Shown piece by piece: positions 1 through 64,000 of a stretch of DNA of 64,000 nucleotides; positions within the stretch are counted from its first letter, which is position 1, and the number at the start of each line of letters is the position of its first letter. Position numbers and translations under genes: made by a program. Source of the stretch: Candidatus Methanophagaceae archaeon (GTDB lineage Archaea > Halobacteriota > Syntropharchaeia > Alkanophagales > Methanospirareceae); contig PQXC01000001.1 in NCBI GenBank assembly GCA_003194435.1, forward strand, positions 70,991 to 134,990, given 5' to 3'. The notes under the pieces are model-generated. The model was given only the letters and a program-made list of their open reading frames with translations, had not been told where the DNA came from and made no database searches.

Positions 1-603
1 TATTTACGGTTGCGAGATATAGAAGATGTCCCGCTTGGGTCTGACTTCACTGTCCGTGGCATAACGAACCGGAAGGAGGGTACAACAGTAGTGGTAACAG
101 TAGAGGGTCCGGTGAAGTTGAAACCCCAATTTGTTGAGGTCGAAGGGGATACAGAAAATAACAAATTTAACAACTTCGAAGCTTCTTTCTCCACTAAGGG
201 TGCGCGAATAGGCACCTACATTGTTACTGCTGATGATGGTGATGGACATCAGGCAACAAAAACAGTGAAGTTTGTTGCGCCACCGGCTAACGTAACACCA
301 CCGCCGGGAATTGAACTGACACCAACACCTACACCTGCCGCTATGCCCATCAACCAGACTGCCGTCACCAATCGAACAGCAGCCGGAGGCAAAGGCAAGG
401 TTAACGTATCACTCGCAGCGGCACTACAAAATCATGGAGTTATAACTGCTGTGAGTATCGCAGCAGTGCTCGCAGCCGCTATCTCCGGCGTGGCTGTAAC
501 CGCGGTCAGGAGGAAGAAGAAAGTACCGCCTTATAAACGTAAGGTATTGCATACCCTGCCACCGCCACCGGGCGAGAAGTGGCGACGGTGGTTCAAGCGC
601 TAA
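1..603 (+). CDS. Partial, 5'-truncated by the window start: the open frame continues upstream of the first ATG. Cell-surface protein with a Pro/Thr-rich linker, a C-terminal TM helix and a basic tail.
   Basis: Frame 1 is open from nt 1. 'PPANVTPPPGIELTPTPTPAAMP' linker, then hydrophobic 'ITAVSIAAVLAAAISGVAVTAV' followed by 'RRKKK'. Same architecture as the 4756-5778 ORF. Confidence 0.45.
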   Translation, partial: YLRLRDIEDVPLGSDFTVRGITNRKEGTTVVVTVEGPVKLKPQFVEVEGDTENNKFNNFEASFSTKGARIGTYIVTADDGDGHQATKTVKFVAPPANVTPPPGIELTPTPTPAAMPINQTAVTNRTAAGGKGKVNVSLAAALQNHGVITAVSIAAVLAAAISGVAVTAVRRKKKVPPYKRKVLHTLPPPPGEKWRRWFKR

Positions 604-643
604 AGCTAAAATGCTAAAACTTCCATAATCATAATCGCCTACT

Positions 644-2614
644 TTACTGCGTTTTATATATCCTCCATCCACATCTACACCCTGGTTTATTATTCTTATC
701 TCCATCCCCATATTCATATATCAACCGAAATCGTGCTCTATCCTCAAATGCACTATAATTGAGCTCAAAGTGGTTTTCATTAGCAAATGCCCGCTCGTAG
801 GGTCCTATACAGACATAATCAATCCCATAATCCTTGATAAGCCGGTAGTTGCCCTTATACATCGCTATCTCATCTCGCTTCACCTTCATTATCCGCGTCC
901 AGTTCAACCCGTGCGACCACAGCCAGCCTTCATAGCCCATCACTCGCTGTCTGCCCGCCAATGCCGTTATCGGATGATTGTGCGCACTGCCGGTCAAGAA
1001 CAGTCCGTCGGGCACGGTATTATCACGTACCCAGTCCGCTATCTCCCTATCGCACGCTGACCATACCCAGTAATCATATTTTATCATCCTCACATGGGCT
1101 ATCACCCCAAACACGGTGCATGCAATGAGCAATACACAAACTGATAGTGTAGCCAGATGGGTATATCTGACTCTAACTCTGGTTCTGAGCTCATCTACCA
1201 CCCATGAGATTGACAGTGGTGCAATTGCCGCACTAACCGCAAGCCAGTGTATGAAGACCTTATAATTGTCGAAGTACCATGGTTGGTATTTCACGAAGTT
1301 AGTAATAAAGAATAGAGCGAGGAAAGGCAGAAAAAATAGCTTTGCGGATTCTCTCGCTTTAATAATGCCGAGACAAAGCAGGATGATGAGTGCACCGGCA
1401 TTCTCAGCCCAGAAACTCAGAAGCAGGATGGTCGTATCCGCAGCGGAGTAGATAACTGCGGGTATAGAAGACCAGTTCAGAGCGGTTATTATATTCTTGT
1501 TCTCGTCTGTCCACCCGGGATAGAAATTGAAGAAGTTCTCTGTCACTCCCGCTCTTATACTCAGTATCTGTGGCAATGCAAGTGCAATAAGAGGCACTAA
1601 AATGATGATGAGCTTTTTCAGTCCTGCCCTGCCTCTGTTGTCCCTATCCCCTCTGAGGAGCAGAGATGCCGGTGCTAAGAATAGTGCTACAAAAGCGGTT
1701 GCCATAAATGAATGCGCATGGATATAGGGCATCATGCCTGTAAGCATCCCGGCAATAAAAAGCTCGCTCCTTCCTCCCGCTCCGAAGAGCGACTCGAATA
1801 GCAGGTTATAGACTGCAAAAGAGAGCGCCATGCCGAACATCGCTGTCCGCTGTGGCATGAGTACAGCATACATGGGGTTCAGGAAGTGGAGTCCTCCCGA
1901 CTGGAGACCCGGTGGGAAGCCAGCGAAGATGAAGATGACACTCCCAATCATGCCAGCCATCTTCAGACCTGTCAGCCGATATGCGAGGTAATAGAACAGC
2001 CCGAATAGAGAAGCTTGAAATAGAATGTTTGGAATAATAATAGAGTGCCTCAGGTCCAACCCTCCCTTCATCAGTACCGCGGAATAGAAATCCATGAGGA
2101 ATGGATAATGCATCTCGGTATGCAAAAACTGCGGATATGACGGTGGGAACTGGAAATGGGGTTCATAGACAAAAGAAGTGATAACAGAGGTATGAAACGG
2201 GTAATCAGCCCAGACGGTATGAAAAGCATATAGGTTGCCCGCATTATCCGGACGCAAAACTCCGTAGAGATTCATGAATGCAAGATAAAGGATGATGCCC
2301 ACGAAGAAGATGAGTGTGTATTTATCATCAAAGGTGAAGGTTATATTTGTATTTCGTAGATAAGCAGTGATAATAGCGCCGATGATAATAATGATGCTGA
2401 TACAGATACCGATGCTGATGATGATGCCGATGGTAGATAGAGCACCTGAGAAGGAGGTGACGAGGAATGTTATCCAGACGGATATCGCATTCCCAATTAC
2501 GAATGATAAGAAAGCGCGTTCAAGCATGGAGAGCCTGATGCTCAGGATAGAGGAGATGATAAGCCCAAGGAGGAAGCTGACAGTGAGGTATAATATCCAG
2601 AGTAAGGGGACCAT
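644..2614 (-). CDS. Polytopic membrane protein, PMT/ArnT (GT39-like) glycosyltransferase family with a soluble C-terminal domain.
   Basis: More than 10 predicted TM helices followed by a ~150-aa hydrophilic C-terminal domain. Overall architecture resembles the 18157-20034 paralog, which carries the GT39 'HPPLGK' motif. Assignment is by architecture only. Confidence 0.4.
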   Translation of the reverse strand: MVPLLWILYLTVSFLLGLIISSILSIRLSMLERAFLSFVIGNAISVWITFLVTSFSGALSTIGIIISIGICISIIIIIGAIITAYLRNTNITFTFDDKYTLIFFVGIILYLAFMNLYGVLRPDNAGNLYAFHTVWADYPFHTSVITSFVYEPHFQFPPSYPQFLHTEMHYPFLMDFYSAVLMKGGLDLRHSIIIPNILFQASLFGLFYYLAYRLTGLKMAGMIGSVIFIFAGFPPGLQSGGLHFLNPMYAVLMPQRTAMFGMALSFAVYNLLFESLFGAGGRSELFIAGMLTGMMPYIHAHSFMATAFVALFLAPASLLLRGDRDNRGRAGLKKLIIILVPLIALALPQILSIRAGVTENFFNFYPGWTDENKNIITALNWSSIPAVIYSAADTTILLLSFWAENAGALIILLCLGIIKARESAKLFFLPFLALFFITNFVKYQPWYFDNYKVFIHWLAVSAAIAPLSISWVVDELRTRVRVRYTHLATLSVCVLLIACTVFGVIAHVRMIKYDYWVWSACDREIADWVRDNTVPDGLFLTGSAHNHPITALAGRQRVMGYEGWLWSHGLNWTRIMKVKRDEIAMYKGNYRLIKDYGIDYVCIGPYERAFANENHFELNYSAFEDRARFRLIYEYGDGDKNNKPGCRCGWRIYKTQ

Positions 2615-2641
2615 GCTTTTCTCACTTTTTTCTTTAATATT

Positions 2642-3256
2642 CTATTCTAAAAGAAGTAGCCCGAAGAAGGTTATCCCTCTATAAGTATAAGGTGATTTCA
2701 GCACTTCTACCTCATAGCCCGCATTCCTGACCGTGGTGAAGACGTCTATACCACAAGCCTCCATCCCTGGTCTCATTTTATGCTGATGCACACAGAACCT
2801 CTTCACTGCGTGGTCCATGAGGTCTACCTGCTCTTGCTCTGGTATGCACTCAGGGCAATATGCGCAGCAAAGCCCAACCATTGCAAATGCTTTGTAATAG
2901 CCTGATAGGAAAGCATACCGCTCCAGTTCATACATCTTATCGTAGAATTCTTTTATAGCATCCCAGAGGAAATGGTGTATATGGGATGGTGGCACTCCCT
3001 TGTTCGGTTTAGCGTCAAATCTTGCAACTATTGCGCGCTCATAACACATTATCAGTCTCCGTGTCTCTTCTGGTGAGGGTACATAGGGCGGACAGTTCAG
3101 GTGCTTACCGAACGCTTTACAACCATACCTGCATTTCCAGCGGGACCACTCTCCTATCTTCACCTTATCAACAGAGATGAGCTTAAAATCCGGGTGGATG
3201 CGTTTCAAATTCCGCAACAGGGTTTCTATATCCATCTCTATATCGTATTTTTTCAT
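2642..3256 (-). CDS. DUF2284-like predicted metal-binding protein (Cys-rich).
   Basis: 204 aa with conserved Cys pairs ('WKCRYGCKAFGKHLNCPPY', 'CCAYCPEC', 'CVHQH'). Overlaps the cooC-like gene by 4 nt, suggesting an operon. Confidence 0.45.
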   Translation of the reverse strand: MKKYDIEMDIETLLRNLKRIHPDFKLISVDKVKIGEWSRWKCRYGCKAFGKHLNCPPYVPSPEETRRLIMCYERAIVARFDAKPNKGVPPSHIHHFLWDAIKEFYDKMYELERYAFLSGYYKAFAMVGLCCAYCPECIPEQEQVDLMDHAVKRFCVHQHKMRPGMEACGIDVFTTVRNAGYEVEVLKSPYTYRGITFFGLLLLE

Positions 3257-4029
3257 CCCATACTTTGCTCTTTCATCTCTGTCAGGAACTCTGCAAGCTT
3301 ATTTATGCCTTCCAACTCGAAATCCAGAGGCTTTCCAACCAGACAATTCCTGGCTATCCTCTCATCCACTGGTATAGCCGCTACAACCTTATCACGAGCT
3401 ATGGAATCGAGAATAAAACTCTCGGTCTCTTCATCTGTCCTGTTCAGAATGTAATATAGCGGCTTACCTGCTCTATCTGTTATCTTATTCACCTTATCTG
3501 CAAGCCTGATTGATTCCTGAGATGGGTCAATGACCATCAATATGAGGTCGCAGCCGAGTTCTACACCCCGTCCAAAGTGCTCAATCCCTGCATCGGTATC
3601 CACAAGCGCGAATTCATCCCGGGCGGGCTGAAGCATCTGCAGAAAATCCGCACTCAAGGCGTTAAAAGGGCATGCACAACCCTCCCCGAAATCCCTTATC
3701 TTGCCTATCGCGAGCAGACTGATCCTACCTTTTTTGCTCAGGTAATCTCCTGGTATATCATCTGTTCCTATTCGCTCACCAAATACACTGGCTTTGCCTT
3801 CTCGCTTCCTCTTCGACTCCGATAGCTTCTCAAAAATCATTTTCTTACCGCCAAAGTGCATAGCGAAATCCTTCGGGAGTTCCATTCCCAACTGGATATG
3901 CAGTCCGAAGTTCGATTCGTCATTATCCACTACAATAACCCGATACCCTCTCCTATCAAGTTCGGTTGCAAGCAGAGCAGTTATGGAACTCTTACCACTA
4001 CCACCTTTACCGCATATCAGTATCTTCAT
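3253..4029 (-). CDS. cooC: CooC/AcsF-type nickel-insertion ATPase (MinD/ParA superfamily).
   Basis: Deviant Walker A 'GKGGSGKSS' at the N-terminus. 'GCACP' CxC motif typical of the CooC nickel site. 258 aa. Confidence 0.7.
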   Translation of the reverse strand: MKILICGKGGSGKSSITALLATELDRRGYRVIVVDNDESNFGLHIQLGMELPKDFAMHFGGKKMIFEKLSESKRKREGKASVFGERIGTDDIPGDYLSKKGRISLLAIGKIRDFGEGCACPFNALSADFLQMLQPARDEFALVDTDAGIEHFGRGVELGCDLILMVIDPSQESIRLADKVNKITDRAGKPLYYILNRTDEETESFILDSIARDKVVAAIPVDERIARNCLVGKPLDFELEGINKLAEFLTEMKEQSMG

Positions 4030-4277
4030 TCCTTTTGTTCCTGATTATTACTTATAAGTTCAAAAGCCTTAAGAAGGTATTCATTCACTTCTCCCGTATG
4101 CCTAACCGCTTCCATTATCGCTTCGTATACCCCTCTCTCTCCAAACCCCCTGGCTTTTTCCGCCCAGCGCTTAAAATCGCGTGCATGCTCCCTGTTATGC
4201 TCAATCCAGTATACCAGTAACATAGCCAGCTTCTTCTTATCCTCCTCCCCCTCTTCCTCTTCTATTTCCTCCGTCAT
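4026..4277 (-). CDS. Small acidic hypothetical protein (83 aa).
   Basis: ORF overlaps cooC by 4 nt and sits 2 nt downstream of mobB. 'EEEEGEED' acidic N-terminus. No recognisable motif. Confidence 0.35.
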   Translation of the reverse strand: MTEEIEEEEGEEDKKKLAMLLVYWIEHNREHARDFKRWAEKARGFGERGVYEAIMEAVRHTGEVNEYLLKAFELISNNQEQKE

Positions 4278-4279
4278 TG

Positions 4280-4759
4280 CTATACCTCATAATCCTCAAT
4301 TTTAAGAACTAATTCGACTATCTCTTGAAGATAGCTCTTTGGATTACCTGATAACCTCATTACTACGTTTGTGATTTCACCATCACCACCATCCTCATCC
4401 CCATCTCTACCCCTATCCGGGAGGGTACTCAGTGCAATCTTGGGCAAATCAGAGCTTTTGAAACCCTCAACAAGCACGAAATCCATGCCTGAATCCGCCA
4501 TATCTTTTAGCTGTTCCTTCAAGTTCAGGCTCTTACTCTTACTCCTGCTTAACTTCAATGTCACATGCTCTGAAGACCCTATAACCACCTCAGCACCGGC
4601 ATTGAATAGCCGCGTTGTATCTTTTGATTCATCCAGATCCAGCTCTTGCGCATGTTTTATACAACCTACGCTGCCATAATCTCTTAGCCTCATTATCAAA
4701 TCCTCGATTAGGGTCGTCTTACCTGACTTCTTCTCCCCTATTATTGAGATCACCTTCAT
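4280..4759 (-). CDS. mobB: MobB-like P-loop protein (molybdopterin-guanine dinucleotide biosynthesis adaptor family).
   Basis: 'VISIIGEKKSGKTTLIEDL' P-loop followed by 'GCIKHA' and 'FNAGAEVV', matching the MobB pattern (IxGxSGSGKTTL...IKH). Confidence 0.5.
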   Translation of the reverse strand: MKVISIIGEKKSGKTTLIEDLIMRLRDYGSVGCIKHAQELDLDESKDTTRLFNAGAEVVIGSSEHVTLKLSRSKSKSLNLKEQLKDMADSGMDFVLVEGFKSSDLPKIALSTLPDRGRDGDEDGGDGEITNVVMRLSGNPKSYLQEIVELVLKIEDYEV

Positions 4760-5778
4760 AGCTTCCTGCGTCTCCTTATCAATAGATACGCAATGGCGAG
4801 AAATAGTCCTATGATGGTGAAACAGAGGCTATGAGATGAGAAAGATAATACAGGCGAGGGAGAGGCAGTACCGGGTGATGCCGCTGGCGTTAATAGTGGT
4901 GTGGGAGTGGGCGTGGATGTTAAAGTGGGCGTAGCAGGTGCTGCAGTTGGTGTTATTTCTTGTTGTACTGTTACTGAAACTGACGGTGTAACAGTGGGTG
5001 TGGAAGTGGGTGTGGGTGTTGGCGTAGACGTTGACGTGGGTGCAGGCGTGGGTGTAGGTGTTGGTGCTGGCGTTGGTGTAGCTACCGGTGTTAGCTCTGA
5101 TACAATCCTGAGATTCGCACTTTTTTCGCCTGCTGTAATTCGGAATTCACCAACTGGCACTCCCCTGGTACTTAGCTTCTCCTGAAAAGCGCCATTGGTA
5201 TCAGCAATAACTTTCAAAGCCATTTTAAAATCCAGATTCACCGATGTCGTATCATCTGCGGCATCACCCGAGACCTTAACATCCTGCTCGCCTTTAAGGT
5301 CTATTGGAACCGGAACGCCAGGAACCTCCCTTGGCAGCGATAAAGAGAGTGTGGCAACCCCATTCTTTATCACAGATGGTGATTTCATCAGTGTTACCGG
5401 TATCCCAAGCACCTTTGTGATAACACTCACATTATTTTCGTCGCAGATAACCTCTATCCCTGATATCACAACCTTCATATTCTTTATCCTCTCAGCGCGA
5501 ATTGTAACCTTCTTCTCACCCTCCGGGAAGTTGATGCCCTTGAACTCGTGGTTATATCCCCCGTCACTCGATACAGGCAATGAGACCGTAAATGATGAAC
5601 CTATCCACACAGCTTCATTTGGCGTTGCTAATCCCGATATTGTAACCTCATCGCCCTGTAGCACTTCCTCTGGCACACTCAACTCCTTTACCTCCCCACT
5701 TGCTACTGTGAAAGAACAGGATAGTATCAATAGTACTGATAGCAACTTTATTATGTTCCTGTTGAACTCCATCACCAC
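4756..5778 (-). CDS. Secreted cell-surface protein with a signal peptide, a long Pro/Thr/Ser linker, a C-terminal TM helix and an Arg-rich tail.
   Basis: N-terminal 'LLSVLLILSCSFTVASG' signal. 'TPTPAPTPTPTPAPTSTSTPTPTPTSTPT' linker. C-terminal 'FTIIGLFLAIAYLLIRRRRKL'. No PGF motif. Confidence 0.5.
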   Translation of the reverse strand: MVMEFNRNIIKLLSVLLILSCSFTVASGEVKELSVPEEVLQGDEVTISGLATPNEAVWIGSSFTVSLPVSSDGGYNHEFKGINFPEGEKKVTIRAERIKNMKVVISGIEVICDENNVSVITKVLGIPVTLMKSPSVIKNGVATLSLSLPREVPGVPVPIDLKGEQDVKVSGDAADDTTSVNLDFKMALKVIADTNGAFQEKLSTRGVPVGEFRITAGEKSANLRIVSELTPVATPTPAPTPTPTPAPTSTSTPTPTPTSTPTVTPSVSVTVQQEITPTAAPATPTLTSTPTPTPLLTPAASPGTASPSPVLSFSSHSLCFTIIGLFLAIAYLLIRRRRKL

Positions 5779-5825
5779 AAAATAATAGCTGGGATCCTAT
5801 CTTTATATAGTTTATTACTCATCCA

Positions 5826-6464
5826 TCATTCATCTATTTGATGAATTGATGATTTCAAACCTCTATCAGCTCGCAGATATCTCAGGAAGTCATCCAGGAT
5901 GCTCTCTGATAATGCGACATAAACCGCTTTCTTGTCTATCACTCCACTGTAATCAGGTAATCGCTGAGAAGTTATAGCGGATTCTTCTTCTGACCAATAT
6001 TCCTTTATCTCCTTCTTACCATACTTCCTCGTTAACCTCTTTAACTCCTCGTATATCTCCATCCCCAGCGGGCATAGCAGCAATGTCGGCACCGGTCTGA
6101 TAACAACAAACGGGAAGATTCTGCAAGCGGTGGGCTTATCTTTATAAATTGAGCATTCGTTACCATTTAGATAAGGGCACGGTGTCTTCAGGTAGTTATC
6201 CACCTCGTTCTCGTTCATTTTATCGAATAGCGAGTCTCCATCAATTCTCACCAGCCGTTCTATATCGTCGTCATTTAGATGAACAGGCATCTCACGGCAG
6301 CACCTGCAACAGCGCTTGCATTCGAAATACTCCAGTATCGCCTGCGCTTGCGCCTCGAATCTCCGCCTGACCTTTTCTATCATCCCGAGATTCTGTGCTA
6401 CGGTAAACCAGAAGAGCTCATCCCCGAGCAGCTCCTTGAATTTCAGAACCTGCTTCTCCTTCAT
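5826..6464 (-). CDS. YkgJ/UPF0153 family putative Fe-S or zinc-chelating protein (CxxCxxCC).
   Basis: 'CKRCCRCC' motif plus downstream 'CPYLNGNECSIY' and 'CRIFP' cysteines, typical of the YkgJ family. Confidence 0.55.
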   Translation of the reverse strand: MKEKQVLKFKELLGDELFWFTVAQNLGMIEKVRRRFEAQAQAILEYFECKRCCRCCREMPVHLNDDDIERLVRIDGDSLFDKMNENEVDNYLKTPCPYLNGNECSIYKDKPTACRIFPFVVIRPVPTLLLCPLGMEIYEELKRLTRKYGKKEIKEYWSEEESAITSQRLPDYSGVIDKKAVYVALSESILDDFLRYLRADRGLKSSIHQIDE

Positions 6465-6497
6465 CGCCTCCGCTCTTCACCTTATACTAATACTTAT

Positions 6498-7052
6498 TCA
6501 CCGGCAATGCAACAGAAGCTCTTTTACCTTATCTATATCCTCGAATATATCAGCCTTTTCCTGCGTGTCCGGCTCCAGAGACAGTTTTCCTTCAAGTGTG
6601 TACAGGTCATCCACCAGCGTTGCAAGCTCATCCACTGCATATGCCCGATTCATGATGGACATCTTCAACACCTGTGCCATAATCATCCCCACACGAGCCT
6701 TAATCCATCTTGTGGAGGTTGGTACTGATTCGCTGTGAGCGATAGGTGGCTGAACTTCTATATCCTCCTGCTCCCTCTCCACTTCCAGCTCATATTTCCT
6801 TATCTCCACCACTTCAAATCCAAAAAGGGCTATATATTGCGAATATAGCTCCTCAAGGTCTTTATTCAGATTCCTCTTCTCATCTGCGTCTTCTAATCGC
6901 TCTATCGTCCTCAAAACCCTGATTTTATGGCGGTACAGAGCCCGAATTTTGTCCTCCGCACCCCACTTCGAGTGGATGATAGAAGGATATACCAGTTCTT
7001 GCAGTGCTCTTATTCTCTTCCTCGGGTCCAGGATAGCAAATCTATCATACAT
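6498..7052 (-). CDS. Hypothetical protein (184 aa).
   Basis: ORF only. Charged and helical composition with no recognisable motif. Confidence 0.35.
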   Translation of the reverse strand: MYDRFAILDPRKRIRALQELVYPSIIHSKWGAEDKIRALYRHKIRVLRTIERLEDADEKRNLNKDLEELYSQYIALFGFEVVEIRKYELEVEREQEDIEVQPPIAHSESVPTSTRWIKARVGMIMAQVLKMSIMNRAYAVDELATLVDDLYTLEGKLSLEPDTQEKADIFEDIDKVKELLLHCR

Positions 7053-7118
7053 TACATACTCAATATAATGAAGGGATATGAGCTTATAAACTTTTCGCCA
7101 TTGCCATTGCCATCACCA

Positions 7119-9419
7119 TCAGTTAGAATCACAGATATAGGGTACTTCTTTCTCTCTGACCTTCTGTCTTATCGGTATAGAGAAATAGAAGCTTGAACCC
7201 TTACCCTGCGCACTCTCCACCCATATCTTACCATTATGTGCCCGTATGATGCCTTTTGCAATTGCCAGTCCCAGACCGGTACCACCCTTTTCCCTGCTCA
7301 TAGAGGCATCTATTTGGGAGAATGGCAGAAACAACTTCTTCTTGCCCTCTTCTGAAATCCCAATCCCAAAATCGGTTACACTGAAAAGAACATTCTCGCC
7401 TTCATGGGCTGTGGAGGTCTCGATGATCACTTCAGCTCCATCAGGTGAGAATTTTATTGCATTATTTATCAAATTACTCATCACCTGTCTCAATCTTTCA
7501 TTATCGCCGATGATGAGAGGCAGTTCTGCCAGTTGTACCTTTAATTTGATTCCTTTCTGCCTGGCGAAAGGTTCCTGCATCTTTATCGCCTCTTTTACTG
7601 CATCATTCAGGTCCATTACCTGAAAAGCCATCTTTATTCGTCCCATTTCTATTCTGGAGATATCAAGGATGTCGTTAATCAACCTATCCAATCTGGCTAA
7701 ATTCCGCAGTATCAGCTCTATACTATCTTTCTGCCGCTGGTTCAGTCTGCCTTTATAACCTTCACGCAGCATTTGCAGCTGTGCTTTCATCGGCGTAAGC
7801 GGGGTTCTCAATTCGTGCGAGGTGATGGAGAGGAATTCGGTCTTTATCCTCGTCACTTCCTGCAGGTCCACCACTTTCATCTCCAGTTCACGGTTCAGTT
7901 TCCGTATCTCCTCTTCCGCTTTCTTTCGCGCTGTTATATCCCTAAAAATCGTTAATTTCGATATACTGCCGTCTATATTCTTTAAAGGCGTCTCAATCAG
8001 GTCGTATATCTTATTCATCCTGCTCGAGTGCCATTCCCACCTCACTGTCTGACCCTTTTCCACAACTTCATGGAGTTTGCACAGCGGGCAGGGCTCATCC
8101 CTGTTATGAAAGACACGATAGCAGATATCCCCCACGCAGTCGCCAAATTCATCACGCAGGACTTTATTCATAAATTCCACTTCATAAGTCCGCGATATCG
8201 CATACACGCCGTCCACCATGCTCTCAAATATCAAATTCAGGTTGTCCCGTTCCTCTTTCACCCGCCTCTCCAATTCTACCTCCTTTGTTATATCCCTGCT
8301 CACTCGAACAGTCCCGATAGGCACACCGTTCTTGTCCCGCAGCAGTGAAGCAGACATGCTGATATGGATTGGTTTGCCATCTTTCCTCAGCACTACTGTT
8401 CGATAATTCCTGATTACCCCCTCACGCTGTACCTGCTCCATTATCCGTTCTGCCTCCTCAGGGTCGAGGAAGAATTTCCTGTTCGACTTCCCTATCACCT
8501 CTTCTGCACGGTAGCCCATGACGCCCTCTGCACCTTTATTCCAGTCCCTCACTATCCCCTCCATGTCCACAACGGTGATTGTATCCGCAGAACTGTCTAT
8601 TATGTTATTCAGATAATCCCTGGTTGCCATCAGTTCGCGTTCCGTGCGTTTCAAATCTGTGATGTCCTTTGATACCACCGTTACAGCAGTTACCATTCCG
8701 GTTTCAGGGTCTCTAACCGGGCTCATGGTCTTTAAGAAGCATCTACCATTCTCATCCCTGTATTCATGCTGTATTGTGGTGCCGGTATCAAAGACGTGTT
8801 TCACTTTCTCTGCGAACCACCGAGACTCTCTGGATGTATGAAAAGCCTGATATGGGCGACCCAGATATTGCTCCCTCGAGAGCCCCAATCGTGATAGATG
8901 CTGTTCATTCATGAATAGATATCTGCAATTCCTGTCTACGAGATAGACGGAATCCCCTGTGGACTGCACGAGTGAGCGATACTTCTCCTCACTCCACCGT
9001 AACTCATCCTCTACTCGCTTCTTATCCTCCTGCAGTTGATAAGCATCATAAGCTCTTTTTACGGTGATAAGCAACTCATCCCTGTTCACGGGTTTCTCGT
9101 TGTGTATATACATATAATGGTATGCACCTGCTTTCAATGCCTCGATCGCATTATCCTTCGATTCGTATGTGGTAACTATAATCACGCACATATCAGGGTT
9201 AAAAGCCTTAAGGTGCTTCATTACCTCTATCCCATTGATGTCCGGGAGTTCCAGGTCGAGTAGACAAACAGGGTACTTCTCTTCGCTGGCAAGTGCCAGT
9301 GCCTCTCTACCACTACCTGCAGTCTTCACCGTGTATCCTTCTTCGGATAGGATGTTTCTCAGCGTAATGCACATATCCGGGTCATCTTCCACGATGAATA
9401 TTGATCTCACTTTTTCCAT
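7119..9419 (-). CDS. Hybrid sensor histidine kinase: N-terminal receiver, PAS domains, then HisKA and HATPase.
   Basis: Start probably at 'MEKVRSIFIVEDD'. Receiver motifs 'IFIVEDD...LLDLELPDINGIEV'. H-box 'ITSHELRTPL'. N-box/G-box 'NLINNAIKFS', 'DFGIGI', 'GGTGLGLAI'. Confidence 0.8.
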   Translation of the reverse strand: MEKVRSIFIVEDDPDMCITLRNILSEEGYTVKTAGSGREALALASEEKYPVCLLDLELPDINGIEVMKHLKAFNPDMCVIIVTTYESKDNAIEALKAGAYHYMYIHNEKPVNRDELLITVKRAYDAYQLQEDKKRVEDELRWSEEKYRSLVQSTGDSVYLVDRNCRYLFMNEQHLSRLGLSREQYLGRPYQAFHTSRESRWFAEKVKHVFDTGTTIQHEYRDENGRCFLKTMSPVRDPETGMVTAVTVVSKDITDLKRTERELMATRDYLNNIIDSSADTITVVDMEGIVRDWNKGAEGVMGYRAEEVIGKSNRKFFLDPEEAERIMEQVQREGVIRNYRTVVLRKDGKPIHISMSASLLRDKNGVPIGTVRVSRDITKEVELERRVKEERDNLNLIFESMVDGVYAISRTYEVEFMNKVLRDEFGDCVGDICYRVFHNRDEPCPLCKLHEVVEKGQTVRWEWHSSRMNKIYDLIETPLKNIDGSISKLTIFRDITARKKAEEEIRKLNRELEMKVVDLQEVTRIKTEFLSITSHELRTPLTPMKAQLQMLREGYKGRLNQRQKDSIELILRNLARLDRLINDILDISRIEMGRIKMAFQVMDLNDAVKEAIKMQEPFARQKGIKLKVQLAELPLIIGDNERLRQVMSNLINNAIKFSPDGAEVIIETSTAHEGENVLFSVTDFGIGISEEGKKKLFLPFSQIDASMSREKGGTGLGLAIAKGIIRAHNGKIWVESAQGKGSSFYFSIPIRQKVREKEVPYICDSN

Positions 9420-9494
9420 TTCCCATCTCGCTCTATTGTATAATAGCAATAGAAGAGGAGGCATCTAAAAATCGAGGTTTTGCGATTTTTCCAA

Positions 9495-9881
9495 TCATTC
9501 TAATTTAATTGCCTTTTCAACAGCTTCAAGCATTCTACGCACTGAGAATGGCTTTTCTATGAAATCCACCACCCGTTTCGAGTTGAGTAATCCAATCTCT
9601 TCAGCCTCCAGTGAATGAATCGCAGTAAGGAAGATGATCTTCATACCTGCCAACCTGCTATCCTTCTCTATCTCGTTCAACAGTTCCTTTGTGGTCAAGC
9701 CAGGCATCATGATATCGAGAAGGAGCACATCAGGTACCTCTTCTTTGAGTTTCGCAAGGCATTCATAGCCATCTCTCGCTTTTATCGTCCTGTAATTGTT
9801 CGCATCCAAGATTTGATTCACCGATAAGAGGACATCCGGTTCATCGTCCACAACCATAACCGTAGCTGTGTGCGTGCTCAT
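9495..9881 (-). CDS. Stand-alone CheY-like response-regulator receiver.
   Basis: 'VMVVDDEPDV...LLLDIMMPGLTTKEL...IIFLTA' with the conserved Asp positions. 128 aa. Ends 1 nt from the upstream regulator gene. Confidence 0.8.
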   Translation of the reverse strand: MSTHTATVMVVDDEPDVLLSVNQILDANNYRTIKARDGYECLAKLKEEVPDVLLLDIMMPGLTTKELLNEIEKDSRLAGMKIIFLTAIHSLEAEEIGLLNSKRVVDFIEKPFSVRRMLEAVEKAIKLE

Positions 9882-9882
9882 T

Positions 9883-11325
9883 TTATCTTATTCCCGAGTT
9901 GGCGATGCCAACCAGTTGTAAAGGACCTTTTTTACCTATGATAAGAGAAACGAACAGGGGGGTCGTGAATTCTGACTTATCTCGCCTCTTTGCTATAAGT
10001 GAGCCACGCCAACTTCCTCGCTCCCGTACCAGAGCAGGTATATCATCGCGAGCCCAGAAATCAGACCATGAACGCCCCAGAACCTCCCTGTCTTCATCAT
10101 AGCCCCAGACCTTTAAGAATGCCGGATTCACATACGTGAATTTACCCCCCGGGCTGGTCATGAATATGGGATGCGAAGAGATTTCGATTACGCTCGCCTT
10201 GAGTCGCCATTCCTCTTCAGCTTTTATCTTCGCAATGCCACCTGCGATTGATTCTGAGATACCCTCAAGCAAACTTCTATCAGCATCAGAGAGCGTTTTA
10301 CCCTGCCTGGTGAAGATGAGGAGAGCACCGTGAATCTCGCCTTTCGTCTTCAGAGGGATTGCGTGGAGCTCCTGAAGATTATATTCCTCAGCCATGCGAG
10401 TCATGGTCTCTGTAAGTTCATCCATATCCATACTGGTATTCGTATTCGTATTCGCGTTCAGATCGGAGCAGCAGGAGAACATAAAAGGCTCTTTTCGCTG
10501 GATTGCCTCTCTTGCTATTATTCTCTTGCAATCTTCCACTTCGTCATCACCCTCGCGGGTAGAGTAGCTGGATAATGTCTCCTCAACAGGGTCATAAATC
10601 AATATATCGCCCATATCGAAGCCAATAACATCCTGCAGATTCTTCAGTATCGTGGAGCACAACTGGTCAATTGTATAAGACCTGTTAACCGATTCTCCGA
10701 GCAGACGATGCAGTTCAGAGAGATTCTTTATACGTTCCTCGTTCCTTACTCTATCGGTGACATCGCGGATGATAGCGATGATGGAGAAGGAACCATCGGG
10801 ATTCTCCACCTGTCGCGCTTTTATATTTATGATTCTCCCCTCTTTATCCTCTACCTGCGTTTCTATCTCCTCCACTTTCCCCTCTATTACTTCCCTGATC
10901 CCACTGGTGTCATTATCATTATAGGAGCCAAAGAAAGCGTAGTGGAATTTTTCGCCAACACAATTGCCGTAGAGTGCGACTAAATAATGATTCATGAACA
11001 GGATGTTGTAATCGAAGTCGAGGATCAGAATGCCCTCAGGCATATCAGAGAGTATGCGAGAGAATATCTTCTCAGTATATGTCTTCTCATCCTCACTGAG
11101 ACGGAAGATGTGCTGCAAAGGTGCTTTACTCACGTACCATAACTTCGCTCGCCCTATCTGCTTGTATGAGATACGCCCGTCGGCACGCAACTGATTGAGG
11201 TATTTGGAGAGCGTATGGCGTTCGAGAGGTACTCGCCTGGATATCTCATCCATAGTGGCGCCAATATCCCCTATATCCTGAATGGCTGCGATGATCTTAT
11301 TGAATATCTCCCCCTCCACTTTCAT
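9883..11325 (-). CDS. Winged-HTH / PAS / GAF / PAS sensor-regulator.
   Basis: N-terminal HTH-like 'MDEISRRVPLERHTLSKYLNQLRADGRISYK'. Repeated PAS-like blocks and a GAF-like middle region. Probably first gene of a 3-gene operon with the CheY and the kinase. Confidence 0.6.
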   Translation of the reverse strand: MKVEGEIFNKIIAAIQDIGDIGATMDEISRRVPLERHTLSKYLNQLRADGRISYKQIGRAKLWYVSKAPLQHIFRLSEDEKTYTEKIFSRILSDMPEGILILDFDYNILFMNHYLVALYGNCVGEKFHYAFFGSYNDNDTSGIREVIEGKVEEIETQVEDKEGRIINIKARQVENPDGSFSIIAIIRDVTDRVRNEERIKNLSELHRLLGESVNRSYTIDQLCSTILKNLQDVIGFDMGDILIYDPVEETLSSYSTREGDDEVEDCKRIIAREAIQRKEPFMFSCCSDLNANTNTNTSMDMDELTETMTRMAEEYNLQELHAIPLKTKGEIHGALLIFTRQGKTLSDADRSLLEGISESIAGGIAKIKAEEEWRLKASVIEISSHPIFMTSPGGKFTYVNPAFLKVWGYDEDREVLGRSWSDFWARDDIPALVRERGSWRGSLIAKRRDKSEFTTPLFVSLIIGKKGPLQLVGIANSGIR

Positions 11326-11398
11326 GTCATGAAAAAATAAGAAGAGGCATCACATAAAAAGATATTGTTCGGTATCCATTAATGGTAATATCATGAAT

Positions 11399-11422
11399 AC
11401 AAAAAGCTCTACAAAAAGCTCT
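11399..11422. promoter_or_regulatory. Perfect tandem 12-mer 'ACAAAAAGCTCT' x2 in an AT-rich intergenic region upstream of the sensor-regulator operon. Candidate operator or promoter element.
   Basis: Seen directly at 11399-11422, ~75 nt upstream of the 11325 start codon and 40 nt downstream of the PolX stop. Confidence 0.25.
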
Positions 11423-11463
11423 ATTAACAAATAATTCTCTTACTATATCTTACATCTTATATT

Positions 11464-13188
11464 TTATCTTCTATCTTTTAGCATCTTCATCATCTCCTCT
11501 AACCCTCTCGTATTCACCACATCCTTCGCCTCCAGCCACCCACGCCGTGCAGTCGCCACACCATACTTTATCACATCCCGCATCTGCATCGCGTCATGGG
11601 CGTCCGTAGAGATCGCTATGGGAACACCATAATCCTTCGCCATCCTGCAATGGACATCATTCAAATCCAACCTCTCGGGGAAAGAATTCAACTCCATGAC
11701 CGTGCCCGTATCATGTGCCACTTCCATCAATCGTTCCATATCCACCTCGTATGGCTCCCTCTTGCCCAGCACACGACCCGTTGGATGCGCTATTATATCC
11801 ACATGCGGGTTCTCCATCGCCGTTATTATCCTCTTTGTCATCGTATCCTTATCCTGTGTGAACTTCGAATGTACCGCAGCAACGACCACATCCAGCTCCT
11901 TCAATATCTCATCGGGGAAGTCAAGCGAGAAATCCGACTTTATATCCACCTCCGTAGAAGACAGAACCCTGAAATTGTCAAATGTCGCATTCACTCGTTC
12001 TATCTCCTGCTGCCGCATCCTTAGTTTATCCTCGTTCATACCACCCGCAATGCCAACCGCGGGAGAGTGGTCAGCCACGGCGATATACTCATAGCCAAGC
12101 GCAATAGCAGTCTTCGCCATCTCCTCTATGCTGTTCTTTCCGTCACTCCATTTGGTATGCACGTGCAAATCGCCCCTCAAATCGCTCAGTTCTATCAACT
12201 TCGGTATCCGATTCTCCTTTGCCGCTTCCACTTCGCCACGGTCTTCCCTCAGCTCAGGCGGTATATATGCAAGACCAACACTTTTGAATACATCCTCCTC
12301 ATTCTCACCGCCTATCCGCTCTTCACCGCGAAAGATACCATATTCGTTTATCTTTAAGCCCCGCTTCACACCAAGCTCCCGTATCCTTATATTATGGTGC
12401 TTGGAGCCCGTGAAATAATGGACAGCAGCGCCAAATGACGCTGATTCCACCACTCGCAGGTCCACATCCATACCTTTCAGCACGATTGACGACTTCGTAT
12501 CTCCTTTTGCTATCACATCCTCCACACCCTCCAGGCTGGTAAACGCATCCATCACCTCCGACGGACGCTTCGAGACCACTAATATGTCTATATCACCTAT
12601 TGTCTCACGCATTCTGCGTAAACTGCCGGCAATTGTGATTCGCTCCACCGCATCCAGCTTCTTCAACTCCTTCACTATCGATTCCGCGTATGGAAGCGCC
12701 TTTGACAACAATACACGACCCTGATAACGGCGATATTGCTCTATACCCTTGAGTATGTTCTCTTCCACTTTGCGACCCAGTCCGGGTATCACACCGAGTT
12801 TGTGCGCCTTCGCCGCCGCTTCCAGCTCCTCTATGTTCGTTATTCCGAGCTCTTCATGCAGCTTCGCTATCGTCTTAGGACCCACACCCGGAATCTTCAG
12901 GAGTTCAAGCATGCCGGCTGGTACCTCTTGCTTCAGTTCCCTGTGCTTCTTGCAATCACCGGTCTGTGCGATCTCCACTATCTTCTTCGCTATGCCCTCG
13001 CCAATACCCGGTATCTTCTTTAATTCACTCACACCACCACGTTCCGCAATAACCTTCAGGTCCTGTGTTAACGTCTCTATTGTGCGAGCTGCTCGCCTGT
13101 ATGCCCTTATGCGGAACGGATTCTCACCTTTAATCTCCAGTATGGATGCAATCTCATCAAAGATACGCGCTATATCCAGGTTCACCAT
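11464..13188 (-). CDS. polX: Family X DNA polymerase (PolX) with a C-terminal PHP phosphoesterase domain.
   Basis: HhH motifs 'IPGIGEGIAKKI', 'IPGVGPKTIAKL'. Nucleotidyltransferase 'GSLRRMRETIGDIDILV'. PHP 'DLHVHTKWSDG...VADHS'. The internal Met 'MVNLDIARIF' was chosen as start to avoid overlap with the upstream gene. Confidence 0.85.
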   Translation of the reverse strand: MVNLDIARIFDEIASILEIKGENPFRIRAYRRAARTIETLTQDLKVIAERGGVSELKKIPGIGEGIAKKIVEIAQTGDCKKHRELKQEVPAGMLELLKIPGVGPKTIAKLHEELGITNIEELEAAAKAHKLGVIPGLGRKVEENILKGIEQYRRYQGRVLLSKALPYAESIVKELKKLDAVERITIAGSLRRMRETIGDIDILVVSKRPSEVMDAFTSLEGVEDVIAKGDTKSSIVLKGMDVDLRVVESASFGAAVHYFTGSKHHNIRIRELGVKRGLKINEYGIFRGEERIGGENEEDVFKSVGLAYIPPELREDRGEVEAAKENRIPKLIELSDLRGDLHVHTKWSDGKNSIEEMAKTAIALGYEYIAVADHSPAVGIAGGMNEDKLRMRQQEIERVNATFDNFRVLSSTEVDIKSDFSLDFPDEILKELDVVVAAVHSKFTQDKDTMTKRIITAMENPHVDIIAHPTGRVLGKREPYEVDMERLMEVAHDTGTVMELNSFPERLDLNDVHCRMAKDYGVPIAISTDAHDAMQMRDVIKYGVATARRGWLEAKDVVNTRGLEEMMKMLKDRR

Positions 13189-13207
13189 CTCATCTGATTC
13201 ATCACGG

Positions 13208-15070
13208 TTATCTCGGTTTCCATCTCTTATCACCGGGTTTTCTATATACTGACTTCAATGGCTCCTCGCGGGTTTCCGGATATTTCAATCTCCCGCCTTT
13301 GAACTTGAAATCGGGCGGTTTCCGCTCCGTCTCTATTAAATCTTTCGTCCTGCCCGCTATCCTGGCTTCTATGTCTTCCGCTTCCTTCTCCACTGCGCTC
13401 TTCGCTATATGCAGGTCGTCTATCTTTATCATCCCCGTTGCTGCTTCCGTTGCTGATATAAAAGCCTGTAGCTTCACACTGAGCGGCTCTATTATTCCCA
13501 CCTGGAACATATCCCTTATGCTCTTATCACGACCCGAGATACCAGCGTTCATATTACCACTGAAATGCTCCGCCCTGAGCCTCGTCAGTGTGTCTATCTG
13601 GTCCATGCCACAGTTCTTCGCTATCGCCCTCGGAATCGTCTCCAGCGCATCTGCGAACGCATCTACCACCAATTGCTCCTTACTCGGTATCCCCCGTGCA
13701 AACTTCCTCAGCCGATGGGCTGATTCAACTTCTACTGCTGCTCCGCCTGGTACCACTCTATTATCCTCGAATAATTGCGCAACTGCGTGTAAAGCGCTTT
13801 TTAGCTCCCCCACTATGCTCTCCAGAACCCTGAGTGAGGTACCCCTTATAACAATCGTTGCAGACTCTTTGCGTGGGCAGTTCTCAAAGAATACGTATTT
13901 GTCCCCTCCTATCTCTCGCTGCGACACTCTACCCGCATAGCCAAACTTGTCCGGGCTTAAGTCACTTACATCCTTAACTATCTTGGCACCCGTAGCGCGT
14001 TCAAGCCGCTCAAGATCAGTTAATTTTACACGCTTTATCAGCATTATTCCCGCATCACGGAACTTCGGCAGTGCATCAGCGTCCACACCCCATCGGCAAC
14101 ATATCACGTTTGCACCGCACTTCACTATCGGGTCTATAAGCTCATCAAAGAGTTTCGCTCTTGTGTCATGGAACTCACGGAGATGCGACGGCTTTGAGAT
14201 TTTCACATGGAAATCGAGTGCACCTAATGTCTCTCCTGCTTTACTTCGCTCTCGGGCAGGCATACCGGTGGGTAACTCTTTCCTGCCTTTTATCTTCGGC
14301 TCCGGGTGCTCAATCGGGAAGTCAAGGAGCGCTATCTTAGCATCTCTCACATCGCTCGGTAGAGCATCCAGTACTTCGCGGTCCACAACTACGCCCTCAA
14401 AGAACCGTGTCTCATTTACTTTGCCACCGCTCTTTGCCTCTATTGCAATATCATCCACATCTATATGCCTGTTCTCGCTCTCGCTTTTGCTTTTGCTCAA
14501 TCGCCTGATGCTCTCTACCACCACATCTGCCAGTATATCCTCGTCACAAAACTCACCCTTCTTAAGCGCGGTCTTTGCTACACGGTGCAGGATCTCAGTG
14601 CCAGCCTCGTCTCTTATATCCACCGTGGTTGCCATCTCCTTCAATGTCTCTTTCACAAATCCAAGTGCACGCTCATAGCCGTCCACCACGATATTTTGAT
14701 GCACCCCCGCTTTCCGTAGCTCGTATCCCCTCCTCACCAGCTCCCCTATCAGAATCATCACCGTGGCTATACCATCACCCACCCGTTCGCCCTGCGTCAG
14801 CCCGGCAGTAATCAATATATCAGCGGTTGGATGTGTGTACCTCAGCTCCTTTATCAGGCTGTAAGCATTACTTGATATAAGGTCTGCAGCTTCTACCTTC
14901 GTTGCTCCCTGGGTTATCAATATCTTGGACCCAAAGGGACCGATTACCGGCTTGAACATATCGGAGAAAGCCGCGCAAACCATCATATTCGTCTCCTGAA
15001 TCTCCTCCGGCGGCACTTCCCCTGGCGGTAACTCATCCTTTATCATCTCTATCCTATCACCATTAACCAA
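13208..15070 (-). CDS. Divergent group II chaperonin (thermosome/CCT family) paralog with an extra basic C-terminal tail.
   Basis: 'VIGPFGSKILI' (vs LGPKGMDKMLV). 'GDGIATVMILIGELV' (vs GDGTTTAVVIAGELL). 'VVPGGAAVE' (vs VVPGGGAVE). 620 aa, ending 'KFKGGRLKYPETREEPLKSVYRKPGDKRWKPR' rather than a GGM tail. Confidence 0.7.
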   Translation of the reverse strand: MVNGDRIEMIKDELPPGEVPPEEIQETNMMVCAAFSDMFKPVIGPFGSKILITQGATKVEAADLISSNAYSLIKELRYTHPTADILITAGLTQGERVGDGIATVMILIGELVRRGYELRKAGVHQNIVVDGYERALGFVKETLKEMATTVDIRDEAGTEILHRVAKTALKKGEFCDEDILADVVVESIRRLSKSKSESENRHIDVDDIAIEAKSGGKVNETRFFEGVVVDREVLDALPSDVRDAKIALLDFPIEHPEPKIKGRKELPTGMPARERSKAGETLGALDFHVKISKPSHLREFHDTRAKLFDELIDPIVKCGANVICCRWGVDADALPKFRDAGIMLIKRVKLTDLERLERATGAKIVKDVSDLSPDKFGYAGRVSQREIGGDKYVFFENCPRKESATIVIRGTSLRVLESIVGELKSALHAVAQLFEDNRVVPGGAAVEVESAHRLRKFARGIPSKEQLVVDAFADALETIPRAIAKNCGMDQIDTLTRLRAEHFSGNMNAGISGRDKSIRDMFQVGIIEPLSVKLQAFISATEAATGMIKIDDLHIAKSAVEKEAEDIEARIAGRTKDLIETERKPPDFKFKGGRLKYPETREEPLKSVYRKPGDKRWKPR

Positions 15071-15158
15071 TAAGAGCTGGTATTAAATAACTTTTAACGT
15101 AAGCGGTAAGAAATCCATTTTGCTATCCATAAAATAAATATAAAGAAAAAGAAATGAA

Positions 15159-15821
15159 ATGCTTTACTTTTCTTCACATATCAGTGAGCATAGTGAAGAT
15201 AAATTGAAAGAAATCTTTAGCATAGGCGTGCCCTTTTATACACATTTTCGTGCTAATGTAAATAAAACGATGAGAATAACGAGAAGAATAAGAAGAATAA
15301 GAAGAATAGATATAAAGAAAATAGAAAGATGGGAGCTCGTACATTCGATACTCTTTGGCACCGGGATTCTAACATTTGGATTCTTTGACGGGTTTACAGC
15401 CATGTTGATGATGGAGAAGTATGGTATAAGTGTGGAATCAAATCCATTGTGGCGGGGGATTATGTATAGCCATGGACCTGTAGTTTTTCTTCTATTCAAG
15501 CTATTCGCGGCGGTAATGGTGTTCTCAGTACCCTTCTTCTTATATAGACAGGGGGAACAGCACTGGATGACCGCGGGTTTCATGTCGGTCTTTATGATTG
15601 GTGGGATACTGGGGGCAATAGATAACTATTTGTATCTGAGGAACGGGGTTGTATATCTGCAACCAGAGATTGTATTGGCTATGGTACTGGTAATGACGCT
15701 GATAGCATTGCATATCGGGGATATACTGGACTCAAATATGGAGAGAGAGAAACTATTCAAGATTTCTGATAAGAGATGGGCTGAGCTGAAGAGTGAAATC
15801 GGCTATCCAGGTAATTTTTAA
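15159..15821 (+). CDS. Hypothetical integral membrane protein (4-5 TM). True start may be the internal Met at ~15267.
   Basis: Hydrophobic segments 'ILFGTGILTFGFF', 'VVFLLFKLFAAVMVFSVPFF', 'FMSVFMIGGILGAI', 'IVLAMVLVMTLIALHI'. Basic 'RRIRRIRRI' stretch near the N-terminus. Confidence 0.4.
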   Translation: MLYFSSHISEHSEDKLKEIFSIGVPFYTHFRANVNKTMRITRRIRRIRRIDIKKIERWELVHSILFGTGILTFGFFDGFTAMLMMEKYGISVESNPLWRGIMYSHGPVVFLLFKLFAAVMVFSVPFFLYRQGEQHWMTAGFMSVFMIGGILGAIDNYLYLRNGVVYLQPEIVLAMVLVMTLIALHIGDILDSNMEREKLFKISDKRWAELKSEIGYPGNF

Positions 15822-15869
15822 ATTATAAATAGTGCCATATGACCCATACTATATCTATCATCCCTATAC

Positions 15870-16658
15870 TTAATTAACATTCTCTTTCTCACCACCTCCG
15901 CCTTCGTATAGTTCCTCGATCAAATCAGCGTACTCCACAACCAGCGATTTACTAAGCTGCGTTATGAATGAAGTCTCTTCTACCGACAATCCTTTCTTAA
16001 GGCAGAATCGCACACGGTCGAAATCGCCGAGATATCTATCGACGGCGCTGGGACTGTGATGAGTTTCCCTTGCGATGTCCGGCGTAGCTTTTTTAGCCCG
16101 GAGCGATTTTTCACAGATGATCTTTTTATGCGTTGTGCTTCTACCCAGGTCATGTACGGTGCCCCTGCGTGGCAGCACCACGTTGTTCTCACGTTCGTAT
16201 TCAGTGATATTCTCGTGAATAGTCATGTTGGAGCACGAGAGGATGAGTGATAGGTCAGTCTCAGCCAGCGTTCCACCTTGCTTGTCCGCTTCACGTAGCA
16301 TCCTTGCAATAGCACTCTTTCGAATCTCCTTCTGTGGAACGCTCTCCGCCCTCTTCTTGATGTCTTCATAAGTGACCGCCGATAGGACAACGGGACGCAA
16401 TCGGAGATTCTTCATGCACTTCCCATACCCTCCTTTCTCCTCTTTTGCCACTGCGAACCAGAGCATCTGCCCCATTCTGAGATTCGTTATCGGTGGATAG
16501 TACTGCTCAACGATGGACTTCAGTTCCTTGACCAGCAGTCCGATGACCTTCGGTCCGCCCAACTTCGGGAATTCAGCCGATATGAAGCTGGATACCGCGG
16601 TTTCAAACGTTTTATCCAGCAGCGGTGCATAGATGCTCTGCCGTGTATTCATGCTCAA
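15870..16658 (-). CDS. DUF1670-like HTH-containing protein (paralog 1 of a tandem pair).
   Basis: 262 aa. HTH-like 'GGTLAETDLSLILSCSNMTIHENI'. C-terminal block 'HSPSAVDRYLGDFDRVRFCLKKGLSVEETSFITQLS' parallels the upstream paralog. 4-nt overlap with it. Confidence 0.45.
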   Translation of the reverse strand: MSMNTRQSIYAPLLDKTFETAVSSFISAEFPKLGGPKVIGLLVKELKSIVEQYYPPITNLRMGQMLWFAVAKEEKGGYGKCMKNLRLRPVVLSAVTYEDIKKRAESVPQKEIRKSAIARMLREADKQGGTLAETDLSLILSCSNMTIHENITEYERENNVVLPRRGTVHDLGRSTTHKKIICEKSLRAKKATPDIARETHHSPSAVDRYLGDFDRVRFCLKKGLSVEETSFITQLSKSLVVEYADLIEELYEGGGGEKENVN

Positions 16659-17482
16659 TTTGTCGCCCCCCTTTTACACGGCTCACGATCCACGGAGTTC
16701 AACGCCAGTATCTCGTCTAATCGGTCTTTGTACGCCCGGTCACCTTTGTATTTGCGGTATAACGCCTGGTAATCACGTGTCAATCGCTCTGAGACCTGGA
16801 CGAGAAAAGCGATTTCTTTCGTTGTGTATCCCTTTTCTGTAAGATACGCAACACGGGAGAAAGTCAGGATATAGCGCTTGATCGCCGTTAAAGAGTGTTT
16901 CAGTCTCCTTTCAATCTCAGTGTAGGTTCTTCGCTCCATGAAAAGCCTGACGGCTTCTACCTTGTGTGATACGCCTGGACCGATGTCTTTTTGCTGCCCT
17001 CGTGTTGGAACGATCACGCCGCGCTTTGCAAGTGCCTTAATGTCTCGCCTTACCGTTCTGACACCGCAATTCAAGAGCTTTGCTGCAATGTCCTCCTGTG
17101 TGAGCGAGACTCCCTGGTCCCAAGCTTCATGTGCAACTCTGGCGAGCCTTGCCTGACGAAGAGCAGCAAGCCCATACTTACTCCGGATTTCTTCATCTTC
17201 TTTCCCTGCATCGAGCGTTACCACCGCCGTTTTCATCTCACACTTGGCTAATGGCTTCCCTGCAGGTTCTGATGCGGCAATTCCCAGAACCTTCAACTGC
17301 CCCACATTCATCACGGTCGGATTGCTCTGTTCTGGTATGAATACCGATTTCGCTGTCTCTAATATGGCGTTGGATACGAACGGTGGGCATTCGTATCCCT
17401 GTTCCACCATATTGACGAACATCTGGTCGAGCGTTTTTGCATTTAACCTCTCAGATGCACTTCTATTCTTATCCCCTTTCAT
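16655..17482 (-). CDS. DUF1670-like HTH-containing protein (paralog 2).
   Basis: 275 aa. HTH-like 'LTQEDIAAKLLNCGVRTVRRDIKALAKRG'. C-terminal 'HSLTAIKRYILTFSRVAYLTEKGYTTKEIAFLVQVS' is collinear with paralog 1. Confidence 0.45.
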   Translation of the reverse strand: MKGDKNRSASERLNAKTLDQMFVNMVEQGYECPPFVSNAILETAKSVFIPEQSNPTVMNVGQLKVLGIAASEPAGKPLAKCEMKTAVVTLDAGKEDEEIRSKYGLAALRQARLARVAHEAWDQGVSLTQEDIAAKLLNCGVRTVRRDIKALAKRGVIVPTRGQQKDIGPGVSHKVEAVRLFMERRTYTEIERRLKHSLTAIKRYILTFSRVAYLTEKGYTTKEIAFLVQVSERLTRDYQALYRKYKGDRAYKDRLDEILALNSVDREPCKRGATN

Positions 17483-17597
17483 TCATTTTGCCTCCTCTCA
17501 ATTCGAAATGCCTCTTTATATCGTGTTTCTATATGTGCTATGTAGAGGAGGTCATATGACCTAATAGTAAATTCATGATAGTGTCCCTAAATCTCTT

Positions 17598-18190
17598 GTG
17601 ATTCAAAACGATGGAACAGTTATATTCAAAGAAGGCAATAAGTCACTTGGGATACTGGTCTTTTTCGCACTGCTGGCTATTTTTGCACCCCTCGTCGCAC
17701 CATACGACCCGCATCAGATGTATAAGCCTTTAGAGCATCCAAATTCTGCTCATTTGCTTGGCACGAATGATATAGGTCAGGATTATTGAGTATATTGAGC
17801 GAACTTATATATGGTTCAAAGGTCTCCTTATTCATCGCCTTTTTCGTATCGCTCGTCTCGCTCTTATAGAGACAGCGCTCGGTCTTCTTTCGGGCTACTT
17901 TGAATGGGTTGGTTTTTTATCATGAGGATTGTAGATGCAGTATTCATCCGACCAGGGACCAGGCATCAGGAATCTCATATTTATATTCATATTATTTGGA
18001 TGGCCATTCACTGCCCGCATTATACGCTCAGAGGTGCTATCACTCAGAAATTTCATATCAGACTTGTGAAAATGGTGGATGCTTCCGCCGCGCCGGGATT
18101 GTGCATTACGTTCACGATACTTTCGCTTACGTTCATATGGCACTATCACTTTTTTATCAAAACGTCCACCCACTTAACCATCTCAAACTT
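17598..18190 (+). pseudogene. Decayed ABC oligopeptide/nickel permease gene (DppC/OppC/NikC family), frameshifted and truncated.
   Basis: Frame A gives 'PYDP...HLLGTNDIGQDY*'. The next frame continues 'SILSELIYGSKVSLFIAFFVSLVSLL*'. Another frame gives 'LFGWPFTARIIRSEVLSLRNF'. These match successive DppC blocks (LGTDxLGRD; RLLYGARISL; AWPxYVRLVRGxxLSL) across at least 3 frames with stops. The 3' end is overlapped by the convergent 18157-20034 gene. Confidence 0.6.
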
Positions 18191-20034
18191 TCCTTATACT
18201 TATACGCTATGGGATAACCCGATATTACAGGGTAGAAGAGGAAGAAGAGAACCGCAATCGAAATAAGAAAAGCAATAACCACACATTTAAAGAAGAGACC
18301 TTTTCTCCCTGATAACCCTTTCTTTTCTAAAAAAGTTGTCCAATAAGTGAGTGCAAATATCATAAACGGCACATCGGGCGCAAAATGATAGATGAACAGG
18401 GTTCTCGTGATAAGTGCATAAGGAATCCATTGTAACAGAAAAGGAATGAGAATGAAGAGGGAAACAAAACTACACTCCCTTTTCCTTATTATATCAGCTA
18501 CGAACTTTACCGCGATAAAAATCAATGCAGGAATACTGCACCACCATATCGCCGGATTGCCGAGCAAAACAATTGTCGAAACCATTGCTGTTCCGTCCAA
18601 AGTATTGGTATTAGAATAAGAATACATCCAGAGCGGTTTAAGCATAAGGGGCCAGGACCACCAGGGCGAAGAGAAAGGATGTGTCGCTGTATTTCCTGCA
18701 TGGTATCCAAACATGCCCAATTGCAGATCGAAGACGGTTAGTGGTGTGGGAGGGGTGATACTCATATTGCATCCGGACATGTATTTGGATATGTATTCCA
18801 TATACAGCGGAAACCTGTGAATATCCAGCAGCCCATGTCCACCACCCGAAAGCATGTATGGAATGTAGGTTGTGATATAAATAGCAGCGGAAACGAACAG
18901 TCCCGCTAAAACAATTTTATAATCATCGAAAATCGGCTTTTTATTTCTACAGTTGCTAATCAATAAAAGAATCAAAATTGCTACTAAACCAAATACCGCC
19001 GTCCATTTCACAGCGAAGCAAAGACCGAAGAAAATGATGCTGAGAAAAAGAGAAGTGGATATTCTCCTTTTTTCGCTCTCTCCTTCCTCTTCCCGCTTTG
19101 AGAAGTAATCGAAGGCGAAATAAAACATTAATAAAGAGAAAAGGAGGATATAGATTTCCCCAGTCGCCAACCTTGCCAGAGAGAAATGCATAAACTCGAA
19201 GGTCATGAGGTAAGCAGCGAAGAAGCCTGCTGCTGAGCTTTTAAACATGCGTTTACCAAAAAGAAACATTATCGGTATCATCGTAGCAGCGGCTAAAACG
19301 CCTAAAATACGCCAGCCAAATGGATTCATCCCGAAACACAAAATGCCAAAGGCTATTATGAGCTTCCCAAGCGGTGGATGTGTCCATTCATAAGGCTCCT
19401 CAAGATTTAAATGCTCCTTTGCGGTTCGCACAAAATACATCTCGTCAAAGTAAGCGCCATATTTTTGCGTTATCGGGAGTTTCACAAGGTCTTGCTCATC
19501 AACCAATCTCGAAGCATTTTCTCCGCTTACCTCTACCGGCTTTATCTTTTTATTATTCGCGGATATTACCAACATCTCACCTATTTTTCCTTTTGATTCC
19601 ACTACATCGAACGATACCACAACTCGGTTGAAAGTTCGATTATATCGTTTTTTACCTTCTAATTCTGTCATATTGAACACGAACTTGAGAAATCTTGTGC
19701 TTTCATTCCCTAAATCAATTCTTTCCCAGGAGCAGAAATGCACACGCTTTGCAGGGTCATTGTCATAAGATGCGAGAATTGACCAGTTATCCGGTGGTGT
19801 CCCTCCAAAGATATCGAACTTCGTTCGTTTCGCATCCGCCAGGAAAATATAAACCTCTTTTATTTGCTGAACACTGCCGAAATCCAAAACAACTTCTGGT
19901 TCTTTGTCCGCGGACGGTGGCTGCCAGCAGGAAGAAGGCATCATGACAGAGCCCATGTTAAGAGAGGCAAAAAGCAAAAACAGGATTGTAAGTGCTGTTA
20001 TTGATGCGATTTCCAAACATGTTATTCCTTTCAT
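18157..20034 (-). CDS. GT39/PMT-family (dolichyl-phosphate-mannose protein mannosyltransferase-like) polytopic membrane glycosyltransferase with an N-terminal extracytoplasmic domain.
   Basis: 'DEMYFVRTAKEHLNLEEPYEWTHPPLGKLIIAFGILCFG...FGWRILGVLAA' matches the PMT signature (DE..F...A......HPPL.K). Signal/TM at the N-terminus, then a ~180-aa soluble domain, then many TM helices. Confidence 0.6.
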   Translation of the reverse strand: MKGITCLEIASITALTILFLLFASLNMGSVMMPSSCWQPPSADKEPEVVLDFGSVQQIKEVYIFLADAKRTKFDIFGGTPPDNWSILASYDNDPAKRVHFCSWERIDLGNESTRFLKFVFNMTELEGKKRYNRTFNRVVVSFDVVESKGKIGEMLVISANNKKIKPVEVSGENASRLVDEQDLVKLPITQKYGAYFDEMYFVRTAKEHLNLEEPYEWTHPPLGKLIIAFGILCFGMNPFGWRILGVLAAATMIPIMFLFGKRMFKSSAAGFFAAYLMTFEFMHFSLARLATGEIYILLFSLLMFYFAFDYFSKREEEGESEKRRISTSLFLSIIFFGLCFAVKWTAVFGLVAILILLLISNCRNKKPIFDDYKIVLAGLFVSAAIYITTYIPYMLSGGGHGLLDIHRFPLYMEYISKYMSGCNMSITPPTPLTVFDLQLGMFGYHAGNTATHPFSSPWWSWPLMLKPLWMYSYSNTNTLDGTAMVSTIVLLGNPAIWWCSIPALIFIAVKFVADIIRKRECSFVSLFILIPFLLQWIPYALITRTLFIYHFAPDVPFMIFALTYWTTFLEKKGLSGRKGLFFKCVVIAFLISIAVLFFLFYPVISGYPIAYKYKESLRWLSGWTF

Positions 20035-20406
20035 TTATACCCAACAAAAAGCATGTATTTAGTGCCTATGCCGTCGCAAGCACGTAGAACACTTCGCTAA
20101 CGATGCCGAAATATTACCGGTACTGCCACAGTTCCACGCAATTTACCCCTTATTATCTTCAGATTATGAGCTGATATAGAGGGGCAATAGCCACGCCACT
20201 ATCGTTCCTACCCTACCAGACCCACAGCGGGCAAAACCCTCTACCTCTATAACCATTGGATTTTATGCCATATTTTCTCTTCTTCTCTTCTTCCGTGGCT
20301 GGTCATGCTATCAACTCTTTAGCCATCCCCACTATTTTATCAAAATCTTCACGGTTGGCTCTGTACTTCGCAAACTCAACCATTCCACACAGATCAAGGC
20401 ATTTAT

Positions 20407-21780
20407 TCACCTTTGAATTGAATACGTTTCAGTGTCCGTTCTGCCTTTCAGAGCATTCATCAACTCAGTATTTAGCAGTTCTCTTTTAATACCGAGTTTG
20501 TGCGAGAAATAGAAGCGGATTGCCTTTGATACCTTCTCGTATGCGTCCTTCTCTCTGCCATTCCTGAATAAGTGCTCTGCTTCTTCAATAAATCTTCTTG
20601 CCTCGCGCACGTAGTCAACACTTTGTGCAGACTCTACGGCAATGGTGGGCTGTGGCTGTATCTCTTTTCGCCTCGCTTTTTTAAGATATTTATCAAAGAT
20701 AAACCACCCGGTTGCAATTACTCCTGTGAGGGGTATGAGGAGAAGTAGCCACCAGGGACTGCCGCGCTGCTCTTCCTTATGCCCATGCTCGGATATGGTT
20801 TCCAGAGTAACATTCTGAATAGTTCCGTTGATATAATCCGCTTTGATTCTTCGCTCAGCACCTGTGCTCTCATTCCTGTAAGGTATAGTTACCTGTGTAT
20901 GGTTCTGAGATACGAGATTAAAAGAAGCTGGTGTCTGATTAAACCCTGCATTCCTTAATTGTTTATCGTATTTCACGAAATCAGGGTTTTTGGCAAGCTC
21001 CTTCCGTATTTGCTCTTCTTGCTCCTTATGCTGCTGCATCTCCTTTTCCAGCTCTTTTTTCAATTTACCCCCATTCTGACTGATTTGATTGTTCGTTATG
21101 CGCTTTTCTATACTCTCTTGATGCTGCTGCCCGCCTGAGCCTGATTGCGATTGTTGTTTGTTGCCATAGCTGTGAGTGGAACTGCCAATCTGGATATTGA
21201 AGGAGCCACCGGAGGAGGAATAAGAAGTGGAATGGATATAAGTGCCATTGCATTGATAAATAGTGGTAATGCCCTGCGTCTGCTGACCCTGCAGCTGCTG
21301 CTGGCTGTTATTAGCCTTCACCTGAATGTCCAGCGTGTTTGATTCTACCGTTTCGCGTTTGCCCGTTTCTGGATTGGTGTAAGTTATCTTTGCCGCGTCC
21401 AGTGTGTATTTACCGGGTTTAAATGGCACTATCGGGTCGCTGTATGCAAATACCGATTCTTCCTTTGCGGGCAGTGTATATTCAAGGCATCTTATGTCCA
21501 GCCCGTTATTTCCGATAACGTTCCGATCCACAATTCGAAGAGGTATCGGCTGCTTAAAGGGGTTCTTAAACTGAAGCTTAACGATAACCTTATCTCCGAC
21601 TTTTATGTTATCCGCATTTTCAACGACTTTATGTACGACAAGCGTCTTCGTCGCTGCTGCTGCCGCTACCGCTGACGTTGATGCTGCCGTGACACCGAAT
21701 AGAAATGCAGAAATCAGGAGCAAGACTATCGCCTTCTTCCTTTTGCTTCTCTCTATGCTTATGCCCATCTCATATCTCAT
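20407..21780 (-). CDS. Membrane-anchored protein with an N-terminal signal peptide, a Gln/Ser-rich low-complexity region, a single TM helix near the C-terminus and a DUF4129-like cytoplasmic tail (BatD-like).
   Basis: Start probably at 'MRYEMGISIERSKRKKAIVLLLISAFLFGV', which overlaps the batA stop (ATGA). TM 'WWLLLLIPLTGVIATGWFIF'. Assignment is by architecture only. Confidence 0.4.
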   Translation of the reverse strand: MRYEMGISIERSKRKKAIVLLLISAFLFGVTAASTSAVAAAAATKTLVVHKVVENADNIKVGDKVIVKLQFKNPFKQPIPLRIVDRNVIGNNGLDIRCLEYTLPAKEESVFAYSDPIVPFKPGKYTLDAAKITYTNPETGKRETVESNTLDIQVKANNSQQQLQGQQTQGITTIYQCNGTYIHSTSYSSSGGSFNIQIGSSTHSYGNKQQSQSGSGGQQHQESIEKRITNNQISQNGGKLKKELEKEMQQHKEQEEQIRKELAKNPDFVKYDKQLRNAGFNQTPASFNLVSQNHTQVTIPYRNESTGAERRIKADYINGTIQNVTLETISEHGHKEEQRGSPWWLLLLIPLTGVIATGWFIFDKYLKKARRKEIQPQPTIAVESAQSVDYVREARRFIEEAEHLFRNGREKDAYEKVSKAIRFYFSHKLGIKRELLNTELMNALKGRTDTETYSIQR

Positions 21781-22751
21781 ACAACCACCCTGTACTTGCC
21801 ATAGATAATATAAATATTCACTAATAACATTATAAAAGTTGCGATAAAGAACCAATCCTTTATGCTGGTCTCTTCCCACTCTCGCTTTATGTGCCCGCTG
21901 ATACGTGCGTAAATCTCATCCAGCGTCTTTTCATTCACTGACTTGTAGTATTTCCCGCCGGTATCCGCGGCGATTTTCTTCAACGTCTGTTCATCAAGCT
22001 CGGCATACTGCGGATTGCCAAAGAGGTCGTAGCCAATGACCACCGGTTTCTCAGAGCCCAGTCCAACGGTATAAACCTGTACGCCATTTGTTTTCGCGAA
22101 CTGAATTGCCTCCTGTGGACTCACAACACCTGCATTGTTCACCCCGTCACTCAGTAAAATAACTACTTTCTTCTTGTTTGGGATAGAAGTAGCCATGTCA
22201 ATAGCGAGGGCGAGACCATCACCGATAGCAGTTCGTCCTGTTCGCGGTTCTATCGCCTCTAATTTCTCTATTGCCTTATCCTTAAAAGGGGTGAGATAAC
22301 AGGCTGTTGTCGCACCGGATTCGAATACAACGATACCCACATTATCTTTCGGTTTCAAGCTCTTTATAAGCGTTTTGGCTGCTGCTTTCGCGGCTTCTAA
22401 TCTCGTTGGCTTATAATCGGTTGCCTGCATACTCCCGGAATCATCAATTGCCAGGACCACGTTAACGCCCTTCTTAGCGCGCTTGAGAGGAATCATCGGG
22501 TCGGCAAGACCAACGATAATCAATGCCATAGCGATGACAAGGATGATAAAAGGCAGATGAGCCCTGAATTTGGTGCTACGTTTGGTTCTATTACTTGTGG
22601 CTGAAGCTTCTGCTTCTTTTACAATACTGAAGGTACTGAATTTCAGAGCCGCTTCTTTACGCTTCTTGCAATAAATCCGGTAAAAATAGTATAGCAGGGG
22701 GATAATCCCCAGAAATAGCAACACCCACGGCTCTCCAAAACTCATGCCCAT
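21777..22751 (-). CDS. von Willebrand factor A domain membrane protein (BatA-like).
   Basis: N-terminal TM pair, then the vWA MIDAS 'VVLAIDDSGSM'. 'SDGVNNAG'. C-terminal TM 'FFIATFIMLLVNIYIIY'. Confidence 0.75.
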   Translation of the reverse strand: MGMSFGEPWVLLFLGIIPLLYYFYRIYCKKRKEAALKFSTFSIVKEAEASATSNRTKRSTKFRAHLPFIILVIAMALIIVGLADPMIPLKRAKKGVNVVLAIDDSGSMQATDYKPTRLEAAKAAAKTLIKSLKPKDNVGIVVFESGATTACYLTPFKDKAIEKLEAIEPRTGRTAIGDGLALAIDMATSIPNKKKVVILLSDGVNNAGVVSPQEAIQFAKTNGVQVYTVGLGSEKPVVIGYDLFGNPQYAELDEQTLKKIAADTGGKYYKSVNEKTLDEIYARISGHIKREWEETSIKDWFFIATFIMLLVNIYIIYGKYRVVV

Positions 22752-22864
22752 TTTATCCTATTCTATAATAGCTATAATAGCAGGATCTTTTGATAAAGAT
22801 AGATGTAATCATATAGCAATAGTATTGGTATTAGTAAGTATTACAACTTCTGCGGAAGTGGCTG

Positions 22865-23329
22865 ATGAGAGTAGTAGTAGGAGGTACCTTTGACCCTTTG
22901 CATGACGGGCATAAGCAATTACTGAGGAAGGCGTATGAGTTGAGTGATGATGGTAATGGTAAGGGGGAGATAGTGATAGGTATAACCTCAGACCGGATGG
23001 CAGAAGCGACCAAGGCACGGCTGGTTCTCCCATATAAAGTAAGAGCTGCGAATATAGCTCAATACATGTATAGGGAATATCAGGTGCGAGTACGAACAGT
23101 GGAATTAGATAACAGATACGGCGTGACCCTGGATGAGGATGTTGATTATATAGTGATATCCCCGGAGACATACGATGTGGCAGTGGAGATAAACAAACTG
23201 AGGAAAGAGCGAGGTAAGAAGCCGATAGAGATAATAAAGGTGGAGCATACAAAGGCAGAAGATGGAAAGCCAATTGCATCGAGGAGGATAAAAGCTGGAG
23301 AGATAGATAAACACGGGCATCTGTTGTGA
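22865..23329 (+). CDS. Archaeal-type phosphopantetheine adenylyltransferase-like cytidylyltransferase-fold protein.
   Basis: 'VVVGGTFDPLHDGHKQLL' (H/TxGH nucleotidyltransferase motif). 154 aa. 4-nt overlap with the downstream acetyl-CoA synthetase gene. Confidence 0.55.
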   Translation: MRVVVGGTFDPLHDGHKQLLRKAYELSDDGNGKGEIVIGITSDRMAEATKARLVLPYKVRAANIAQYMYREYQVRVRTVELDNRYGVTLDEDVDYIVISPETYDVAVEINKLRKERGKKPIEIIKVEHTKAEDGKPIASRRIKAGEIDKHGHLL

Positions 23330-25416
23330 GCACGAGAGAAGAAATGCTTGAGCTTGATAAACTCTTCAATCCCAGGACTGTTGCGGTGGTTGGTGCCACA
23401 CCAAAAGAAGGGAAGGTGGGGAATACTATCCTCAAGAATTTAGTCGCATCAGGGACCGGGATGTTGAGCATATACGCAGTGAATCCCAAATACGACAGGA
23501 TTCAAGGTTTGAGGTGCTATCCGTCATTGAAGGAGATACAGGAGCAGGAGGAGAGTGATATTGACCTTGCTGTCATTGCGATACCAGCAGCAGGGGTGCC
23601 CAAGGTACTGGAGCAGTGTGGTGAGCGTGGCATAAAGAATGTGGTTGTCATCTCTGCGGGTTTCAAAGAGGCGGGGCGTGAAGGTGCAGTGCTCGAATCT
23701 GAGCTCATCGAGCTCGCCAGGCGCTATAAATTGAACCTCGTTGGTCCCAATTGCCTGGGTATAATAAACACGTATGCGAATTTAAATGCGACTTTTGGTA
23801 AGACCACACCAGATAGGGGCAGTATCGCATTCCTCAGTCAATCAGGCGCATTTGCACTCGCAGTTATTGATTGGGCGAAAGCAGCAAGGGTCGGCTTCAG
23901 CAAGATTGTATCACTGGGTAACAAAGCGGTGCTTGATGAGTGCCACTTCTTAGAATATCTGGCTAAAGACCCCGATACAGCAGTAATAACGATGTATCTC
24001 GAGGATGTGAGCGAAGGTAGCAGATTCATGAGCGTGGCGAGTGAAACATCGCGAACGAAACCGGTGGTGGTGATGAAGAGCGGCGTAACAGAAGCAGGAG
24101 CAAAAGCCGCTTCCAGCCACACGGGTAGCATAGCGGGCAGTGTGGAGGCATACAGGGCAGCCTTTGCGCAATCAGGCGTTGTGGAAGCGGCATCAATCCA
24201 GGAATTGTTCGATTTCTCGCTCTCACTGTCGCGAATCCGGAGTATAAAAGGTGGGATAGCAATAGTGACAAATTCCGGCGGTCCGGGCGTCATGGCTGCG
24301 GATGCAATAGAGGGGTCAGGGCTCGAACTTGCCACTTTTGAACGCGGGACGACGGAAAAACTCCACACTCTTCAGCTCGCCAATTCTTATAACCCCGTTG
24401 ATGTGCGTGGCGATGCAACAACCGATGAGTTCGGTACCGCACTGAACATAGTTGCAGAAGATGGGCATGTAGGTGCGATAATTGCTATCCTCTCTCCCAC
24501 TGCACCGATAGAATTTGATAAAGCGGGTGATTATGTCGTGGCGATAAATGCAAAAAAGCCGGTCATACCGGTATTCATGGGTGGCGAGACGGTAATGAGC
24601 GCAGTTGAAGCGCTTAAGAAGCACGGTATTGCGAATTATTTCGACCCCGTGAGGGCGGTGGAGAGCCTCAGGGCTGTAAGGGACTACGAAGAGCGGCATG
24701 AACGGGTATCTGAGCCACCTCCGCATTTCAATGTTGATACAGAGCGTGTCAGGGAGCAGATACGGCATAAACCGGGCTTTGAGTTACTGAAAGCGTATGG
24801 CATTCCGGTACCAGCCTACGGTAAAGCGGAGACTCCGGATGAGGCGCTTGAGATCGCTGATAGGATTGGCTATCCAGTGGCAATGAAGATTATCTCTCCT
24901 GACATAATTCATAAAACGGATGTGGGGTGTGTGAAGCTCAATGTGAACAGGAATAAGGTAAAAGAGAGTTTCTTCGAGATTATGCGCAGGGGTGAGAAAT
25001 ACACAACTGCAAGACGGATAGAAGGTGTTCTCGTGCAGCAGATGGTTGAGGGCGGTAAGGAGGTGATAATAGGTATGAAGCGTGACAGGCACTTTGGTCC
25101 ACTGCTCATGTTTGGATTGGGCGGGATTTATGTGGAAGTCTTCAGGGATGTCTCATTCAGGATTGCACCCCTGAGTATGAGTGATGCGAAGGAGATGATA
25201 AGGGATGTCAGGGCATACCGGATATTGCATGGCGTAAGAGGCGAGCCCATGTCCGATATAGATTCACTCGTCAATGTCCTGCTCAGGTTCTCGCAGTTAT
25301 GTGTGGAGTTTCCTGAGATACTGGAAGCGGATTTGAATCCAATCAAGGTATTTGAGCATGGTAAAGGCTGCTATGTGGTTGATTTCAAGATGATAAGTAG
25401 CGATTCCCACTTTTGA
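23326..25416 (+). CDS. acd: Acetyl-CoA synthetase (ADP-forming), fused alpha/beta (NDP-forming acyl-CoA synthetase family).
   Basis: CoA-binding Rossmann 'PRTVAVVGATPKEGKVG'. Succinyl-CoA-synthetase-like 'NLVGPNCLGIIN'. Catalytic His loop 'SHTGSIAG'. C-terminal ATP-grasp. 696 aa. Confidence 0.85.
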   Translation: MSTREEMLELDKLFNPRTVAVVGATPKEGKVGNTILKNLVASGTGMLSIYAVNPKYDRIQGLRCYPSLKEIQEQEESDIDLAVIAIPAAGVPKVLEQCGERGIKNVVVISAGFKEAGREGAVLESELIELARRYKLNLVGPNCLGIINTYANLNATFGKTTPDRGSIAFLSQSGAFALAVIDWAKAARVGFSKIVSLGNKAVLDECHFLEYLAKDPDTAVITMYLEDVSEGSRFMSVASETSRTKPVVVMKSGVTEAGAKAASSHTGSIAGSVEAYRAAFAQSGVVEAASIQELFDFSLSLSRIRSIKGGIAIVTNSGGPGVMAADAIEGSGLELATFERGTTEKLHTLQLANSYNPVDVRGDATTDEFGTALNIVAEDGHVGAIIAILSPTAPIEFDKAGDYVVAINAKKPVIPVFMGGETVMSAVEALKKHGIANYFDPVRAVESLRAVRDYEERHERVSEPPPHFNVDTERVREQIRHKPGFELLKAYGIPVPAYGKAETPDEALEIADRIGYPVAMKIISPDIIHKTDVGCVKLNVNRNKVKESFFEIMRRGEKYTTARRIEGVLVQQMVEGGKEVIIGMKRDRHFGPLLMFGLGGIYVEVFRDVSFRIAPLSMSDAKEMIRDVRAYRILHGVRGEPMSDIDSLVNVLLRFSQLCVEFPEILEADLNPIKVFEHGKGCYVVDFKMISSDSHF

Positions 25417-25481
25417 GGCTCAACATCCTATCTCCTGGAATTTTTATATTAATATTAAGGCAGGCTCTCTTCATTTAGCAT

Positions 25482-26042
25482 TTGGTGATGAGCGATAAGC
25501 ATAACGAAGGACTATCCATAGAGGAGAAGATATGGAAGCTCAGCGAGCTCCATGAGCTGCTGCCACTACACAGGGTATTACTCGGGCATGATGGTTCAAT
25601 GACGCTACTGCTGGAGTTAATTGTATGCAGTGAAGTTGAACTTGCTACAATCAGGCAAACGGTGGTGCCATGCCCGGAAGGCGCAGCAGAGTTACTCGGT
25701 GTTGATGCGGGTGTAGCGGCAAATGAGCGCGATATCATCATTATGAAGAAGAGCGATAGAACGCCACTGCTTTATGCACGGTCTTATACACCACTATCGA
25801 GGTTGAAGCCCGAGTTTAAAGAAGACATGATGAAAGCAGATATCCCGATAGGCAGGATAATGCAGAAGTACAGAATAGAAGCGCGGCGGGAGATACTGGA
25901 TGTGGGCTATCTGGAGCGTGAACATCGGCTGGAATCACTACTGCAGTGCACAGCGCCATTCCTATGGCGGATATACAATATAATCACCGGTGGTAAAGTA
26001 TTAATAACAGTAAAGGAGTTTTTCCCGGTCTCGTTACCTTGA
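25482..26042 (+). CDS. Chorismate-lyase-like (UbiC fold / DUF98) protein.
   Basis: 186 aa. 'LLGHDGSMTLLLE' block resembles the UbiC-family DGS.T..LE signature. Weak call. Confidence 0.35.
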   Translation: MVMSDKHNEGLSIEEKIWKLSELHELLPLHRVLLGHDGSMTLLLELIVCSEVELATIRQTVVPCPEGAAELLGVDAGVAANERDIIIMKKSDRTPLLYARSYTPLSRLKPEFKEDMMKADIPIGRIMQKYRIEARREILDVGYLEREHRLESLLQCTAPFLWRIYNIITGGKVLITVKEFFPVSLP

Positions 26043-26699
26043 ACGTGTTACACCAATTCGCTTACAGTATTGATAAACCGGGCAAATACTGCACCTGGGA
26101 CTCAGTGGCGTGCATACGCTCCTGCCATGCAGTACGAATAGCTCATTGAGGATTATCCAGTTCTGTTCGGGTACAACCCTGCGTAATGCAAATTCGGTCT
26201 CATTCGGGTTCCTGGTTGCAACGATGCCCATGCGATTGGATATGCGATGTACGTGCGTATCAACAGCGATACCGGGTTTATTATAGCCAATTGTGAGTAC
26301 TATATTTGCGGTCTTTCGACCCACACCCCGAAGCTTCAGGAGTTCATCCAGCTCATCTGGCACCTTAGAGTTATATCGCTCAACCAGAATAGAGCAGATC
26401 TCAACGATTTGCTTCGCTTTCCGGTGATAGAACCCCACTGGATATATTGCAGACTCTATATCGTCAATTCTGAGTTTTAGCATCTCTTCGGGCGTCTTCG
26501 CTAACGAGAACAAGCGCTCTGCCGCTTTTAATGTCACTTCATCATGGGTTCTCAGACTCAACAGGCATGAAATGAGTGTCAGAAACGGGTCGCCCCTCGT
26601 TGCAGGCGCCATAAGTAACGAGCTCCCCGCACGGTATCGCTTCTTCAATATCTGTATCACCTTCTCTACATCTGTATCTGTGCCCGTATCCGTATCCAT
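26034..26699 (-). CDS. nth: Endonuclease III (HhH-GPD DNA glycosylase with a 4Fe-4S cluster).
   Basis: HhH 'LLKLRGVGRKTANIVL'. GPD region 'VDTHVHRISNRMG'. C-terminal C-x6-C-x2-C-x5-C 'CTPLSPRCSICPVYQYC'. N-terminus starts with a Thr/Asp repeat (TDTGTDTD). Confidence 0.8.
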   Translation of the reverse strand: MDTDTGTDTDVEKVIQILKKRYRAGSSLLMAPATRGDPFLTLISCLLSLRTHDEVTLKAAERLFSLAKTPEEMLKLRIDDIESAIYPVGFYHRKAKQIVEICSILVERYNSKVPDELDELLKLRGVGRKTANIVLTIGYNKPGIAVDTHVHRISNRMGIVATRNPNETEFALRRVVPEQNWIILNELFVLHGRSVCTPLSPRCSICPVYQYCKRIGVTRSR

Positions 26700-26782
26700 A
26701 TCTATATCTGTATTAATCTCTCAATCTCTCTCATTGATTTGATTCCGTATGGGCTGGTATGGGATGAGTACAGCATCGTTCA

Positions 26783-27820
26783 TCATCGCCTGTGATAGAC
26801 CTTCCTCACGGGCCACGAAATCTCTATCCCCTCTTCATCATAGCGTCTCTTCAGCGCCTTTATGAACTCATGCATAACCAGATATTTAGCTGTCGGTTCT
26901 TCAACACGGAGAATAATCGAGAAATTTATGTTCGAGTCGCCGAAGGTGTGGTATCGGATAAAGGGTTCGAAAGTCTTCACCGCTCCTGGTACAGTCTCCT
27001 GTATTCGCTTGCCCACTTCCTTTGTTACTCGCTCCACCTTGTCCAGGTCAGACTCGTAAGCCACGCCACACTGGATCACCACTGACATCTCCTGCACCGG
27101 CATTGAATTATTCACGATTGTACTATCAGCGAGTTTTGAATTCGGAACCACGACATAAGTATTTGGTAGAGTCCTTATTCTTGTAGACCGCCAGCCTATA
27201 TCCTCAACAAAACCCGATATGCCACCCTCTATATCTATGAAGTCACCAACATTTATCGGGCGGTCAGAGAGGAGATGCAGCCCCGCAAATAAGTTCGCAA
27301 GTGTGTTCTGGAGTGCCAACCCAATAGCTAAGCCACCGAGCCCGAAGGATAGAAGCAGAGGGCTTATATCTATGTCAAAATGGCGTAGAATCATAAGAGC
27401 TGCGAGCAGATAAATACCCAGTGCTACTAAATTGCTTATCAACTTCGGCATCTTCTCGAATTTCTTCTGCACTCGCAGCCACCGGCTTATCAGAATGCTG
27501 AGCACACTGGATATTACCCAAGATATTAGTATAATCATGACCACGAAATAAACACCCTTTATATAACGCGAATAGGGCGTAAGGGCAGATAGAGAAAGCA
27601 GCCCGAAATATAGCCCGATGAGGATTATTAACCCACATACCGGCTTCGTTATCATCTTCAGCATCACATCATCAATATCGGTCTTTGTGCGTGCAGCTAT
27701 GCTACGGAGGTATCTGACGATGATGAAATGCACCACCTTTGTGAGAATAAGTGAACTAAGAATGATCAATGCGAAATGAAAGTATTCGCTCTGAATCAGA
27801 CCTTCCATTCCCACTTCCAT
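26783..27820 (-). CDS. MscS-family small-conductance mechanosensitive channel.
   Basis: 3 N-terminal TM helices, then the conserved 'PINVGDFIDIEGGISGFVEDIGWRSTRIRTLPNTYVVVPNS' MscS core. Confidence 0.8.
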   Translation of the reverse strand: MEVGMEGLIQSEYFHFALIILSSLILTKVVHFIIVRYLRSIAARTKTDIDDVMLKMITKPVCGLIILIGLYFGLLSLSALTPYSRYIKGVYFVVMIILISWVISSVLSILISRWLRVQKKFEKMPKLISNLVALGIYLLAALMILRHFDIDISPLLLSFGLGGLAIGLALQNTLANLFAGLHLLSDRPINVGDFIDIEGGISGFVEDIGWRSTRIRTLPNTYVVVPNSKLADSTIVNNSMPVQEMSVVIQCGVAYESDLDKVERVTKEVGKRIQETVPGAVKTFEPFIRYHTFGDSNINFSIILRVEEPTAKYLVMHEFIKALKRRYDEEGIEISWPVRKVYHRR

Positions 27821-28182
27821 ATCTATACCTATATCTATATCATTACCTTATCTCTTTAAAAAACTTCAGTCATTCATATATTCATATTCATCATTCATTC
27901 AATGACAGAGACCGAGCCAAATAGGAACTAGGAACTCATCAAATCTCATGTGTTAGATTGAATTCCTTTATCGCTTCCTTCACTGCTGTATCACAGTAAC
28001 AGTAGCCGCAATTGTGTGGTCTCCTCAGATGACCCACGCCCACCGGGTCGGACATCGGCAATCGGCAATCCGCGAATGATCGTGCCATGAAGCCACAGGT
28101 ATTTTTAAAGAGTTTTCCGGGTATTTCGTGATCTATCTGGTATACTCTATTTCGTTTGCGTTTCCCACTCTCTCGCATACTT

Positions 28183-28692
28183 TCATGACCGAAGCATAAT
28201 AGCAGGAATCCAGTCATAATAAACTTTCCCGTTCGCATCCACGAACTCAGAGCAGTTTATCCAGCCGTTTGGTGTGAGTAAGGATGTGTTATGGTGGATC
28301 TGTGGATACGAACCTGTGCGGATGGTGTAGTCGTATGTTTCGTTGGGTAAAAGAACAACGGTCTTGTCGAAGGTGATGTTATGCCAGTCGCTTGCGTAAC
28401 CTTCCCAGGTTGCGGTGGCGTTCCATGTTTTGTTCCAGATGCGAGCATATTCGGTATGCCCGCCTGTGCCTGCGCATGGATATGTGTAAAGTTTGGTTAC
28501 GATAATTGTTTGGTTTGTCGTGATTGTGCCGTTGTGCGTGCCTGCTATTGAAGGATATGGATTTGAGGTGTGCCGGTGTTGAAGACTTTTAATGCTCCTG
28601 AAGTGGTAAATATTATACTCTGAACTCTCTGCCGAATTCCCACTTTGGTCTGCGCCGTTTACAACGAAATAATAACAGTTGCCTGGTAGCAA
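28183..28692 (-). pseudogene. 5'-truncated fragment of an FN3-PKD surface-protein paralog. Retains the end of the FN3 domain plus the shared sequon-rich C-terminal domain and lacks the PKD domain.
   Basis: 'YYFVVNGADQSGNSAESSEYNIYHF' parallels 'YYFVVKSVDLSGNSAESSEYSFTT' of the 42858 gene. C-terminal 'NPYPSIAGTHNGTIT...YDWIPAIMLRS' is near-identical to the 42858 gene C-terminus. In-frame stop immediately upstream. Confidence 0.55.
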
Positions 28693-28897
28693 TCCTGCTA
28701 ATTCAATGACATGAGTCTACAAATAGTGAGTCCTTCTCTCTTTCTGTATAAATTCTCGATGCTTTGCCATATTTCACCAAACTATCCTCGGGGTGTGGTG
28801 TCGTTTATGAGTTTCTGGGAAGATTAAATTGCACTAACTATTGAGACCTGTACGCAAAGAAATAGAATGAATAATAAGAGTTCTTTGGTCTTCATTT

Positions 28898-29368
28898 TCA
28901 TGTTTCACCTCGATTGACTGATTCGTTCTTTTCTGGGACTGGGTCTATCACATCAAAATTCTCTATTTCCTCAATCTTTGATCTCAATTTTTTAAATGCC
29001 CCGTCATGCGTCATTATTTCATTCACACCGTTCATAACCATTGTAGCCAATAAAACCGCATCTCTGCCTCCTATTCCATAATTCCAATATTTGGATAGCA
29101 GTTTGAGTGCTTTCTGCATCATATCATAATCAAAATCGAGTAATTCCAGTGATCTTAGCCTTGAAATATAGTTTATGTCTTCCCAAAATTCGTTTTCTGG
29201 CTCATGGCGAACAAGATAGTGCGCTACTTCCTGAATAACAATTGTATTTGCCAATATCCCTTCTTCTCCCATGATAATTCTTCTTATTGGTTCTTTAACA
29301 TATTTGTGCTCTTCTAAGCTTTCATCAAAATAATATATCCACATGTTGCTATCTATCATTATCATCAA
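28898..29368 (-). CDS. vapC: PIN-domain ribonuclease toxin VapC.
   Basis: 'MIDSNMWIYYFDE' (first acidic residue). 'VIQEVAHYL'. 'GGRDAVLLATMV'. 'IMTHDGAFKKL'. This is the PIN acidic quartet pattern. 4-nt overlap with the upstream vapB. Confidence 0.75.
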   Translation of the reverse strand: MMIMIDSNMWIYYFDESLEEHKYVKEPIRRIIMGEEGILANTIVIQEVAHYLVRHEPENEFWEDINYISRLRSLELLDFDYDMMQKALKLLSKYWNYGIGGRDAVLLATMVMNGVNEIMTHDGAFKKLRSKIEEIENFDVIDPVPEKNESVNRGET

Positions 29369-29598
29369 CGCATCTTCCAGATACTTTTGATCTCTTCTGG
29401 AGTAATGGTTTTATTGCCACTTTTTATCTTTCCTTCCATTCTTTTGACGAACTCTTCTGGACTGATTAAAGGCAAAAGCATTATCTTTTTACCTTCTTTT
29501 TTAATTTCGAGCTCCTCTCCAGGTTTTAGGTATAACTCTTCTCTTATCTTTTCTGGAATTTGAATTCTTCCTTTTTCGTCTATGACTGCTATTGCCAT
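29365..29598 (-). CDS. vapB: AbrB/SpoVT-fold antitoxin VapB.
   Basis: 'MAIAVIDEKGRIQIPEKIREELYLKPGEELEI' swapped-hairpin motif. 77 aa. Immediately upstream of vapC. Confidence 0.7.
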   Translation of the reverse strand: MAIAVIDEKGRIQIPEKIREELYLKPGEELEIKKEGKKIMLLPLISPEEFVKRMEGKIKSGNKTITPEEIKSIWKMR

Positions 29599-29745
29599 AT
29601 TACATCCTCCTCATGATGCATTGCCCGGCGGTTCCGCTCATTTTTTATCACTCATTTACTTTATTGTAGAAGTTATATAAAAGAGCTATATAAATGCTAT
29701 AGCTTATTTGTTATTTGTTGTTCTGAACACCCCTATTTCCGAATG

Positions 29746-29943
29746 TCATGATAGTTTAATAGCGGGAATCCAGTCATAATAAACTTTCCCGTTTGCATCC
29801 ACGAACTCAGAGCAGTTTATCCAGCCATTCTTTGTTGGCAGTGCATCAGTGTGGTGAATTTGCGGATAAGAGCCCGTCACTATCGTTATATTGTATGTCT
29901 CATAAGGCATTAATATCACTGTTTTATTGAAATAAATGTTCAT
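29746..29943 (-). pseudogene. Short 3' fragment of a beta-helix surface-protein paralog (last ~65 aa of the shared C-terminal domain) with its 3' flank conserved.
   Basis: 'YNITIVTGSYPQIHHTDALPTKNGWINCSEFVDANGKVYYDWIPAIKLS' matches the C-terminus of the 39379-41742 gene, including the '...IPAIKLS' ending. The ~80 nt downstream (29681-29760) matches the sequence downstream of 41742. Confidence 0.55.
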
Positions 29944-30107
29944 CCAGTCCTCTTTGTAACCTTTCCATTCCGCATAAGCACGCCCAGTTCAGGCAGTGAG
30001 ATTTCGCTGCTCTTTTATCCGTGTATCCATCCTTATGATCCTTGAAGCACCACAATAAGGGCATCTCGTCCGTGACATTGGCAATGTTCTCCATTGTTAT
30101 ATTGTTA

Positions 30108-32870
30108 TTACCCCTCCAGCCTCACCCAGCTCACACCGTCCGCATCCTCACTCACCCTCAGCACGTACTCCATATAATCCTTCACATCCTCTATATGCGT
30201 AATAAGCAGAATCTGCCTGAACTTCTTTGACAACTCACTCAGTGCTGTTATGATATTCCTCTTTCGAAGCATGTCCTGCGAGCCGAATATCTCATCGAGG
30301 ATGATGAAATTGGTTTGAGTTGCACTCCTCTCCGATACAACTGCGGAAATAGCCAATCGAAGACAGAGATTCGCAAGGTCCTCCTCACCGCCTGAGAACC
30401 TGTTCAGCTCATACGCAGTACCATCCTCACAGATGAAGACTTCATAATTCTCATCCAGCTCGAGCCTGCTGTACTTGCCATCCGTCAGCCGCCTCAGCAT
30501 ATCTGATGCATAATCTGCGAGCAATGGACGGATCATACCTACCATATACACCTTGAAATCGTTCATTATCTTCTCAAGCAGATTTAAATACATTATATCC
30601 TCCTCTTCCTGCTCCTTTTCTTTTATTAGCCGTTCCTGCTCCTCTATATCCGCCTGCACACGCGCTCTCTCACTGCACAGGTTCTCAAATTCGTGCTTCT
30701 TGCCCATGAGCTTTAACTTCACCTCGCTCAGAGCCTCACTCTCGCGTTCATACCTCGATTTCAACTCTACATACGCCATTTTATCAAATGCCAGCCCCTC
30801 TACCTGCTTCTGTAATGCCGTTATCTCATCCACAATCCCGCGTTCCTCATCACGCAACTCCTGAATGCTGGACTTCACCACCTCTATCCTCTTTATCTCG
30901 GCTTTTAACCCTATTATCTCGTGATATACCTGCTCAAGTTCTTTTAATTCCGATATAACAGTATTATATTCATTCTCATTGAACTCAACATCAGCAACAG
31001 ACTTCAAATCGCTCTTTATCTGCTCCAACTCCTTATGCCAGCGTTGCAGCTCACGTTCTTCATGTGCCATCCTCACCTCTAACTCCCTCTTGGCTCTCAC
31101 ACGCTTCTCAAGTTCGTTTATTTTCGCTATTACACCTTTATAACGATTATCATCAAATTCAACCCCTTCCAATGGCTTCAAAGTGGCTAAAAGCTCCTTC
31201 AATTCCTCATGCCAGCTATCCAATTCCCGATTCTCCTGCTCTATCTTTGTATCCAGCTCTCTTCGCATGTTCACACGCTTCTCAAGCCCCTGCAATTGCT
31301 TTGTGAGCGACTCCTCAAGCTTACCCTTTGAAATAAGTTCCTGTTTCTTGCTCTTGTACTCATTGAATACCATAGAGAGCTTTTCCTTACTGCTTCTCAG
31401 CTCTTCATTCAGTTTCTTTATCAAGAACTCATAATGGGTTCCTAATTGCCGCTCGCATAGCGGGCACTCGCCTCCAGGACCCAGACTTTCTATCTGTTCT
31501 ATCTTCTCCCTGTTCGCCTCTATATCGCGCTTAATCTGTATTGCTCTCGTTTTATAACCGCCAATTGCGGAATGCAACCGCTCTTTATCGCGCCTCAGCT
31601 CTTCTATCTTACCCTTCACCGCCTCCAGTTGCGCATCAGCATCCTCAAACATGCGCCTATCTGCCTTTAAACGCTCGATCTTAGCTTCTCTGCTCTTTAT
31701 CTCCCGCATTGCTCGCTCTTTTCGCCTCATCAGCTCTTCTTTCTGGTGATACCGGTCACGTAGCTGCTCCAGCTCGTCCTTGAGACGCATCTGTGCATCG
31801 AATAAATCCTCTACACCCCTGAACTCCGCTATTTTAGCTTCCAGTTCCTTTATTAGTGCTTTTCGCTGTTTTATCTCTTCCACAGTCTTCTCTTGCCGCC
31901 CTGTCAGCTCTATCTTATGCTGGTAGCGATTCCGTAGCTGTTCCAGCTCGGTTTTGCGCGCTTTATACTCGAAATACCGCTTTTCCTCTGCCTGTATAGC
32001 CTGAAGCCGCTTTTGCTTCTCAATCAATGCAGCAAGCTCCTTCTCCTTCTCCTCCCGGCTCTTCCGGATGTTCTCCAGGTAGCTCCTTCGCTCGCCCAGC
32101 ATATTGGTCAGCTCCACGTATCTCTCATATTTCTCAGTTGCGAGTTCCAGCTCATGCTTCGTTGCCAGAACTACACGCTCCTTCTCCTCTTTTTCTGATT
32201 CTATCTCCTTTATAAGCGGTATAATAGACTCTTTATCCTTATCCAGCTCCGCCCTCTTTGTCTGAAGTAATTCTATCTTCTTCCTGCCTTCTTTATCCAC
32301 AATTGCTGCTTTTATACCCTCTATCTTCTTCTCCTTGCCTCTTCTATCCTCCCTTAGCGCCTGTATGCTATTCTCTATCCGTTCAATGCCAAGCATACGC
32401 AACATGAGCTTCTTTCGTTCCGCAGCCTTCATTGTTGATAGCGCATTCAACTCCTTCTGTCGCGCGAAGACGGAAGTGAAGAATGACTGGTAATCCATGC
32501 CTATTTTATGCTCCAGCACTTCCGTCACCTCCTCCGCATTGCTGGTGATGAGTTTTCCATTGATAACAAGCTTCGCTTTTGGCATCAGATTCCTGCCCGC
32601 CATCTCTCTTACCACTTTATAGTAGTCGCCACCCAGCTCAAACTCCAGCTCTACCTGGCATGGCTCATGTGGTGATGCACCTCTGCGTTTTATAAGCTCC
32701 TTAGTTGTTCGTGCAGCATGATGCCCGAATAGAACCCAGCCTATTGCCTCCACCAGTGTCGTCTTACCCACTCCATTCAGTCCAATGATTCCAATCACGC
32801 CATCAGGGAACTCTATACATGCGTTCTTATATTTGCGATAATTTCGGAGTGTAAGCGTCTTCAGCAGCAT
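30108..32870 (-). CDS. Rad50/SbcC-like SMC-family ATPase with a central zinc hook. Orphan: no Mre11/SbcD partner adjacent.
   Basis: Walker A 'GLNGVGKTTLVEAI'. Long coiled coil. 'GGECPLCERQLG' CxxC hook in the mid-coil. Signature 'FSGGE'. Walker B 'FIILDEIFGSQD'. H-loop 'LLITHIED'. 920 aa. Confidence 0.75.
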   Translation of the reverse strand: MLLKTLTLRNYRKYKNACIEFPDGVIGIIGLNGVGKTTLVEAIGWVLFGHHAARTTKELIKRRGASPHEPCQVELEFELGGDYYKVVREMAGRNLMPKAKLVINGKLITSNAEEVTEVLEHKIGMDYQSFFTSVFARQKELNALSTMKAAERKKLMLRMLGIERIENSIQALREDRRGKEKKIEGIKAAIVDKEGRKKIELLQTKRAELDKDKESIIPLIKEIESEKEEKERVVLATKHELELATEKYERYVELTNMLGERRSYLENIRKSREEKEKELAALIEKQKRLQAIQAEEKRYFEYKARKTELEQLRNRYQHKIELTGRQEKTVEEIKQRKALIKELEAKIAEFRGVEDLFDAQMRLKDELEQLRDRYHQKEELMRRKERAMREIKSREAKIERLKADRRMFEDADAQLEAVKGKIEELRRDKERLHSAIGGYKTRAIQIKRDIEANREKIEQIESLGPGGECPLCERQLGTHYEFLIKKLNEELRSSKEKLSMVFNEYKSKKQELISKGKLEESLTKQLQGLEKRVNMRRELDTKIEQENRELDSWHEELKELLATLKPLEGVEFDDNRYKGVIAKINELEKRVRAKRELEVRMAHEERELQRWHKELEQIKSDLKSVADVEFNENEYNTVISELKELEQVYHEIIGLKAEIKRIEVVKSSIQELRDEERGIVDEITALQKQVEGLAFDKMAYVELKSRYERESEALSEVKLKLMGKKHEFENLCSERARVQADIEEQERLIKEKEQEEEDIMYLNLLEKIMNDFKVYMVGMIRPLLADYASDMLRRLTDGKYSRLELDENYEVFICEDGTAYELNRFSGGEEDLANLCLRLAISAVVSERSATQTNFIILDEIFGSQDMLRKRNIITALSELSKKFRQILLITHIEDVKDYMEYVLRVSEDADGVSWVRLEG

Positions 32871-32918
32871 CTATCAACTTTTTCAACTTTTTATAATATG
32901 AATTTTAACTTAAACATT

Positions 32919-34412
32919 ATGGTTATAACTGAGTCAAGAACAGTGAAGATACTGGATACTACGTTGCGTGACGGTGAGCAGACTCCTGGTGTATCATTGA
33001 CACCGGAACAGAAACTGCAGATTGCACGGCAGCTTGACCTCCTTGGGGTTGATATCATCGAGGCGGGTACAGCAATCATCTCAGAAGGTGAGCAAAGGGC
33101 AATCAAGTCAATAGCAAGAGCAGGTTTAAGAGCAGAAATAAGCTCTTTCGCTCGTCTATTACGCGGTGACATTGATGCTGCAATTGATTGTGATGTTGAC
33201 ACCGTGAATTTAGTCGCACCGGTCTCTGACGACCACATAAAGAAGAAATTGAAGATAGACCGGGAAACGCTGCGAAGGATGACGATGGATGCAGCGGAAT
33301 ATGTGAAAGAGCATGGCTTGAAGGTGGAAATAAGTGCTGAGGATGCTTCAAGAGCCGATATGGCGTTTTTGAAATCGCTATTCACTGAACTCTCAGATGC
33401 AGGTGTGGTTGACCGCCTGTGTTTCTGTGATACTGTGGGTGTGCTGTATCCAGAGCGAACGAAGGAGATATTCAGTGCTCTCAGCGATTTAAGTACGCCC
33501 ATCTCGGCTCACTGCCATAATGACTTCGGACTGGCAACTGCTAACTCGATTGCTGCTGTGCTGGCAGGTGCTCAGGTCGTACACGTAACGGTAAATGGCA
33601 TGGGAGAGCGAGCGGGTAATGCGTCACTGGAAGAGGTGGTTACTGCGCTTGACCTGCTTTATGGTGTGAAGAGCGGGATAGTGAAGGAGAAGTTGTATGA
33701 GACTTCTCGATTGGTACGGAACGTGACAAAGATGCCGGTTGCACCAAACAAGCCGCTGATGGGTGATAATGCATTCACACATGAATCGGGGATGCATGTG
33801 CACGGAACACTGGCAGATACGAGTCTATATGAGCCTATGGACCCGGGTCTAATAGGCAGGAAGAGGCGATTTGCGTTTGGGAAGCATACAGGTAGGGCAT
33901 CAGTGAAGATGGCACTGGAAGAGATGGGTATCACTGCTGATGACTCAGGGATGGAGAAGATACTGTCAAGGGTGAAAGAACTCGGCGATAAAGGTAAATT
34001 GGTCACTGATTCGGATTTCCAGGCGATTGTGGACGATATACTGCATATAGAGCGAAAGGAGAGGATAAAACTACTTGACCTGTCTGTTGTCTCTGGCAAG
34101 AATATATATCCAACGGCATCTATAAGATTGGAGATAGACGGAGAGGACAAAGTGGAGGCGGGCGTTGGCGTGGGTCCAGTGGATGCAGCGCTAAATGCAC
34201 TGCGAAAGGCGATGTCTGGTTCGGAGATGAACGATCTGCGACTTGAGGAGTACCATGTGGATGCTATCACCGGTGGCACTGATGCACTGGTGAATGTCGT
34301 GGTGAAGATGAGCAGAGGAGACAGGACGATAACAGCGAGTGGTGTAAGCGAAGATATAGTCCTCGCATCAATGCATGCCATGATTAAAGGTATCAACCGA
34401 TTATACAGTTGA
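32919..34412 (+). CDS. (R)-citramalate synthase / 2-isopropylmalate synthase family (CimA/LeuA).
   Basis: 'ILDTTLRDGEQTPGVSL' DRE-TIM N-terminus. 'HCHNDFGLATANS'. C-terminal LeuA-dimerisation-like regulatory domain. The ORF continues upstream to 32898, but Met 'MVITESR' was taken as start to leave a promoter gap. Confidence 0.8.
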   Translation: MVITESRTVKILDTTLRDGEQTPGVSLTPEQKLQIARQLDLLGVDIIEAGTAIISEGEQRAIKSIARAGLRAEISSFARLLRGDIDAAIDCDVDTVNLVAPVSDDHIKKKLKIDRETLRRMTMDAAEYVKEHGLKVEISAEDASRADMAFLKSLFTELSDAGVVDRLCFCDTVGVLYPERTKEIFSALSDLSTPISAHCHNDFGLATANSIAAVLAGAQVVHVTVNGMGERAGNASLEEVVTALDLLYGVKSGIVKEKLYETSRLVRNVTKMPVAPNKPLMGDNAFTHESGMHVHGTLADTSLYEPMDPGLIGRKRRFAFGKHTGRASVKMALEEMGITADDSGMEKILSRVKELGDKGKLVTDSDFQAIVDDILHIERKERIKLLDLSVVSGKNIYPTASIRLEIDGEDKVEAGVGVGPVDAALNALRKAMSGSEMNDLRLEEYHVDAITGGTDALVNVVVKMSRGDRTITASGVSEDIVLASMHAMIKGINRLYS

Positions 34413-34459
34413 TCTCTCTTAACATAACATACAGGATATAGGATGTGGTGTGACTAACG

Positions 34460-36790
34460 ATGTTTGATTATATTGTGGTGGTGGTCGGTGAAGAGCATGA
34501 GGTAAAGCGATTGGAGCATTTCCCATGGCATGAAGGTGTACTCCAGAACTCTATTCTCATACCCGTCTCGGAAGGTAGCTGGAACGGTCCAGCGGGCAAT
34601 GGGCTTGGTACTTTATTCGCGATAAAAAACGCATCTAACGCAGCGGGAAAAGAACTTGTTGAGGAAGTGAAACAGGGTAAGAGTGTCCTTATCGTGCATA
34701 CAGCGGGTAAAGGCACAAGGAACGTACTGACGAGGACCTGTAAGGAGAAAGCATTCATAGATGTTCCTGGTTTGACCATACTTGAGGGTGTGATAAAGCA
34801 ATTTCAGCGGTTCTCTATCCCACACAGGATAATGGTTACATGGGGTGACCAGTTCCTCTTCATCGCTGATACTCCTGAATCCTTAATTGAATGCGCACAT
34901 TCTACGCATGTCATGCTCTTTGGCTTGAAATCAGAGTTTACAGAGGAGATTGTCTCCAAATATGGTATTCAGATAGTTAGATGTGAAGATAAAGGTAAAG
35001 GCTGTGAACTGCTTGATTTTGACGATACACGGAACTATGAAGTGGTGAAGAGTAAGATGGAGAGGTACAGAGGCAGTGAGGTGCTGTTGAATCTGGGGTT
35101 ATTCACGCTGAGCGGAGTTTTGACCGAACGGCTGCTGGATGCTTTCAGCGATAGGCTTGAAGAGAGGGCCGGGGAGTTCAATTCTGATGAGTTATGGCAG
35201 TTATGGTGCTCTCCAGACTCTGTTACTACTAACAAATGGCTACGGGAGCGTGCAGAACGGTTAAAGCGGGAGATGACGATGACATCCGACCTGAACTTGA
35301 TAAAGAGCTTTGCAATAAGTGAACAAAGCATCTGGCTCGATTTCGGGACGAATAAGAGCTATTACAGGAATATGATGCGACTTTTGTCAGGAGGGGCTGA
35401 GGCTGTGCAATTAAGGAGATTCCTGAATGTCGAGCTCCGCTCCGACACTGACGGCTGCGAGATTCTGGATTCAATCTATGTGAATTCCGGAATAGAGAGA
35501 GGGCGGATAAAGAGGAGTGTGGTATCGAATACAACTGCGAAAGCCGCATTACTCGAAGATGCTTGCGTGCTCAATTCCCGATTGAACAGAATAAACGGTA
35601 AAAACTGTGTTGTTTATAACCTCGTTGATAGCGATTCGGTGGAGCTTACTGACTGTGTGCTGGTGGATGTCTTTCATCCAGCCAGGGGAAGGATAAGACT
35701 CAGGTTCCCAATAGGTAAGGAGAGCAGACCTAAGGAGGAGTGGTGGTCCTCACGCCTGCCCGGTAACGAATATACATTGAGCGAAGTTGCAGCTATGACC
35801 AGGGGTATTACTGATGAAGAGATGCAGTCCACCAGGCTAAGACATGCACGGCTGGCAGATGCGAGGGTGAAAGAGAGGGAAAGGGTGAGGGATATGATTG
35901 AGCACCCGATGAAGCTCAAGCCCCTCATCATAAACAAGCCCTGGGGCTATGAGTTATGGTGTGCCTCACCACGGAACTATATCGAAGGTGAGGAATTTAC
36001 GCTCTGTGAGCTCAATACTTTCTTCTCAGAAGCGATATTCGGCATGAAGATGGAGGAATTCCCGCTGATAGTGAAGATAATAAAAGCAGATGAGAACCTT
36101 TCGGTACAGGTACATCCTGATGACGGGTATGCACGCAAGATGGGTGATGTAATGGGCAAGGAAGAGGCGTGGTATGTTCTCGAAGCGAAAGAGGATGCGA
36201 GGATTTATTTAGGATTCCGGGATTCCCTACGCAGTGGTGAATTCCTGGAACTGGTAAAAAGAGGCAAGATATTGAACTACATGAATTCGTTTTATGCTCA
36301 ACCCGGCGATATCTACCACATCCCTGCCGGTGTCATACATGCCCTGGGCGCGGGTACAAAGGTATATGAAGTGAGTACCGCGTCAGAAAGGACATTCAGA
36401 GTCTATGATTATGGCAGGGGCAGGGAGCTACATCTGAATGATGCTATGAATGTCATTAGACTTGAGGTGCTACGGGGATTGAAGCATGGAGGAGGGCATC
36501 TGCAGGGTAAACATCTGGATTTGAGGCTTATCTCTGTTCATAATAGTAATGGTAATGGTATGAATCCGGGCACAGACATGGGTATGGACATAAAGAATGC
36601 GGGTGTCCTCACCTGTGTAAGGGGGCAGGTAACTCTGGTCGGTGATGCAAAGGTAAAACTGCCATTAAAGACCTTCGAGACCGCACTCGTGCCTGTACCT
36701 GTAACTGCGAGTGGTGGTAGTGCCAGTGGCAGTGGCATCAGACTGGAAGGCGAAGGTGACCTTATATACGCCAGTTTTATTAGCTCTTAG
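34460..36790 (+). CDS. Two-domain protein: N-terminal sugar-nucleotide pyrophosphorylase-like domain (~480 aa) fused to a C-terminal class I phosphomannose isomerase cupin (ManA type).
   Basis: N-terminal 'GNGLGTLF' and 'HTAGKGTRN' resemble nucleotidyltransferase G-x-G-T-R loops. C-terminal 'LKPLIINKPWGYELW...FPLIVKIIKADENLSVQVHPDDGYA...GKEEAWYVLEA' matches the B. subtilis-type ManA signature (QVHPDD...GKTE.WYI). Confidence 0.6.
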   Translation: MFDYIVVVVGEEHEVKRLEHFPWHEGVLQNSILIPVSEGSWNGPAGNGLGTLFAIKNASNAAGKELVEEVKQGKSVLIVHTAGKGTRNVLTRTCKEKAFIDVPGLTILEGVIKQFQRFSIPHRIMVTWGDQFLFIADTPESLIECAHSTHVMLFGLKSEFTEEIVSKYGIQIVRCEDKGKGCELLDFDDTRNYEVVKSKMERYRGSEVLLNLGLFTLSGVLTERLLDAFSDRLEERAGEFNSDELWQLWCSPDSVTTNKWLRERAERLKREMTMTSDLNLIKSFAISEQSIWLDFGTNKSYYRNMMRLLSGGAEAVQLRRFLNVELRSDTDGCEILDSIYVNSGIERGRIKRSVVSNTTAKAALLEDACVLNSRLNRINGKNCVVYNLVDSDSVELTDCVLVDVFHPARGRIRLRFPIGKESRPKEEWWSSRLPGNEYTLSEVAAMTRGITDEEMQSTRLRHARLADARVKERERVRDMIEHPMKLKPLIINKPWGYELWCASPRNYIEGEEFTLCELNTFFSEAIFGMKMEEFPLIVKIIKADENLSVQVHPDDGYARKMGDVMGKEEAWYVLEAKEDARIYLGFRDSLRSGEFLELVKRGKILNYMNSFYAQPGDIYHIPAGVIHALGAGTKVYEVSTASERTFRVYDYGRGRELHLNDAMNVIRLEVLRGLKHGGGHLQGKHLDLRLISVHNSNGNGMNPGTDMGMDIKNAGVLTCVRGQVTLVGDAKVKLPLKTFETALVPVPVTASGGSASGSGIRLEGEGDLIYASFISS

Positions 36791-36869
36791 GATTTTATAT
36801 GTAATGTTTGTTGGTGTTGGCATTGCTGTTGCTGTGGTGTAGTGTGGTGGAGTGTGAATGTGAAGTTGA

Positions 36870-38168
36870 ATGAAGTGGCTGAATAGAATCACAGGCAGAG
36901 GCAGAGCTGTAGCTGAAATACCCTCTATTGTAGCGTTCCATGAGATAGATACATGGCTGGAGAAGGTTTCTGAGTTGTTATTCCGTGGTCTGGGCACGAA
37001 TGCGATGGCACTGTATGAAGAGATAGCGGATAAACGTGAGGAACTCAAGCAATACATCTCTGAATTGCGTGATGCTGAGCCGAAGGCGGATATGCCTGCA
37101 CAGATTACAAAAATAGGACTTCTGAGCCGTGACAAAATGGTAAAGCTCCTTTATTCTCTCTGTGATAAGATAGTCATACCATCTCAAACGGACTATAAGA
37201 CTGTTCTGGATTTCCATAAGATGGCTTCTCACAATATAGAATCGGTACTGGCGAAGCTATCTAAGAATATTTATTATGTTCGCTCGCTGTTCCCTGACGA
37301 AGCCAGGGAAGTTGAAGCCAATCTCAATCAGCTGAGAGACATTCTCAACCGACTGATAGCGCCGATGAAGGGCAAGGAGAGTAAGATTATGGATTTGAGT
37401 CGTGTACATGCATTGATACAGAGAATAAGAGAACAGATGGCGGAGATAGAGTCAGAAAGGGAGGAGATTCGAGCAGAAGAGGAGGAGCGATCAGCCATCG
37501 AGCACGAAATAGAGCTATCAGAGCGGAGATTACGAGCGATAGAAGAAGAATCGGAATGGAAACGGCTAAAGGAGTATGAAGCGGAACTAACAGCCGTAGA
37601 GGAGGAACTGAACACGCTAAGTCACGGTATAAATAATCTGTTTACTCCTTTACAGAAGTCACTCAGCCTGCTGAAGAAGCAGGACAGGTCCGGGCGGGTT
37701 AGTCTTTCACCCGCTGTAAGAAAGGCGGTAACAGCCATTCTGTCATCTCCGGTTCAAGCGTTGAATGAGGACGAGGACATAGAGGATTATCTCCGGTCTA
37801 TAAGGGCAGTAATCCTTGAGATGGACGCTCTGAAGGAACGCACGCGAGACAGAGCACTGAAATGGATAGACCATCTCCTGAATACCGATACCGACCTGCC
37901 GGGTATCAGGGCGAGGTATGAGCTTTTATCATCAAGGGCAGAGGAGCTCAGGCGTGAACTATCAGCATTGGAGATAACGAATGAGAAGGAGCGGCTCGAA
38001 CACGCTATTACAGCAGCTAAAGGGCAACTCACTCGCCTGGATGATTTAATAGCTAAGAGGAGACGGGGCATAGAGTTGCAGAAGAAAGAACTGGCAGCGA
38101 AAGAGATAATGCTCCAGAAAGAACTGGAAGAGATTACAGGTAAGAGGATAGAGGTCAAGTTTGAATGA
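36870..38168 (+). CDS. Hypothetical coiled-coil protein (432 aa).
   Basis: Heptad-rich, E/R/K/L-dominated central region ('EREEIRAEEEERSAIEHEIELSERRLRAIEEESEWKRLKEYEAEL'). No enzymatic motif. Confidence 0.4.
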   Translation: MKWLNRITGRGRAVAEIPSIVAFHEIDTWLEKVSELLFRGLGTNAMALYEEIADKREELKQYISELRDAEPKADMPAQITKIGLLSRDKMVKLLYSLCDKIVIPSQTDYKTVLDFHKMASHNIESVLAKLSKNIYYVRSLFPDEAREVEANLNQLRDILNRLIAPMKGKESKIMDLSRVHALIQRIREQMAEIESEREEIRAEEEERSAIEHEIELSERRLRAIEEESEWKRLKEYEAELTAVEEELNTLSHGINNLFTPLQKSLSLLKKQDRSGRVSLSPAVRKAVTAILSSPVQALNEDEDIEDYLRSIRAVILEMDALKERTRDRALKWIDHLLNTDTDLPGIRARYELLSSRAEELRRELSALEITNEKERLEHAITAAKGQLTRLDDLIAKRRRGIELQKKELAAKEIMLQKELEEITGKRIEVKFE

Positions 38169-38267
38169 AGATGGATGACCATATAGAAATAGGGTATAGG
38201 GAGATGCAAGTGATGACGATTCGTGAGGTATTGAGTACGGAATACAGGGAGTAGGGAGTGGTGACGC

Positions 38268-39191
38268 ATGATGGAACTGAAGCTGAATAAAGCTGTGGAC
38301 TGCATCGGCGACTTCACTTATAACTTCTTATGGCACCATAAGGGTACAAAGCTCAATCCCACAGATAGGATTCCTTCTCAGGTCGGAACCAGCTATACGT
38401 ATGAGGATATAGTGGAGGCACTGCGGAGTGGTGAGGACGTGCATATAAAGGGCAATGTTGGTAGCAGACTTGGCTCGAGTCTGGGTGTTGACCTCTGCTA
38501 TTTCGGCGGTAACGGTAAGGAAATAGCCGAAACAGGCTCAATAATAGTGGATGGTGATGTGGGCTCCTATATGGGTATGAGCATGGTTTCGGGCGCCATA
38601 TACGTTAGAGGTGAGATAAAGGAGCCTCTGGGTAATGTGGTAGAGGTAAAATCCGATCTGGAGGGTTATAAAAAGTTCGTCTCGCTCACATGGCTGCTCC
38701 ATCATCCAGAGGCAAGTCTCCTGGAGCCAAACGAGTATAGAGGGGGTGAACTGGTTCTTAAAGATGGTCTCGTGAGGAGTACACTCGCAGCTCGATGTCG
38801 TGCCCCTGTTAGAATACGTGTGCAGGGTGATACAGGTATAAGCACAGGCATATTGATGCGTAATGGCACGATAGTTGTGGAGGGTAATGCGGGTATGAAT
38901 ACGGGGGCGTTACTCAATGGCGGTTCTGTGGTGATACTGGGAGATGCAGCGGAATTCACGGGTGTGGAGATGCGCAGTGGGGTTGTGCTTGTAACTGGCA
39001 AATGCAAAGGCTACGTCGGTGCTAAGATGACCGGTGGACATATTATCTGCCGAATGAGAATGACAAGACCGGTTCCTCCGGTTAAGGAGCGAGCACTTAC
39101 AGGCGAGGATATCGCTCTACTCTCGGATTTCGGAATCTCTGGCGTGTTCGTAATGAATTATCGGAGGTATGAGATAAATAAAAGGATTTAA
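38268..39191 (+). CDS. GXGXG-motif beta-helix protein (glutamate-synthase alpha-subunit C-terminal domain / FwdC-like).
   Basis: Repeated 'G.VG...G..M.GG.I.V.G' units: 'GNVGSRLGSSLGVDLCYFGGNG', 'DGDVGSYMGMSMVSGAIYVRG', 'EGNAGMNTGALLNGGSVVILG', 'TGKCKGYVGAKMTGGHII'. Confidence 0.5.
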   Translation: MMELKLNKAVDCIGDFTYNFLWHHKGTKLNPTDRIPSQVGTSYTYEDIVEALRSGEDVHIKGNVGSRLGSSLGVDLCYFGGNGKEIAETGSIIVDGDVGSYMGMSMVSGAIYVRGEIKEPLGNVVEVKSDLEGYKKFVSLTWLLHHPEASLLEPNEYRGGELVLKDGLVRSTLAARCRAPVRIRVQGDTGISTGILMRNGTIVVEGNAGMNTGALLNGGSVVILGDAAEFTGVEMRSGVVLVTGKCKGYVGAKMTGGHIICRMRMTRPVPPVKERALTGEDIALLSDFGISGVFVMNYRRYEINKRI

Positions 39192-39378
39192 GGATTTTAT
39201 AGAGAAACGCTCATTCCCGCATTTCATTGTATGGATACACAGAGAAAGGAGCAGCAAAGTATTTGTTCACGATGGTTTAGGGCGATGAGGATGAGCGAAC
39301 AAAAAACCAAAAACTTTTATATTTATTCCCTCCTATTATAAAAATCGGGTAATACACCCAAATAAAGAGGCGATTGGA

Positions 39379-41742
39379 ATGAATAAAGATATAAAATATC
39401 TCGTGTTTGGAATGTGTGTGGCATTTGTGCTATTCAGTGCCTTCGCGGGTGTGAGTGTGGGTGTGACGTTGGCGTCTGCAACAACGATATACGTGCCTGA
39501 CAACTACGCGAAGATTCAGTGGGCTATTGATAGTGCAAGTGTTGGGGATACGATTGTTGTTAGGGATGGAACTTATGTTGAGAATATAGATATAAACAAA
39601 CCACACCTAACGATTAGGTCTGAGAATGGGTCTGCCAACTGCGTTGTTCAGGCTGCCAAATCTTATTACCACGTCTTCAATGTGACCGCAGATAATGTTA
39701 CCATCAAAGGCTTCACCGTTACCGGGGCTACCGGCTATTATAAAGCTGGAATTTATCTCTATAACTCGGATTACTGTAGGATAGAGAATGTAATCGCCTC
39801 GAACAACTATTGGGGTATCTATCTGTGTTCTTCCAGCAACAACACTATCTATAACAACAACGCCTCGAACAACATCGATGGAATCCACCTCCACTCTTCC
39901 AGCAGCAACACCATAGCAAACAACACCGCAAACTCGAACTACCGGTATGGCATCTATCTGTATGATTCCAGCAACAATACTATCTATAATAACAACGCCT
40001 CGAACAACGATGATGGCATCGTTCTGGGTGATTCCAGCAGCAACAATATCTATAACAATACCGCAAACTCAAACAACCATTGTGGTATTGAGCTGTGGGG
40101 TTCCAGCATCAGCAGCAACAACAACAATATCTATAGCAATACCGCCTCGGACAACTATCGTGGTATTGAGCTGTGGGGTTCCAGCAACAACAATATCTAT
40201 AACAACAACGTAAACTCGAACAACTATTATGGCATCTCTCTGTGGTTTTCCAGCAACAACAGCATCACCAACAACGTAATGAATAGCGATGGCATTCACA
40301 TTGGAGGCTCTCAACTACAATACTGGAACACTCATACAATGGAGGGCAACACCGTCAATGGTAAACCTCTTTATTATTTTAAGAACCAGATCGGAGGTAA
40401 GGTTCCAGAGGATGCAGGGCAGGTCATCGTTGCCAACTGTACGGGAATGAGAATAGAGAATCTGAATATTAGCAATACCGATGTAGGAGTTCAATTAGGA
40501 TTCTCATCGCATAATATTATTAAAAACAACACCGCAAACTCGAACGATGATGATGGCATCTCTCTGTATTCTTCCAGCAACAACACTATCTATAACAACA
40601 CCGCAAACTCGAACGATGATGATGGCATCTCTCTGGGTTCTTCCAGCAACAACACTATCTATAACAACAACGCCTCGAACAACTATTGGGGTATCTATCT
40701 GTGGCATTCCAGCAACAATAATACTATCTATAACAACAATGCCTCGAACAACAATGACGGCATCTATGTGTATTCTTCCAGCAACAACACTATCTATAAC
40801 AACACCGCAAACTCGAACGATGATGATGGCATCTCTCTGTGTTCTTCCAGCAACAATAATATCTATAACAACGCAAACTCAAACAACGGGTATGGCATCT
40901 ATCTGGGTGATTCCAGCAACAACAATACTATCTATAACAACAACGCAAACTCGAACAATGATGATGGCATCTCTCTGGGTTTTTCCAGCAACAACAAAAT
41001 CTACAATAACAACGCCTCGAACAACGATGATGGCATCTCCCTGGATTATTCCAGCAACAACAAAATCTACTTCAACAACTTCATAAACAACACAGATAAC
41101 GTTTATTCTTATTATGGTTATACTTATGGATCTGAAAATAAATGGAATTCGACGGAAGAAATAACATACACATACAAAGGAAAAACTTACGAGAACTACC
41201 TCGGTAACTACTGGGACGATTATACTGGAACAGATACGAACAAAGATGGAATTGGCGACACGCCTTACAGCATAGATTCAGACAAAGACAATCATCCACT
41301 AATGGAGCCTTGGGAGAATTACTTTGCACCATCAGAGAATATTTTTGATACAGGAAAGCCGGCAAATCCATACCCTTCCATATCGGGCACGCACAACGGC
41401 ACAATCACGCCAAACCAGACAATTACTGTATCCACGCTTTACACTTATCCATGTGCGGGCACAGGCGGGCACACCGAATATGCTCGTATCTGGAACAAAA
41501 CATGGAACGCAACCGCAACCTGGAACGGCTATGTAGACGACTGGCACAACATCCCCTTTAATGAACCATTCACACTTGTAAAAGACGAAGTTTACAACTA
41601 CACTATCAGAACAGGCTCCTATCCGCAAATTCATCATAACACTTCCTTACTCACACCAAACGGCTGGATAAACTGCACCAAATTTACAGATGCGAACGGG
41701 AAAGTTTATTATGACTGGATTCCTGCTATTAAACTATCCTGA
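39379..41742 (+). CDS. Secreted right-handed parallel beta-helix (NosD/pectin-lyase-fold) repeat surface protein with the shared sequon-rich C-terminal domain.
   Basis: Signal peptide 'LVFGMCVAFVLFSAFAGVSVG'. 'TIYVPDNYAKIQWAIDSASVGDTIVVRDGTY'. About 20 copies of a 22-aa PbH1-like repeat 'SSNNTIYNNNASNNDDGIxL'. C-terminal 'NPYPSISGTHNGT...IPAIKLS'. Confidence 0.7.
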   Translation: MNKDIKYLVFGMCVAFVLFSAFAGVSVGVTLASATTIYVPDNYAKIQWAIDSASVGDTIVVRDGTYVENIDINKPHLTIRSENGSANCVVQAAKSYYHVFNVTADNVTIKGFTVTGATGYYKAGIYLYNSDYCRIENVIASNNYWGIYLCSSSNNTIYNNNASNNIDGIHLHSSSSNTIANNTANSNYRYGIYLYDSSNNTIYNNNASNNDDGIVLGDSSSNNIYNNTANSNNHCGIELWGSSISSNNNNIYSNTASDNYRGIELWGSSNNNIYNNNVNSNNYYGISLWFSSNNSITNNVMNSDGIHIGGSQLQYWNTHTMEGNTVNGKPLYYFKNQIGGKVPEDAGQVIVANCTGMRIENLNISNTDVGVQLGFSSHNIIKNNTANSNDDDGISLYSSSNNTIYNNTANSNDDDGISLGSSSNNTIYNNNASNNYWGIYLWHSSNNNTIYNNNASNNNDGIYVYSSSNNTIYNNTANSNDDDGISLCSSSNNNIYNNANSNNGYGIYLGDSSNNNTIYNNNANSNNDDGISLGFSSNNKIYNNNASNNDDGISLDYSSNNKIYFNNFINNTDNVYSYYGYTYGSENKWNSTEEITYTYKGKTYENYLGNYWDDYTGTDTNKDGIGDTPYSIDSDKDNHPLMEPWENYFAPSENIFDTGKPANPYPSISGTHNGTITPNQTITVSTLYTYPCAGTGGHTEYARIWNKTWNATATWNGYVDDWHNIPFNEPFTLVKDEVYNYTIRTGSYPQIHHNTSLLTPNGWINCTKFTDANGKVYYDWIPAIKLS
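39790..41090 (+). repeat. In-frame tandem nucleotide repeats (period ~66 nt) encoding the PbH1-like units of the beta-helix protein.
   Basis: Near-identical blocks such as 'ttccagcaacaacactatctataacaacaccgcaaactcgaacgatgatgatggcatctctctg' recur many times between ~39.8 and 41.1 kb. Confidence 0.7.
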
Positions 41743-41838
41743 CATTCGGAAACAGGAGTGTTCAGAACAACTAACAACAAATAACTATAGCAAATTATTT
41801 TATATAACTTCTATAACGAAGTAAATAGGTGATAAAAA

Positions 41839-42774
41839 ATGGCAAAGAGGTTAGGCTTGAAGGTATTGGCAATCTCTATTGCCTTAGTAATAGTCGCAAG
41901 CAGCGTGGCGATGTATGGGTATAGCGGAACAGAAGGGGGAGAAGGGATAAGCGAAAGCGGAGGCGGAAAAGGCGTTATCTCGCTTGTGGCTCCGCCTTTT
42001 ATCGGCGTCGCCGGCGCGGGTGAGGCGATGGGTGGCAACGGTGGAGGCGCTTTCCCCAAAGACAAAGCGGGAATCTCTGCATATATAAACACAAGTCAGA
42101 CGATAGACATCGAAAAAATAAAGACGATTTTCACTGAAGTGGAAGAAGTAGGCGACAACTATATCATTGGAATAACACCTATCTCCGACTTCGGCGGTGA
42201 TATAGATGTGCATGTATATGCAGACACGGACGGATGGATTGTTGCTTATCTCGAGACAGATGAGCCAGCGGCGAAGATAATGCAGTGGGGAACTGCGGAT
42301 GTGAACAATCCAACCATTGGCGTAATAAAATCCACCACGCTTGAAGATGCGCTATACAAAGCAGGTGATGCTGCCGGCGTTGGAATTGTGGCAAGCAAAA
42401 TAAAATACTACGATTTCGAGTTTCCAAATGCGGACAGCATGACTTTGTTTGTCAGAACAAGGGCAACAGCGGGGACAAATATCGCACAGGTTGAGATTCC
42501 AGCGGATTATATGCTCTTCGAGGCTTCTTATTACCACTATGTCACAGGCTACTATAGGTATAGCTATAGCACAAATTCAAAGTTAAAAGTGGACGGGGCA
42601 ACGATCAGTAGTCTTTCAATTTCAGGTTATGGCGGAAGGAAATGGGGCAGAGCATTTGACTCATATAAAGGAGCAATCACTACTGGAACGCTGCACAAAA
42701 TAGAAATAGCTTACGGTTCTGACTATTCTGGTTCAGCCGGCGTAGCAACGGTGCTGATATATAGGACTGGATGA
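41839..42774 (+). CDS. Hypothetical secreted/membrane-anchored protein (311 aa) with a Gly-rich N-terminal region.
   Basis: N-terminal hydrophobic 'LKVLAISIALVIVASSVAMYG', then 'GTEGGEGISESGGGKG...GAGEAMGGNGGGAF'. No known motif. Sits between the two surface-protein genes. Confidence 0.4.
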   Translation: MAKRLGLKVLAISIALVIVASSVAMYGYSGTEGGEGISESGGGKGVISLVAPPFIGVAGAGEAMGGNGGGAFPKDKAGISAYINTSQTIDIEKIKTIFTEVEEVGDNYIIGITPISDFGGDIDVHVYADTDGWIVAYLETDEPAAKIMQWGTADVNNPTIGVIKSTTLEDALYKAGDAAGVGIVASKIKYYDFEFPNADSMTLFVRTRATAGTNIAQVEIPADYMLFEASYYHYVTGYYRYSYSTNSKLKVDGATISSLSISGYGGRKWGRAFDSYKGAITTGTLHKIEIAYGSDYSGSAGVATVLIYRTG

Positions 42775-42857
42775 AGAGATGGGGAATGAGGGATAACAAA
42801 TGCTAAAAACGGGCATAGAGACGCTTAAGGAAATCAGGGATATATTAGGAGGTTAAA

Positions 42858-44219
42858 ATGAAATCTAAGGAATTTACTTATTTTATCTTAGCCTTTACAT
42901 TGATGATTCTCGTAAACACGGCATCAGCAGCGATTAACATAACCGATGCGGATGCAATATACGAAGTAAACTTGTCCACCGTGAGTGTTCCAACAAGTCC
43001 AGTTCCAATTAAAACCGTTTTCGTGGTCAACGGAGATACATCTTCAGACAAGAATTTATCCCCCGTAAGCATTCCAACCCAGCCCTCTCCACTAAAAGAA
43101 ATTTTCATCATCAACGAAGATGCAACGCTTAAAAAGAATCTTTTCACGGTGAGCATTCCCACTGAGCCTTTACCCATCAGAGAAATATTTATTCATCTCG
43201 AAGATGCAAAGTATTTTGAAGAATTGCTCTTCCCAAAAGAGCTCATAAATGATACCACACCGCCAATAATCACAAACATAACCGTAACGAACATAACAGA
43301 CGATTCTGCAACGATAAAATGGGATACGGATGAGTTCGCAGATAGTCTTGTTAAATACGGAACATCCTCGGGCGCTTACACAAAGCAGGAATACGACGAA
43401 TTATTCGTGAAGAACCACTCTGTTTCGTTATACAATCTCTCGTCGGGGACAAAATATTATTTCGTTGTGAAGAGCGTTGATCTAAGCGGGAATTCGGCAG
43501 AGAGCTCAGAATATAGTTTTACCACTTTAGGAACATTAAACCAACCGCCGATCGCAAGTTTCACATACTACCCTGAAAATCCTTTACTTGGCGAGCAGAT
43601 AACCTTTGATGCATCTTCTTCCTACGACTCAGACGGAAACATTACGAATTACGAATGGGACTTCGGCGATGGAAACGTCACGAACACAACGCATGAAATA
43701 CTAAATCATTCCTATTCAGAAGCAGGAAGTTATGAGGTAACATTAACAGTAACAGACGATGATGGAGTGACAAATTCAACTACAAAAGAAATAACGGTCT
43801 ATCCACCAGTAGCAATCTTCGACACCGGCACACCCTCAAATCCATACCCTTCAATAGCAGGCGTGCACAACGGCACAATCACACCAAACCAAACAATTAT
43901 TGCAACTAAGCTTTACACTTATCCCTGTGAAGGCACAGGCGGGCACATCGAATATGCTCGCATCTGGAACAAAACATGGAACGCAACCGCAACCTGGGAA
44001 GGCTATGTAGACGACTGGCACAACATCTCCTTTAATGAACCATTCACACTTATAAAAGACGAAGTTTACAACTACACCATTCGCACAGGCTCTTATCCAC
44101 AGATTCACCATAACACATCCTTACTCACACCAAACGGCTGGATAAACTGCACTAAATTTACAGATGCGAACGGGAAAGTTTATTATGACTGGATACCTGC
44201 TATTATGCTTCGGTCATGA
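42858..44219 (+). CDS. Secreted surface protein: N-terminal tripled short repeat, FN3-like domain, PKD domain, then the shared sequon-rich C-terminal domain.
   Basis: Signal 'FTYFILAFTLMILVNTASAA'. Tripled 'VSxPTxPxPIKxxF(V/I)xNxD' repeat. FN3-like 'TDDSATIKWDTDEFADSLVKYGTSSG...YYFVVKSVDLSGN'. PKD 'ITFDASSSYDSDGNITNYEWDFGDGN...GSYEVTLTVTDDDG'. C-terminal 'NPYPSIAGVHNGT...IPAIMLRS'. Confidence 0.7.
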   Translation: MKSKEFTYFILAFTLMILVNTASAAINITDADAIYEVNLSTVSVPTSPVPIKTVFVVNGDTSSDKNLSPVSIPTQPSPLKEIFIINEDATLKKNLFTVSIPTEPLPIREIFIHLEDAKYFEELLFPKELINDTTPPIITNITVTNITDDSATIKWDTDEFADSLVKYGTSSGAYTKQEYDELFVKNHSVSLYNLSSGTKYYFVVKSVDLSGNSAESSEYSFTTLGTLNQPPIASFTYYPENPLLGEQITFDASSSYDSDGNITNYEWDFGDGNVTNTTHEILNHSYSEAGSYEVTLTVTDDDGVTNSTTKEITVYPPVAIFDTGTPSNPYPSIAGVHNGTITPNQTIIATKLYTYPCEGTGGHIEYARIWNKTWNATATWEGYVDDWHNISFNEPFTLIKDEVYNYTIRTGSYPQIHHNTSLLTPNGWINCTKFTDANGKVYYDWIPAIMLRS

Positions 44220-44254
44220 AAGGATGCGAGCGTTTAAAATAGGCGTTCCAAAAT

Positions 44255-44297
44255 CTGGATTTGGCATCCACAATTGTGTGTCGTAATCCAAATCCAG
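44255..44297 (+). terminator. 10-bp inverted repeat (CTGGATTTGG ... CCAAATCCAG, 23-nt loop) followed by a T-rich tract. Candidate transcription terminator for the 42858 gene.
   Basis: Seen directly 36 nt downstream of the stop at 44219. Oligo-T 'tcttttat' at 44316-44323. Confidence 0.3.
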
Positions 44298-44382
44298 TCC
44301 ACCACACTCACTTGTCTTTTATCCTATCCGCGAAACGTTAAGCGAAAGTATATAAGGAGGGATAGCTATGAAGAATAAGTGA

Positions 44383-44706
44383 GTGATTATGAGAGACCCA
44401 TCGTTTTGGAGCGATGTTGTTACACGAGTACTCAGCACCTACACCGTCGTGATTTTCGCGATGTGGTGGAGCGGGTTCATTGTCGCACTGGTCGTGAACT
44501 TGGAGTGGCTGGACTTGGTCTGGTACTGGGTGCGAGGCTTGCCTTTGGTCGCGCAGATCATCGTCTGGGTGTTGTTTCTCCCCGGCATGGTGGGGCTGTG
44601 GACCTGGGAATCCTACTATCCAGCTATGATACGTCTATTGGTATTTGGAGGAATCGTGGGCTGGACTGCTCTTGCTGTGTCCAGCTTCTTACGTGTCGTG
44701 CGATAG
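44383..44706 (+). CDS. Small Trp-rich 3-TM membrane protein (107 aa) on a locally GC-rich islet.
   Basis: 'VVIFAMWWSGFIVALVV', 'LPLVAQIIVWVLFLPGMVGLWTW', 'LLVFGGIVGWTALAVSSF'. Local GC is visibly higher than the flanks, with GTC/GTG/CTG codons in place of the AT-rich usage elsewhere. Confidence 0.35.
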   Translation: MIMRDPSFWSDVVTRVLSTYTVVIFAMWWSGFIVALVVNLEWLDLVWYWVRGLPLVAQIIVWVLFLPGMVGLWTWESYYPAMIRLLVFGGIVGWTALAVSSFLRVVR

Positions 44707-45025
44707 ACGTCTCTGCAGCTCCGGAGAGTCGGAGTCGACCGAGTCGAAAGGGGACACGAGCTGGAGTGAAGACTTCATAGCGCCCTGTCGGCAAGAAAAG
44801 AAGGCTCATGATAGCGATGCATCATGATGATTCGGGAATGAGCGAACGTGGAGACATGTTTTGGATTTGGAACAGGAGAAACGGCAATATTCTCCTTGGA
44901 ATGATAGCTCGTATCCTGTTCAGATTTGGCAAAAAGGAGCGATTCAAACCACCAGGGCATTCAAAAGGTTCAACAGAGATGAGAGTAATGTAATGCAAAG
45001 TAAAAATTTGATACCGAATTACAAA

Positions 45026-46438
45026 TTATTCCATATAAATAACTAACGACTCACTCTCCTTCTCCTCTTCACCCATCTTAGCTCTTATCTCCTCTCTTTC
45101 ACGTTCAAACCCTCTCCTGCCCATCAATGCGTATGTGAGTCGCTTACCCTCCTCCACGCCCGGCTGGTCGAAAGCGTTCACATTCAGTAATTCACCCATC
45201 ACTGTCGTCACCAGCTCGAAGAAGTACATCAACGCGCCAACAGTAAAAGCATTTATCGCAGGTATAACTATTGTCTTATTCGGTCTCATGTGATTGGTCA
45301 ATGCTAACTCAGTGGCAAATTGCTCTGTCTTCATCAATTCCCCCAGTGTATGCCCGCCGAAATACTCCAGTTCATTCCAGCCACGGAAAACAGCCGGTAG
45401 ACTCACATCATTCTCATAACTCTCCACTCGGATAAAGGTGATAACTTTATCAAAAGGACCTTCATTGAACAACTGGAGCAACGAATGCTGATCGGCAGCG
45501 CCAATAGCTTTAAGCGGTGTGCTTCCCGCATTTACCGTATTATTATCCCTGTCATGCTCTTTACCAAGGCTCTCCGCCCACAACTGCATGTACCAGTTGC
45601 CGAAATAGCGGAGTTTACGTGAATATGGCATCAATACCGAGATATTATATCCCTTATCAATTGCTAAATATTCCAGAACCGCGAACATATACGCGGGATT
45701 ATCCCATATATCAGGCTTTTTACAGGCTTCATCCATGTGCCGCGCCCCATTGAGTACCTCTTTAATGTCTATTCCCGATACTGCAGCAGGAAACAAGCCA
45801 GCAGGCGAGAATACGGAGAATCTACCTCCTACTCGTTTCGGGATTTCCAGACACCGAATACCCTCGCGCTCCGCTACCCTCCTCAGTACACCATCCCCAT
45901 CACCTTCATCCGTGGTTATAATAAAATGCTCCGCATAAGCTTTCCCGACGGAACGCTTCATCATCTCATAGCACTTCACGAAATTAGCCATCGGCTCCGG
46001 CGTTGTTCCTGATTTACTTACCACATTTATCAGTGTCTCCTCCATATCTATAATATCGAAGAGCCCTGCTGTCTCGTCAGGGTCACAATTGTCAATCACG
46101 AAGAATCTCGGTCTTCCATTCCGTTTTGATGCCGGTAACAGGTTATAATATGGATGAGATAATGCTGTATGCAATGCAATACTGCCCCATGAGGAACCTC
46201 CAATCCCGATGAGAACGAAATTTTCATATTTCGTGGCTTCTTCATTCGCTAAGGATATAATCTCATCCACATTCTTATAAGGGAGTTCCATGAATTGTAA
46301 CCGCCCTTCGCTTCTATCGCTCTTCAATTTCCTGTCTATCTCCTTTATACGGTGCTCCATATCCTCTATCGCCCCGATACTGATGCCCCGCTCCCCTATA
46401 CGGGATTCCATCATATTACTGAAATCCAGTTTCATCAT
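45026..46438 (-). CDS. pgi: Glucose-6-phosphate isomerase (PGI family).
   Basis: SIS-domain 'FVLIGIGGSSWGSIAL'. 470 aa. Conserved C-terminal catalytic region 'GELLNVNAFDQPGVEEGK'. Confidence 0.8.
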   Translation of the reverse strand: MMKLDFSNMMESRIGERGISIGAIEDMEHRIKEIDRKLKSDRSEGRLQFMELPYKNVDEIISLANEEATKYENFVLIGIGGSSWGSIALHTALSHPYYNLLPASKRNGRPRFFVIDNCDPDETAGLFDIIDMEETLINVVSKSGTTPEPMANFVKCYEMMKRSVGKAYAEHFIITTDEGDGDGVLRRVAEREGIRCLEIPKRVGGRFSVFSPAGLFPAAVSGIDIKEVLNGARHMDEACKKPDIWDNPAYMFAVLEYLAIDKGYNISVLMPYSRKLRYFGNWYMQLWAESLGKEHDRDNNTVNAGSTPLKAIGAADQHSLLQLFNEGPFDKVITFIRVESYENDVSLPAVFRGWNELEYFGGHTLGELMKTEQFATELALTNHMRPNKTIVIPAINAFTVGALMYFFELVTTVMGELLNVNAFDQPGVEEGKRLTYALMGRRGFEREREEIRAKMGEEEKESESLVIYME

Positions 46439-46456
46439 CTTTCATCGTCGTGCTCA

Positions 46457-47344
46457 TCACTTCACTATCTTGGTTATATCAATCTCAATGATATCCTCAG
46501 CGCCGAGCGCCTTCAATCTCGGTATCAATATATTCACCTTCTTTTTACTCACCACCGTCTCCACCGCGTAATATCTCCGCTCCGTACTATCGGAATCATA
46601 GAGCTGCGCTATCGTTGGCTTCTTCATCGCTGGTAGTGCAGATATGACCGCACGCAGCTTATCCTCTGCAACGTTCATACTCAGTAATACCCTGCCCCGT
46701 GCCTCTATCACGCCACTGAGCAGTGTTTTTATCTCCTCTATCTCACGCCTCTTGCCCGGCTCACGCCACGAGTCCTTATTCGCTATCAACTTCGTTGAGG
46801 ATTCGAGAATAGTATGAATAATGCGCCAGTTGTTCTTCCGAAGTGTCTCCCCCGTCTCTGTTAGCTCTACTATCCCATCCATCATATCCTTCGCTTCCGT
46901 AGCGCCATAAGAGAAGAAAATCTGGACGGGTATGCCGAGTTCATCGAAGAACGCTTTTGTAAGGTTTGGATATTCTGTACTGATCCGACTATTGGGTTTT
47001 ATATCCTCTGCTGCTCTTATATCACTATCTGCCTGAACTGCCAGTACAATTCTCACTTTACCATTCTTCTCCGCGGTCTTGCTGTAGCTCAAATCTGCTA
47101 TCTCCTCAACATCCGCGCCCCTCTCTACTATCCAATCCTTTCCTGTTATCCCTATGTCAAAATACCCCTTCTCTACATACTCCGGTATCTCCTGTGGTCT
47201 CAATATCTTCACCTTCTCTATCCTCGGGTCATCAATCTGTGGATTATACTCTCTACTTGTTACTTTTATCTCCAGGTCCGCCTGTTTGAATAGCTGCAGC
47301 GTCTGCGCCTCCAAACTACCTTTTGGTATCGCTATGCTTATCAT
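46457..47344 (-). CDS. hisG: ATP phosphoribosyltransferase, long form with a C-terminal regulatory domain.
   Basis: 'MISIAIPKGSLEAQTL' N-terminus. 'GYFDIGITGKDW'. PRPP loop 'STEYPNLTKAFF'. C-terminal His-binding regulatory domain. 295 aa. Confidence 0.85.
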   Translation of the reverse strand: MISIAIPKGSLEAQTLQLFKQADLEIKVTSREYNPQIDDPRIEKVKILRPQEIPEYVEKGYFDIGITGKDWIVERGADVEEIADLSYSKTAEKNGKVRIVLAVQADSDIRAAEDIKPNSRISTEYPNLTKAFFDELGIPVQIFFSYGATEAKDMMDGIVELTETGETLRKNNWRIIHTILESSTKLIANKDSWREPGKRREIEEIKTLLSGVIEARGRVLLSMNVAEDKLRAVISALPAMKKPTIAQLYDSDSTERRYYAVETVVSKKKVNILIPRLKALGAEDIIEIDITKIVK

Positions 47345-47454
47345 CTCCTCTACCTTCTTCTATTCATAGATGTTTATGACTTACGATTATAGTTATAGAT
47401 ATCAATAAATACCGGGAGTAGCATTTTAAATTATGTAGAAAGAGGCATTATGGT

Positions 47455-47976
47455 ATGGTAAGGATAGAAATAAGGAAGGCAGAAAACACGGATTTATGGG
47501 ACATCGCAAATATATGGCGCAGGAATATAAAAACGATAAATACAGCTTCTGATATCGCCAGATTATACCACTATTTCAAGAAATATTTCCTCATTGCGGT
47601 CATTCACAAGGAAGAGGAAAAGGAAGAAGGGTATGATATTATCGGTTTTATTGCTGGAGCAGTGAGAGATGGACACGGGCATGTCTCCGGGATCGCCGTG
47701 GAGCGTGAGTATAGGAGGCAGGGAATAGGTGGTAGCTTATTGCGGCGGTTGTACGAGGAATTCTACAATGACGGTTTTGAGCGAGTTACACTGGAAGTGC
47801 GGAAGAGTAACAAAGAAGCAATAAGGTTCTATGAGGGTCAGGGTTTTAAACCCGCTTTTGTTATACATGGCTATTACGCAGACGGTGAAGATGCCATAGT
47901 GTATGAGAAAAGATTTACATTTACCGATGAGAATCCTATTAGCCACAGGAAGGAAGGCAGAGTGGATGGTTCGTGA
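47455..47976 (+). CDS. GNAT family N-acetyltransferase (RimI-like).
   Basis: Acetyl-CoA binding 'VSGIAVEREYRRQGIGGSLLRRL'. 173 aa. Confidence 0.65.
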   Translation: MVRIEIRKAENTDLWDIANIWRRNIKTINTASDIARLYHYFKKYFLIAVIHKEEEKEEGYDIIGFIAGAVRDGHGHVSGIAVEREYRRQGIGGSLLRRLYEEFYNDGFERVTLEVRKSNKEAIRFYEGQGFKPAFVIHGYYADGEDAIVYEKRFTFTDENPISHRKEGRVDGS

Positions 47977-49507
47977 TGCGATAAAGGATATAAATGCAGA
48001 TGTAAATGGTGGTTCAGATTCTGCACTGCAATGTGAATGCGAAGTACTCACACAAGACCTGGATATAGCAGCATTCTCAACACCAGGGTCCTTGAGAAGG
48101 GCACTCGCTACACATACACAGCATGGTAACGGTAATAAGTATGACCTCATTCTGGTCTCAGGGCTTTGCAAAGCCGACTTCTCTCATTTAGAGCGAGAGT
48201 TGAAGACACCAATTCGGTTAGGACCGCGGAACGCATACGACATCGCAGAAACTTTAAAAATCGCTGATAGAATAGAATTCTCTGCACGGATACCTGCTGA
48301 TGTATTACTGAGAATGAAGAGGGAGGAGGATGCTAAACAGCTCTTACAGGTATTAGAGGGAAGAGCGAAGGGTAAGTTCAGGCTGAGGGGAGTGAAAATA
48401 GGAGGGGGTGCGAGGATGAAGGTCTGTGCAGAGCTTGTGGATGCAACTCTGATGGATGATGCTGATATACAACACAGAATGGGATATTTCATCGAGTGTG
48501 GCGCCGATATTGTGGATATTGGCGTTCATATAGGTGCGAATCCTGGGGATGTGAGAAGGACGATTAAGGCTGCTCGCAGTTTCGCACCTGAGCTCCCCAT
48601 CTCCGTTGATACCATGGAGCCGGAACTCATACTTGCAGGCATAGACTCAGGTGCCGATATGGTGCTCAGCCTCAACAGTGCGAATATCTCTGCAGTTGGG
48701 GATGCAATAGCGAGAAATGATATAGTAGCAGTTGTTGTACCCGATACCGATACCAATGCCAATACCACTGTCGGTCTTAAATTATCCACACTGTTTATGA
48801 ACATAAATACCGCACGTGAGATGGGCATCAAGCGCATAATAGCAGACCCTGTTCTTGATGCCGTCGGCTACGGAATAGGAGAGTCACTGCACCGGTATTA
48901 TCTCTTCAGGCTGCTGGATAAGTGTACACCACTATTCTTCGGTGCCGGTAACGTAACGGAGCTCATGGATGCTGATTCTACAGGCGTGAACGCACTTTTA
49001 GCTGGCATTGCCTCTGATATAGGTGCTGATATCCTTTTTACACCCGAATACAGTGCCAAGGCGAAGGGTAGTGTGAAGGAATTGCGAGTGGCATCGGAGA
49101 TGATGATGCTCTCGAAAGCTCGTAATAGCACACCTAAGGACCTCGGACTCGATCTTCTCATCATGAAAGAGAAGCGAAGTAAGCCGGTATTGCGAATTGA
49201 CGCTGACGCCGATGCAGAGGTTATAGAAGCGAAGAGCGCGAAGAAATGGCGACTCGACCCCGCAGGGTCTTTTGAAATCGGTATCTGTGAGGTTGGAGGC
49301 AGACGAAAGATATATGCTAAGCACCTGCCCTCTGGTATCCAGATAGTGGGTTTGAATGCGAAGGAAGTGATGGATACAATCCTGCGGCTGAAGAAGGTCT
49401 CGCTGCTGGAGCATGCATCATACCTGAGCAGGGAATTGATGAAGGCTGAGCTCGCACTATACCTTAACAGGGGTTATGAGCAGGATGAAACTCTATTTAG
49501 ATATTAG
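47966..49507 (+). CDS. Dihydropteroate-synthase-like pterin-binding protein with a C-terminal DUF4346-like domain (archaeal methanopterin/folate-analog biosynthesis family).
   Basis: Pterin-binding TIM-barrel blocks 'ADIVDIGVHIG', 'PISVDTMEPELILAGIDSGADMVLSL', 'IIADPVLDAVGYGIG'. About 150-aa C-terminal extension typical of the archaeal DHPS-like proteins. Internal Met 'MVRDAIKD' chosen as start, giving an 11-nt overlap with the rimI-like gene. Confidence 0.55.
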   Translation: MVRDAIKDINADVNGGSDSALQCECEVLTQDLDIAAFSTPGSLRRALATHTQHGNGNKYDLILVSGLCKADFSHLERELKTPIRLGPRNAYDIAETLKIADRIEFSARIPADVLLRMKREEDAKQLLQVLEGRAKGKFRLRGVKIGGGARMKVCAELVDATLMDDADIQHRMGYFIECGADIVDIGVHIGANPGDVRRTIKAARSFAPELPISVDTMEPELILAGIDSGADMVLSLNSANISAVGDAIARNDIVAVVVPDTDTNANTTVGLKLSTLFMNINTAREMGIKRIIADPVLDAVGYGIGESLHRYYLFRLLDKCTPLFFGAGNVTELMDADSTGVNALLAGIASDIGADILFTPEYSAKAKGSVKELRVASEMMMLSKARNSTPKDLGLDLLIMKEKRSKPVLRIDADADAEVIEAKSAKKWRLDPAGSFEIGICEVGGRRKIYAKHLPSGIQIVGLNAKEVMDTILRLKKVSLLEHASYLSRELMKAELALYLNRGYEQDETLFRY

Positions 49508-49566
49508 TTTGATATAGATAGGATAAACAGGTGCATCGGCTCATGTCATGCTTTATGTTTTATATT

Positions 49567-50913
49567 TTATGCTTCTTGCTTCTTCTCCTTCACTTCTGAA
49601 ATCGCTTCCCCATCCCGGAATAAGATTCTTAGCATGTCACCGGTCGTGATATCCATCACACTCCTCACCACCTTTTGTTCCTTCAAGCAGATACTATAAC
49701 CCCGTTCGAGGATTGCTCGCGGACTTAAAGCATCCAGTTTACCGGTAAGAGCCTGTAAGCCCTTCTTGTGTAGCTGCACACGATGCATAACCTCTGCAAT
49801 CAGGGTCCTCTTCAGTTCATCCACCATCTGCCGATATTGGTTTATCCTCTCGGTGGGCTTTCTGAACAGGACGTTCTTTTCTATACTCTCAAGTCTCCGC
49901 CTTTGCTGCTCTATCATCTTGTAGATGTTCTGCCGCAGTTGCAGTTCAAGCGTACTCAGATTCTTCTCTATCTGCCGCTTATCAGGCACGACCAGCTCAG
50001 CAGCTTCTGATGGTGTTGCCGCTCGCCGGTCTGCAACGAAATCCGAGATGGTGAAGTCGGTTTCATGCCCCACTGCCGATATTACAGGTATTTCAGATGA
50101 GAATATCGCTCTTGCTACACTCTCCTCGTTAAATGCCCACAGCTCTTCTATTGAACCACCACCTCGTCCCACCACGAGCACATCCACCTTCTTAAGTTCC
50201 CTATTCACACGATTCATCAGCTTGATGGCATTAACAATCTGAGGAGCGGCTTCTTCGCCCTGTACTGCTACCGGTGCCAGCAGGATATGCACATGCGGGA
50301 ATCGCCGCCTCGTGATGTTTATCATATCACGGATGGCTGCACCGGTAGGGGAGGTGATAATGCCTATGGTATGGGGAATAACCGGTATCGGCTTCTTATG
50401 TGCGGCATCGAACATGCCTTCGTCCTTAAGCTTCTTCTTCAACTGCTCAAAAGCTCGATATAGCGCACCTATACCCGACTCCTGCAGCTCTTCTACATAC
50501 AACTGATACCTGCCCCGTTTCTCATACACGCTTATATGCCCCCGGACTATCACACTCATACCATCTTCAAGCGTGAATTTCAGTAATGCATTCCTATCAC
50601 GAAACATCACACACCGCAGCTCTGAATATTCATCCTTGAGTGTGAAATAGACATGCCCGGAAGTGGGTTGACTCACATTGGAGAGCTCTCCCTTTACATA
50701 AATATCCCTTAATAACTCATCACTATCCAATTTCTGCCTGATGTAGCGCGTTATTTCCCATACAGAGTATATACGAGTATGAGTTTTTTCTTTTTCTTCT
50801 CCGTCTCCTACTTCTCCTTCGCCCGGTACATCTTCCTCTATCACCGCAGCAGCAGTATCATCTTCTTTCTTCAGATGCAGGAAGTCCAGTAGTGTTATCT
50901 TTGGCTTTACCAT
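49567..50913 (-). CDS. xseA: Exodeoxyribonuclease VII large subunit.
   Basis: OB-fold N-terminus 'YVKGELSNVSQPTSGHVYFTLKDE'. Catalytic core 'VLVVGRGGGSIEELWAFNEE'. Coiled-coil C-terminus. 448 aa. No xseB-sized ORF adjacent. Confidence 0.8.
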   Translation of the reverse strand: MVKPKITLLDFLHLKKEDDTAAAVIEEDVPGEGEVGDGEEKEKTHTRIYSVWEITRYIRQKLDSDELLRDIYVKGELSNVSQPTSGHVYFTLKDEYSELRCVMFRDRNALLKFTLEDGMSVIVRGHISVYEKRGRYQLYVEELQESGIGALYRAFEQLKKKLKDEGMFDAAHKKPIPVIPHTIGIITSPTGAAIRDMINITRRRFPHVHILLAPVAVQGEEAAPQIVNAIKLMNRVNRELKKVDVLVVGRGGGSIEELWAFNEESVARAIFSSEIPVISAVGHETDFTISDFVADRRAATPSEAAELVVPDKRQIEKNLSTLELQLRQNIYKMIEQQRRRLESIEKNVLFRKPTERINQYRQMVDELKRTLIAEVMHRVQLHKKGLQALTGKLDALSPRAILERGYSICLKEQKVVRSVMDITTGDMLRILFRDGEAISEVKEKKQEA

Positions 50914-50914
50914 T

Positions 50915-51481
50915 TTATAGCATCTCTTTTATGAGTGCGGGTTTCTTCAATATAAGTGAGGGGTATCCCAGATAGGGAACACGCACCCTTGCTACCGCTA
51001 TGACCCATTCTGGCTTCACTGGCTCAATCCGGACCCACCTGCCATCACTAACCCTCACAGCCAGACACTGCTGGTCATAGGCACTATTATTGTCACCCTT
51101 TGTAATGTAACCCGCATGAGGCGCAGGTCTACCATCAGGCATCTTATCCCCCTTGTTCACCCAGTACATCGCACGGTGTATAATCGGTGTTACGGAGGAG
51201 AACCCATCTGGTCTGTATATAATCACGTCCCCGTAATTATTGAATGATTTATAATTGCATTGCATACCCTCCTCGTACGTTATGATATGTGTGCGATGCG
51301 GTGATTGTACGAATATCAAATCCCCTACCTGCATGTTTGGTACCATACTCCCGGACTCAACAGCATAGCCGATGTGCCACGTACCCGTGAGCGCATATGC
51401 CACCACTATTATAAGACCAACAATCAACACCGCCTCCGTCAGACTCTTACCTGTTTCTATCAGTGCCCCCTTCATTCCCAT
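50915..51481 (-). CDS. Signal peptidase I, archaeal/eukaryal Sec11 (S26B) type.
   Basis: N-terminal TM 'AVLIVGLIIVVAYALTG'. 'VESGSMVPNMQVGDLIFVQS' (SGSMxP catalytic Ser block). 188 aa. Confidence 0.65.
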   Translation of the reverse strand: MGMKGALIETGKSLTEAVLIVGLIIVVAYALTGTWHIGYAVESGSMVPNMQVGDLIFVQSPHRTHIITYEEGMQCNYKSFNNYGDVIIYRPDGFSSVTPIIHRAMYWVNKGDKMPDGRPAPHAGYITKGDNNSAYDQQCLAVRVSDGRWVRIEPVKPEWVIAVARVRVPYLGYPSLILKKPALIKEML

Positions 51482-51606
51482 ATTTTCAACCTCGTTTGCT
51501 ATTTGTATTTATCTGGTATTATACTCCCTTTACTACTATAAAAGGTTTAAAAATGAGAGCATAACATAATAAGGAGTATAAAGAATAGGAAGAGGAAGGA
51601 GTAGAG

Positions 51607-52671
51607 ATGAAAAGTAAAAGTACTAGTACTGGTCTCGTCTATCATGCCTCTTATTTGAGACATTATACAGGGCGTACTCACCCTGAGAGAGCCGAACGAC
51701 TGCTATCTATAATGAAAAAACTGGATGCGGAGGGTATAACTGGGAGAGTGGAACTGCTATCGCCGGTAAAAGCATCCAGGGAGCAGATAGGATACGTCCA
51801 CCAGGGCGCATATATATCGAAAGTGGAAGTGATGAGTGCTCGTGGTGGGGGTATGCTCGACCCTGATACGCCAATCTGCCCTGATAGCTTTGAGATAGCC
51901 CTACTCGCGGCAGGAGGTGTGCTCAAAGCGGTAGATACAATAATGGAAGAACGCACAATGAAGCATATATTTGCACTGATAAGACCGCCCGGGCATCATG
52001 CTACCTCGAGCAGGGGTATGGGGTTCTGCATATTCAACAATATTGCGATTGCTGCTGAGCATTTAAAGCGTGAATATGGTATTAAGCGCATTTTAATTGC
52101 TGATTGGGATGTACATCATGGTAATGGTACGCAGGAGGCGTTCTTAAATGACCCTTCTGTCCTCTACTTCTCTCTGCATCAGTATCCCTATTATCCCGGC
52201 ACTGGCTGGCTGACTGAAGTGGGTAAAGGAGCAGGAGAAGGCTACACAATAAACGTCCCGCTTCCTGCCGGTACCGATGATGGCGGATACCTTTATGCAT
52301 TGGATAATCTGCTGATGCCAGTAGCACGGGAGTTCAAGCCCGAATTTGTACTCGTGTCTGCTGGTTTCGACCCCCATGTTGACGACCCGCTGGCTTCTAT
52401 GAAGGTAACTTCTCATGGCTTTGGATTGTTCACGGATGTAATAAAGGAGATAGCAGTAGAGAACAGCAATGGCAGGCTCGCAATAACTCTGGAAGGTGGA
52501 TATAATCTGTCAGCAATTGCAGAATCAGCTTCTGCTGTCTTCTATTCCCTGCTCGCCGGAACTGATGATAAGGATAAGCATCGGGAAGCAGTGACACCAG
52601 GAGAAGTAGTGAAGAGAAGAGTAGAAGAGGTGAGAGATGTATTGAGTAGATACTGGAGTATGCGCTCATGA
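51607..52671 (+). CDS. Histone-deacetylase-family amidohydrolase (AcuC / acetylpolyamine amidohydrolase-like).
   Basis: 'RPPGHHA'. 'GFCIFNNIAIAA'. 'ILIADWDVHHGNGTQE'. 'GGYN' near the C-terminus. These are HDAC Zn-site and charge-relay motifs. Confidence 0.75.
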   Translation: MKSKSTSTGLVYHASYLRHYTGRTHPERAERLLSIMKKLDAEGITGRVELLSPVKASREQIGYVHQGAYISKVEVMSARGGGMLDPDTPICPDSFEIALLAAGGVLKAVDTIMEERTMKHIFALIRPPGHHATSSRGMGFCIFNNIAIAAEHLKREYGIKRILIADWDVHHGNGTQEAFLNDPSVLYFSLHQYPYYPGTGWLTEVGKGAGEGYTINVPLPAGTDDGGYLYALDNLLMPVAREFKPEFVLVSAGFDPHVDDPLASMKVTSHGFGLFTDVIKEIAVENSNGRLAITLEGGYNLSAIAESASAVFYSLLAGTDDKDKHREAVTPGEVVKRRVEEVRDVLSRYWSMRS

Positions 52672-52678
52672 ATGTCGT

Positions 52679-53740
52679 GTGATACATATGATAGAGATAG
52701 ACGGTTCAGTAGGAGAGGGGGGAGGGCAGATAGTAAGAACCGCAATCGCTCTTGCTGCTATAACCGGGCAGGAAGTGGAGATAAGGAACATAAGAGCTAA
52801 TAGACCCAATCCTGGTCTTGCAGCACAACATCTACATGCCGTTAAAGCAGTAGAGAGATTGTCAGGCGGTAAGACTGAGGGGCTGCAATTGCATTCCCAG
52901 AAGCTGAAGTTCTCACCTGGCGATTTGAAGTGCATCAATACTGAGCTGGATATAGGTACCGCAGGTAGCATAACATTGTTATTGCAATGTCTTATCCCGG
53001 TTGCATTGTTCGCGGATTGTGAGAGTGTGGTGAGGGTAAAAGGTGGAACAGATGTGAGATGGGCTCCCCCGATTGATTTCTACACAGGTGTATTCCTGAA
53101 AGCTCTGAATGCTATGGGCTGTGATATCCAGATTGATGTGAAGCAGCGGGGTTATTATCCAAGGGGTGGAGGGTTGGTAGAAGTGCGAATATCACCTCTG
53201 GATGGTACGCTAAGAGGGTTTAAACCTGAACCAGAGCAGCAGGGGCCAGAACCAGAGAGCAGAATGGTAGTAAGTGGCATCTCGCATTCCCGCGGTCTGC
53301 CCGCACATGTAACAGAGCGGCAGGCGAGAGCAGCGGAGCAGGTATTGCATGATTACGGCTACAGCGCTGCAATAGAGTTAGAGCGTGATGTGGGCGATAA
53401 AACGCCATCAGGAGCAGCATCAACTGGCAGTGGCATTACCCTATGGCTGGGCTATAAGAGCGGCAGTGCACTTGGTAAGCCAGGAAAGAGAGCGGAACTC
53501 GTGGGTGAAGAAGCAGCTCATGAGATAATAAAAGAACTGAATTCCTCTTCCACCGTTGATATACACCTCGCTGACCAGCTTATACCCTATATTGCTCTTG
53601 CGGATACCGGTTCAGAGCTGAAGGTCAGGGAGATGACGGAACATCTCAGGACGAATATATACGTGACGAAGAGATTCCTGGCTGATATCGAGTTTGAAGT
53701 TATAAAGAGCAGTGATGTGGTGGTAATCAGGAGAGAATAA
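52679..53740 (+). CDS. rtcA: RNA 3'-terminal phosphate cyclase.
   Basis: 'MIEIDGSVGEGGGQIVRTAIALAAITGQ' N-terminus. Adenylation His region 'LADQLIPYIALA'. 353 aa. Confidence 0.85.
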   Translation: MIHMIEIDGSVGEGGGQIVRTAIALAAITGQEVEIRNIRANRPNPGLAAQHLHAVKAVERLSGGKTEGLQLHSQKLKFSPGDLKCINTELDIGTAGSITLLLQCLIPVALFADCESVVRVKGGTDVRWAPPIDFYTGVFLKALNAMGCDIQIDVKQRGYYPRGGGLVEVRISPLDGTLRGFKPEPEQQGPEPESRMVVSGISHSRGLPAHVTERQARAAEQVLHDYGYSAAIELERDVGDKTPSGAASTGSGITLWLGYKSGSALGKPGKRAELVGEEAAHEIIKELNSSSTVDIHLADQLIPYIALADTGSELKVREMTEHLRTNIYVTKRFLADIEFEVIKSSDVVVIRRE

Positions 53741-53835
53741 ACTTATTACAGCCCCTTCCACTAACCACTAACTACCGTTCGGCACATAACAAAATATAAA
53801 AAATATGTGAGGAAACATTATATTTTAATAAACTA

Positions 53836-55806
53836 ATGAGAGCGGTTTGGAGCGGTTCTATAAGCTGGGGACTTGTAAATATACCGATAAAATTATATTC
53901 GGCAGTGGAATCCAGGGGAGCAGATTTCAAGTTGTTGTGTAAGGAGCATAAATCGCCGATACGTTATAAGCGGGTCTGTGAAGCTGGAGGAGAAGAGGTT
54001 GGATGGAACGATATTGTTAATGGATTAGAACTGGAAAAAGGCAATTATTTTATACTCACAAAAGATGAACTGGATAAACTAAAACCAGAAGGAAAGGAGA
54101 ATCTGGAGATATTAGAATTTGTGGATAAAAGAGAATTGGAGCCGATTTACTATGATAAGAGCTATTTCGCAGTGCCAAAGGAAAAGAGCGAGAAGGCGTA
54201 TTTCCTGCTCAAAGAACTGCTGGATGAAATGGGAATCATCGCAATAGGTAAATTTGTGATGCGGAACAAGGAGTATATATGCGCTTTACAGCCTTTTAGG
54301 GAGGGTATGCTTTTATCTACACTCCATTATCACCAGTATGTCAGAGACATCGGCGAAATCGTGATGGGAGAGCGACCCGAGATAGGTGCTGAGGAGAAGG
54401 AGTTGGGCAAGCTGCTCATAGAGAAGCATCTCAAAAAAGAACTTCATCTGGAGAAGTTCAGGGATACATTCATGGAACGATTGAAAGATTTGATAAGGAG
54501 GAAGATGGAAGGTAAAGAGATAGAAATAGGTGAATTGCCGAAGCGAGAAGAGAAAAGCCTCGTGGATGCATTAAAAGCGAGTGTGGAAGGTATTGAAAAA
54601 CCAGCGCCAACAATACCTGTAACAACACCAATAGCGTATCCGGAGGAGCGCGCGAAAGGGGTGGAGCGCATTAGCATTAGCCGAGAATACCTCCCTATGC
54701 TATGCGAAAAGGGGATAGAAAGGGTTCTCGATGAAAAAGGCTATATTTTTGAACCCAAGATGGATGGGACGAGGTGTATAGCAGAGGTGTACGAGGAGGT
54801 GAGGCTGATCAACAGAAGAGGGAGGGATATAAGCAAGAGATACCCCGAGATAGTGAAGGAACTGGGAAGGGTAACACATAACTGTGTTTTAGATGGAGAA
54901 ATCGTGTGTTTTAATGAAGAAGGGGTTCCCGATTTCAATCTATTACAAAAAAGAGAGCAAATTGATTCGGATTTACTGATAGAAGCCAGAGCAAAGGGGA
55001 TACCTGCAACATATGTGGTATTTGACATCCTGGCAAGAGGAGAAGAAGATTTATCAGAGAAGCCGTTGGGTGAGAGGAAGAAGATATTGGATGAAACGGT
55101 GCAAGATGCTGAGCACATCATGAAAATTGATTATGAGGCGGATGGTAGAAAGCTCTGGGACGAGATAAGGAAAAAGGGGATGGAGGGCGTGGTTGCCAAA
55201 AGAGTGGATAGTGCTTATTACCCCGGAATGAGGAAATGGGATTGGCTCAAGCTGAAAAATTTGAAGACAATTGATGTGGTGCTCGTGGGTTATACCACTG
55301 AGAAACGAGAGATAAGCGCTCTGGGAATGGCTCTCTATCAGGATGCTGACCTGGTTTACATAGGCAGTGTGGGAACGGGCTTTAGTGAGAATTTAATAAA
55401 GATGTTGAAGCGCGAGATAAGGGAATTAAAGTTAAAAACAGATAAAGCACCGGTAGTTAACCCGGAGAAAGTTAAGCATAAGGGAATGAAATGGATCAAA
55501 CCGCATCTTGTGGGCGAGATACAGTATCTCGAGGTGACTGGCGGCGGTGAGTTAAGGGCGCCGAGTTTTAAGGGGTTAAGGTGGGATAAGCCCATAGAAG
55601 AATGCAGTTTCGACCAGTTGTGGAAGGGGAGAATAGAAGAGTGCATTGAGATATTTAATCACGAGGCGGCTCAGCCTGTGAGTGTATATGAACATGAACG
55701 ACTGTGTGAGGATTACCTTGTTGAGCAGCCTACGCTGTTAAAAGGCGGTAGTGCTATTCCATATGCCTGGGTTAAGGCAAAACTGGAGGCATATAGGAGG
55801 GGATAG
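53836..55806 (+). CDS. Fusion protein: N-terminal Ku DNA-end-binding domain (~aa 1-260) joined to a C-terminal ATP-dependent DNA ligase (LigD-type ligase domain, ~aa 283-656).
   Basis: Ku: 'AVWSGSISWGLVNIPIKLYSAVE' (bacterial/archaeal Ku N-terminal signature), 'YFAVPKEKSEKAYFLLKELL'. Ligase: motif I 'EPKMDGTRCI' (KxDG). Motif III 'YVVFDIL'. Motif IV 'DGEIV'. Motif V 'EGVVAKR'. Motif VI 'KWDWLKLK'. One uninterrupted 656-aa ORF. Confidence 0.8.
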   Translation: MRAVWSGSISWGLVNIPIKLYSAVESRGADFKLLCKEHKSPIRYKRVCEAGGEEVGWNDIVNGLELEKGNYFILTKDELDKLKPEGKENLEILEFVDKRELEPIYYDKSYFAVPKEKSEKAYFLLKELLDEMGIIAIGKFVMRNKEYICALQPFREGMLLSTLHYHQYVRDIGEIVMGERPEIGAEEKELGKLLIEKHLKKELHLEKFRDTFMERLKDLIRRKMEGKEIEIGELPKREEKSLVDALKASVEGIEKPAPTIPVTTPIAYPEERAKGVERISISREYLPMLCEKGIERVLDEKGYIFEPKMDGTRCIAEVYEEVRLINRRGRDISKRYPEIVKELGRVTHNCVLDGEIVCFNEEGVPDFNLLQKREQIDSDLLIEARAKGIPATYVVFDILARGEEDLSEKPLGERKKILDETVQDAEHIMKIDYEADGRKLWDEIRKKGMEGVVAKRVDSAYYPGMRKWDWLKLKNLKTIDVVLVGYTTEKREISALGMALYQDADLVYIGSVGTGFSENLIKMLKREIRELKLKTDKAPVVNPEKVKHKGMKWIKPHLVGEIQYLEVTGGGELRAPSFKGLRWDKPIEECSFDQLWKGRIEECIEIFNHEAAQPVSVYEHERLCEDYLVEQPTLLKGGSAIPYAWVKAKLEAYRRG

Positions 55807-56094
55807 AGATTGGAAAACCTTATTTAAAGTTAAGTAAATTAACTAAATGAAACATAACCTTTATTCTCAGCAATCTTTTTTGTTTGTATAACTCTTGCCG
55901 TTCAATACGTTCAATAATTTGTTGTCTCTTAAAACCGGTTCTCACTTTCTCACTGAAAGTCTTCTTGCTCTTGCATCTGAGTAGCGCAGTACAGTATTCA
56001 AAGTTTATAGGTCACAAAATTTATGAACTGCTCTCCACCAGAAAGGTATCAGAAAACTTTATTTAGGTATTCAATCCAATTATAAAGAGAAAAA

Positions 56095-56125
56095 ATAAAA
56101 ACTATAAATAGAAACCAGAGGGGAG
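56095..56125 (+). promoter_or_regulatory. Candidate archaeal TATA box ('CTATAAATAG') with a Shine-Dalgarno-like 'GAGGGGAG' directly upstream of the nrdH-like/nrdD genes.
   Basis: Seen at 56102-56111 and 56116-56123. ATG at 56126. Preceded by a 320-bp AT-rich intergenic region. Confidence 0.3.
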
Positions 56126-56407
56126 ATGATAAGGGTCTATTCAACGAAGGTTTGCCCACATTGCAAGCAGGTGAAGGATTTTTTAGCTGCAGCAGGCGTG
56201 AAATATGAAGATGTGGATATTACAACTCCTGAAGCACTTACCGAACTGAGAATGAACGGTGTATTCACGCTTATTACTCCCGTTCTCCAGGTTGGTTCTA
56301 CATTTATCACTCATGAGGAGCTATTTGATGGTGAGGATTTGAAGGTGGAAACGCTAAAAAAATTGATTGGGGAAAAGGAAGAAGGAGGAGGAAAAGAGGA
56401 GGTATAG
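56126..56407 (+). CDS. Glutaredoxin-like (NrdH-like) small redox protein.
   Basis: 'VYSTKVCPHCKQVKDFL' CxxC thioredoxin-fold motif. 93 aa. Directly upstream of nrdD. Confidence 0.6.
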   Translation: MIRVYSTKVCPHCKQVKDFLAAAGVKYEDVDITTPEALTELRMNGVFTLITPVLQVGSTFITHEELFDGEDLKVETLKKLIGEKEEGGGKEEV

Positions 56408-56416
56408 AAGATAGAA

Positions 56417-58714
56417 ATGAGAAAACGATTTGGTAGGGATATGGATAAGGATACGATACAGACGACTCTGGATGGTATGGCATTGCGGTTCCCGAAGGTG
56501 AGAACCAGCGATGGGCATATCCTGGATTGGGATAGGGAGGCGATAGTGAATCAGCTTTTACGAGAGACGAAACTGAGTGAGGATTTTTATGGGTGCCCCG
56601 GGATAACAGAGGAGGAGGCGCGTGATATAGCGAAGAAGGCGGAATTGAAGATAAAAACGATGGGTATAACACAGCTATCGGGTCCTCTCGTGCGCGAGAT
56701 AGTGAACCAGATCTTACTGGAGGATTACAAAAAGCTGGAATGGCGGAATGTATGCACTCGTGTGGGCACGCCGGTCTATGATGCGCACCTCATAGATATA
56801 GGAGAGGGATTTGAAGCAAATGAGAATGCGAATCTACAGGATAATGCGGAGACCTCGCATAAGAAGAAAGCGGACAAGATATGCAAGGAGCAATATCTGT
56901 TGCTACTGCCGCCGAAGTTGGCGGATGCGCATCTGAGCGGGGACTTACATATACACGACCTTGAGTATTTTGGTACACGCGGGTTCTGTCAGGACTGGGA
57001 TTTACGCTACTTCTTCTATTACGGGCTGATGCCCGATGGGTCGGGTACGAAGGCGTCAGTAGCGGGACCGGCGAAGAAGCCTGAAGTTGCTATCCTTCAT
57101 GCTGTCAAGATACTTGGTTCTGCACAGACGAATTTCGCAGGTGGGCAGGGGTTCTTCAATTTCCTCGTATTTATTGCGCCCTATCTTGAAGGGCTGTCAT
57201 ACGAGGAGATAGAGCAGCTCATGCAGATGTTTGTATATGAGATGACGCAGATGCAGGTGGCACGTGGCGGGCAACTGGTCTTCAGTTCCGTCCAGCTCAC
57301 ACCCGGCGTGCCGAAGATATGGCGTGATAAGCCGGTGGTTTATAAAGGCGCGGTCTGGAATGGAGAGCAGGCGCCACTGAGGACATACGGCGAATTTGAG
57401 CGTGAGGTGCGTCTGGCGTTCAAAGCGCTCATGAATGTCATGCTTAAGGGCGATTACTGGGGTAAACCTTTCAACTTCCCGAAGCCGGAGGTGGCAATAG
57501 AGCCTCAATTCCTGGAGGAGGATGAGGAGTTCAATAAGAACCATCCAGAATTGCCCACCTGGGGTGAGCTCTATGACCTCGCATTTAGACTGGCGGCTGA
57601 GTATGGCACGCCCTACTTCGATAATAAGATACCGGAGTATAGGGGTGCAGGCGAGGGTGTTTCATGCTATCAGTGCTGTGCATATTCGTTCAAGACATCA
57701 CCGGATGATGAAGGGTTCAATGATAAGATGTATTTCCGAAATGGCAAGCATTTCTCGATGGGCGGTTGGCAGGTAGTAACAATAAACTGTCCGAGAGCGG
57801 CATATCGTGCAGAAGGGGATGATGATAAGCTATTTGAGGAGTTAAAGAAACAGATTGACCTCTCAATAGAGATATTCAGAGTGAAGAAGCAATGGATGGA
57901 TAAGATAGTGAGAGCAGGGCGAATGCCTTTCGCCACACAGCGCCCAAAAGACCCTTATACGGGTGAGAAGGGCGATGTCGCTGTCTATTTAGACGAACTT
58001 GTGTATATCGTGGGAGTGGTGGGGATAAATGAGATGGTGCAATACCACTACGGGAAGCAGATGCACGAAGATAGAGGTGCTTTACGGCTCGCAGTTCGTG
58101 CAATGACGGAGATGGAACTGTATGTGAAAGAATTAACAGAAAGAGAAGGTTTTGAGATCAGCTTCTCACGCACACCCGCGGAGACAGTGGCACAGCGATT
58201 CGCAGTTGCCGATCTGCTGAATGAAGAGTTCAGGGAGAAGGCGATGACGGTAGTGAAGGGCGACCTGCCACGGGCTTTAGAGCTGATGGGCAAGACGAGG
58301 GATTTACCGATTTATTACACTAACGGGACTCATGTGCCTCCAAATGCCGATATCTCGCTCGCCAAGCGAATAAGCATTGAGCATATCTTCTTCCCCATCG
58401 TTGATGGTGGTGACATCATGCACATATTCCTCGGCGAGGGGTATCCCGACTGGCGGGGTATAAAGAGTCTGGCAATGAAGATAGCAACGAAGACGCAAAC
58501 GGGCTATTTCGCATTCACGAAAGATATGACCGTATGCATGGATTGCTCGCATGTGACGATGGGTTTGAAGGAAGAGTGTGAGAACTGCCATTCCCGTAAT
58601 CTGGATTATATATCGAGGATAACGGGCTATCTGCAATCGGTGAGTGGATGGAATGCGGGTAAGAAGCAGGAGTTGCTGGACCGTATGCGATACGGAGCGG
58701 ATGAGGTCAGGTAA
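56417..58714 (+). CDS. nrdD: Anaerobic ribonucleoside-triphosphate reductase (class III, glycyl-radical).
   Basis: N-terminal ATP-cone-like region. C-terminal Zn ribbon 'CMDCSHV...CENCHS'. Glycyl-radical motif 'SRITGYLQ'. 765 aa. Confidence 0.85.
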   Translation: MRKRFGRDMDKDTIQTTLDGMALRFPKVRTSDGHILDWDREAIVNQLLRETKLSEDFYGCPGITEEEARDIAKKAELKIKTMGITQLSGPLVREIVNQILLEDYKKLEWRNVCTRVGTPVYDAHLIDIGEGFEANENANLQDNAETSHKKKADKICKEQYLLLLPPKLADAHLSGDLHIHDLEYFGTRGFCQDWDLRYFFYYGLMPDGSGTKASVAGPAKKPEVAILHAVKILGSAQTNFAGGQGFFNFLVFIAPYLEGLSYEEIEQLMQMFVYEMTQMQVARGGQLVFSSVQLTPGVPKIWRDKPVVYKGAVWNGEQAPLRTYGEFEREVRLAFKALMNVMLKGDYWGKPFNFPKPEVAIEPQFLEEDEEFNKNHPELPTWGELYDLAFRLAAEYGTPYFDNKIPEYRGAGEGVSCYQCCAYSFKTSPDDEGFNDKMYFRNGKHFSMGGWQVVTINCPRAAYRAEGDDDKLFEELKKQIDLSIEIFRVKKQWMDKIVRAGRMPFATQRPKDPYTGEKGDVAVYLDELVYIVGVVGINEMVQYHYGKQMHEDRGALRLAVRAMTEMELYVKELTEREGFEISFSRTPAETVAQRFAVADLLNEEFREKAMTVVKGDLPRALELMGKTRDLPIYYTNGTHVPPNADISLAKRISIEHIFFPIVDGGDIMHIFLGEGYPDWRGIKSLAMKIATKTQTGYFAFTKDMTVCMDCSHVTMGLKEECENCHSRNLDYISRITGYLQSVSGWNAGKKQELLDRMRYGADEVR

Positions 58715-58846
58715 GGCAATCAGGAATCCTCATAGCCTACTATAACAGGGAGAGGGTGCCGCAGAGGGGCGTGGAGAAGTGGAATTTTACGACAGGTTGT
58801 TTTCGGTGTTGCAGTTTGCAGTGCTGCTTGCGCTTTCTTTCGTATG

Positions 58847-61800
58847 CTACATGAACTCATCCAGTGCCTTCTGCTTATCAGCAGTAGGGAAGAGCAACTC
58901 AACGTCTCGCTTCAGCAGTTCCAATCGCTGTCTCGTGTATTTACTCAGGTGATACTCATCAGCTATGCGCAGTGATTCCGATAGATATTTCTTTATTCCC
59001 GCAGCGTGCACCGTAGGCAGTAATTTCCCGCCGCATCGGCTGCACCTGCCCGTAAGTGGCACTCTCCGGTATTTCGCATTGCAGCGACTGCACCGCACCC
59101 TCTGAGTGCCGAACGCGCGGAGATTGCCCTTTATATCGCGCAGAAAATGGTTCTTTATCACCGTCTCCGCAACTTCACGTGCATCCACCGCTCTTATAAG
59201 TCTTGCCAGCCTCAATTGTGCATCTACCTTATCCATCATCGTACCCAGCGTCTTGTAGAGCGAGTTCAAAGGACCTGCTGCAATCTCCGTTGTATCATGC
59301 GTGTAGCCGAACCCGTAAACATCGCCCGGGTGGTCTATTCGCGTGGCTGCCGTCTCTACTGCGACCTCTTTTGGATGCTTACCCAACTCGGCGGCGAGAT
59401 AGAAGTCCAGAGGGTATTCCCACATGATAGAGAGGTTATGTGCCTCTTTATCCACCTCCTTCGGGTTTATTACCGGTATGAGAACTAAAGGTGCATCCAT
59501 TCTGCCCCCGATCTTATCGGGCAAGAAAGATAGCGAGAAGTTCAGTAGCGCATCCAGCAGCAGAATTATTGAGTCCTCATCGCCGTCACAGTTGCCGGTC
59601 AGCACAGAGCCATTTGCCAAAAAATTGTGATGCCCTTCTACTTCTATATCGTATAAGAACCCAAATTCCGACTTAACCGGTTCTATCTCCTTTATTTCGT
59701 CAAGAACAGCATCGCCGAACGAAGAGATACGAGGTGCTTTCTCTTTTGCCAATACTGCTCTCAATGCTTCGTTCTTTCTTTTCTCTACGAAACCGATTGC
59801 CTCACCAAATTTTCGCGCATATCGCGAACTTATAAAGAGATAATGAAGGTCAAAGACCGGTAATTCCTCTCCACTTTTACCTTTACCCTTTCGCTCGTAG
59901 AATCGTCTGGCAACACCTCCGGCAGCTTTTGTCTCTCTTTTCAAGCGGCAGAATATACCAAATCGGAGCAACTGCAATCCGATGTCCCGCAGTAGCTTCT
60001 CGCTCACTGAGCAACAGGAGACCACAAGTCTGTTTCTTTCCACAGAGCCATCACCTGAGAAATAGGCACTCAGCAACCACTTCATCTTATCGCGAGGAAT
60101 ATTCCACAGTAACGGTGGAATTCGCTTATCTTTTGCTCCTTTGCCCGTACCCAGAACATCCACAAATAGATGGTATATCAATCGGTTTGATATGACGAGC
60201 ACTCCCTCTCCCTCTTTTATGCTCGGTGAAAAACCAAAAACATCTTTGACGCAGTTCACCATGTCATCTAAGAGCTTCTTTTCCCGCGATGAGATGCTGA
60301 CCTGATAGAATTCCTTTTCAGTGCTTCTTGCATAGCCTTCTGCGAGATAATAGCCAATAAGCCGCATGAAAGGCTCGTCAAGCCTGATCATTCGCGGAAT
60401 TGCCGTATTACCTCTTTTAACACCGAGCTGGCATTCACGCGGGATTGCAGTCCAATCGCGGTGCGACCGCTTGAGTAACGAATGCAAAATAGGTAGCGGG
60501 ATGCTATCACGATAAACATAATTTGAAAATGTCTTTTTCCTGATTCCCATCTGCTCGGCAGCGCGTTTGAGCCCTCCCAGGTCTTTTATTAGCTCTTCTA
60601 CTACTGCTCGCACTCCTCTTACCATCACGTCCCGATAAAGGTCATCAAAGTGCAAAAATTCTTTCAGAAGGTCTATTTCTGCTCTCTCCTCTTCTTTAAG
60701 CTCGAGCTTTTCCGGCACTAATAGCATATCTTTATCATCCAGTTCCAGAACTTTTTTGTACTGGATTTTACCGTTTGCGTTTGCGTTTGTGTTTGCGTTG
60801 GACCATACCGTAGTTCGGTGCTCGGGTGACGCGACGAATTCTCTGCCCGACCTGGTTCTCACACGCACGAGATGTGCCGGTGCAGGTGTTTTAATCACTG
60901 ATTTGATCTCCTTCAGTTCAAACTGCCCATTCTCTGGATTCAATGCATACGTCTTAATTCCTTCAATTGTTCTTCGTGTTGTACCAAAATCATCAACAAC
61001 CTCTTCATGTGCGTTTTCGCCATTACTATTATACAGCGACTCCAGGTCTATACTTTTTAATCCCCCGGCAGAGTCCGTGACCAGAACTTCGGTATTTGGC
61101 GTCAAACAGTTCCTTCGCTTCGCTGCATGGAAGAAAGGATGTGCATAACAGGCAGAGGCACGCGTGAATCCTATTATCCTGCCCAGTATTCCTGCGGAGG
61201 TGTGTGGTGCCAGTCCAAGCACAAACTGCCCGATCAGGTCCTCCTTAGTTCTTACATTGTAATAGCGTGGTATTTGATAGAACTTCTCCAGCAGCTCGTC
61301 CAGGAACTTCGTAACACGGATGAGATAAGGAACGGCATTAGCAGAGATGATGATATCCTGTTGCTTCAACTCCACTATCTGCGTATCGCTTCTCAGCTCC
61401 TCACCGTTTATATCATGCAAATAGCCAAGCTCTCGTGCTCGTTCAACGCTTAATCCTATCTCACGGAGCTTGAAATGCGTTAATGGTAAATTAGTGAAGT
61501 CGTATCTTATCGTGCCATCTTTATAGACAAAGACGTCATGTTTCGCCCTTAATATGCCCTTAGCAAGATGTTCAGGCACTTTGTTGCCCGAGATGAGTCC
61601 CGTTACACATTTAACATCATGCTTCGTCAATTCGTGCTCATCACCGAGCCTCTTTATTGCATCATGATAGAACTGGTAGAGGTCTATACTCATACTCCGC
61701 CTGTTATTGTTACTGCTCCTGCTGTTGCTTCTGCTACTCCCCCCATGGGTCTTGAGATTGGAGGAGCCACATTTATCGCATCTGGAATAGCAAGATAGTA

Positions 61801-63664
61801 ATACGTTCCCGCAGTCCATGCATCTCTTCACTCCCACCTCTACATCTATCACCTTTGACTTCAACGCTTCCTTTAGTGACCTGTTCTTACCGCCTGCCGC
61901 GCCTACCGGGAAGATTGCATGTGGTGCGGGAGTCATCATTCTTTCTCGCGATTTCTCCGGTCTACCCATTCGCATACCGATTCTCGTAGGTGCTTTTGGC
62001 TTATGCTTCAATCGCACGGATTCGTCCTTCTTCAATCCCCTTCCAATGCCCAGACCGCGAAGAAAAGCATCAGGCTCCTCTATTACTATATAGCGGTAGC
62101 GGGCATTTCTGTCTCTGTGGAAGGGAATAAGCAGGTCTTCCAGAATCGGTATCACTCTGCCGTTCTCATCCTCGGGTATGAGCAGTTTACCATCCCGCAA
62201 CGCACCGCTCTTACATACCCAGTCGGATAGGAATTCCCTGTCTTCGCCACTTATATCCTCCCACAGGTATGTATATGCGGGATGCAACGGCAGGTCGTAA
62301 CGTAACGAGAGCGCAATTGCTTCTTCCTGTGTGGGTATCTTCGAGCGCCATTTAGACGCTTCATCCTTGGATTTCAACTCCAATTCCCGCAGCCAGTATT
62401 CGTGTGCATACGCTCCGGGCTTTAATAATTGCCCGGTCTCCAAAAAGTCACCATAATCTATTAGCACCTCGCCCAGGTCAACAATTTCTAATATTTCATC
62501 GGCATCAACATCGTCATGGCTTTCAAGCTTGCGGAGGTCGCCATTCCTCAGTTTCACCACCGGTCCCTCAATGGAATCCACGGGCACAATACATGCAGCT
62601 TTGCCTGGTAGCTCGGGCTTTACCTGCGTGCCGGGGGCGATGAATCCGAGCAGCGACATCGTAGCCGGGTGCATTCCAATAGCGGCGAAGCCTGAGTTCC
62701 TCGCACGTCCATAGCGAAGCCGAAAGGAGCCCTTATTCGCTGGACGCCCAAACACCGGTCTACCAGCAATCAAATCGTCCAGAAACGCTTTCTTCCTGGT
62801 CTCGCGCTTGCTCTTTATCAGTTTATCCAGCCATTCCCAGCCATCAATGCCGAGCTTCTCCACATATCGCTTTAGCTTCGGCGCCTTCATCGCTATACCC
62901 TCCGTGAGTACAAGTACCATACCCCCTCTTATCCTGTTCGTCGCCACCCTCTCAAGGTCTTTATAGGCATCCACCTCCTTATCCTCCGTCGGGTCACCAT
63001 CTATGCATATCGGGCAGTTTCTCACTATCTCCCTTATCTCATCATCCGACGGTGTATATTGCAACCCGCTTATGCGCGCATAGGCTGATACTTCCAGCAC
63101 ATAGCGCCATATCTCCTCATCCCGCGGTGAATACGCTGCGAATCCCATCCGTTTCCTTATATAGTCAGCAGCCAGCACGGAGAGTGCCTGCGCGGTGCCG
63201 CCAGCACTTCTTATCGGACCCGAATAGAATATCTTTATGTATTCTGTGGAGTCATCGTTCCTCCCGACCTCTATACGTGATATCCCATCCAGTGGTGCTG
63301 CGACCACACCTTCCGTGAGAACAGCCACTGAGGTCCTGACCGCTTTCTCAATGACCTCTTGGCGCTTGTAATTCCCGAACTTAGCGGTAGCGAAATCGAG
63401 TGCGATCTTTAATGCCACCTCCTCTCTGCCATAGCCCTCGTGCTCCAGTTCCCTTATGCGCGCACCCACACCTTTTATCCCTATCAATGCCTCCACTCGC
63501 TCTGCAAGGTCACTCGTCACCTTTATTTCGGGCTGCAGAGCAGGATCAAGACCCTTACTCCTCGCTCGCTTCGCTATCTCAAGTTCGTTCGCTAAGCCCT
63601 TCTTCAGTAGCCCATGATACTGGTTCTGGTTCTTGTTCCGGTTCTTCAAATGCTCTGCCATCAT
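58847..63664 (-). CDS. DNA polymerase II (PolD) large subunit DP2, interrupted by an in-frame intein.
   Basis: Exteins match the DP2 pattern ('...GRIIGFTRASACYAHPFFHAAKRRN | CDGDEDSIILLLDALLNFS...', Zn-finger 'CSRCNAKY...CSRCGGKL' at the C-terminal end). 1605 aa total, 1099 aa without the intein. Confidence 0.9.
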   Translation of the reverse strand: MMAEHLKNRNKNQNQYHGLLKKGLANELEIAKRARSKGLDPALQPEIKVTSDLAERVEALIGIKGVGARIRELEHEGYGREEVALKIALDFATAKFGNYKRQEVIEKAVRTSVAVLTEGVVAAPLDGISRIEVGRNDDSTEYIKIFYSGPIRSAGGTAQALSVLAADYIRKRMGFAAYSPRDEEIWRYVLEVSAYARISGLQYTPSDDEIREIVRNCPICIDGDPTEDKEVDAYKDLERVATNRIRGGMVLVLTEGIAMKAPKLKRYVEKLGIDGWEWLDKLIKSKRETRKKAFLDDLIAGRPVFGRPANKGSFRLRYGRARNSGFAAIGMHPATMSLLGFIAPGTQVKPELPGKAACIVPVDSIEGPVVKLRNGDLRKLESHDDVDADEILEIVDLGEVLIDYGDFLETGQLLKPGAYAHEYWLRELELKSKDEASKWRSKIPTQEEAIALSLRYDLPLHPAYTYLWEDISGEDREFLSDWVCKSGALRDGKLLIPEDENGRVIPILEDLLIPFHRDRNARYRYIVIEEPDAFLRGLGIGRGLKKDESVRLKHKPKAPTRIGMRMGRPEKSRERMMTPAPHAIFPVGAAGGKNRSLKEALKSKVIDVEVGVKRCMDCGNVLLSCYSRCDKCGSSNLKTHGGSSRSNSRSSNNNRRSMSIDLYQFYHDAIKRLGDEHELTKHDVKCVTGLISGNKVPEHLAKGILRAKHDVFVYKDGTIRYDFTNLPLTHFKLREIGLSVERARELGYLHDINGEELRSDTQIVELKQQDIIISANAVPYLIRVTKFLDELLEKFYQIPRYYNVRTKEDLIGQFVLGLAPHTSAGILGRIIGFTRASACYAHPFFHAAKRRNCLTPNTEVLVTDSAGGLKSIDLESLYNSNGENAHEEVVDDFGTTRRTIEGIKTYALNPENGQFELKEIKSVIKTPAPAHLVRVRTRSGREFVASPEHRTTVWSNANTNANANGKIQYKKVLELDDKDMLLVPEKLELKEEERAEIDLLKEFLHFDDLYRDVMVRGVRAVVEELIKDLGGLKRAAEQMGIRKKTFSNYVYRDSIPLPILHSLLKRSHRDWTAIPRECQLGVKRGNTAIPRMIRLDEPFMRLIGYYLAEGYARSTEKEFYQVSISSREKKLLDDMVNCVKDVFGFSPSIKEGEGVLVISNRLIYHLFVDVLGTGKGAKDKRIPPLLWNIPRDKMKWLLSAYFSGDGSVERNRLVVSCCSVSEKLLRDIGLQLLRFGIFCRLKRETKAAGGVARRFYERKGKGKSGEELPVFDLHYLFISSRYARKFGEAIGFVEKRKNEALRAVLAKEKAPRISSFGDAVLDEIKEIEPVKSEFGFLYDIEVEGHHNFLANGSVLTGNCDGDEDSIILLLDALLNFSLSFLPDKIGGRMDAPLVLIPVINPKEVDKEAHNLSIMWEYPLDFYLAAELGKHPKEVAVETAATRIDHPGDVYGFGYTHDTTEIAAGPLNSLYKTLGTMMDKVDAQLRLARLIRAVDAREVAETVIKNHFLRDIKGNLRAFGTQRVRCSRCNAKYRRVPLTGRCSRCGGKLLPTVHAAGIKKYLSESLRIADEYHLSKYTRQRLELLKRDVELLFPTADKQKALDEFM
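59591..61108 (-). mobile_element. Intein (~506 aa) with a double-motif LAGLIDADG homing-endonuclease domain inserted in DP2.
   Basis: Begins 'CLTPNTEVLV' (Cys1) immediately after extein 'AAKRRN'. Ends '...GSVLTGN' followed by extein Cys+1 ('CDGDED'). LAGLIDADG blocks 'LIGYYLAEGYA' and 'LLSAYFSGDGSV'. C-terminal splicing block 'YDIEVEGHHNFLANGSVLTGN'. Confidence 0.8.
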
Positions 63665-63819
63665 TAATCAATCATTACTGATTATATTCGATTATATTCA
63701 TAAGGGTATAGGGGTAAGGTAAGGAAAAGGAAGAAAAAGTTCGTTTTTATTTTTTCAATTTTTAGATTTAGAGATAGTTCTATTTTTTATATGCAATAAG
63801 ATATCAGTAGATAGTATAA

Positions 63820-64000
63820 TGGATAACAGAGAGATAGAGATATTGGCTATTGTAGTAGCATCTGCTATATTACTGAGCCAGAGTCTTCCCCTCGTTGCCG
63901 CTGTTGGGCTAAAAGATAGGACGCATGTGCATGTAATAGTGATATTTAAGGACAAACCTGACTCACAATTGATACAGAGATATCAGGGTGGGGTAAACTA
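63820..64000 (+). CDS. Partial, 3'-truncated by the window end: N-terminus of a secreted protein, possibly a subtilisin-like protease propeptide (inhibitor I9-like).
   Basis: 'MDNREIEILAIVVASAILLSQSLPLVAAVG' signal-like, then 'HVHVIVIFKDKPD', which resembles the S8 pro-domain start. Divergent from DP2 across an AT-rich 155-nt spacer. Confidence 0.3.

Follow-up and report, generated by a model that had tools for sequence, protein, structure and literature searches.

The window (the whole 64-kb stretch of DNA analysed here) carries on its minus strand an uninterrupted ORF of 620 codons (13208..15070), encoding a divergent chaperonin paralog that we call ThsX, with a PolX gene downstream of it (Table 1). 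The TTG at 15070 is merely the ORF-maximal start; homolog N-termini align with M9 of the ORF (MIKDELPPG) and a Shine-Dalgarno-like element, GGTGAT, lies 9 nt upstream of the ATG at 15046, so this ATG is probably the true start and the coding sequence probably the 612-aa one of Table 1. ThsX is a real, well-conserved gene, with more than 90 intact homologs from many samples, and is under strong purifying selection across the whole protein (dN/dS of the core, against the homolog at locus L081, is 0.11).

ThsX matches the Pfam family Cpn60_TCP1 (PF00118) at 414 bits (cutoff 34, E=8.4e-124) and thermosome and Mm-cpn sequences of the PDB over residues 23-560 (HMMER), which bears out a preliminary description of the protein as group II chaperonin-like over its entire length. 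By its AF2 model (pLDDT 80), which Foldseek matches to thermosome/Mm-cpn structures at TM 0.87-0.93, it has over its full length the three-domain group II fold, with the built-in helical lid of canonical subunits; the lid segment of ThsX (286-317, with a helix predicted at 294-317) aligns to Mm-cpn 247-278. Identity to canonical subunits (Mm-cpn of Methanococcus maripaludis; T. acidophilum alpha and beta) is 32-35%, and the curated NCBIfam cutoffs are not reached for TIGR02339 (403 vs 671) or thermosome_alpha (422 vs 450) and only marginally for thermosome_beta (405.8 vs 400).

Table 1. Position of ThsX, its distinguishing segments and the adjacent PolX gene within the window
Feature	Residues	Coordinates	Strand	Remarks
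Probable coding sequence of the divergent chaperonin paralog ThsX		13208..15046	-	612 aa plus stop
Clade-specific N-terminal motif ELPPGEVPPEEIQE	13-26	14993..15034	-	replaces canonical 'PVLILKEGTxR' strand
SSNAYS	66-71	14858..14875	-	replaces TNDG[AV]T
Degenerate P-loop GDGIAT	98-103 (G98-T103)	14762..14779	-	aligns to GDGTTT (HMMER and MAFFT)
Lid-tip insertion KIKGRKELPTGMPARERSKAGETLGAL	259-285	14216..14296	-	~25 aa; from alignment
Ser425 codon	425	13796..13798	-	position of the intermediate-domain catalytic Asp (Mm-cpn D386, Ch-CPN D373)
GGAAVE	442-447	13730..13747	-	replaces GGGAxE
Acidic helical linker AKSAVEKEAEDIEARIAGRTKDLIETERKP	556-585	13316..13405	-	dN/dS 0.11; DSSP helices 553-583
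Clade-wide C-terminal peptide PDFKFKGGRLKY	586-597	13280..13315	-	consensus PxF[KR][FY]KGGR[IL]KY
ANME-1-specific tail extension	598-620	13211..13279	-	dN/dS 0.18 vs L081
PolX (HhH, pol-beta thumb/palm and PHP domains)		11464..13188	-	Pfam; 19-nt spacer downstream of ThsX

Catalytic positions of the ATP site

Two catalytic Asp residues activate the attacking water in chaperonins, and the P-loop Thr residues bind the beta and gamma phosphates (PMC5635000). Column counts for these positions were made over 94 members of the ThsX clade and 131 canonical thermosomes. SSNAYS, preceded by a 4-residue insertion that lengthens the stem loop relative to canonical thermosomes, aligns ungapped to T58-N-D-G-V-T63 of Mm-cpn, so that the stem-loop catalytic Asp (Mm-cpn D60) becomes Asn (N68 of ThsX); this column holds Asp in 131/131 canonical sequences and in 0/94 clade members, where it is N in 81, S in 5, K in 5 and H and T in one each. 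In the P-loop, the Mg-binding Asp99 and the third Thr are kept while the first and second Thr are replaced by Ile and Ala (I101 and A102, mapping to T93 and T94 of Mm-cpn), and the first Thr, found in all 131 canonical sequences, survives in 1/93 clade members. Ser425 was assigned to the second Asp position through residue-by-residue alignment to 5w74 and 9rwp; here too Asp is found in 131/131 canonical thermosomes, against S in 84 and N in 10 of the 94 clade members. The change of the third Gly to Ala in GGAAVE is narrower in scope, being restricted to the sub-clade of the query (at the G444 column 25 clade members have A and 69 have G, the residue of 131/131 canonical sequences). As in canonical thermosomes, the GP loop, Asp99 and the GGG loop are retained, as is the sensing-loop Lys, and the pocket residues P45, D99, G442 and G443 are invariant.

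The alteration of GDGTTT to GDGIAT and the replacement of TNDGVTIL by SSNAYSLI, both reported in the preliminary description, thus stand. The possibility that a different placement of gaps would restore the canonical motifs was rejected, as two independent aligners, HMMER and MAFFT, arrive at one gap-free register, for which the downstream HP serves as anchor. To these changes our analysis adds Ser425 in place of D386, GGAA in place of GGGA, the lid-tip insert and the replaced N-terminal strand. The earlier suggestion of an ATPase-impaired or specialised subunit, or of a co-opted CCT-like scaffold, gains support from the loss of both catalytic Asp in 94/94 members.

Since both water-activating Asp and two P-loop Thr are replaced, ThsX is most likely a pseudo-ATPase; its lack of ATPase activity is a prediction from sequence. 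The engineered Mm-cpn mutant D386A, which is without the same intermediate-domain Asp, binds ATP and stays open with hydrolysis blocked (PMC5019054), and like behaviour would be expected of ThsX. The loss in ThsX differs in being natural and ancient, in extending to the second Asp and to P-loop Thr, and in being accompanied by new conserved motifs. One could instead suppose that ThsX is an active if unusual ATP-driven chaperonin, a divergent stress isoform that uses alternative catalytic residues, and the largely intact pocket (GP loop, Asp99, GGG loop and third P-loop Thr) and the strength of purifying selection over the whole protein would suit such an enzyme. We find this improbable, however, given that both Asp are replaced throughout the clade, that the first P-loop Thr is so rarely kept, and that the single substitutions D386A or D373A already abolish or nearly abolish hydrolysis (PMC5019054, PMC5635000). 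Ser or Asn at the catalytic positions might permit residual hydrolysis.

Segments conserved within the ThsX clade

Three further segments set ThsX apart from canonical thermosomes. The N-terminal segment is Pro/Glu-rich, with pLDDT below 50 at residues 1-16, and takes the place of the canonical N-terminal strand. The lid-tip insert, where the HMMER match breaks off at residue 258 of ThsX (Mm-cpn 244) and resumes at 286 (Mm-cpn 247), is conserved across ANME-1, of reduced length in P0077-81 and missing from the deepest members; its dN/dS is 0.05 and its pLDDT is low at 261-265 and 274-286. The third segment is a tail of 65 residues (556-620) after the last equatorial strand, IDDLHIAK, with conserved basic/aromatic motifs where canonical thermosomes have a Gly/Met- or Glu/Lys-rich tail. 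The tail begins with the acidic linker, which in ANME-1 exceeds that of deep members by ~15 aa; then comes the clade-wide peptide, in which G593 and Y597 do not vary across A1 and R594 hardly does, and which forms the extreme C-terminus in deep members. The ANME-1 extension beyond it contains a second motif, KSVYR (nt 13241-13255), conserved in loci that are 64-92% identical, and the ending KPGDKRWKPR is specific to a sub-clade. The tail of ~60 aa described earlier as Lys/Arg/Pro-rich is real, but this composition holds for its last ~35 residues only, the first ~30 being the acidic linker.

A suspicion raised with that description was that the tail resulted from a missed stop codon, and one could go further and regard ThsX as a decaying pseudogene, since it scores below the curated thermosome cutoff of TIGR02339 and its tail differs in length among sub-clades. 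Against this, the ORF is intact, the tail is coding sequence under purifying selection, dN/dS lies at 0.05-0.18 in every segment, tail included, and the tail motifs persist across the 64-92% identical sequences. The per-segment dN/dS and the motif conservation rule out both the pseudogene and the ORF-extension reading, to which we accord a negligible probability.

We also considered whether the C-terminus might dock to the proteasome through an HbYX-type motif. Its last residues are ...SVYR in a few members and ...KY or ...YRED in most; the idea was dropped as unsupported, because most endings depart from the penultimate-Tyr rule and because chaperonin C-termini point into the cavity.

Distribution and gene neighbourhoods

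The ThsX family forms a monophyletic clade, separate from the canonical thermosomes, in 99/100 NJ bootstraps (NJ only, on an unrooted tree in which the clade is a long branch), and a clade profile scores members at 635 bits or more and canonical sequences at 528 or less. Among the matches listed, membership is restricted to ANME-1, Syntrophoarchaeum and their relatives among the archaea that oxidise methane and alkanes; the named hosts are ANME-1/Methanophagales, Methanoxibalbensis, Syntrophoarchaeum/Syntropharchaeia and unclassified Halobacteriota, with a few matches obviously mis-binned.

Neighbourhoods were compared across ~25 loci. ThsX does lie immediately upstream of PolX on the same strand, as first described, and a partnership in DNA repair, with the basic tail binding DNA or with ThsX as a dedicated PolX chaperone, might be read from the short spacer, from the conservation of the pair in L081-L083 and from the Lys/Arg-rich last ~35 residues. 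Yet the adjacency is kept only in those loci, whose homologs share at least 92% identity, while 12 other ANME-1 loci lack it; at 77% identity or below the neighbours are others (TtuA/ClC-CBS, FeoAB and others). It was therefore rejected as family-level context. The RWKPR extension is likewise confined to that sub-clade, whereas the features that define the family are much older. We thus consider the connection with PolX implied by the earlier description very improbable; the adjacency is probably incidental and PolX not part of the system. A DUF5658 gene lies upstream of ThsX in the window and, weakly, near L089; it is missing from L091 and other loci, and so was treated as coincidence.

A different association is seen in the deep homologs. 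In three deep lineages (L011, L089, L091, L093, L095, L096, L097 and L176) the ThsX gene lies inside MCR-activation clusters with genes for McrC, component A2, a NifH-like protein and Mmp proteins, the McrC and A2 matches exceeding their curated cutoffs. In lineage A (L091, L096, L089, L097, L011) the order is NifH-like, McrC, ThsX, an ORF for a Cys-rich protein of 134 aa, A2 and an A2-like gene (McrC 271 bits against a cutoff of 213; A2 634 against 517); in lineage B (L093), McrC (252 bits) overlaps the start of ThsX. In lineage C, ThsX lies between A2 and a NifH-like gene at L095, convergent with mmp15-5-6-7-17-3 and mcrA, and follows Mmp8 and A2 (662 bits) at L176. Gene order differs between lineages A/B and C, but the link to MCR genes can be followed to homologs as low as 38% in identity. 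The A2 linked to ThsX is of the alkane-oxidiser type. For a lineage of 'tar biofilm' MAGs, the A2 protein indicated a place near Syntropharchaeia.

By tblastn, no McrC, A2, NifH-like or Mmp genes were found in the window or at the ~13 ANME-1 loci examined, so the MCR link rests on relatives that are 38-46% identical; nor were MCR-related neighbours seen at the Syntrophoarchaeum-type loci L092, L098 and L099 or at L094, L087 and L010. From the distant homologs, the link possibly extends to the ANME-1 ThsX of the window. The ANME-1 form has since gained new insertions, and its function could have changed.

Canonical thermosome genes were also sought. None was found elsewhere in the window, and they co-exist with ThsX in ANME-1 at loci L037, L003 and L008, in the last two directly adjoining it tail-to-tail; at L176 a second thermosome-like ORF begins just after ThsX. 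This co-existence could mean that ThsX is a non-catalytic regulatory subunit in mixed rings with the canonical thermosome; it would then adjust their cooperativity or the range of their clients in the service of proteostasis at large, and have nothing in particular to do with MCR. That thermosomes and CCT can be hetero-oligomers whose subunits use ATP unequally is established biology, and ThsX retains the fold as a whole and, within it, the C-terminal strand IDDLHIAK; subunit complexes of the Sulfolobus thermosome have been described (PMC6420498). However, the elements of the intra-ring beta-sheet are remodelled in ThsX (the Pro/Glu-rich N-terminus and the longer stem loop), the known hetero-oligomer subunits that we retrieved keep both catalytic Asp (131/131), and mixed rings leave unexplained why the gene is found more than once beside those for McrC, A2 and NifH-like proteins. 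We judge a mixed-ring subunit rather unlikely.

A proposed role in MCR/ACR biogenesis, and known systems

We read ThsX as a paralog of the group II chaperonin of archaea that is peculiar to its lineage; it keeps the fold and much the greater part of the nucleotide pocket but has most likely lost the chemistry of hydrolysis, with Asn68 and Ser425 standing in for the water-activating Asp and two phosphate-binding Thr gone from the P-loop. Such a protein might still bind nucleotide, without the power for an ATP-driven cycle of lid closure, and would act in a holdase- or scaffold-like mode that is independent of ATP hydrolysis. Likely interaction surfaces would be the PxF[KR][FY]KGGR[IL]KY peptide and the Pro/Glu-rich N-terminus and, in ANME-1, the lid-tip insert and KSVYR.

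The most likely client or partner would be methyl/alkyl-coenzyme M reductase (MCR/ACR) with its activation and assembly machinery. In ANME-1 and alkane oxidisers, mcrC is at a separate locus and McrD, the proposed MCR assembly chaperone, is missing (PMC9584954). It is the lack of mcrD from the mcr/acr operons of the hosts, together with the embedding of deep-branching ThsX genes among McrC, A2 and NifH/CfbC-like genes, that makes MCR/ACR the most likely client. On the proposal as a whole, a hydrolysis-dead thermosome paralog acting as a binding or scaffold factor most likely for this machinery, our judgement is evenly balanced. More tentatively, ThsX may be a chaperonin-like component of the pathway by which Syntropharchaeia (ANME-1 as well as oxidisers of multi-carbon alkanes) make or activate MCR/ACR; independently of ATP hydrolysis, it would keep hold of the apo- or inactive enzyme or offer it to McrC, A2 and the Fe-protein homolog, and perhaps fill the role of the missing McrD.

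How the unusual MCR/ACR of ANME-1 and alkane oxidisers, which carry modified F430 and whose operons are without mcrD, are assembled and activated is an open problem, and one that limits heterologous production for methane and alkane bioconversion. If our proposal is correct, ThsX would be a concrete candidate for such a factor, its gene having probably lain, ancestrally, between those for McrC, A2 and a NifH-like protein. No chaperonin or thermosome is mentioned for purified complexes in the MCR-activation literature searched, and nothing relevant was found in literature on thermosomes with ANME-1 or MCR activation; the gene linkage, unmentioned in the former, hints at a new helper for MCR. 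Compared with McrD and the MCR activation complex (McrC, Mmp3/7/17 and A2), ThsX is connected through the deep members encoded between genes for McrC, A2 and a NifH-like protein, but it is related to McrD neither in sequence nor in fold and has no MCR linkage in this window.

Among other divergent chaperonins, the bacterial group III protein Ch-CPN (Carboxydothermus hydrogenoformans) resembles ThsX in being thermosome-like with an altered lid and nucleotide-sensing region. It keeps the catalytic Asp D56 and D373 and the GDGTTT motif, however, and group III lids have deletions rather than insertions and the nucleotide-sensing loop is missing there (PMC5635000), whereas ThsX has a lengthened lid, lacks the Asp pair, is found in archaeal hosts and, in its ANME-1 form, has the sensing-loop Lys. 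No group III chain was present among the best 60 PDB sequence matches of ThsX, and assignment to group III was rejected on the mismatch of lid, sensing-loop Lys, Asp pair and host. Methanosarcina acetivorans, another member of Halobacteriota, likewise has divergent additional group II paralogs, the extra thermosome subunits 4 and 5 (Maeder et al. 2005, as cited in PMC6420498). Orthology with these was rejected indirectly, by the absence of Methanosarcina sequences among the clade members listed from three databases and a scan of species-representative genomes.

The nearest parallel in concept is eukaryotic. BBS6/MKKS, BBS10 and BBS12 are CCT-derived assembly factors that have insertions particular to their family and an ATP site that has degenerated, and that serve one complex beside the canonical chaperonin; in them, as proposed for ThsX, a group II paralog has become a dedicated assembly factor. 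ThsX is not their ortholog: it has an independent archaeal origin and other insertions, and its client is putative. Apart from any link to MCR, ThsX would be a natural archaeal chaperonin turned pseudo-ATPase, in parallel to these eukaryotic chaperonin-like proteins, and could help to show which parts of the group II cycle are dispensable.

Gene model, fold and active site of ThsX

The longest open reading frame of the divergent thermosome-like gene ThsX begins with a TTG at 15070, but this is merely the farthest possible start. Homologous proteins start where Met9 lies (MIKDELPPG...), and 9 nt ahead of this ATG there is a GGTGAT element, so the coding sequence is most likely 13208..15046 (612 aa). 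Pfam Cpn60_TCP1 spans the entire product (E=8.4e-124). Among solved structures, sequence search places thermosomes and the chaperonin of Methanococcus maripaludis (Mm-cpn) closest, at ~33% identity, and an AlphaFold2 model (pLDDT 80, pTM 0.74) gives TM 0.87-0.93 against them. ThsX falls below curated NCBIfam thermosome cutoffs (TIGR02339, 403 vs 671 bits); public annotations of ThsX proteins read 'thermosome subunit alpha', 'TCP-1/cpn60 family protein' or 'GroEL'.

The preliminary description was correct about two motif changes, which appear in the same register in a HMMER residue-level alignment to Mm-cpn and in a MAFFT alignment with canonical thermosomes: S66-S-N-A-Y-S71 aligns without gaps to T58-N-D-G-V-T63 of Mm-cpn, and G98-D-G-I-A-T103 to its P-loop, G90-D-G-T-T-T95. 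More telling is a change that it did not mention, Ser425 at the position of Mm-cpn Asp386. Both proposed water-activating aspartates are substituted, together with two of the three phosphate-binding threonines; the Ch-CPN structure paper (PMC5635000) assigns these roles to the aspartate pair and to the P-loop, and Mm-cpn D386A binds ATP, does not hydrolyse it and remains open (PMC5019054). In one alignment neither catalytic Asp is kept in any ThsX clade member (0/94), whereas both are present in 131/131 canonical thermosomes; the first P-loop Thr is found in 131/131 canonical sequences and in 1/93 clade members. Nucleotide binding may persist, as the clade keeps the Mg-binding Asp99 together with the GP and GGG loops. 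Checked for the defining catalytic features of a canonical thermosome subunit, ThsX lacks them and so is not one; assignment to the group III chaperonins was also rejected.

Two metagenomic proteins, P0121 (1057 aa) and P0122 (1047 aa), carry two chaperonin units per polypeptide, and units P0121b and P0122a have no D386-equivalent Asp. This residue is also missing from other long-branch metagenomic thermosome-like proteins (P0227, P0240, P0148, P0141, P0129 and others), so hydrolysis may have been lost repeatedly among archaeal chaperonin paralogs.

Remodelled segments and the ThsX family

The canonical N-terminal strand (ILKEGTxR) is swapped for ELPPGEVPPEEIQE, the stem loop is four residues longer than in canonical thermosomes, and the lid tip holds a ~25-residue insertion (259-285, KGRKELPTGxxARERSKAGETLGAL). 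Beyond the last equatorial strand lie 65 residues, which had been described as a basic tail; basic motifs are indeed present, but an acidic helical linker (556-585) comes first, followed directly by PDFKFKGGRLKY (586-597) and a distal extension that holds KSVYR and terminates in KPGDKRWKPR. Compared with the 92%-identical L081 homolog, dN/dS is 0.11 in the core, 0.05 in the lid insert, 0.11 in the linker and 0.18 in the tail; in more distant pairs synonymous sites are saturated, and pN is still 0.13-0.3. These values indicate that the tail is translated and under selection, and dismiss the suggestion that it might be an ORF-extension artefact; a pseudogene is likewise ruled out by the dN/dS of 0.05-0.18 across segments.

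Database searches found at least ~95 relatives with these features. ANME-1/Methanophagales supply a dense set (58-99% identity, 585-622 aa); further hosts among the matches listed, at 38-56% identity, are Ca. Methanoxibalbensis, 'Methanospirareceae', Ca. Syntrophoarchaeum (S. caldarius OFV67701 is a member), Syntropharchaeia MAGs and unclassified 'Halobacteriota' MAGs. This distribution, drawn from those matches and genome scans, is indicative only, and several MAG labels (e.g. 'Desulfobacteria', 'Bathyarchaeia') are plainly unreliable. The clade is monophyletic in 99/100 bootstraps of a neighbour-joining tree, which is unrooted and liable to long-branch effects, and no Methanosarcina paralog stands among the clade members in the matches listed or in a scan of species-representative genomes; a profile-score gap separates the clade (>=635 bits) from canonical thermosomes (<=528). 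The motif PxF[KR][FY]KGGR[IL]KY stands at the end of or within all members bar the deepest branch (P0123/P0275). The lid insert and KSVYR extension are later ANME-1 gains, and the RWKPR ending occurs only in the query's sub-clade.

Genomic neighbourhoods

Coordinates of ThsX and of features in and around ThsX loci
Locus	Position	Strand	Feature
window	13208..15070	-	ThsX, longest ORF; 620 codons, no interruption
window	15870-17482; 15159-15821	-; +	tandem DUF1670 pair with HTH motifs and DUF5658 membrane protein, just upstream of ThsX
window	20407-21879	-	490-aa ORF, no Pfam match
window	34460-36790	+	776-aa ORF, no Pfam match
window	58847-63664	-	DP2 (DNA polymerase D large subunit) split by LAGLIDADG-domain intein; 1605-aa ORF
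L003	12318-13823	-	canonical thermosome adjoining ThsX, convergent (tail-to-tail); TNDGVT, GDGTTT, catalytic Asp, Gly/Met/Pro tail
L008	6329-7789	-	as L003
L084	6673-7864		TtuA-like tRNA thiolase and ClC channel/CBS gene upstream of ThsX
L086	5041-7869		as L084
L090	5036-7872		as L084
L087	6846-7994		Cas12f1/TnpB-like gene, ends 7 nt ahead of ThsX (P0079) start
L091	9639-10043		Cys-rich 134-aa ORF between ThsX and A2
L089	9636-10037		as L091
L097	6408-6806		as L091
L091	11745-13430		divergent A2-like double-ABC ATPase after A2
L093	2609-7413		Ni-insertion/hydrogenase maturation genes (CobW/HypB-like, HypF, HypC, HypA) directly upstream of McrC and ThsX
L176	5885-6178		second thermosome-like ORF right behind ThsX, cut by contig end

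The adjacency to PolX noted in the preliminary description is real, with PolX 19 nt downstream of ThsX, but it is no family-wide link: the pair recurs only in L081-L083 (92% identical), and homologs at <=77% identity have different neighbours, so the association is recent and probably incidental. Upstream of ThsX, TtuA and ClC/CBS genes recur in several ANME-1 loci, where the downstream side carries FeoAB or unrelated genes. The upstream arrangement probably represents the original state of the ANME-1 locus, which later gave rise to the window's PolX-linked form. DUF5658 has a weak match near the L089 cluster and none in L091.

In deeper lineages ThsX lies among genes for activation of methyl-coenzyme M reductase (MCR; its alkyl counterpart is ACR). 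The experimentally defined MCR activation complex comprises McrC, Mmp3/7/17 and A2 (PMC12176620; PMC9584954). Lineage A (n=5: L091, L096, L089, L097, L011) has the order NifH/CfbC-like Fe protein, McrC (271 bits vs cutoff 213.5), ThsX, a conserved Cys-rich ORF without match in Pfam or NCBIfam, A2 (634 bits vs 517) and a second A2-like ATPase. In lineage B (L093) McrC (252 bits), preceded by HypA/C/F, overlaps the ThsX start, and the Hyp/CobW genes may hint at a nickel-cofactor context. Lineage C (38% identical) includes L095, with A2, ThsX and a NifH-like gene convergent with mmp15-mmp5-mmp6-mmp7-mmp17-mmp3 and mcrA, and L176, with Mmp8, an unannotated 318-aa ORF, A2 (662 bits), a 50-aa zf-FCS-like ORF and ThsX. 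The linked A2 proteins are nearest to the alkane-oxidiser type of Syntrophoarchaeum, Alkanophaga, Helarchaeota and Hadarchaea. Because the linkage outlasts both a rearranged gene order (A/B vs C) and very deep divergence, it argues for a functional tie between ThsX and MCR activation in the family's ancestor. No McrC, A2, NifH-like or Mmp neighbours were found in the window, in any of the ~13 ANME-1 loci compared, in Syntrophoarchaeum-type loci or in L094, L087 and L010. Syntropharchaeia lineages are described with mcrBGA operons lacking mcrD, and mcrC located elsewhere (PMC9584954).

Predicted function of ThsX

The sequence comparisons firmly support ThsX as a group II chaperonin paralog that is functional and specific to its lineage, and as a predicted pseudo-ATPase, which has lost its hydrolysis machinery and gained new conserved peptides. 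Without hydrolysis its lid-closure cycle could not run, and we propose that it would function through binding, whether as holdase, scaffold or adaptor, via its lid insert and terminal peptides; the termini of group II chaperonins sit inside the central cavity.

In the main rival reading, ThsX would join hetero-oligomeric thermosomes as a subunit without catalytic activity. Canonical thermosomes whose motifs are intact and whose tails are rich in Gly/Met/Pro are indeed also encoded in ANME-1 genomes, a point that the preliminary description had thought worth checking (none lies within the 64-kb window), and such genes adjoin ThsX in L003 and L008, while L176 has its second thermosome-like ORF; against co-assembly, the ring-contact elements of ThsX are remodelled and the gene is linked to MCR clusters. 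A pseudo-ATPase binding factor with a possible role in MCR/ACR maturation, taken as a whole, seems to us about an even proposition, and that the family specifically helps to mature or activate MCR/ACR in Syntropharchaeia is a tentative suggestion, since the window's ANME-1 ThsX is tied to MCR only by homology to distant members. Searchable literature on thermosomes and ANME-1, on the MCR activation complex, and a 2026 review of Nif-like systems make no mention of a chaperonin in such a role. The closest functional likeness of ThsX would be the engineered D386A chaperonin, and the eukaryotic chaperonin-like assembly factors BBS6/10/12 may offer a conceptual parallel.

What the first reader, a model, noticed from the sequence alone, without database searches (positions are those of the whole stretch)
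28183..29943. Degenerate inverted paralog of the surface-protein locus with vapBC in place of the middle gene
Two minus-strand fragments (28183-28692 and 29746-29943) are near-identical to the 3' ends of the FN3-PKD gene (ending ...IPAIMLRS) and the beta-helix gene (ending ...IPAIKLS) respectively. They are in the same relative order as in the intact locus at 39.4-44.2 kb (beta-helix, then the 41839 gene, then FN3-PKD). Even the ~80 nt following the stop of the beta-helix gene is conserved next to fragment B (compare 41743-41820 with the reverse complement of 29681-29760). The position occupied by the 41839 hypothetical gene in the intact locus is here occupied by a vapB-vapC toxin-antitoxin pair. 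The first ~70 nt of both fragments read 3' to 5' ('GGGAATCCAGTCATAATAAACTTTCCCGTT.GCATCCACGAACTCAGAGCAGTTTATCCAGCC') are almost identical, forming direct repeats flanking the TA cassette. This looks like a locus duplicated, inverted, 5'-deleted and then invaded or stabilised by a TA module, a small variable islet.
Basis: seen in the sequence. Interest (0 to 1): 0.7.

Follow-up and report, generated by a model that had tools for sequence, protein, structure and literature searches.

The report
Wrecked surface-protein operon retaining intact vapBC
In this methane-oxidising archaeon (ANME-1), a second, old copy of a three-gene secreted-protein operon has decayed to fragments while the toxin-antitoxin pair embedded in it stays intact, inside a strain-variable islet; this is a well-documented but fairly ordinary kind of genome hotspot.

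Summary
Minus-strand fragments at 28183-28692 and 29746-29943 are homologous (80-86% nt) and collinear with the beta-helix / mid / FN3-PKD locus at 39.4-44.2 kb. An intact vapB-vapC pair lies between them, flanked by a 73-nt direct repeat (96%).

The interpretation needs correcting:
- Fragment A is a whole decayed FN3-PKD gene (28183-28895) with three large deletions and frameshifts.
- Fragment B reaches about 30015.
- The copy is an old paralogue. Upstream gene products are only 40-46% identical. Only the shared C-terminal domain (CTD) is kept similar, and it is mosaic.
- vapBC did not replace the middle gene. Related archaea carry mid-vapB-vapC-FN3 operons with the same ATGA vapC/FN3 overlap, so mid was probably deleted here.

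The same wreck with intact vapBC occurs in more than 20 Methanophagales contigs, in several flanking contexts. Two contigs whose MscS gene is closest to the window's lack it. Another carries a type IIG restriction enzyme beside it.

vapBC has about 10-fold lower synonymous divergence than the adjacent MscS and EndoIII genes, and lower GC (35% against 46%). This suggests recent exchange between strains.

Verdict: a pseudogenised operon with a persistent, probably selfish VapBC module in an ANME-1 variable hotspot. It is a new member of a known kind.

The parts
28183..28585 (-). CTD-A: coding remnant of the C-terminal domain (about 130 aa) of the decayed FN3-PKD paralogue. It forms the 3' part of the 169-aa ORF at 28183-28692.
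   Evidence: 86.3% nt identity to 43816-44230. 83% aa identity to FN3-PKD residues 327-453. Mosaic relative to other CTD copies.
28586..28897 (-). 5' wreck of the FN3-PKD paralogue. It holds a signal-peptide remnant (MKMKTKELLLFILF..., from 28895), then pieces matching residues 127-135 and 162-220 of the intact protein in different frames. The N-terminal repeats, part of FN3 and the whole PKD domain are deleted.
   Evidence: tblastn. Three-frame translation and comparison with L011, L016, L005, L013, L012 and L020: all share the large deletions but carry different frameshifts. L088 retains about 320 nt that are missing at window 28827.
28898..29365 (-). vapC, 155 aa, a PIN-domain toxin gene that is intact. 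Its TGA stop overlaps the old FN3-PKD start codon (ATGA).
   Evidence: Pfam PIN E 2.8e-13. AF2 pLDDT 91.8. Top Foldseek PDB hits are VapC toxins of VapBC complexes. D5, E46, D102 and D121 are invariant in 22 homologues. 0-5 substitutions, plus one in-frame 27-nt deletion allele, in about 19 metagenome contigs.
29365..29598 (-). vapB, 77 aa, an AbrB/SpoVT/MazE-type antitoxin gene. It overlaps vapC by 1 nt.
   Evidence: Pfam MazE_antitoxin E 5.9e-7. NCBIfam AbrB domain E 6.6e-11. PDB SpoVT/AbrB N-domains. The identical protein is indexed in 46 blocks of the metagenome collection.
29599..29641 (-). Leader. It holds the start codon homologous to the ATG of the middle gene, followed by a 13-codon mini-ORF (MSGTAGQCIMRRM*) that ends just before the vapB ATG. 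It is possibly a vestige of the mid 3' end.
   Evidence: Homology to the intact locus stops right after the ATG. Length variants occur in other contigs. The longer variant resembles the mid 3' end of L088 (shuffle p = 0.0075) but not other mid genes.
29642..29745 (-). Conserved intergenic region downstream of the beta-helix stop. It holds two TTTATATA boxes (29674-29681 and 29687-29694) and a GAGTGAT Shine-Dalgarno sequence. It is inferred to be the former mid promoter, now driving vapBC.
   Evidence: About 85% identical to 41743-41838. TTTATATA occurs only 7 times in 64 kb, two of them here and one at the homologous site 41799. Promoter function is inferred, not shown.
29746..30015 (-). CTD-B: the last ~90 codons of a beta-helix (NosD-like) gene whose 5' part is deleted. 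It contains the 65-aa ORF at 29746-29943.
   Evidence: blastn and tblastn. Alignment with L013, where the same CTD ends a ~580-codon beta-helix gene.
30016..30107 (-). Junction: about 90 nt of unknown origin between the Rad50 stop (30108) and the CTD-B remnant. This is the left edge of the islet.
   Evidence: L014 matches the window only down to 30094, then carries a type IIG RM gene. L013 matches only from about 30010 onward.
28144..28182 (.). Right edge of the islet. Contigs L110 and L111, which lack the module, become homologous to the window from 28144 towards MscS.
   Evidence: blastn of L110/L111 covers 25184-28144 only, at 96.3%.
28197..28269 (.). Direct repeat copy 1, the 3' end of CTD-A.
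   Evidence: 96% identical to 29757-29829.
29757..29829 (.). Direct repeat copy 2, the 3' end of CTD-B.
   Evidence: In L013 the neighbouring 24-nt haplotypes are swapped between the two CTDs.
39379..44219 (+). Intact comparator locus: beta-helix-CTD (39379-41742), mid (41839-42774) and FN3-PKD-CTD (42858-44219). It has no vapBC.
   Evidence: ORFs and Pfam. The 83-nt mid/FN3-PKD spacer shows no significant vestige of vapBC.

Best explanation
Window 28.14-30.1 kb (minus strand) is the wreck of a second, anciently diverged copy of a Methanophagales (ANME-1) secreted-protein operon. The operon consists of a beta-helix protein, 'mid', and an FN3-PKD protein. The first and last of these end in the same ~130-aa beta-sandwich domain (CTD).

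In this operon lineage, a type II VapBC module (AbrB-type antitoxin plus PIN RNase toxin) sits between mid and the FN3 gene and is translationally coupled to it.

Here the structural genes have been destroyed:
- The beta-helix gene is cut down to its last ~90 codons and abuts the Rad50 3' end.
- mid is deleted, leaving its promoter, Shine-Dalgarno sequence, ATG and a 13-codon leader.
- FN3-PKD has lost three segments and is frameshifted.

vapB-vapC remains intact and is probably transcribed from the retained mid promoter.

The whole thing sits in a strain-variable islet between Rad50 and MscS. The TA pair persists, and appears to have been exchanged recently between strains, because it is addictive or otherwise selected, while its neighbours drift. 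The flanking 73-nt 'direct repeats' are the conserved 3' ends of the two CTD-coding segments. These are kept similar by constraint in functional copies and by gene conversion between copies.

Shown: homology, breakpoints, pseudogene status, TA integrity and fold, presence/absence polymorphism, low synonymous divergence.
Inferred: promoter use, toxin activity, deletion of mid (as opposed to never being present), and recombinational spread.
For: Homology and collinearity.

Pseudogene status: contigs from many samples share the same large deletions but carry different frameshifts.

Organism: genome and protein names are Methanophagales.

Longer ancestral forms:
- L013-type contigs carry a whole beta-helix gene with one shared frameshift upstream of the same vapBC.
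- L106/L088 carries an intact mid-vapB-vapC-FN3 operon with 4-nt overlaps, seen in 5 contigs.
- Six of 80 mid loci, plus L024 and L025, have vapB(C) between mid and FN3.

Old paralogy: beta-helix 44-46% and mid about 40% aa identity, against CTD 69-87%.

TA membership:
- PIN Pfam hit. AF2 model pLDDT 91.8, matching solved VapC toxins. Invariant D5/E46/D102/D121.
- AbrB-type VapB with a 1-nt overlap.

Selection or exchange:
- Substitution diversity is 0.005-0.006 in vapBC, against 0.025 in psi-FN3, 0.053 in the upstream intergenic region and 0.13-0.16 in the CTDs.
- dS for window vs L013/L001/L004 is 0-0.016 for vapBC, against 0.12-0.135 for MscS and 0.08-0.12 for EndoIII on the same contigs.
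- GC is 35% (GC3 0.33), against 46-48% (GC3 0.51-0.55) in the neighbours.
- VapC relatives are bimodal: 97-100% identity, then 83% or less.

Islet:
- L110/L111 (MscS 98% nt, 99% aa) lack the module from position 28144.
- L014 has a type IIG RM gene between Rad50 and the module.
- L115 (MscS 74%) has PurL there instead.

Literature: ANME-1 variable hotspots enriched in RM and type II TA genes, with insertion/deletion variants, are described in PMC13385816.
Against: - Contigs L001-L020 were retrieved by exact VapB or VapC protein identity. This biases them towards low vapBC divergence, although synonymous sites and the non-selected partner gene are not directly biased.
- Short-read metagenome contigs can be chimeric at repeats such as the CTD or an invariant vapBC. 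The pairing of left and right contexts is therefore uncertain.
- The vestige of mid upstream of vapB is weak: p = 0.0075 against one comparator and not significant against four others.
- No vestige of vapBC was found in the intact locus. It is therefore open whether vapBC is ancestral to all such operons or joined one sub-lineage.
- No expression or toxicity data exist. PADLOC has no model hit, and the NCBIfam VapC models score below their cut-offs.
- No relative was found on viral contigs or plasmids, so no vector for exchange was identified.
Confidence: 0.7

Rival explanations
1. First reader's scenario. The intact 39-44 kb locus was recently duplicated and inverted, the copy lost its 5' end, and a mobile vapBC cassette then inserted and replaced the middle gene. 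The 73-nt repeats mark that event.
For: The fragments are collinear and inverted, with vapBC exactly where mid would be. Homology ends at the mid ATG on one side and at the FN3-PKD start on the other. vapBC has a foreign-looking GC content.
Against: - Outside the CTD the two loci are very divergent: beta-helix 44-46% aa, FN3 part 45-65% aa.
- The same wreck, with the same deletions, occurs in more than 20 contigs, so it is old.
- vapBC lies between mid and FN3 in eight other loci, and L024 and L106 show the same ATGA junction to FN3 as the window.
- No terminal repeats, transposase, integrase or tRNA lie at the cassette ends.
- The 73-nt repeats are CTD coding sequence found in every CTD gene.
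Confidence: 0.08
2. The CTD fragments are not junk. They are silent donor cassettes, or short CTD-only proteins, kept for recombinational variation of surface proteins. The CTD-flanked vapBC unit moves between CTD-bearing genes by excision as a circle and homologous re-integration, and the TA enforces retention.
For: - The vapBC module follows several different CTD-bearing genes: L013-type beta-helix, L015 beta-helix, the 1192-aa BACON/PKD/NosD protein of L019, and the LTD/PLD protein of L012. It has at least four different right-hand contexts.
- Context breakpoints fall inside or at the end of CTD coding sequence.
- CTDs are mosaic. A 24-nt haplotype is reciprocally swapped between CTD-A and CTD-B in the window compared with L013, as excision and re-integration at different points would produce.
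- Many database CTD proteins are short.
- One MAG (WYZ-LMO13) holds two module copies, with VapC at 81% and 99% identity.
Against: - The short ORFs lack signal peptides and differ by frameshifts between strains.
- Mosaicism is expected for any multi-copy family.
- Different contexts may reflect different species, or chimeric assemblies.
- Two gene conversions explain the swap equally well.
- There is no evidence of circles.
Confidence: 0.12
3. Assembly or annotation artefact. The fragments result from misassembly of repeated CTD sequences or from sequencing frameshifts in an otherwise intact gene set.
For: The CTD is a multi-copy repeat that can confuse assemblers.
Against: The same architecture, including the large deletions, is reproduced at 91-98% identity in independent assemblies from JGI, ENA, NCBI and Logan samples. 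About 1.1 kb of coding sequence is missing, not merely out of frame.
Confidence: 0.02

Closest known systems
Type II VapBC toxin-antitoxin modules (PIN toxin with AbrB/SpoVT-type antitoxin). Examples: M. tuberculosis VapBC (5x3t), Rickettsia VapBC2 (3zvk), Shigella/F-plasmid VapBC (5ecw, 9h6a), FitAB (2bsq).
   Same: - Antitoxin-then-toxin gene order with overlapping stop and start codons.
- AbrB-type DNA-binding N-domain in VapB.
- PIN fold with four conserved acidic residues in VapC.
- Small size.
- Persistence in a decaying, variable region (addiction-like behaviour).
   Different: - Sequence is remote from solved members (13-20% identity in structural alignments).
- It scores below the NCBIfam VapC cut-offs.
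- In relatives it is embedded in, and translationally coupled to, a secreted-protein operon rather than standing alone.
- Activity is untested.
ANME-1 highly variable genomic hotspots enriched in RM and type II TA genes (Zhou et al., Nat Commun 2026, PMC13385816).
   Same: - Same clade.
- Strain-level presence/absence and insertion/deletion variants around TA and RM genes. Here these are the module being present or absent, a type IIG RM insertion, and truncated toxins in L020, L024 and L025.
- TA modules are proposed to stabilise variable regions.
   Different: [quoted passage not shown]
- The link to a decayed surface-protein operon and to CTD repeats is not described there.
Concerted evolution and segmental gene conversion in multi-copy surface-protein families with silent partial copies, such as Neisseria pilE/pilS. 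This comparison comes from general knowledge and is an analogy only.
   Same: Multiple copies of one coding segment (the CTD), some in promoterless or truncated pseudogenes, with mosaic sequence exchange between copies.
   Different: There is no evidence that exchange is programmed or serves variation. No recombination-initiating element was identified. The conserved part, not a variable part, is what is shared.

Membership tests
VapBC type II toxin-antitoxin | The toxin is a PIN-domain protein. | tested here: met
   Pfam PF01850 E 2.8e-13, covering 118 of 120 model positions. AF2 model pLDDT 91.8. The best Foldseek PDB matches are VapC chains of VapBC complexes, probability 1.00, TM 0.73-0.82.
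VapBC type II toxin-antitoxin | Conserved acidic active-site residues of the PIN domain. | tested here: met
   D5, E46, D102 and D121 are invariant in the 22-sequence alignment A5. Their positions at the start of strand 1, in helix 3, and in the GGRD and THD motifs fit the PIN pattern. The pattern itself is taken from general knowledge.
VapBC type II toxin-antitoxin | A small antitoxin gene with a DNA-binding domain lies immediately upstream, in the same operon. | tested here: met
   The 77-aa VapB has an AbrB/MazE N-domain. The vapB stop and vapC start overlap by 1 nt.
VapBC type II toxin-antitoxin | The toxin arrests growth by RNA cleavage and is neutralised by its cognate antitoxin. | not testable with these tools
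   Requires expression assays.
VapBC type II toxin-antitoxin | Score above the curated family thresholds (NCBIfam VapC models). | tested here: not met
   TIGR00028 scores 25.7 bits against a cut-off of 73.6. NF047959 scores 19.2 against 80. It is a divergent PIN/VapC-like protein, not a member of those specific curated subfamilies.
Pseudogene (decayed paralogue of the beta-helix / mid / FN3-PKD operon) | Homology to an intact gene is spread over several reading frames, with internal deletions. | tested here: met
   tblastn hits fall in frames -1, -2 and -3, and residues 1-126 (except a signal-peptide remnant), 136-161 and 221-326 are missing.
Pseudogene (decayed paralogue of the beta-helix / mid / FN3-PKD operon) | Lineage-specific disabling mutations, indicating neutral drift. 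| tested here: met
   Different frameshifts occur in the window, L013/L001, L011/L016/L005, L012 and L020, on top of shared deletions. Substitution diversity is 4-5 times that of vapBC.
Strain-variable genomic islet / defence hotspot | Presence/absence polymorphism between conserved flanking core genes in close relatives. | tested here: met
   L110/L111 (MscS 98% nt) lack the module from 28144. L001, L004 and L013 (MscS 94-95% nt) have it. L014 shares the Rad50 end but has an extra RM gene.
Strain-variable genomic islet / defence hotspot | Content made up of recognised defence genes. | tested here: inconclusive
   The type IIG RM gene in L014 scores 1073 bits in PADLOC. vapBC itself and the L110 alternatives have no significant PADLOC hit, apart from a weak PycTM match at E 6e-4.
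Autonomous mobile element (IS, transposon, integron cassette, integrative element) | Terminal repeats, a recombinase gene, an att or tRNA target site. | tested here: not met
   No terminal inverted or direct repeats lie at the vapBC ends, only the CTD repeat. There is no tRNA in the 64 kb and no recombinase between Rad50 and MscS. No relatives were found in viral contigs or plasmids.

The most novel reading that the evidence does not exclude
The CTD-coding repeats act as portable homology arms. The unit 'CTD end - promoter - vapBC - psi-FN3 - CTD' excises and re-integrates by homologous recombination behind any CTD-bearing surface-protein gene. A recombinase-less addiction cassette would thus spread within and between ANME-1 genomes, and the retained CTD fragments would double as donors for mosaic variation of expressed surface proteins.
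Probability: 0.12. Interest if true: 0.6.

Novelty: new member of a known kind. Interest (0 to 1): 0.35.

Why it matters
It gives a concrete, base-resolved example of how an ANME-1 variable hotspot is built. A toxin-antitoxin pair outlives the operon it was embedded in. It appears to have been exchanged between strains far more recently than the neighbouring core genes diverged. It also sits beside alternative cargo, such as a type IIG restriction enzyme or unrelated ORFs.

It also flags two uncharacterised features of these uncultured methane oxidisers:
- An abundant Methanophagales-specific C-terminal beta-sandwich domain on secreted proteins.
- A conserved mid + FN3-PKD gene pair, sometimes with an embedded VapBC.

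Both are candidates for cell-surface biology. None of this overturns current views. TA and RM genes in ANME-1 hotspots, and VapBC abundance in archaea, are already known.

Tried and rejected
- **vapBC vestiges in the intact locus.** I looked in the 83-nt mid/FN3-PKD spacer. Local alignments scored no better than shuffles, so it cannot be said whether that locus lost vapBC.
- **mid 3'-end vestige upstream of vapB.** Searching the whole mid genes was not significant. Restricting to the last ~65 nt gave p = 0.0075 for L088 only. I kept this as weak support only.
- **Global MAFFT alignment of fragment A against FN3-PKD.** It misplaced the 5' pieces, so I used tblastn and frame translations instead.
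- **Exact-protein look-ups.** The TTG-start VapC, mid and Rad50 found nothing. The ATG-start VapC and VapB worked.
- **'Near-zero vapBC diversity proves a sweep'.** I downgraded this. Across all contigs the vapBC / psi-FN3 diversity ratio is about 1/4-1/5. Together with the retrieval bias, that is roughly what purifying selection would give. The stronger argument is the 10-fold dS deficit relative to MscS/EndoIII on the same contigs.
- **Repeats, tRNAs and RNA families.** No cassette-end repeats, tRNA or Rfam family were found.
- **Mobile-element vector.** No viral or plasmid relatives of VapC were found.
- **PADLOC.** It does not recognise this vapBC.
- **Sigma-70 promoter scan.** Not run, because the organism is an archaeon.
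Full report

Yes. blastn of 27.5-30.5 kb against the whole window gave four matches:
- 28172-28585(-) to the 3' end of the FN3-PKD gene (43816-44230): 86.3% over 416 nt, E 9e-138.
- 28588-28674(-) to 43455-43540: 83.9%. The PKD-coding stretch in between is missing.
- 29639-29877(-) to 41611-41841: 79.8% over 242 nt, E 8e-56.
- An internal 73-nt direct repeat, 28197-28269 / 29757-29829, at 95.9%.

The fragments are collinear with beta-helix (39379-41742), 'mid' (41839-42774) and FN3-PKD (42858-44219), in the opposite orientation. Between them lie vapB (29365-29598; AbrB/MazE type) and vapC (28898-29365; PIN).

'Near-identical' is too strong. Identity is 80-86% at the nucleotide level and 83% / 67% at the protein level.

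**2. Anatomy, corrected.**

Fragment A is not just a 3' end.
- tblastn finds FN3-PKD residues 127-135, 162-184/174-220 and 327-453 in three different frames.
- Directly after the vapC stop there is a signal-peptide remnant (MKMKTKELLLFILF...), whose ATG overlaps the vapC TGA (ATGA).
- So 28183-28895 is an entire FN3-PKD paralogue that has lost its N-terminal repeats, part of FN3 and all of PKD, and is frameshifted.

Fragment B extends to 29982 by tblastn and to about 30015 by eye. About 90 nt of unknown origin then separate it from the Rad50 stop at 30108.

On the other side of vapBC, homology to the intact locus continues from the beta-helix stop through the intergenic region. It stops immediately after the Shine-Dalgarno sequence and ATG of mid.
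- That region carries TTTATATA boxes at 29674-29681 and 29687-29694.
- The motif occurs only 7 times in 64 kb, and one occurrence is at the homologous site 41799.
- I infer that this is the archaeal mid promoter, now driving a 13-codon leader ORF and vapBC.

No tRNA or Rfam family lies in the region, and there are no repeats at the vapBC ends.

**3. Organism and relatives.**

Relatives of VapC and of the C-terminal domain come from Methanophagales/ANME-1 MAGs and from metagenomes. The identical VapB protein is indexed in 46 blocks of the metagenome collection. The identical VapC is on 13 contigs.

More than 20 contigs carry the same unit at 90-98% nt identity: CTD-B end, intergenic region, vapBC, psi-FN3-PKD, CTD-A. 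They share the window's large deletions in psi-FN3-PKD but carry different frameshifts. The gene was therefore already dead in their common ancestor and has drifted since.

Contigs of the L013 type show what is missing in the window. They carry a ~580-codon beta-helix gene, itself with one frameshift shared across the contigs compared, ending in the same CTD-B. Upstream of it lie a second TA pair and a phosphatase instead of Rad50.

**4. Did vapBC replace the middle gene?**

No, as far as the evidence goes. A metagenome scan with mid returned 80 loci.
- In most, mid is followed directly by an FN3-PKD-like gene, so this is a conserved pair.
- In L038, L087, L088, L090, L097 and L099, and in the MAG contigs L024 and L025, vapB (with an intact, truncated or lost vapC) sits between mid and the FN3 gene.
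- L106 (= L088) is an intact four-gene operon: mid(305)-vapB(77)-vapC(157)-FN3(292) with 4-nt overlaps. It was seen in five contigs.
- The vapC-stop / FN3-start ATGA overlap is the same in L024, L106 and the window.
- L098 has vapBC upstream of mid and a vapB vestige downstream of it.

The simplest history is a mid-vapBC-FN3 operon from which mid was deleted. The 40-51 nt between the retained mid ATG and vapB resemble the mid 3' end of L088 (p = 0.0075) but not other mid genes, so this support is weak.

The intact locus shows no significant vapBC vestige. Whether it lost the TA or never had it remains open.

**5. How old is the paralogy?**

Outside the CTD the two loci are far apart.
- The L013-type beta-helix protein is 44-46% identical to the intact one.
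- The mid of the L088 lineage is about 40% identical.
- The FN3 part is 45-65% identical.
- The CTDs are 69-87% identical.

An alignment of eight CTD-coding copies is mosaic.
- The window's two remnants share the '...CSEFVD...' 3' variant, whereas both intact genes share '...CTKFTD...'.
- A 24-nt haplotype (NTSLLTPN / TDALPTKN) is swapped between CTD-A and CTD-B in the window relative to L013.

So the 'direct repeats flanking the TA cassette' are the conserved, recombining 3' ends of a multi-copy coding segment. They are not insertion scars.

**6. The TA pair.**

- VapC matches Pfam PIN over the full model (E 2.8e-13).
- Its AF2 model (pLDDT 91.8) is most similar to VapC chains of solved VapBC complexes.
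- D5, E46, D102 and D121 are invariant among 22 homologues.
- VapB has an AbrB/SpoVT N-domain, and its stop codon overlaps the vapC start by 1 nt.
- The NCBIfam VapC models are below threshold, and PADLOC has no hit.
- Activity is untested.

**7. Conservation pattern.**

Across about 20 contigs, substitution diversity is:

| Segment | Diversity |
|---|---|
| vapB | 0.006 |
| vapC | 0.005 |
| psi-FN3 | 0.025 |
| upstream intergenic region | 0.053 |
| CTDs | 0.13-0.16 |

Part of this contrast is ordinary purifying selection, and part is retrieval bias, because the contigs were chosen by exact VapB or VapC.

A cleaner test uses synonymous divergence on the same contigs:

| Gene(s), window vs L013/L001/L004 | dS |
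|---|---|
| MscS | 0.12-0.135 |
| EndoIII | 0.08-0.12 |
| vapBC (0-2 synonymous changes on about 130 sites) | 0-0.016 |

vapBC is also AT-rich: 35% GC (GC3 0.33) against 46-48% (GC3 0.51-0.55) in the neighbours. VapC relatives fall into a 97-100% identity group, then 83% or less, with nothing in between.

I read this as recent recombinational exchange of the vapBC core between strains. No vector was found in viral contigs or plasmids.

**8. A variable islet.**

- Contigs L110/L111, whose MscS gene is the closest found to the window's (98% nt, 99% aa), lack the whole module. Homology to the window starts at 28144, 39 nt beyond the CTD-A stop, and unrelated ORFs lie upstream.
- L001, L004 and L013, with MscS at 94-95% nt, have the module.
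- L014 shares the Rad50 3' end with the window. It then carries a type IIG restriction-modification gene (PADLOC 1073 bits) and a 139-aa ORF before a shorter CTD-B remnant.
- A more distant relative (L115, MscS 74%) has PurL next to MscS.
- Elsewhere the module follows other CTD-bearing genes: the beta-helix gene of L015, the 1192-aa BACON/PKD/NosD gene of L019, and the LTD/PLD gene of L012. Its right-hand contexts also differ: a TPR gene, a PGF-CTERM gene, or ZnuA. Breakpoints fall in or at the end of CTD sequence.
- Short-read assemblies can be chimeric at such repeats, so the pairings of left and right contexts are provisional.

**9. Comparison with what is known.**

VapBC is a classical type II TA family and, from general knowledge, the commonest one in archaea. 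TA pairs outliving decaying neighbours fits their addictive behaviour.

Zhou et al. 2026 (PMC13385816) describe ANME-1 'highly variable genomic hotspots' enriched in RM and type II TA operons with insertion/deletion variants. They propose that TAs stabilise such regions. [quoted passage not shown]

The present case is therefore a new member of a known kind. Two modestly new details are:
- The TA is embedded in, and translationally coupled to, a secreted-protein operon in relatives.
- The module is bracketed by recombining CTD repeats.

**10. Verdict.**

It is wrong in two respects: the duplication was not recent, and the TA did not invade to replace mid.
- Best explanation, confidence about 0.7: a decayed old operon copy with a persistent, recently exchanged VapBC in an ANME-1 hotspot.
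- Most novel reading not excluded, about 0.12: the CTD repeats serve as homology arms that move the cassette between surface-protein genes.
- Interest 0.35.

Noticed in passing
[not shown]
   Followed up: partly
window 41839-42774 and 42858-44219; loci L026-L105: The 311-aa 'mid' protein has no family hit and an N-terminal hydrophobic segment. Together with an FN3-PKD-like gene it forms a conserved pair in most of 80 metagenome loci (40-94% identity). Its function is unknown.
   Followed up: partly
L014 192-4118: In another strain, a 1124-aa type IIG restriction-modification enzyme (PADLOC REase_MTase_IIG, 1073 bits) and a 139-aa ORF with a predicted N-terminal membrane segment lie between the Rad50 3' end and a shorter CTD-B remnant.
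   Followed up: partly
L110 1-2160, L111 1-595; junction at window 28144: The two contigs whose MscS gene is closest to the window's (98% nt) lack the vapBC module. They carry unrelated ORFs there instead (107, 227, 169 and 49 aa). The 169-aa ORF has only a weak PycTM-like hit (E 6e-4).
   Followed up: partly
L011 6830-6920: About 45 nt after the CTD-A stop there is a second vestigial CTD 3' end (ACTGGATACCCGCTATTAGATTATGGTAA). It is preceded by a perfect 11-bp-stem palindrome (AAAACTTTCTT-TCT-AAGAAAGTTTT). This could be a scar of recombination at CTD ends, or a terminator.
   Followed up: no
L106 (= L088) 61-603: An IS200/IS605-type TnpA (Y1_Tnp) gene lies immediately upstream of the intact mid-vapB-vapC-FN3 operon.
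   Followed up: no
L013 449-1547 and 1903-3655: Upstream of the L013-type beta-helix gene lie a second TA pair (VapB_antitox + PIN) and a dual-specificity phosphatase gene. The beta-helix gene itself carries a single frameshift at about 2375. The sequence at that site is the same in the other contigs compared (L002, L011, L016, L017).
   Followed up: partly
alignment A6 columns 299-322 (window 28262-28285 and 29822-29845): Two 24-nt haplotypes, encoding NTSLLTPN and TDALPTKN, are reciprocally swapped between CTD-A and CTD-B in the window compared with L013.
   Followed up: partly
window 29993-30093: About 100 nt between the Rad50 stop and the CTD-B remnant match nothing else retrieved. One frame reads ...RCPYCGAS..., which resembles a zinc ribbon and may be a remnant of yet another lost gene.
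   Followed up: no
L020 623-832, L024 1453-1720, L025 844-975: In several relatives vapC is internally deleted or almost gone while vapB stays intact. This is the toxin-first decay path expected for TA modules.
   Followed up: partly

Follow-up and report, generated by a model that had tools for sequence, protein, structure and literature searches.

A conserved Rad50-family ATPase gene without a linked mre11 in ANME-1 archaea and Syntrophoarchaeum

We describe a Rad50-family ATPase gene that ANME-1 archaea (Methanophagales) and Syntrophoarchaeum carry in single copy and under purifying selection, with no mre11 gene beside it. Rad50 is almost always studied, and encoded, together with Mre11; here a Rad50 lineage spanning two archaeal orders has kept an intact gene and a full set of catalytic residues with no nuclease linked to it. 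The gene was found in a 64,000-nucleotide stretch of DNA from a Candidatus Methanophagaceae archaeon (the window). The reading that we prefer, and hold with roughly even confidence, is that it encodes a housekeeping, vertically inherited Rad50-family (SMC-like) ABC ATPase, specific to ANME-1 and Syntrophoarchaeales, that is uncoupled from its nuclease and is most likely a second paralogue without a co-encoded Mre11. Such a stand-alone lineage could provide a natural system for the roles that Rad50 may play alone, including DNA tethering, end protection and chromosome organisation.

The gene and its protein family

An initial annotation had described a 920-aa reading frame with Walker A, CxxC hook, signature and Walker B/H-loop motifs; the frame is real and intact, and all of these motifs can be read from the translation.

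30108..32870, minus strand: coding sequence of the stand-alone Rad50-family ATPase, 920 aa, with an ATG start and a stop codon at 30108-30110 (ORF list and translation)
32760..32783, minus strand: Walker A (P-loop) GLNGVGKT, aa 30-37, with K36 invariant in 49/49 sequences (translation)
31455..31466, minus strand: CPLC zinc-hook motif at the coiled-coil apex, aa 469-472, with C469 and C472 invariant in 49/49
30384..30398, minus strand: ABC signature FSGGE, aa 825-829, with S826 and G827 invariant in 49/49 (translation)
30291..30308, minus strand: Walker B FIILDE, aa 855-860 (D859, E860), with the D-loop residue D866 after it, invariant in 49/49
30195..30197, minus strand: H-loop histidine H892 (LLITHIED), invariant in 49/49 (translation)

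The Q-loop falls at Q138 of the translation, and with its preceding residue the signature reads RFSGGE (aa 824-829). The protein thus has the full bipartite ABC head of Rad50/SbcC (Walker A, Q-loop, signature, Walker B, D-loop and H-loop) as well as a coiled coil with a CxxC hook, for which zinc binding is predicted. In an AF2 model the antiparallel coiled coil is predicted at pLDDT 70-90, with a non-helical apex loop (464-478) between helices 411-463 and 479-567; the heads are of low confidence, and the full-protein model was therefore left out of fold searches.

Family models agree on the placement. Pfam assigns SMC_N across residues 3-913 together with AAA_23 and AAA_15, and SbcC_Walker_B (25.8 bits against 27) and Rad50_zn_hook (18.3 bits against 24.3) fall just under their gathering scores. 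The top full-length family match is archaeal Rad50 (NF003034), at 199 bits over profile positions 1-877 of 878. This is short of the 700-bit NCBIfam equivalog cut-off, but genuine mre11-linked Rad50s of Thermoplasmata and Nitrosopumilus reach only 143-195 bits on the same models, so the cut-off is too narrow for these lineages. The solved structures that best match the heads are those of the M. jannaschii and P. furiosus Rad50 heads (E 3e-35), and the window protein resembles these archaeal Rad50s (PDB 3AV0/5F3W and 1F2U/3QKS, respectively) in its bipartite head, full set of motifs, coiled coil, CxxC hook and overall length. An exact-sequence look-up found no record of the window protein. Judged by its sequence, with every motif present, it is the product of a Rad50-like DNA-repair ATPase gene.

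Its closest relatives in sequence are the Rad50s of about 700-810 aa from Thermoplasmata, Methanomassiliicoccales and Nitrosopumilus; operon-linked Rad50s share about 31-40% identity with the stand-alone protein (360-490 bits). Unlike them, the stand-alone gene has no adjacent mre11, has its own predicted promoter and encodes arms of two alternative lengths, giving proteins of 804 or 920 aa.

Conservation and the missing link to mre11

A pattern-based genome scan found the gene in single copy in each of about 48 ANME-1 species genomes and in Syntrophoarchaeum, and every sampled ANME-1 lineage has it, ANME-1c included; the window itself belongs to the ANME-1a/b clade. All orthologues in other genomes are intact reading frames (48/48), and none of the nine catalytic and hook positions examined varies in any of the 49 sequences. 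With dN/dS at 0.12-0.18 overall and 0.06-0.12 in the heads, the ATPase gene is under purifying selection. All 100 of 100 bootstraps recover the ANME-1 family as monophyletic. An exclusive clade of ANME-1 and Syntrophoarchaeum appears in only 20/100 neighbour-joining bootstraps. Orthology between the two is backed by reciprocal best scores (the Syntrophoarchaeum protein P0102 scores 414-491 bits against the ANME-1 family and at most 396 bits against any other) and by adjacency to cimA, which the window shares with Syntrophoarchaeum and hence spans two orders. The neighbours are housekeeping genes, none of them conserved: the most widespread neighbour families recur at 9 of the 48 loci at most, and because contexts differ between lineages, gene order in ANME-1 is poorly conserved in general. 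Taken together, the sequences indicate that this is a vertically inherited, conserved chromosomal core gene of methane-oxidising ANME-1 archaea and their relatives.

As the initial annotation had noted for the immediate surroundings, no Mre11/SbcD, HerA or NurA gene accompanies the ATPase, and this holds for the whole 64-kb window: Pfam found none among 40 ORFs, and an Mre11 profile HMM gave zero matches at E<=10 across all window ORFs of at least 50 aa. At the same threshold the profile matched none of 61 stand-alone-type stretches, which amount to 818 kb around the ANME-1 and Syntrophoarchaeum genes, and mre11 adjacency, the co-encoding expected of Rad50/SbcC, was found in 0 of about 50 ANME-1/Syntrophoarchaeum genomes. 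The closest outgroups are genuine mre11-rad50 operons, with mre11 directly upstream in 30/30 loci. The best explanation of this pattern would be that the gene lost its linkage to any nuclease gene before ANME-1 and Syntrophoarchaeales diverged. Searched with the Mre11 profile, a 50%-clustered protein library yielded 150 matching representatives, and in a 5.8-billion-protein database all of the at least 120 matches listed are of Thermoplasmata/Asgard type.

Two candidates for a hidden nuclease link were rejected. A 267-aa metallophosphoesterase 2 kb downstream of the gene in the closest relative of the window (L001) was considered as a replacement Mre11 but belongs to TIGR00024, the MJ0037/PdeM-like family, and occurs at that locus only. 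The Syntrophoarchaeum-type protein (885-894 aa) was considered as the classical operon form, but the gene upstream of its representative P0400 encodes the glycosyltransferase also present at the Syntrophoarchaeum loci, and it has no Mre11 signal.

The gene could instead encode the sole Rad50 of the organism, with mre11 moved elsewhere and the two products still forming a normal Mre11-Rad50 complex. We consider this rather unlikely, although several observations point towards it: the nearest outgroups are canonical operons, the scan found one copy per genome, gene order in ANME-1 is loose anyway, and the head and coiled-coil base both show high conservation and resemble their counterparts in linked Rad50s. 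The coiled-coil base is the Mre11-binding region in known Rad50s. Here it is as conserved as the ATPase core (0.87-0.92) and resembles the base of operon-linked Rad50s, which would be consistent with a protein that still binds an Mre11 whose gene lies elsewhere. Against a sole Rad50 stand the 818 kb of flanking DNA free of Mre11 and an ANME-1c genome: Ca. Methanoxibalbensis ujae (a metagenome-assembled genome) has a transcribed nurA-herA-mre11-rad50 operon with a separate rad50 of 898 aa (ANME-1c culture paper, supplementary table). At least in ANME-1c, a Rad50 partner for Mre11 is already encoded beside it. Genomes of this family also carry the stand-alone gene in its 804-aa form; the coexistence of gene and operon is shown at the level of the family rather than of one genome. 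Supplementary tables of other ANME papers contain no relevant entries, or only partial domain matches inside unrelated large proteins. Because at least ANME-1c also has the classical operon, the stand-alone gene probably encodes a second paralogue of Rad50, one no longer coupled to Mre11. An extra housekeeping paralogue had been the fallback of the initial annotation, and it is the reading now favoured by the single copy, purifying selection, housekeeping neighbours and lack of any conserved neighbour.

A different departure from the Rad50 norm would be a chromosome organiser, a zinc-hook substitute for SMC analogous to coalescin (ClsN)/ASRP or to arcadin-4 rather than a repair factor. The ASRP, which include ClsN and Sph1/2, are archaeal zinc-hook ATPases of the SMC superfamily that stand alone without a nuclease partner (PMC9389158), and the window gene likewise is a stand-alone zinc-hook core gene of that superfamily. 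Arcadin-4 (Rkd4) of Pyrobaculum, proposed to be a Rad50-derived protein outside the Mre11 context (PMC9389158), offers a precedent for a new role. SMC, ScpA and ScpB were not found in the half of the ANME-1c gene table examined, and histone and replication genes adjoin the gene in some loci. The family scores nevertheless make an organiser improbable, as the 199 bits for Rad50 lie far above those for all three comparisons. ASRP are about 590 aa long and form a clade distinct from Rad50, and their model (NF045487) gives 92.5 bits, mostly over coiled coil, against a cut-off of 300, which places the protein outside that family. Arcadin-4 scores 47.7 bits against a cut-off of 860 and sits in the arcade cytoskeletal cluster, whereas the window gene has no conserved neighbours. 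Condensin SMC, a protein of about 1,150 aa that works with ScpAB, has a hinge domain that the window protein lacks, and its model (TIGR02169) gives 41 bits against a cut-off of 729.

Gene surroundings and the defence hypothesis

The flanks given in the initial annotation, a divergent cimA upstream and a vapBC/remnant islet downstream, are confirmed by Pfam and family matches. Upstream lies a cimA/leuA-type HMGL synthase gene (32898-34412). Downstream are vapB (29365-29598, MazE/AbrB type), vapC (28898-29368, PIN) and two related ORFs without a Pfam match (29746-29943 and 28183-28692), one of which is a truncated copy of the other. Two features bound the gene.

32888..32897, no strand assigned: TATA-like, AT-rich element about 22 nt before the start codon, reading ATTATAAAAA on the strand of the gene and conserved in L001 and L016
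30107..30108, no strand assigned: synteny breakpoint, where homology with the 98%-identical relative L001 stops at the last base of the stop codon

By analogy with archaeal promoter architecture, the TATA-like element is a probable promoter of a leaderless monocistronic mRNA, possibly common to the ATPase gene and the divergent cimA; a sigma-70 promoter scan was set aside as inapplicable to an archaeon. At the other end, blastn of L001 against the window aligns 35862-30108 at 96.6% and then nothing, and the sequences downstream of the gene in the window, L001 and L013 all differ from one another. The vapBC islet begins immediately behind the stop codon, which puts the gene next to the variable region but outside it; the position at an islet edge, which the initial annotation had stressed, is real as a border but does not place the gene within the islet. 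Integration of the islet as an element that duplicated the 3' end of the gene, as in L024, was rejected, since neither a remnant nor a flanking repeat rises above chance and there is no nearby tRNA. Also rejected as a partner was a 432-aa coiled-coil protein (36870-38168), which recurs in L003/L004 and L013 only and so is residual synteny.

These surroundings had led the initial annotation to favour a role in defence or mobile-DNA surveillance. In that role the protein would supply the ATPase for a system directed against phages or plasmids (Lamassu LmuB-like, MADS mad3-like, PbeC/DndD-like or Wadjet-like). In keeping with such a role, PADLOC returns matches to LmuB (104 bits), mad3 (95 bits), PbeC, AriA and DndD, the vapBC islet adjoins the gene, toxin-antitoxin pairs flank the orthologue in two other lineages, and toxin-antitoxin loci are structural-variation hotspots in ANME-1 (PMC13385816). 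However, mre11-linked Rad50 matches the same PADLOC models equally well (P0114, LmuB 113 and mad3 105), and true Rad50s span 67-113 bits on the LmuB model, so the LmuB and mad3 matches are generic, no stronger here than for Rad50s that work with Mre11.

LmuB, mad3 and PbeC/DndD share SMC/Rad50-like heads with the window protein (50-104 bits), but the partners, patchiness and mobile-element association of these systems are missing here. In Lamassu, LmuB lies beside the LmuA effector and also LmuC, whereas the neighbours in the window are cimA, vapBC and ORFs without a Pfam match. Wadjet (JetABCD) has a MukB-like ATPase, JetC, which is not in the best 25 of 39 PADLOC matches, and JetABD are not encoded nearby. 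DndD and PbeC, which belong to dnd and pbe clusters, give weak partial matches (25-65 bits), with no dnd or pbe genes in the vicinity. No neighbour matched a system-specific defence-partner model; the sole neighbour match, a generic one, pairs EndoIII (26034-26699) with a model for type II nicking endonucleases. Nor does the gene show the traits of a defence or mobile gene, whether patchy distribution, mobile elements or a site inside a variable island: it is universal in sampled ANME-1, single-copy and vertically inherited at the low dN/dS given above, family members were found on no viral, phage or plasmid DNA in the collections searched, and the islet begins only after its stop codon. Presence in every sampled ANME-1 lineage and in Syntrophoarchaeum is, moreover, largely the core distribution that the initial annotation had named as evidence against its own proposal. 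On these sequence comparisons the defence reading is not supported and is largely refuted, and we regard it as very improbable; what stands of the earlier account is its description of an orphan zinc-hook ATPase and its flanks, not the function that it preferred. For annotation more broadly, an orphan SMC-like ATPase next to a toxin-antitoxin islet is insufficient to call a defence system, as ordinary Rad50s yield LmuB and mad3 matches in PADLOC at about 100 bits.

Proposed mechanism and arm-length dimorphism

Returning to the paralogue reading, we envision that the protein descends from an mre11-linked Rad50 that was later uncoupled from its nuclease gene, and that the gene is transcribed alone from the TATA-like element described above. 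The bipartite ATPase head would be built from the N- and C-terminal halves of a single chain, the roughly 300 residues on each side would fold back into the antiparallel coiled coil, and at the apex the CPLC motifs of two protomers would jointly bind a zinc ion. Once ATP is bound (K36, Q138, S826, D859/E860, D866 and H892), two heads could be clamped together on DNA. It is the combination of head clamping, coiled coil and zinc-shared apex that leads us to propose DNA tethering, in which the protein would tether or hold DNA ends or duplexes in double-strand-break repair or chromosome maintenance; both this mechanism and independence from Mre11 are inferred from the conserved anatomy.

The arms of this coiled coil come in two lengths. 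Orthologues are either 804 or 920 aa, with no intermediate among 46 genomes, and the difference consists of matched 58-residue duplications in both arms. The two forms switch repeatedly, and a change in one arm is always matched in the other, each by exactly one module of 58 residues, which makes the dimorphism a natural experiment on the constraint of coiled-coil arm length. The L041 and L038 orthologues, a natural pair of 804-aa and 920-aa forms, are 97-98% identical in the heads. More speculatively, and with somewhat less than even confidence, we propose that ANME-1 and Syntrophoarchaeales keep, under strong purifying selection, a Mre11-freed Rad50 paralogue, a zinc-hook ATPase that would tether DNA autonomously. 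It would work next to the classical NurA-HerA-Mre11-Rad50 system in the thermophiles of the lineage or take its place in the mesophiles, its reach tuned by repeated concerted gain or loss of the 58-residue module in both arms. In the window protein, which has the long form, the two modules are placed as follows.

31659..31832, minus strand: 58-residue unit of the N arm, aa 347-404, which duplicates in tandem the coiled-coil segment next to it and is missing from the 804-aa form
31077..31250, minus strand: 58-residue unit of the C arm, aa 541-598, which duplicates in tandem the segment next to it and is missing from the 804-aa form

The N-arm unit corresponds to an alignment gap against the 804-aa class, with a local-alignment z of 11 against 1000 shuffles; for the C-arm unit z is 18.9, and the internal repeat is also seen at the DNA level.

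The ATPase and its conservation

The gene described in the initial annotation as a 920-aa zinc-hook Rad50/SbcC-like ATPase is present exactly as stated, and all of its motifs can be read in the translation.

30108-32870 (-), Rad50-type ATPase coding sequence, ATG start, 920 aa (ORF list and translation)
aa 30-37, Walker A GLNGVGKT
Q138, Q-loop
aa 469-472, CPLC motif
aa 824-829, RFSGGE signature
aa 855-860, Walker B FIILDE
D866, conserved aspartate
H892, H-loop ITH

In Pfam, SMC_N covers residues 3-913 together with AAA_23 and AAA_15, and SbcC_Walker_B and Rad50_zn_hook fall slightly below their gathering scores. The top NCBIfam model is archaeal Rad50 NF003034 (199 bits, profile positions 1-877 of 878), followed by SbcC (96 bits), ASRP (92), arcadin-4 (48) and SMC (41), and the closest solved structures are the Rad50 heads of M. 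jannaschii and P. furiosus (E 3e-35). The low NCBIfam score does not mark a deviant protein because Rad50s encoded directly downstream of mre11 fall equally far under the equivalog cut-offs (Thermoplasmata 150-166 bits, Nitrosopumilus 143-150, P0089 195); the Syntrophoarchaeum ortholog reaches 270 bits.

The nearest proteins come from ANME-1 (Methanophagales) MAGs at 98% to ~46% identity, all full length and in two sharp size classes of ~920 and ~804 aa. Scanning one genome per GTDB species, we found a single copy in each of ~48 ANME-1-type genomes, including ANME-1c (Methanospirareceae), then matches of 35-37% identity in two Syntrophoarchaeum genomes and, after these, Rad50s of Thermoplasmata, Methanomassiliicoccales and Nitrosopumilus (31-35%). 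The ORF is intact in 48/48 extracted orthologs, and all 49 sequences have the same residue at K36, Q138, C469, C472, S826, D859, E860, D866 and H892. Conservation is 83-94% in the heads and coiled-coil base versus 44-79% in the remaining coiled coil, dN/dS against five orthologs is 0.12-0.18 (heads 0.06-0.12), and monophyly of the ANME-1 family has 100/100 neighbor-joining (NJ) bootstrap support. Single copy number, intact ORFs, invariant residues, low dN/dS and monophyly together characterize a functional core gene that is inherited vertically; its distribution is universal rather than patchy. A coalescin-like, chromosome-organizing role would be another way to read this profile, quite an improbable one in our view when set beside the much better match to Rad50.

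Genomic neighborhood and the variable 3′ flank

Upstream of the ATPase gene lies a divergent cimA/leuA-type synthase gene and downstream lie vapB, vapC, a 169-aa ORF and a 65-aa truncated copy of that ORF's C-terminus; both the cimA neighbor and the toxin–antitoxin (TA)/remnant islet had been noted before and were seen again by Pfam/NCBIfam and ORF comparison. The alignment with the closest relative locus (L001, 96.6% identical) starts inside a 776-aa gene, spans cimA and the entire ATPase gene and ends at base 30108, the final base of the ATPase stop codon, beyond which the window, L001 and a further locus, L013, are mutually different. The gene therefore lies beside a rearrangement hotspot, on its conserved flank and not within it, and the earlier placement at the edge of a variable islet holds: the gene borders the islet and is no part of it. 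Such a position fits a 2026 report of TA loci as structural-variation hotspots in ANME-1 (PMC13385816).

Three unrelated ANME-1 lineages have a TA pair, each of a different type, no more than 2 kb away from the ATPase gene; the probable reason is simply that ANME-1 genomes are dense in TA loci (PMC13385816).

L003 14733-15547, HepT/MNT
L007 7329-7863, BrnT/BrnA
Window 28898-29598, VapBC

The islet ORFs 28183-28692 and 29746-29943 are paralogous, have no Pfam matches and share the sequence ...NGWINCSEFVDANGKVYYDWIPAI. Homologs occur near the ATPase gene in three further ANME-1 lineages (L018, L024, L027), so the pair represents a multi-copy ANME-1 family without assigned function. In one ANME-1 genome (L024, 11073-12440), a 398-aa pentapeptide-repeat/K-channel-like ORF directly follows the ATPase gene, overlapping its last ~30 nt, and beyond it lies a remnant copy of the gene's final ~36 codons, which marks an insertion into the 3′ end; unlike L024, the window holds no such remnant. 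The 3′ flank looks like a recurrent insertion/rearrangement site.

At other loci of the order the neighbors are housekeeping genes (SecY, TBP, hdr; enolase, PGDH, leuCD; gatB, ribosomal S19e; MutL, PolB, histone; NAD kinase, glycosyltransferases). When all ORFs within 4 kb were clustered across 48 loci, no neighbor family occurred in more than nine, and the recurring neighbors reflected clade-specific synteny. Throughout the window's clade cimA has remained the adjacent gene (window, L001, L002, L013, L014, L016), and cimA also lies 2.5 kb from the gene in Syntrophoarchaeum (L006, L058). At L002 (GCA_025464145.1), cimA-homologous DNA (8420-9925, 84% identity) is annotated as two ~200-aa opposite-strand ORFs without Pfam matches, apparently because the genes were miscalled or because cimA is disrupted there.

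32888-32897, AT-rich TATA-like element TTTTTATAAT, ~22 nt upstream of the ATPase ATG, conserved in L001 and L016

The position and conservation of this element suggest that the ATPase gene has its own promoter and a leaderless mRNA. The ATPase and cimA ORF start codons are 27 bp apart. An ATG inside the cimA ORF (M8, 32919) lies 26 nt away from TTTTTATAAT, the single AT-rich element of 32871-32924, and is probably the actual cimA start; the leaderless ATPase gene and cimA may share one bidirectional TATA region.

Relation to Mre11 and to defense systems

As first reported, no Mre11/SbcD, HerA or NurA gene accompanies the ATPase: none was found in the window by Pfam on 40 ORFs or by an Mre11 profile on all ORFs. 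The nearest outgroups have genuine operons, and in L010 and L011 the start of rad50 shares 4 bp with an Mre11/SbcD gene encoding 375-379 aa. With these two Mre11s as tblastn queries and as a profile HMM, mre11 was found directly upstream of rad50 in 30/30 outgroup loci, and 0/61 stand-alone-type stretches (818 kb, ~50 genomes) gave an Mre11 match even at E<=10.

For the Syntrophoarchaeum protein P0102 as query, the best matches after its own small clade are the ANME-1 family (414-491 bits), with operon-type Rad50s at 396 bits or below. These scores and the cimA synteny support one orthologous stand-alone lineage of ANME-1 and Syntrophoarchaeum genes, although the exclusive clade has only 20/100 NJ support. 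The 894-aa relative P0400, which as an mre11-linked form could have overturned this grouping, did not: its upstream gene is the glycosyltransferase also found upstream in Syntrophoarchaeum, not mre11.

For an ANME-1c enrichment culture, PMC9539880 lists a classical cluster that is transcribed and lies on a single contig of the Ca. Methanoxibalbensis ujae MAG, comprising NurA (MW690_000525/526), HerA (000524), Mre11/SbcD (000522, 411 aa) and Rad50/SbcC (000520, 898 aa). No ~898-aa ANME-1 protein was among the best 120 relatives of the window ATPase or the best 120 of P0102, which places the ujae Rad50 in a classical lineage further away. The stand-alone gene, in its 804-aa form, is present in other genomes of the ANME-1c family (L060, L090, L091); at family level the two kinds therefore coexist, and because of this the window gene is most likely a paralog or xenolog rather than "the" Rad50. 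The main rival, which we regard as less probable, is a normal Rad50 with an mre11 that has simply relocated; it sits less easily with this coexistence. With middling confidence, we favor a housekeeping Rad50-family ATPase that would dimerize through zinc shared at the CPLC hook, clamp and thereby tether DNA through ATP-driven head engagement, and be transcribed on its own; its genetic uncoupling from Mre11 would date back to the ancestor shared by ANME-1 and Syntrophoarchaeales. The sequence data establish the identity, conservation, copy number and selection of the gene and its lack of linkage to mre11, and DNA tethering, zinc binding and independence from Mre11 are inferred. It would be a moderately interesting variant, so far unstudied, of a well-known protein family.

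The initial annotation had proposed a role in defense or mobile-DNA surveillance; its finding is real, but this interpretation appears wrong. The PADLOC matches of the ATPase (LmuB 104 bits, mad3 95, also PbeC, AriA and DndD) are generic, being at the level of genuine mre11-linked Rad50s (LmuB/mad3 113/105 for P0114, 82/84 for P0089, 77/74 for a Nitrosopumilus protein). No neighbor matches a system-specific defense-partner model, the sole PADLOC match of a neighbor, EndoIII to a type II nicking-endonuclease model, being generic, and no conserved partner gene emerged among ORFs within 4 kb at 48 loci. In collections of viral contigs, phages and plasmids, all matches were distant and generic, of the SbcC type and often next to an SbcD gene, with no ANME-1-type member among them. 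Given also the gene's universal distribution, a defense role is not supported and seems highly improbable. The distant SbcC/Rad50-like genes of IMG/VR contigs L092, L093 and L096 have an Mre11/SbcD gene directly upstream; these complete SbcCD-type pairs are viral and have no relation to the ANME-1 family.

Arm length and other genes in the window

Compared with the 804-aa form, the 920-aa form has extra residues 347-404 and 541-598, exactly 58 each.

31659-31832 and 31077-31250, 58-residue units, one per coiled-coil arm

Each block is a tandem duplicate of its adjoining segment (z = 11 and 19; N-arm versus C-arm control, z = 0.7; 1000 shuffles). The hook is roughly equidistant from the two blocks, in mirror image, so both strands of the antiparallel coiled coil would presumably grow longer in step. 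In the predicted AF2 model, helix breaks (N arm, 351-352 and 407-410; C arm, 568-573 and 626-631) are ~57-58 residues apart, one per unit in each arm. Lengths among 46 ANME-1 orthologs are ~804 or ~920 aa, never ~862, and the forms are interleaved in the NJ tree, so either the paired change occurred several times or alleles recombine between lineages; the heads of L038 (920 aa) and L041 (804 aa) are 97-98% identical, and L017 and L040 share 94% identity. Since outgroup Rad50s have 798-809 aa, 804 aa is probably ancestral.

The window is rich in repair/replication genes, including an NHEJ-type Ku–ligase fusion, a kind of protein that is uncommon in archaea.

11464-13233, PolX-PHP
26034-26699, EndoIII
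49567-50913, XseA
52679-53740, RtcA
53836-55806 (+), 656-aa protein in which a Ku70/80 beta-barrel domain is fused to the adenylation and OB domains of an ATP-dependent DNA ligase
56417-58714, NrdD
Apart from these genes, the DNA polymerase D large subunit (DP2) gene at 58847-63664 (-) has an intein that includes a LAGLIDADG homing-endonuclease domain, ~aa 888-1354.

At 15870-17482 (-) lies an adjoining pair of DUF1670 paralogs, 262 and 275 aa long, which have HTH motifs.
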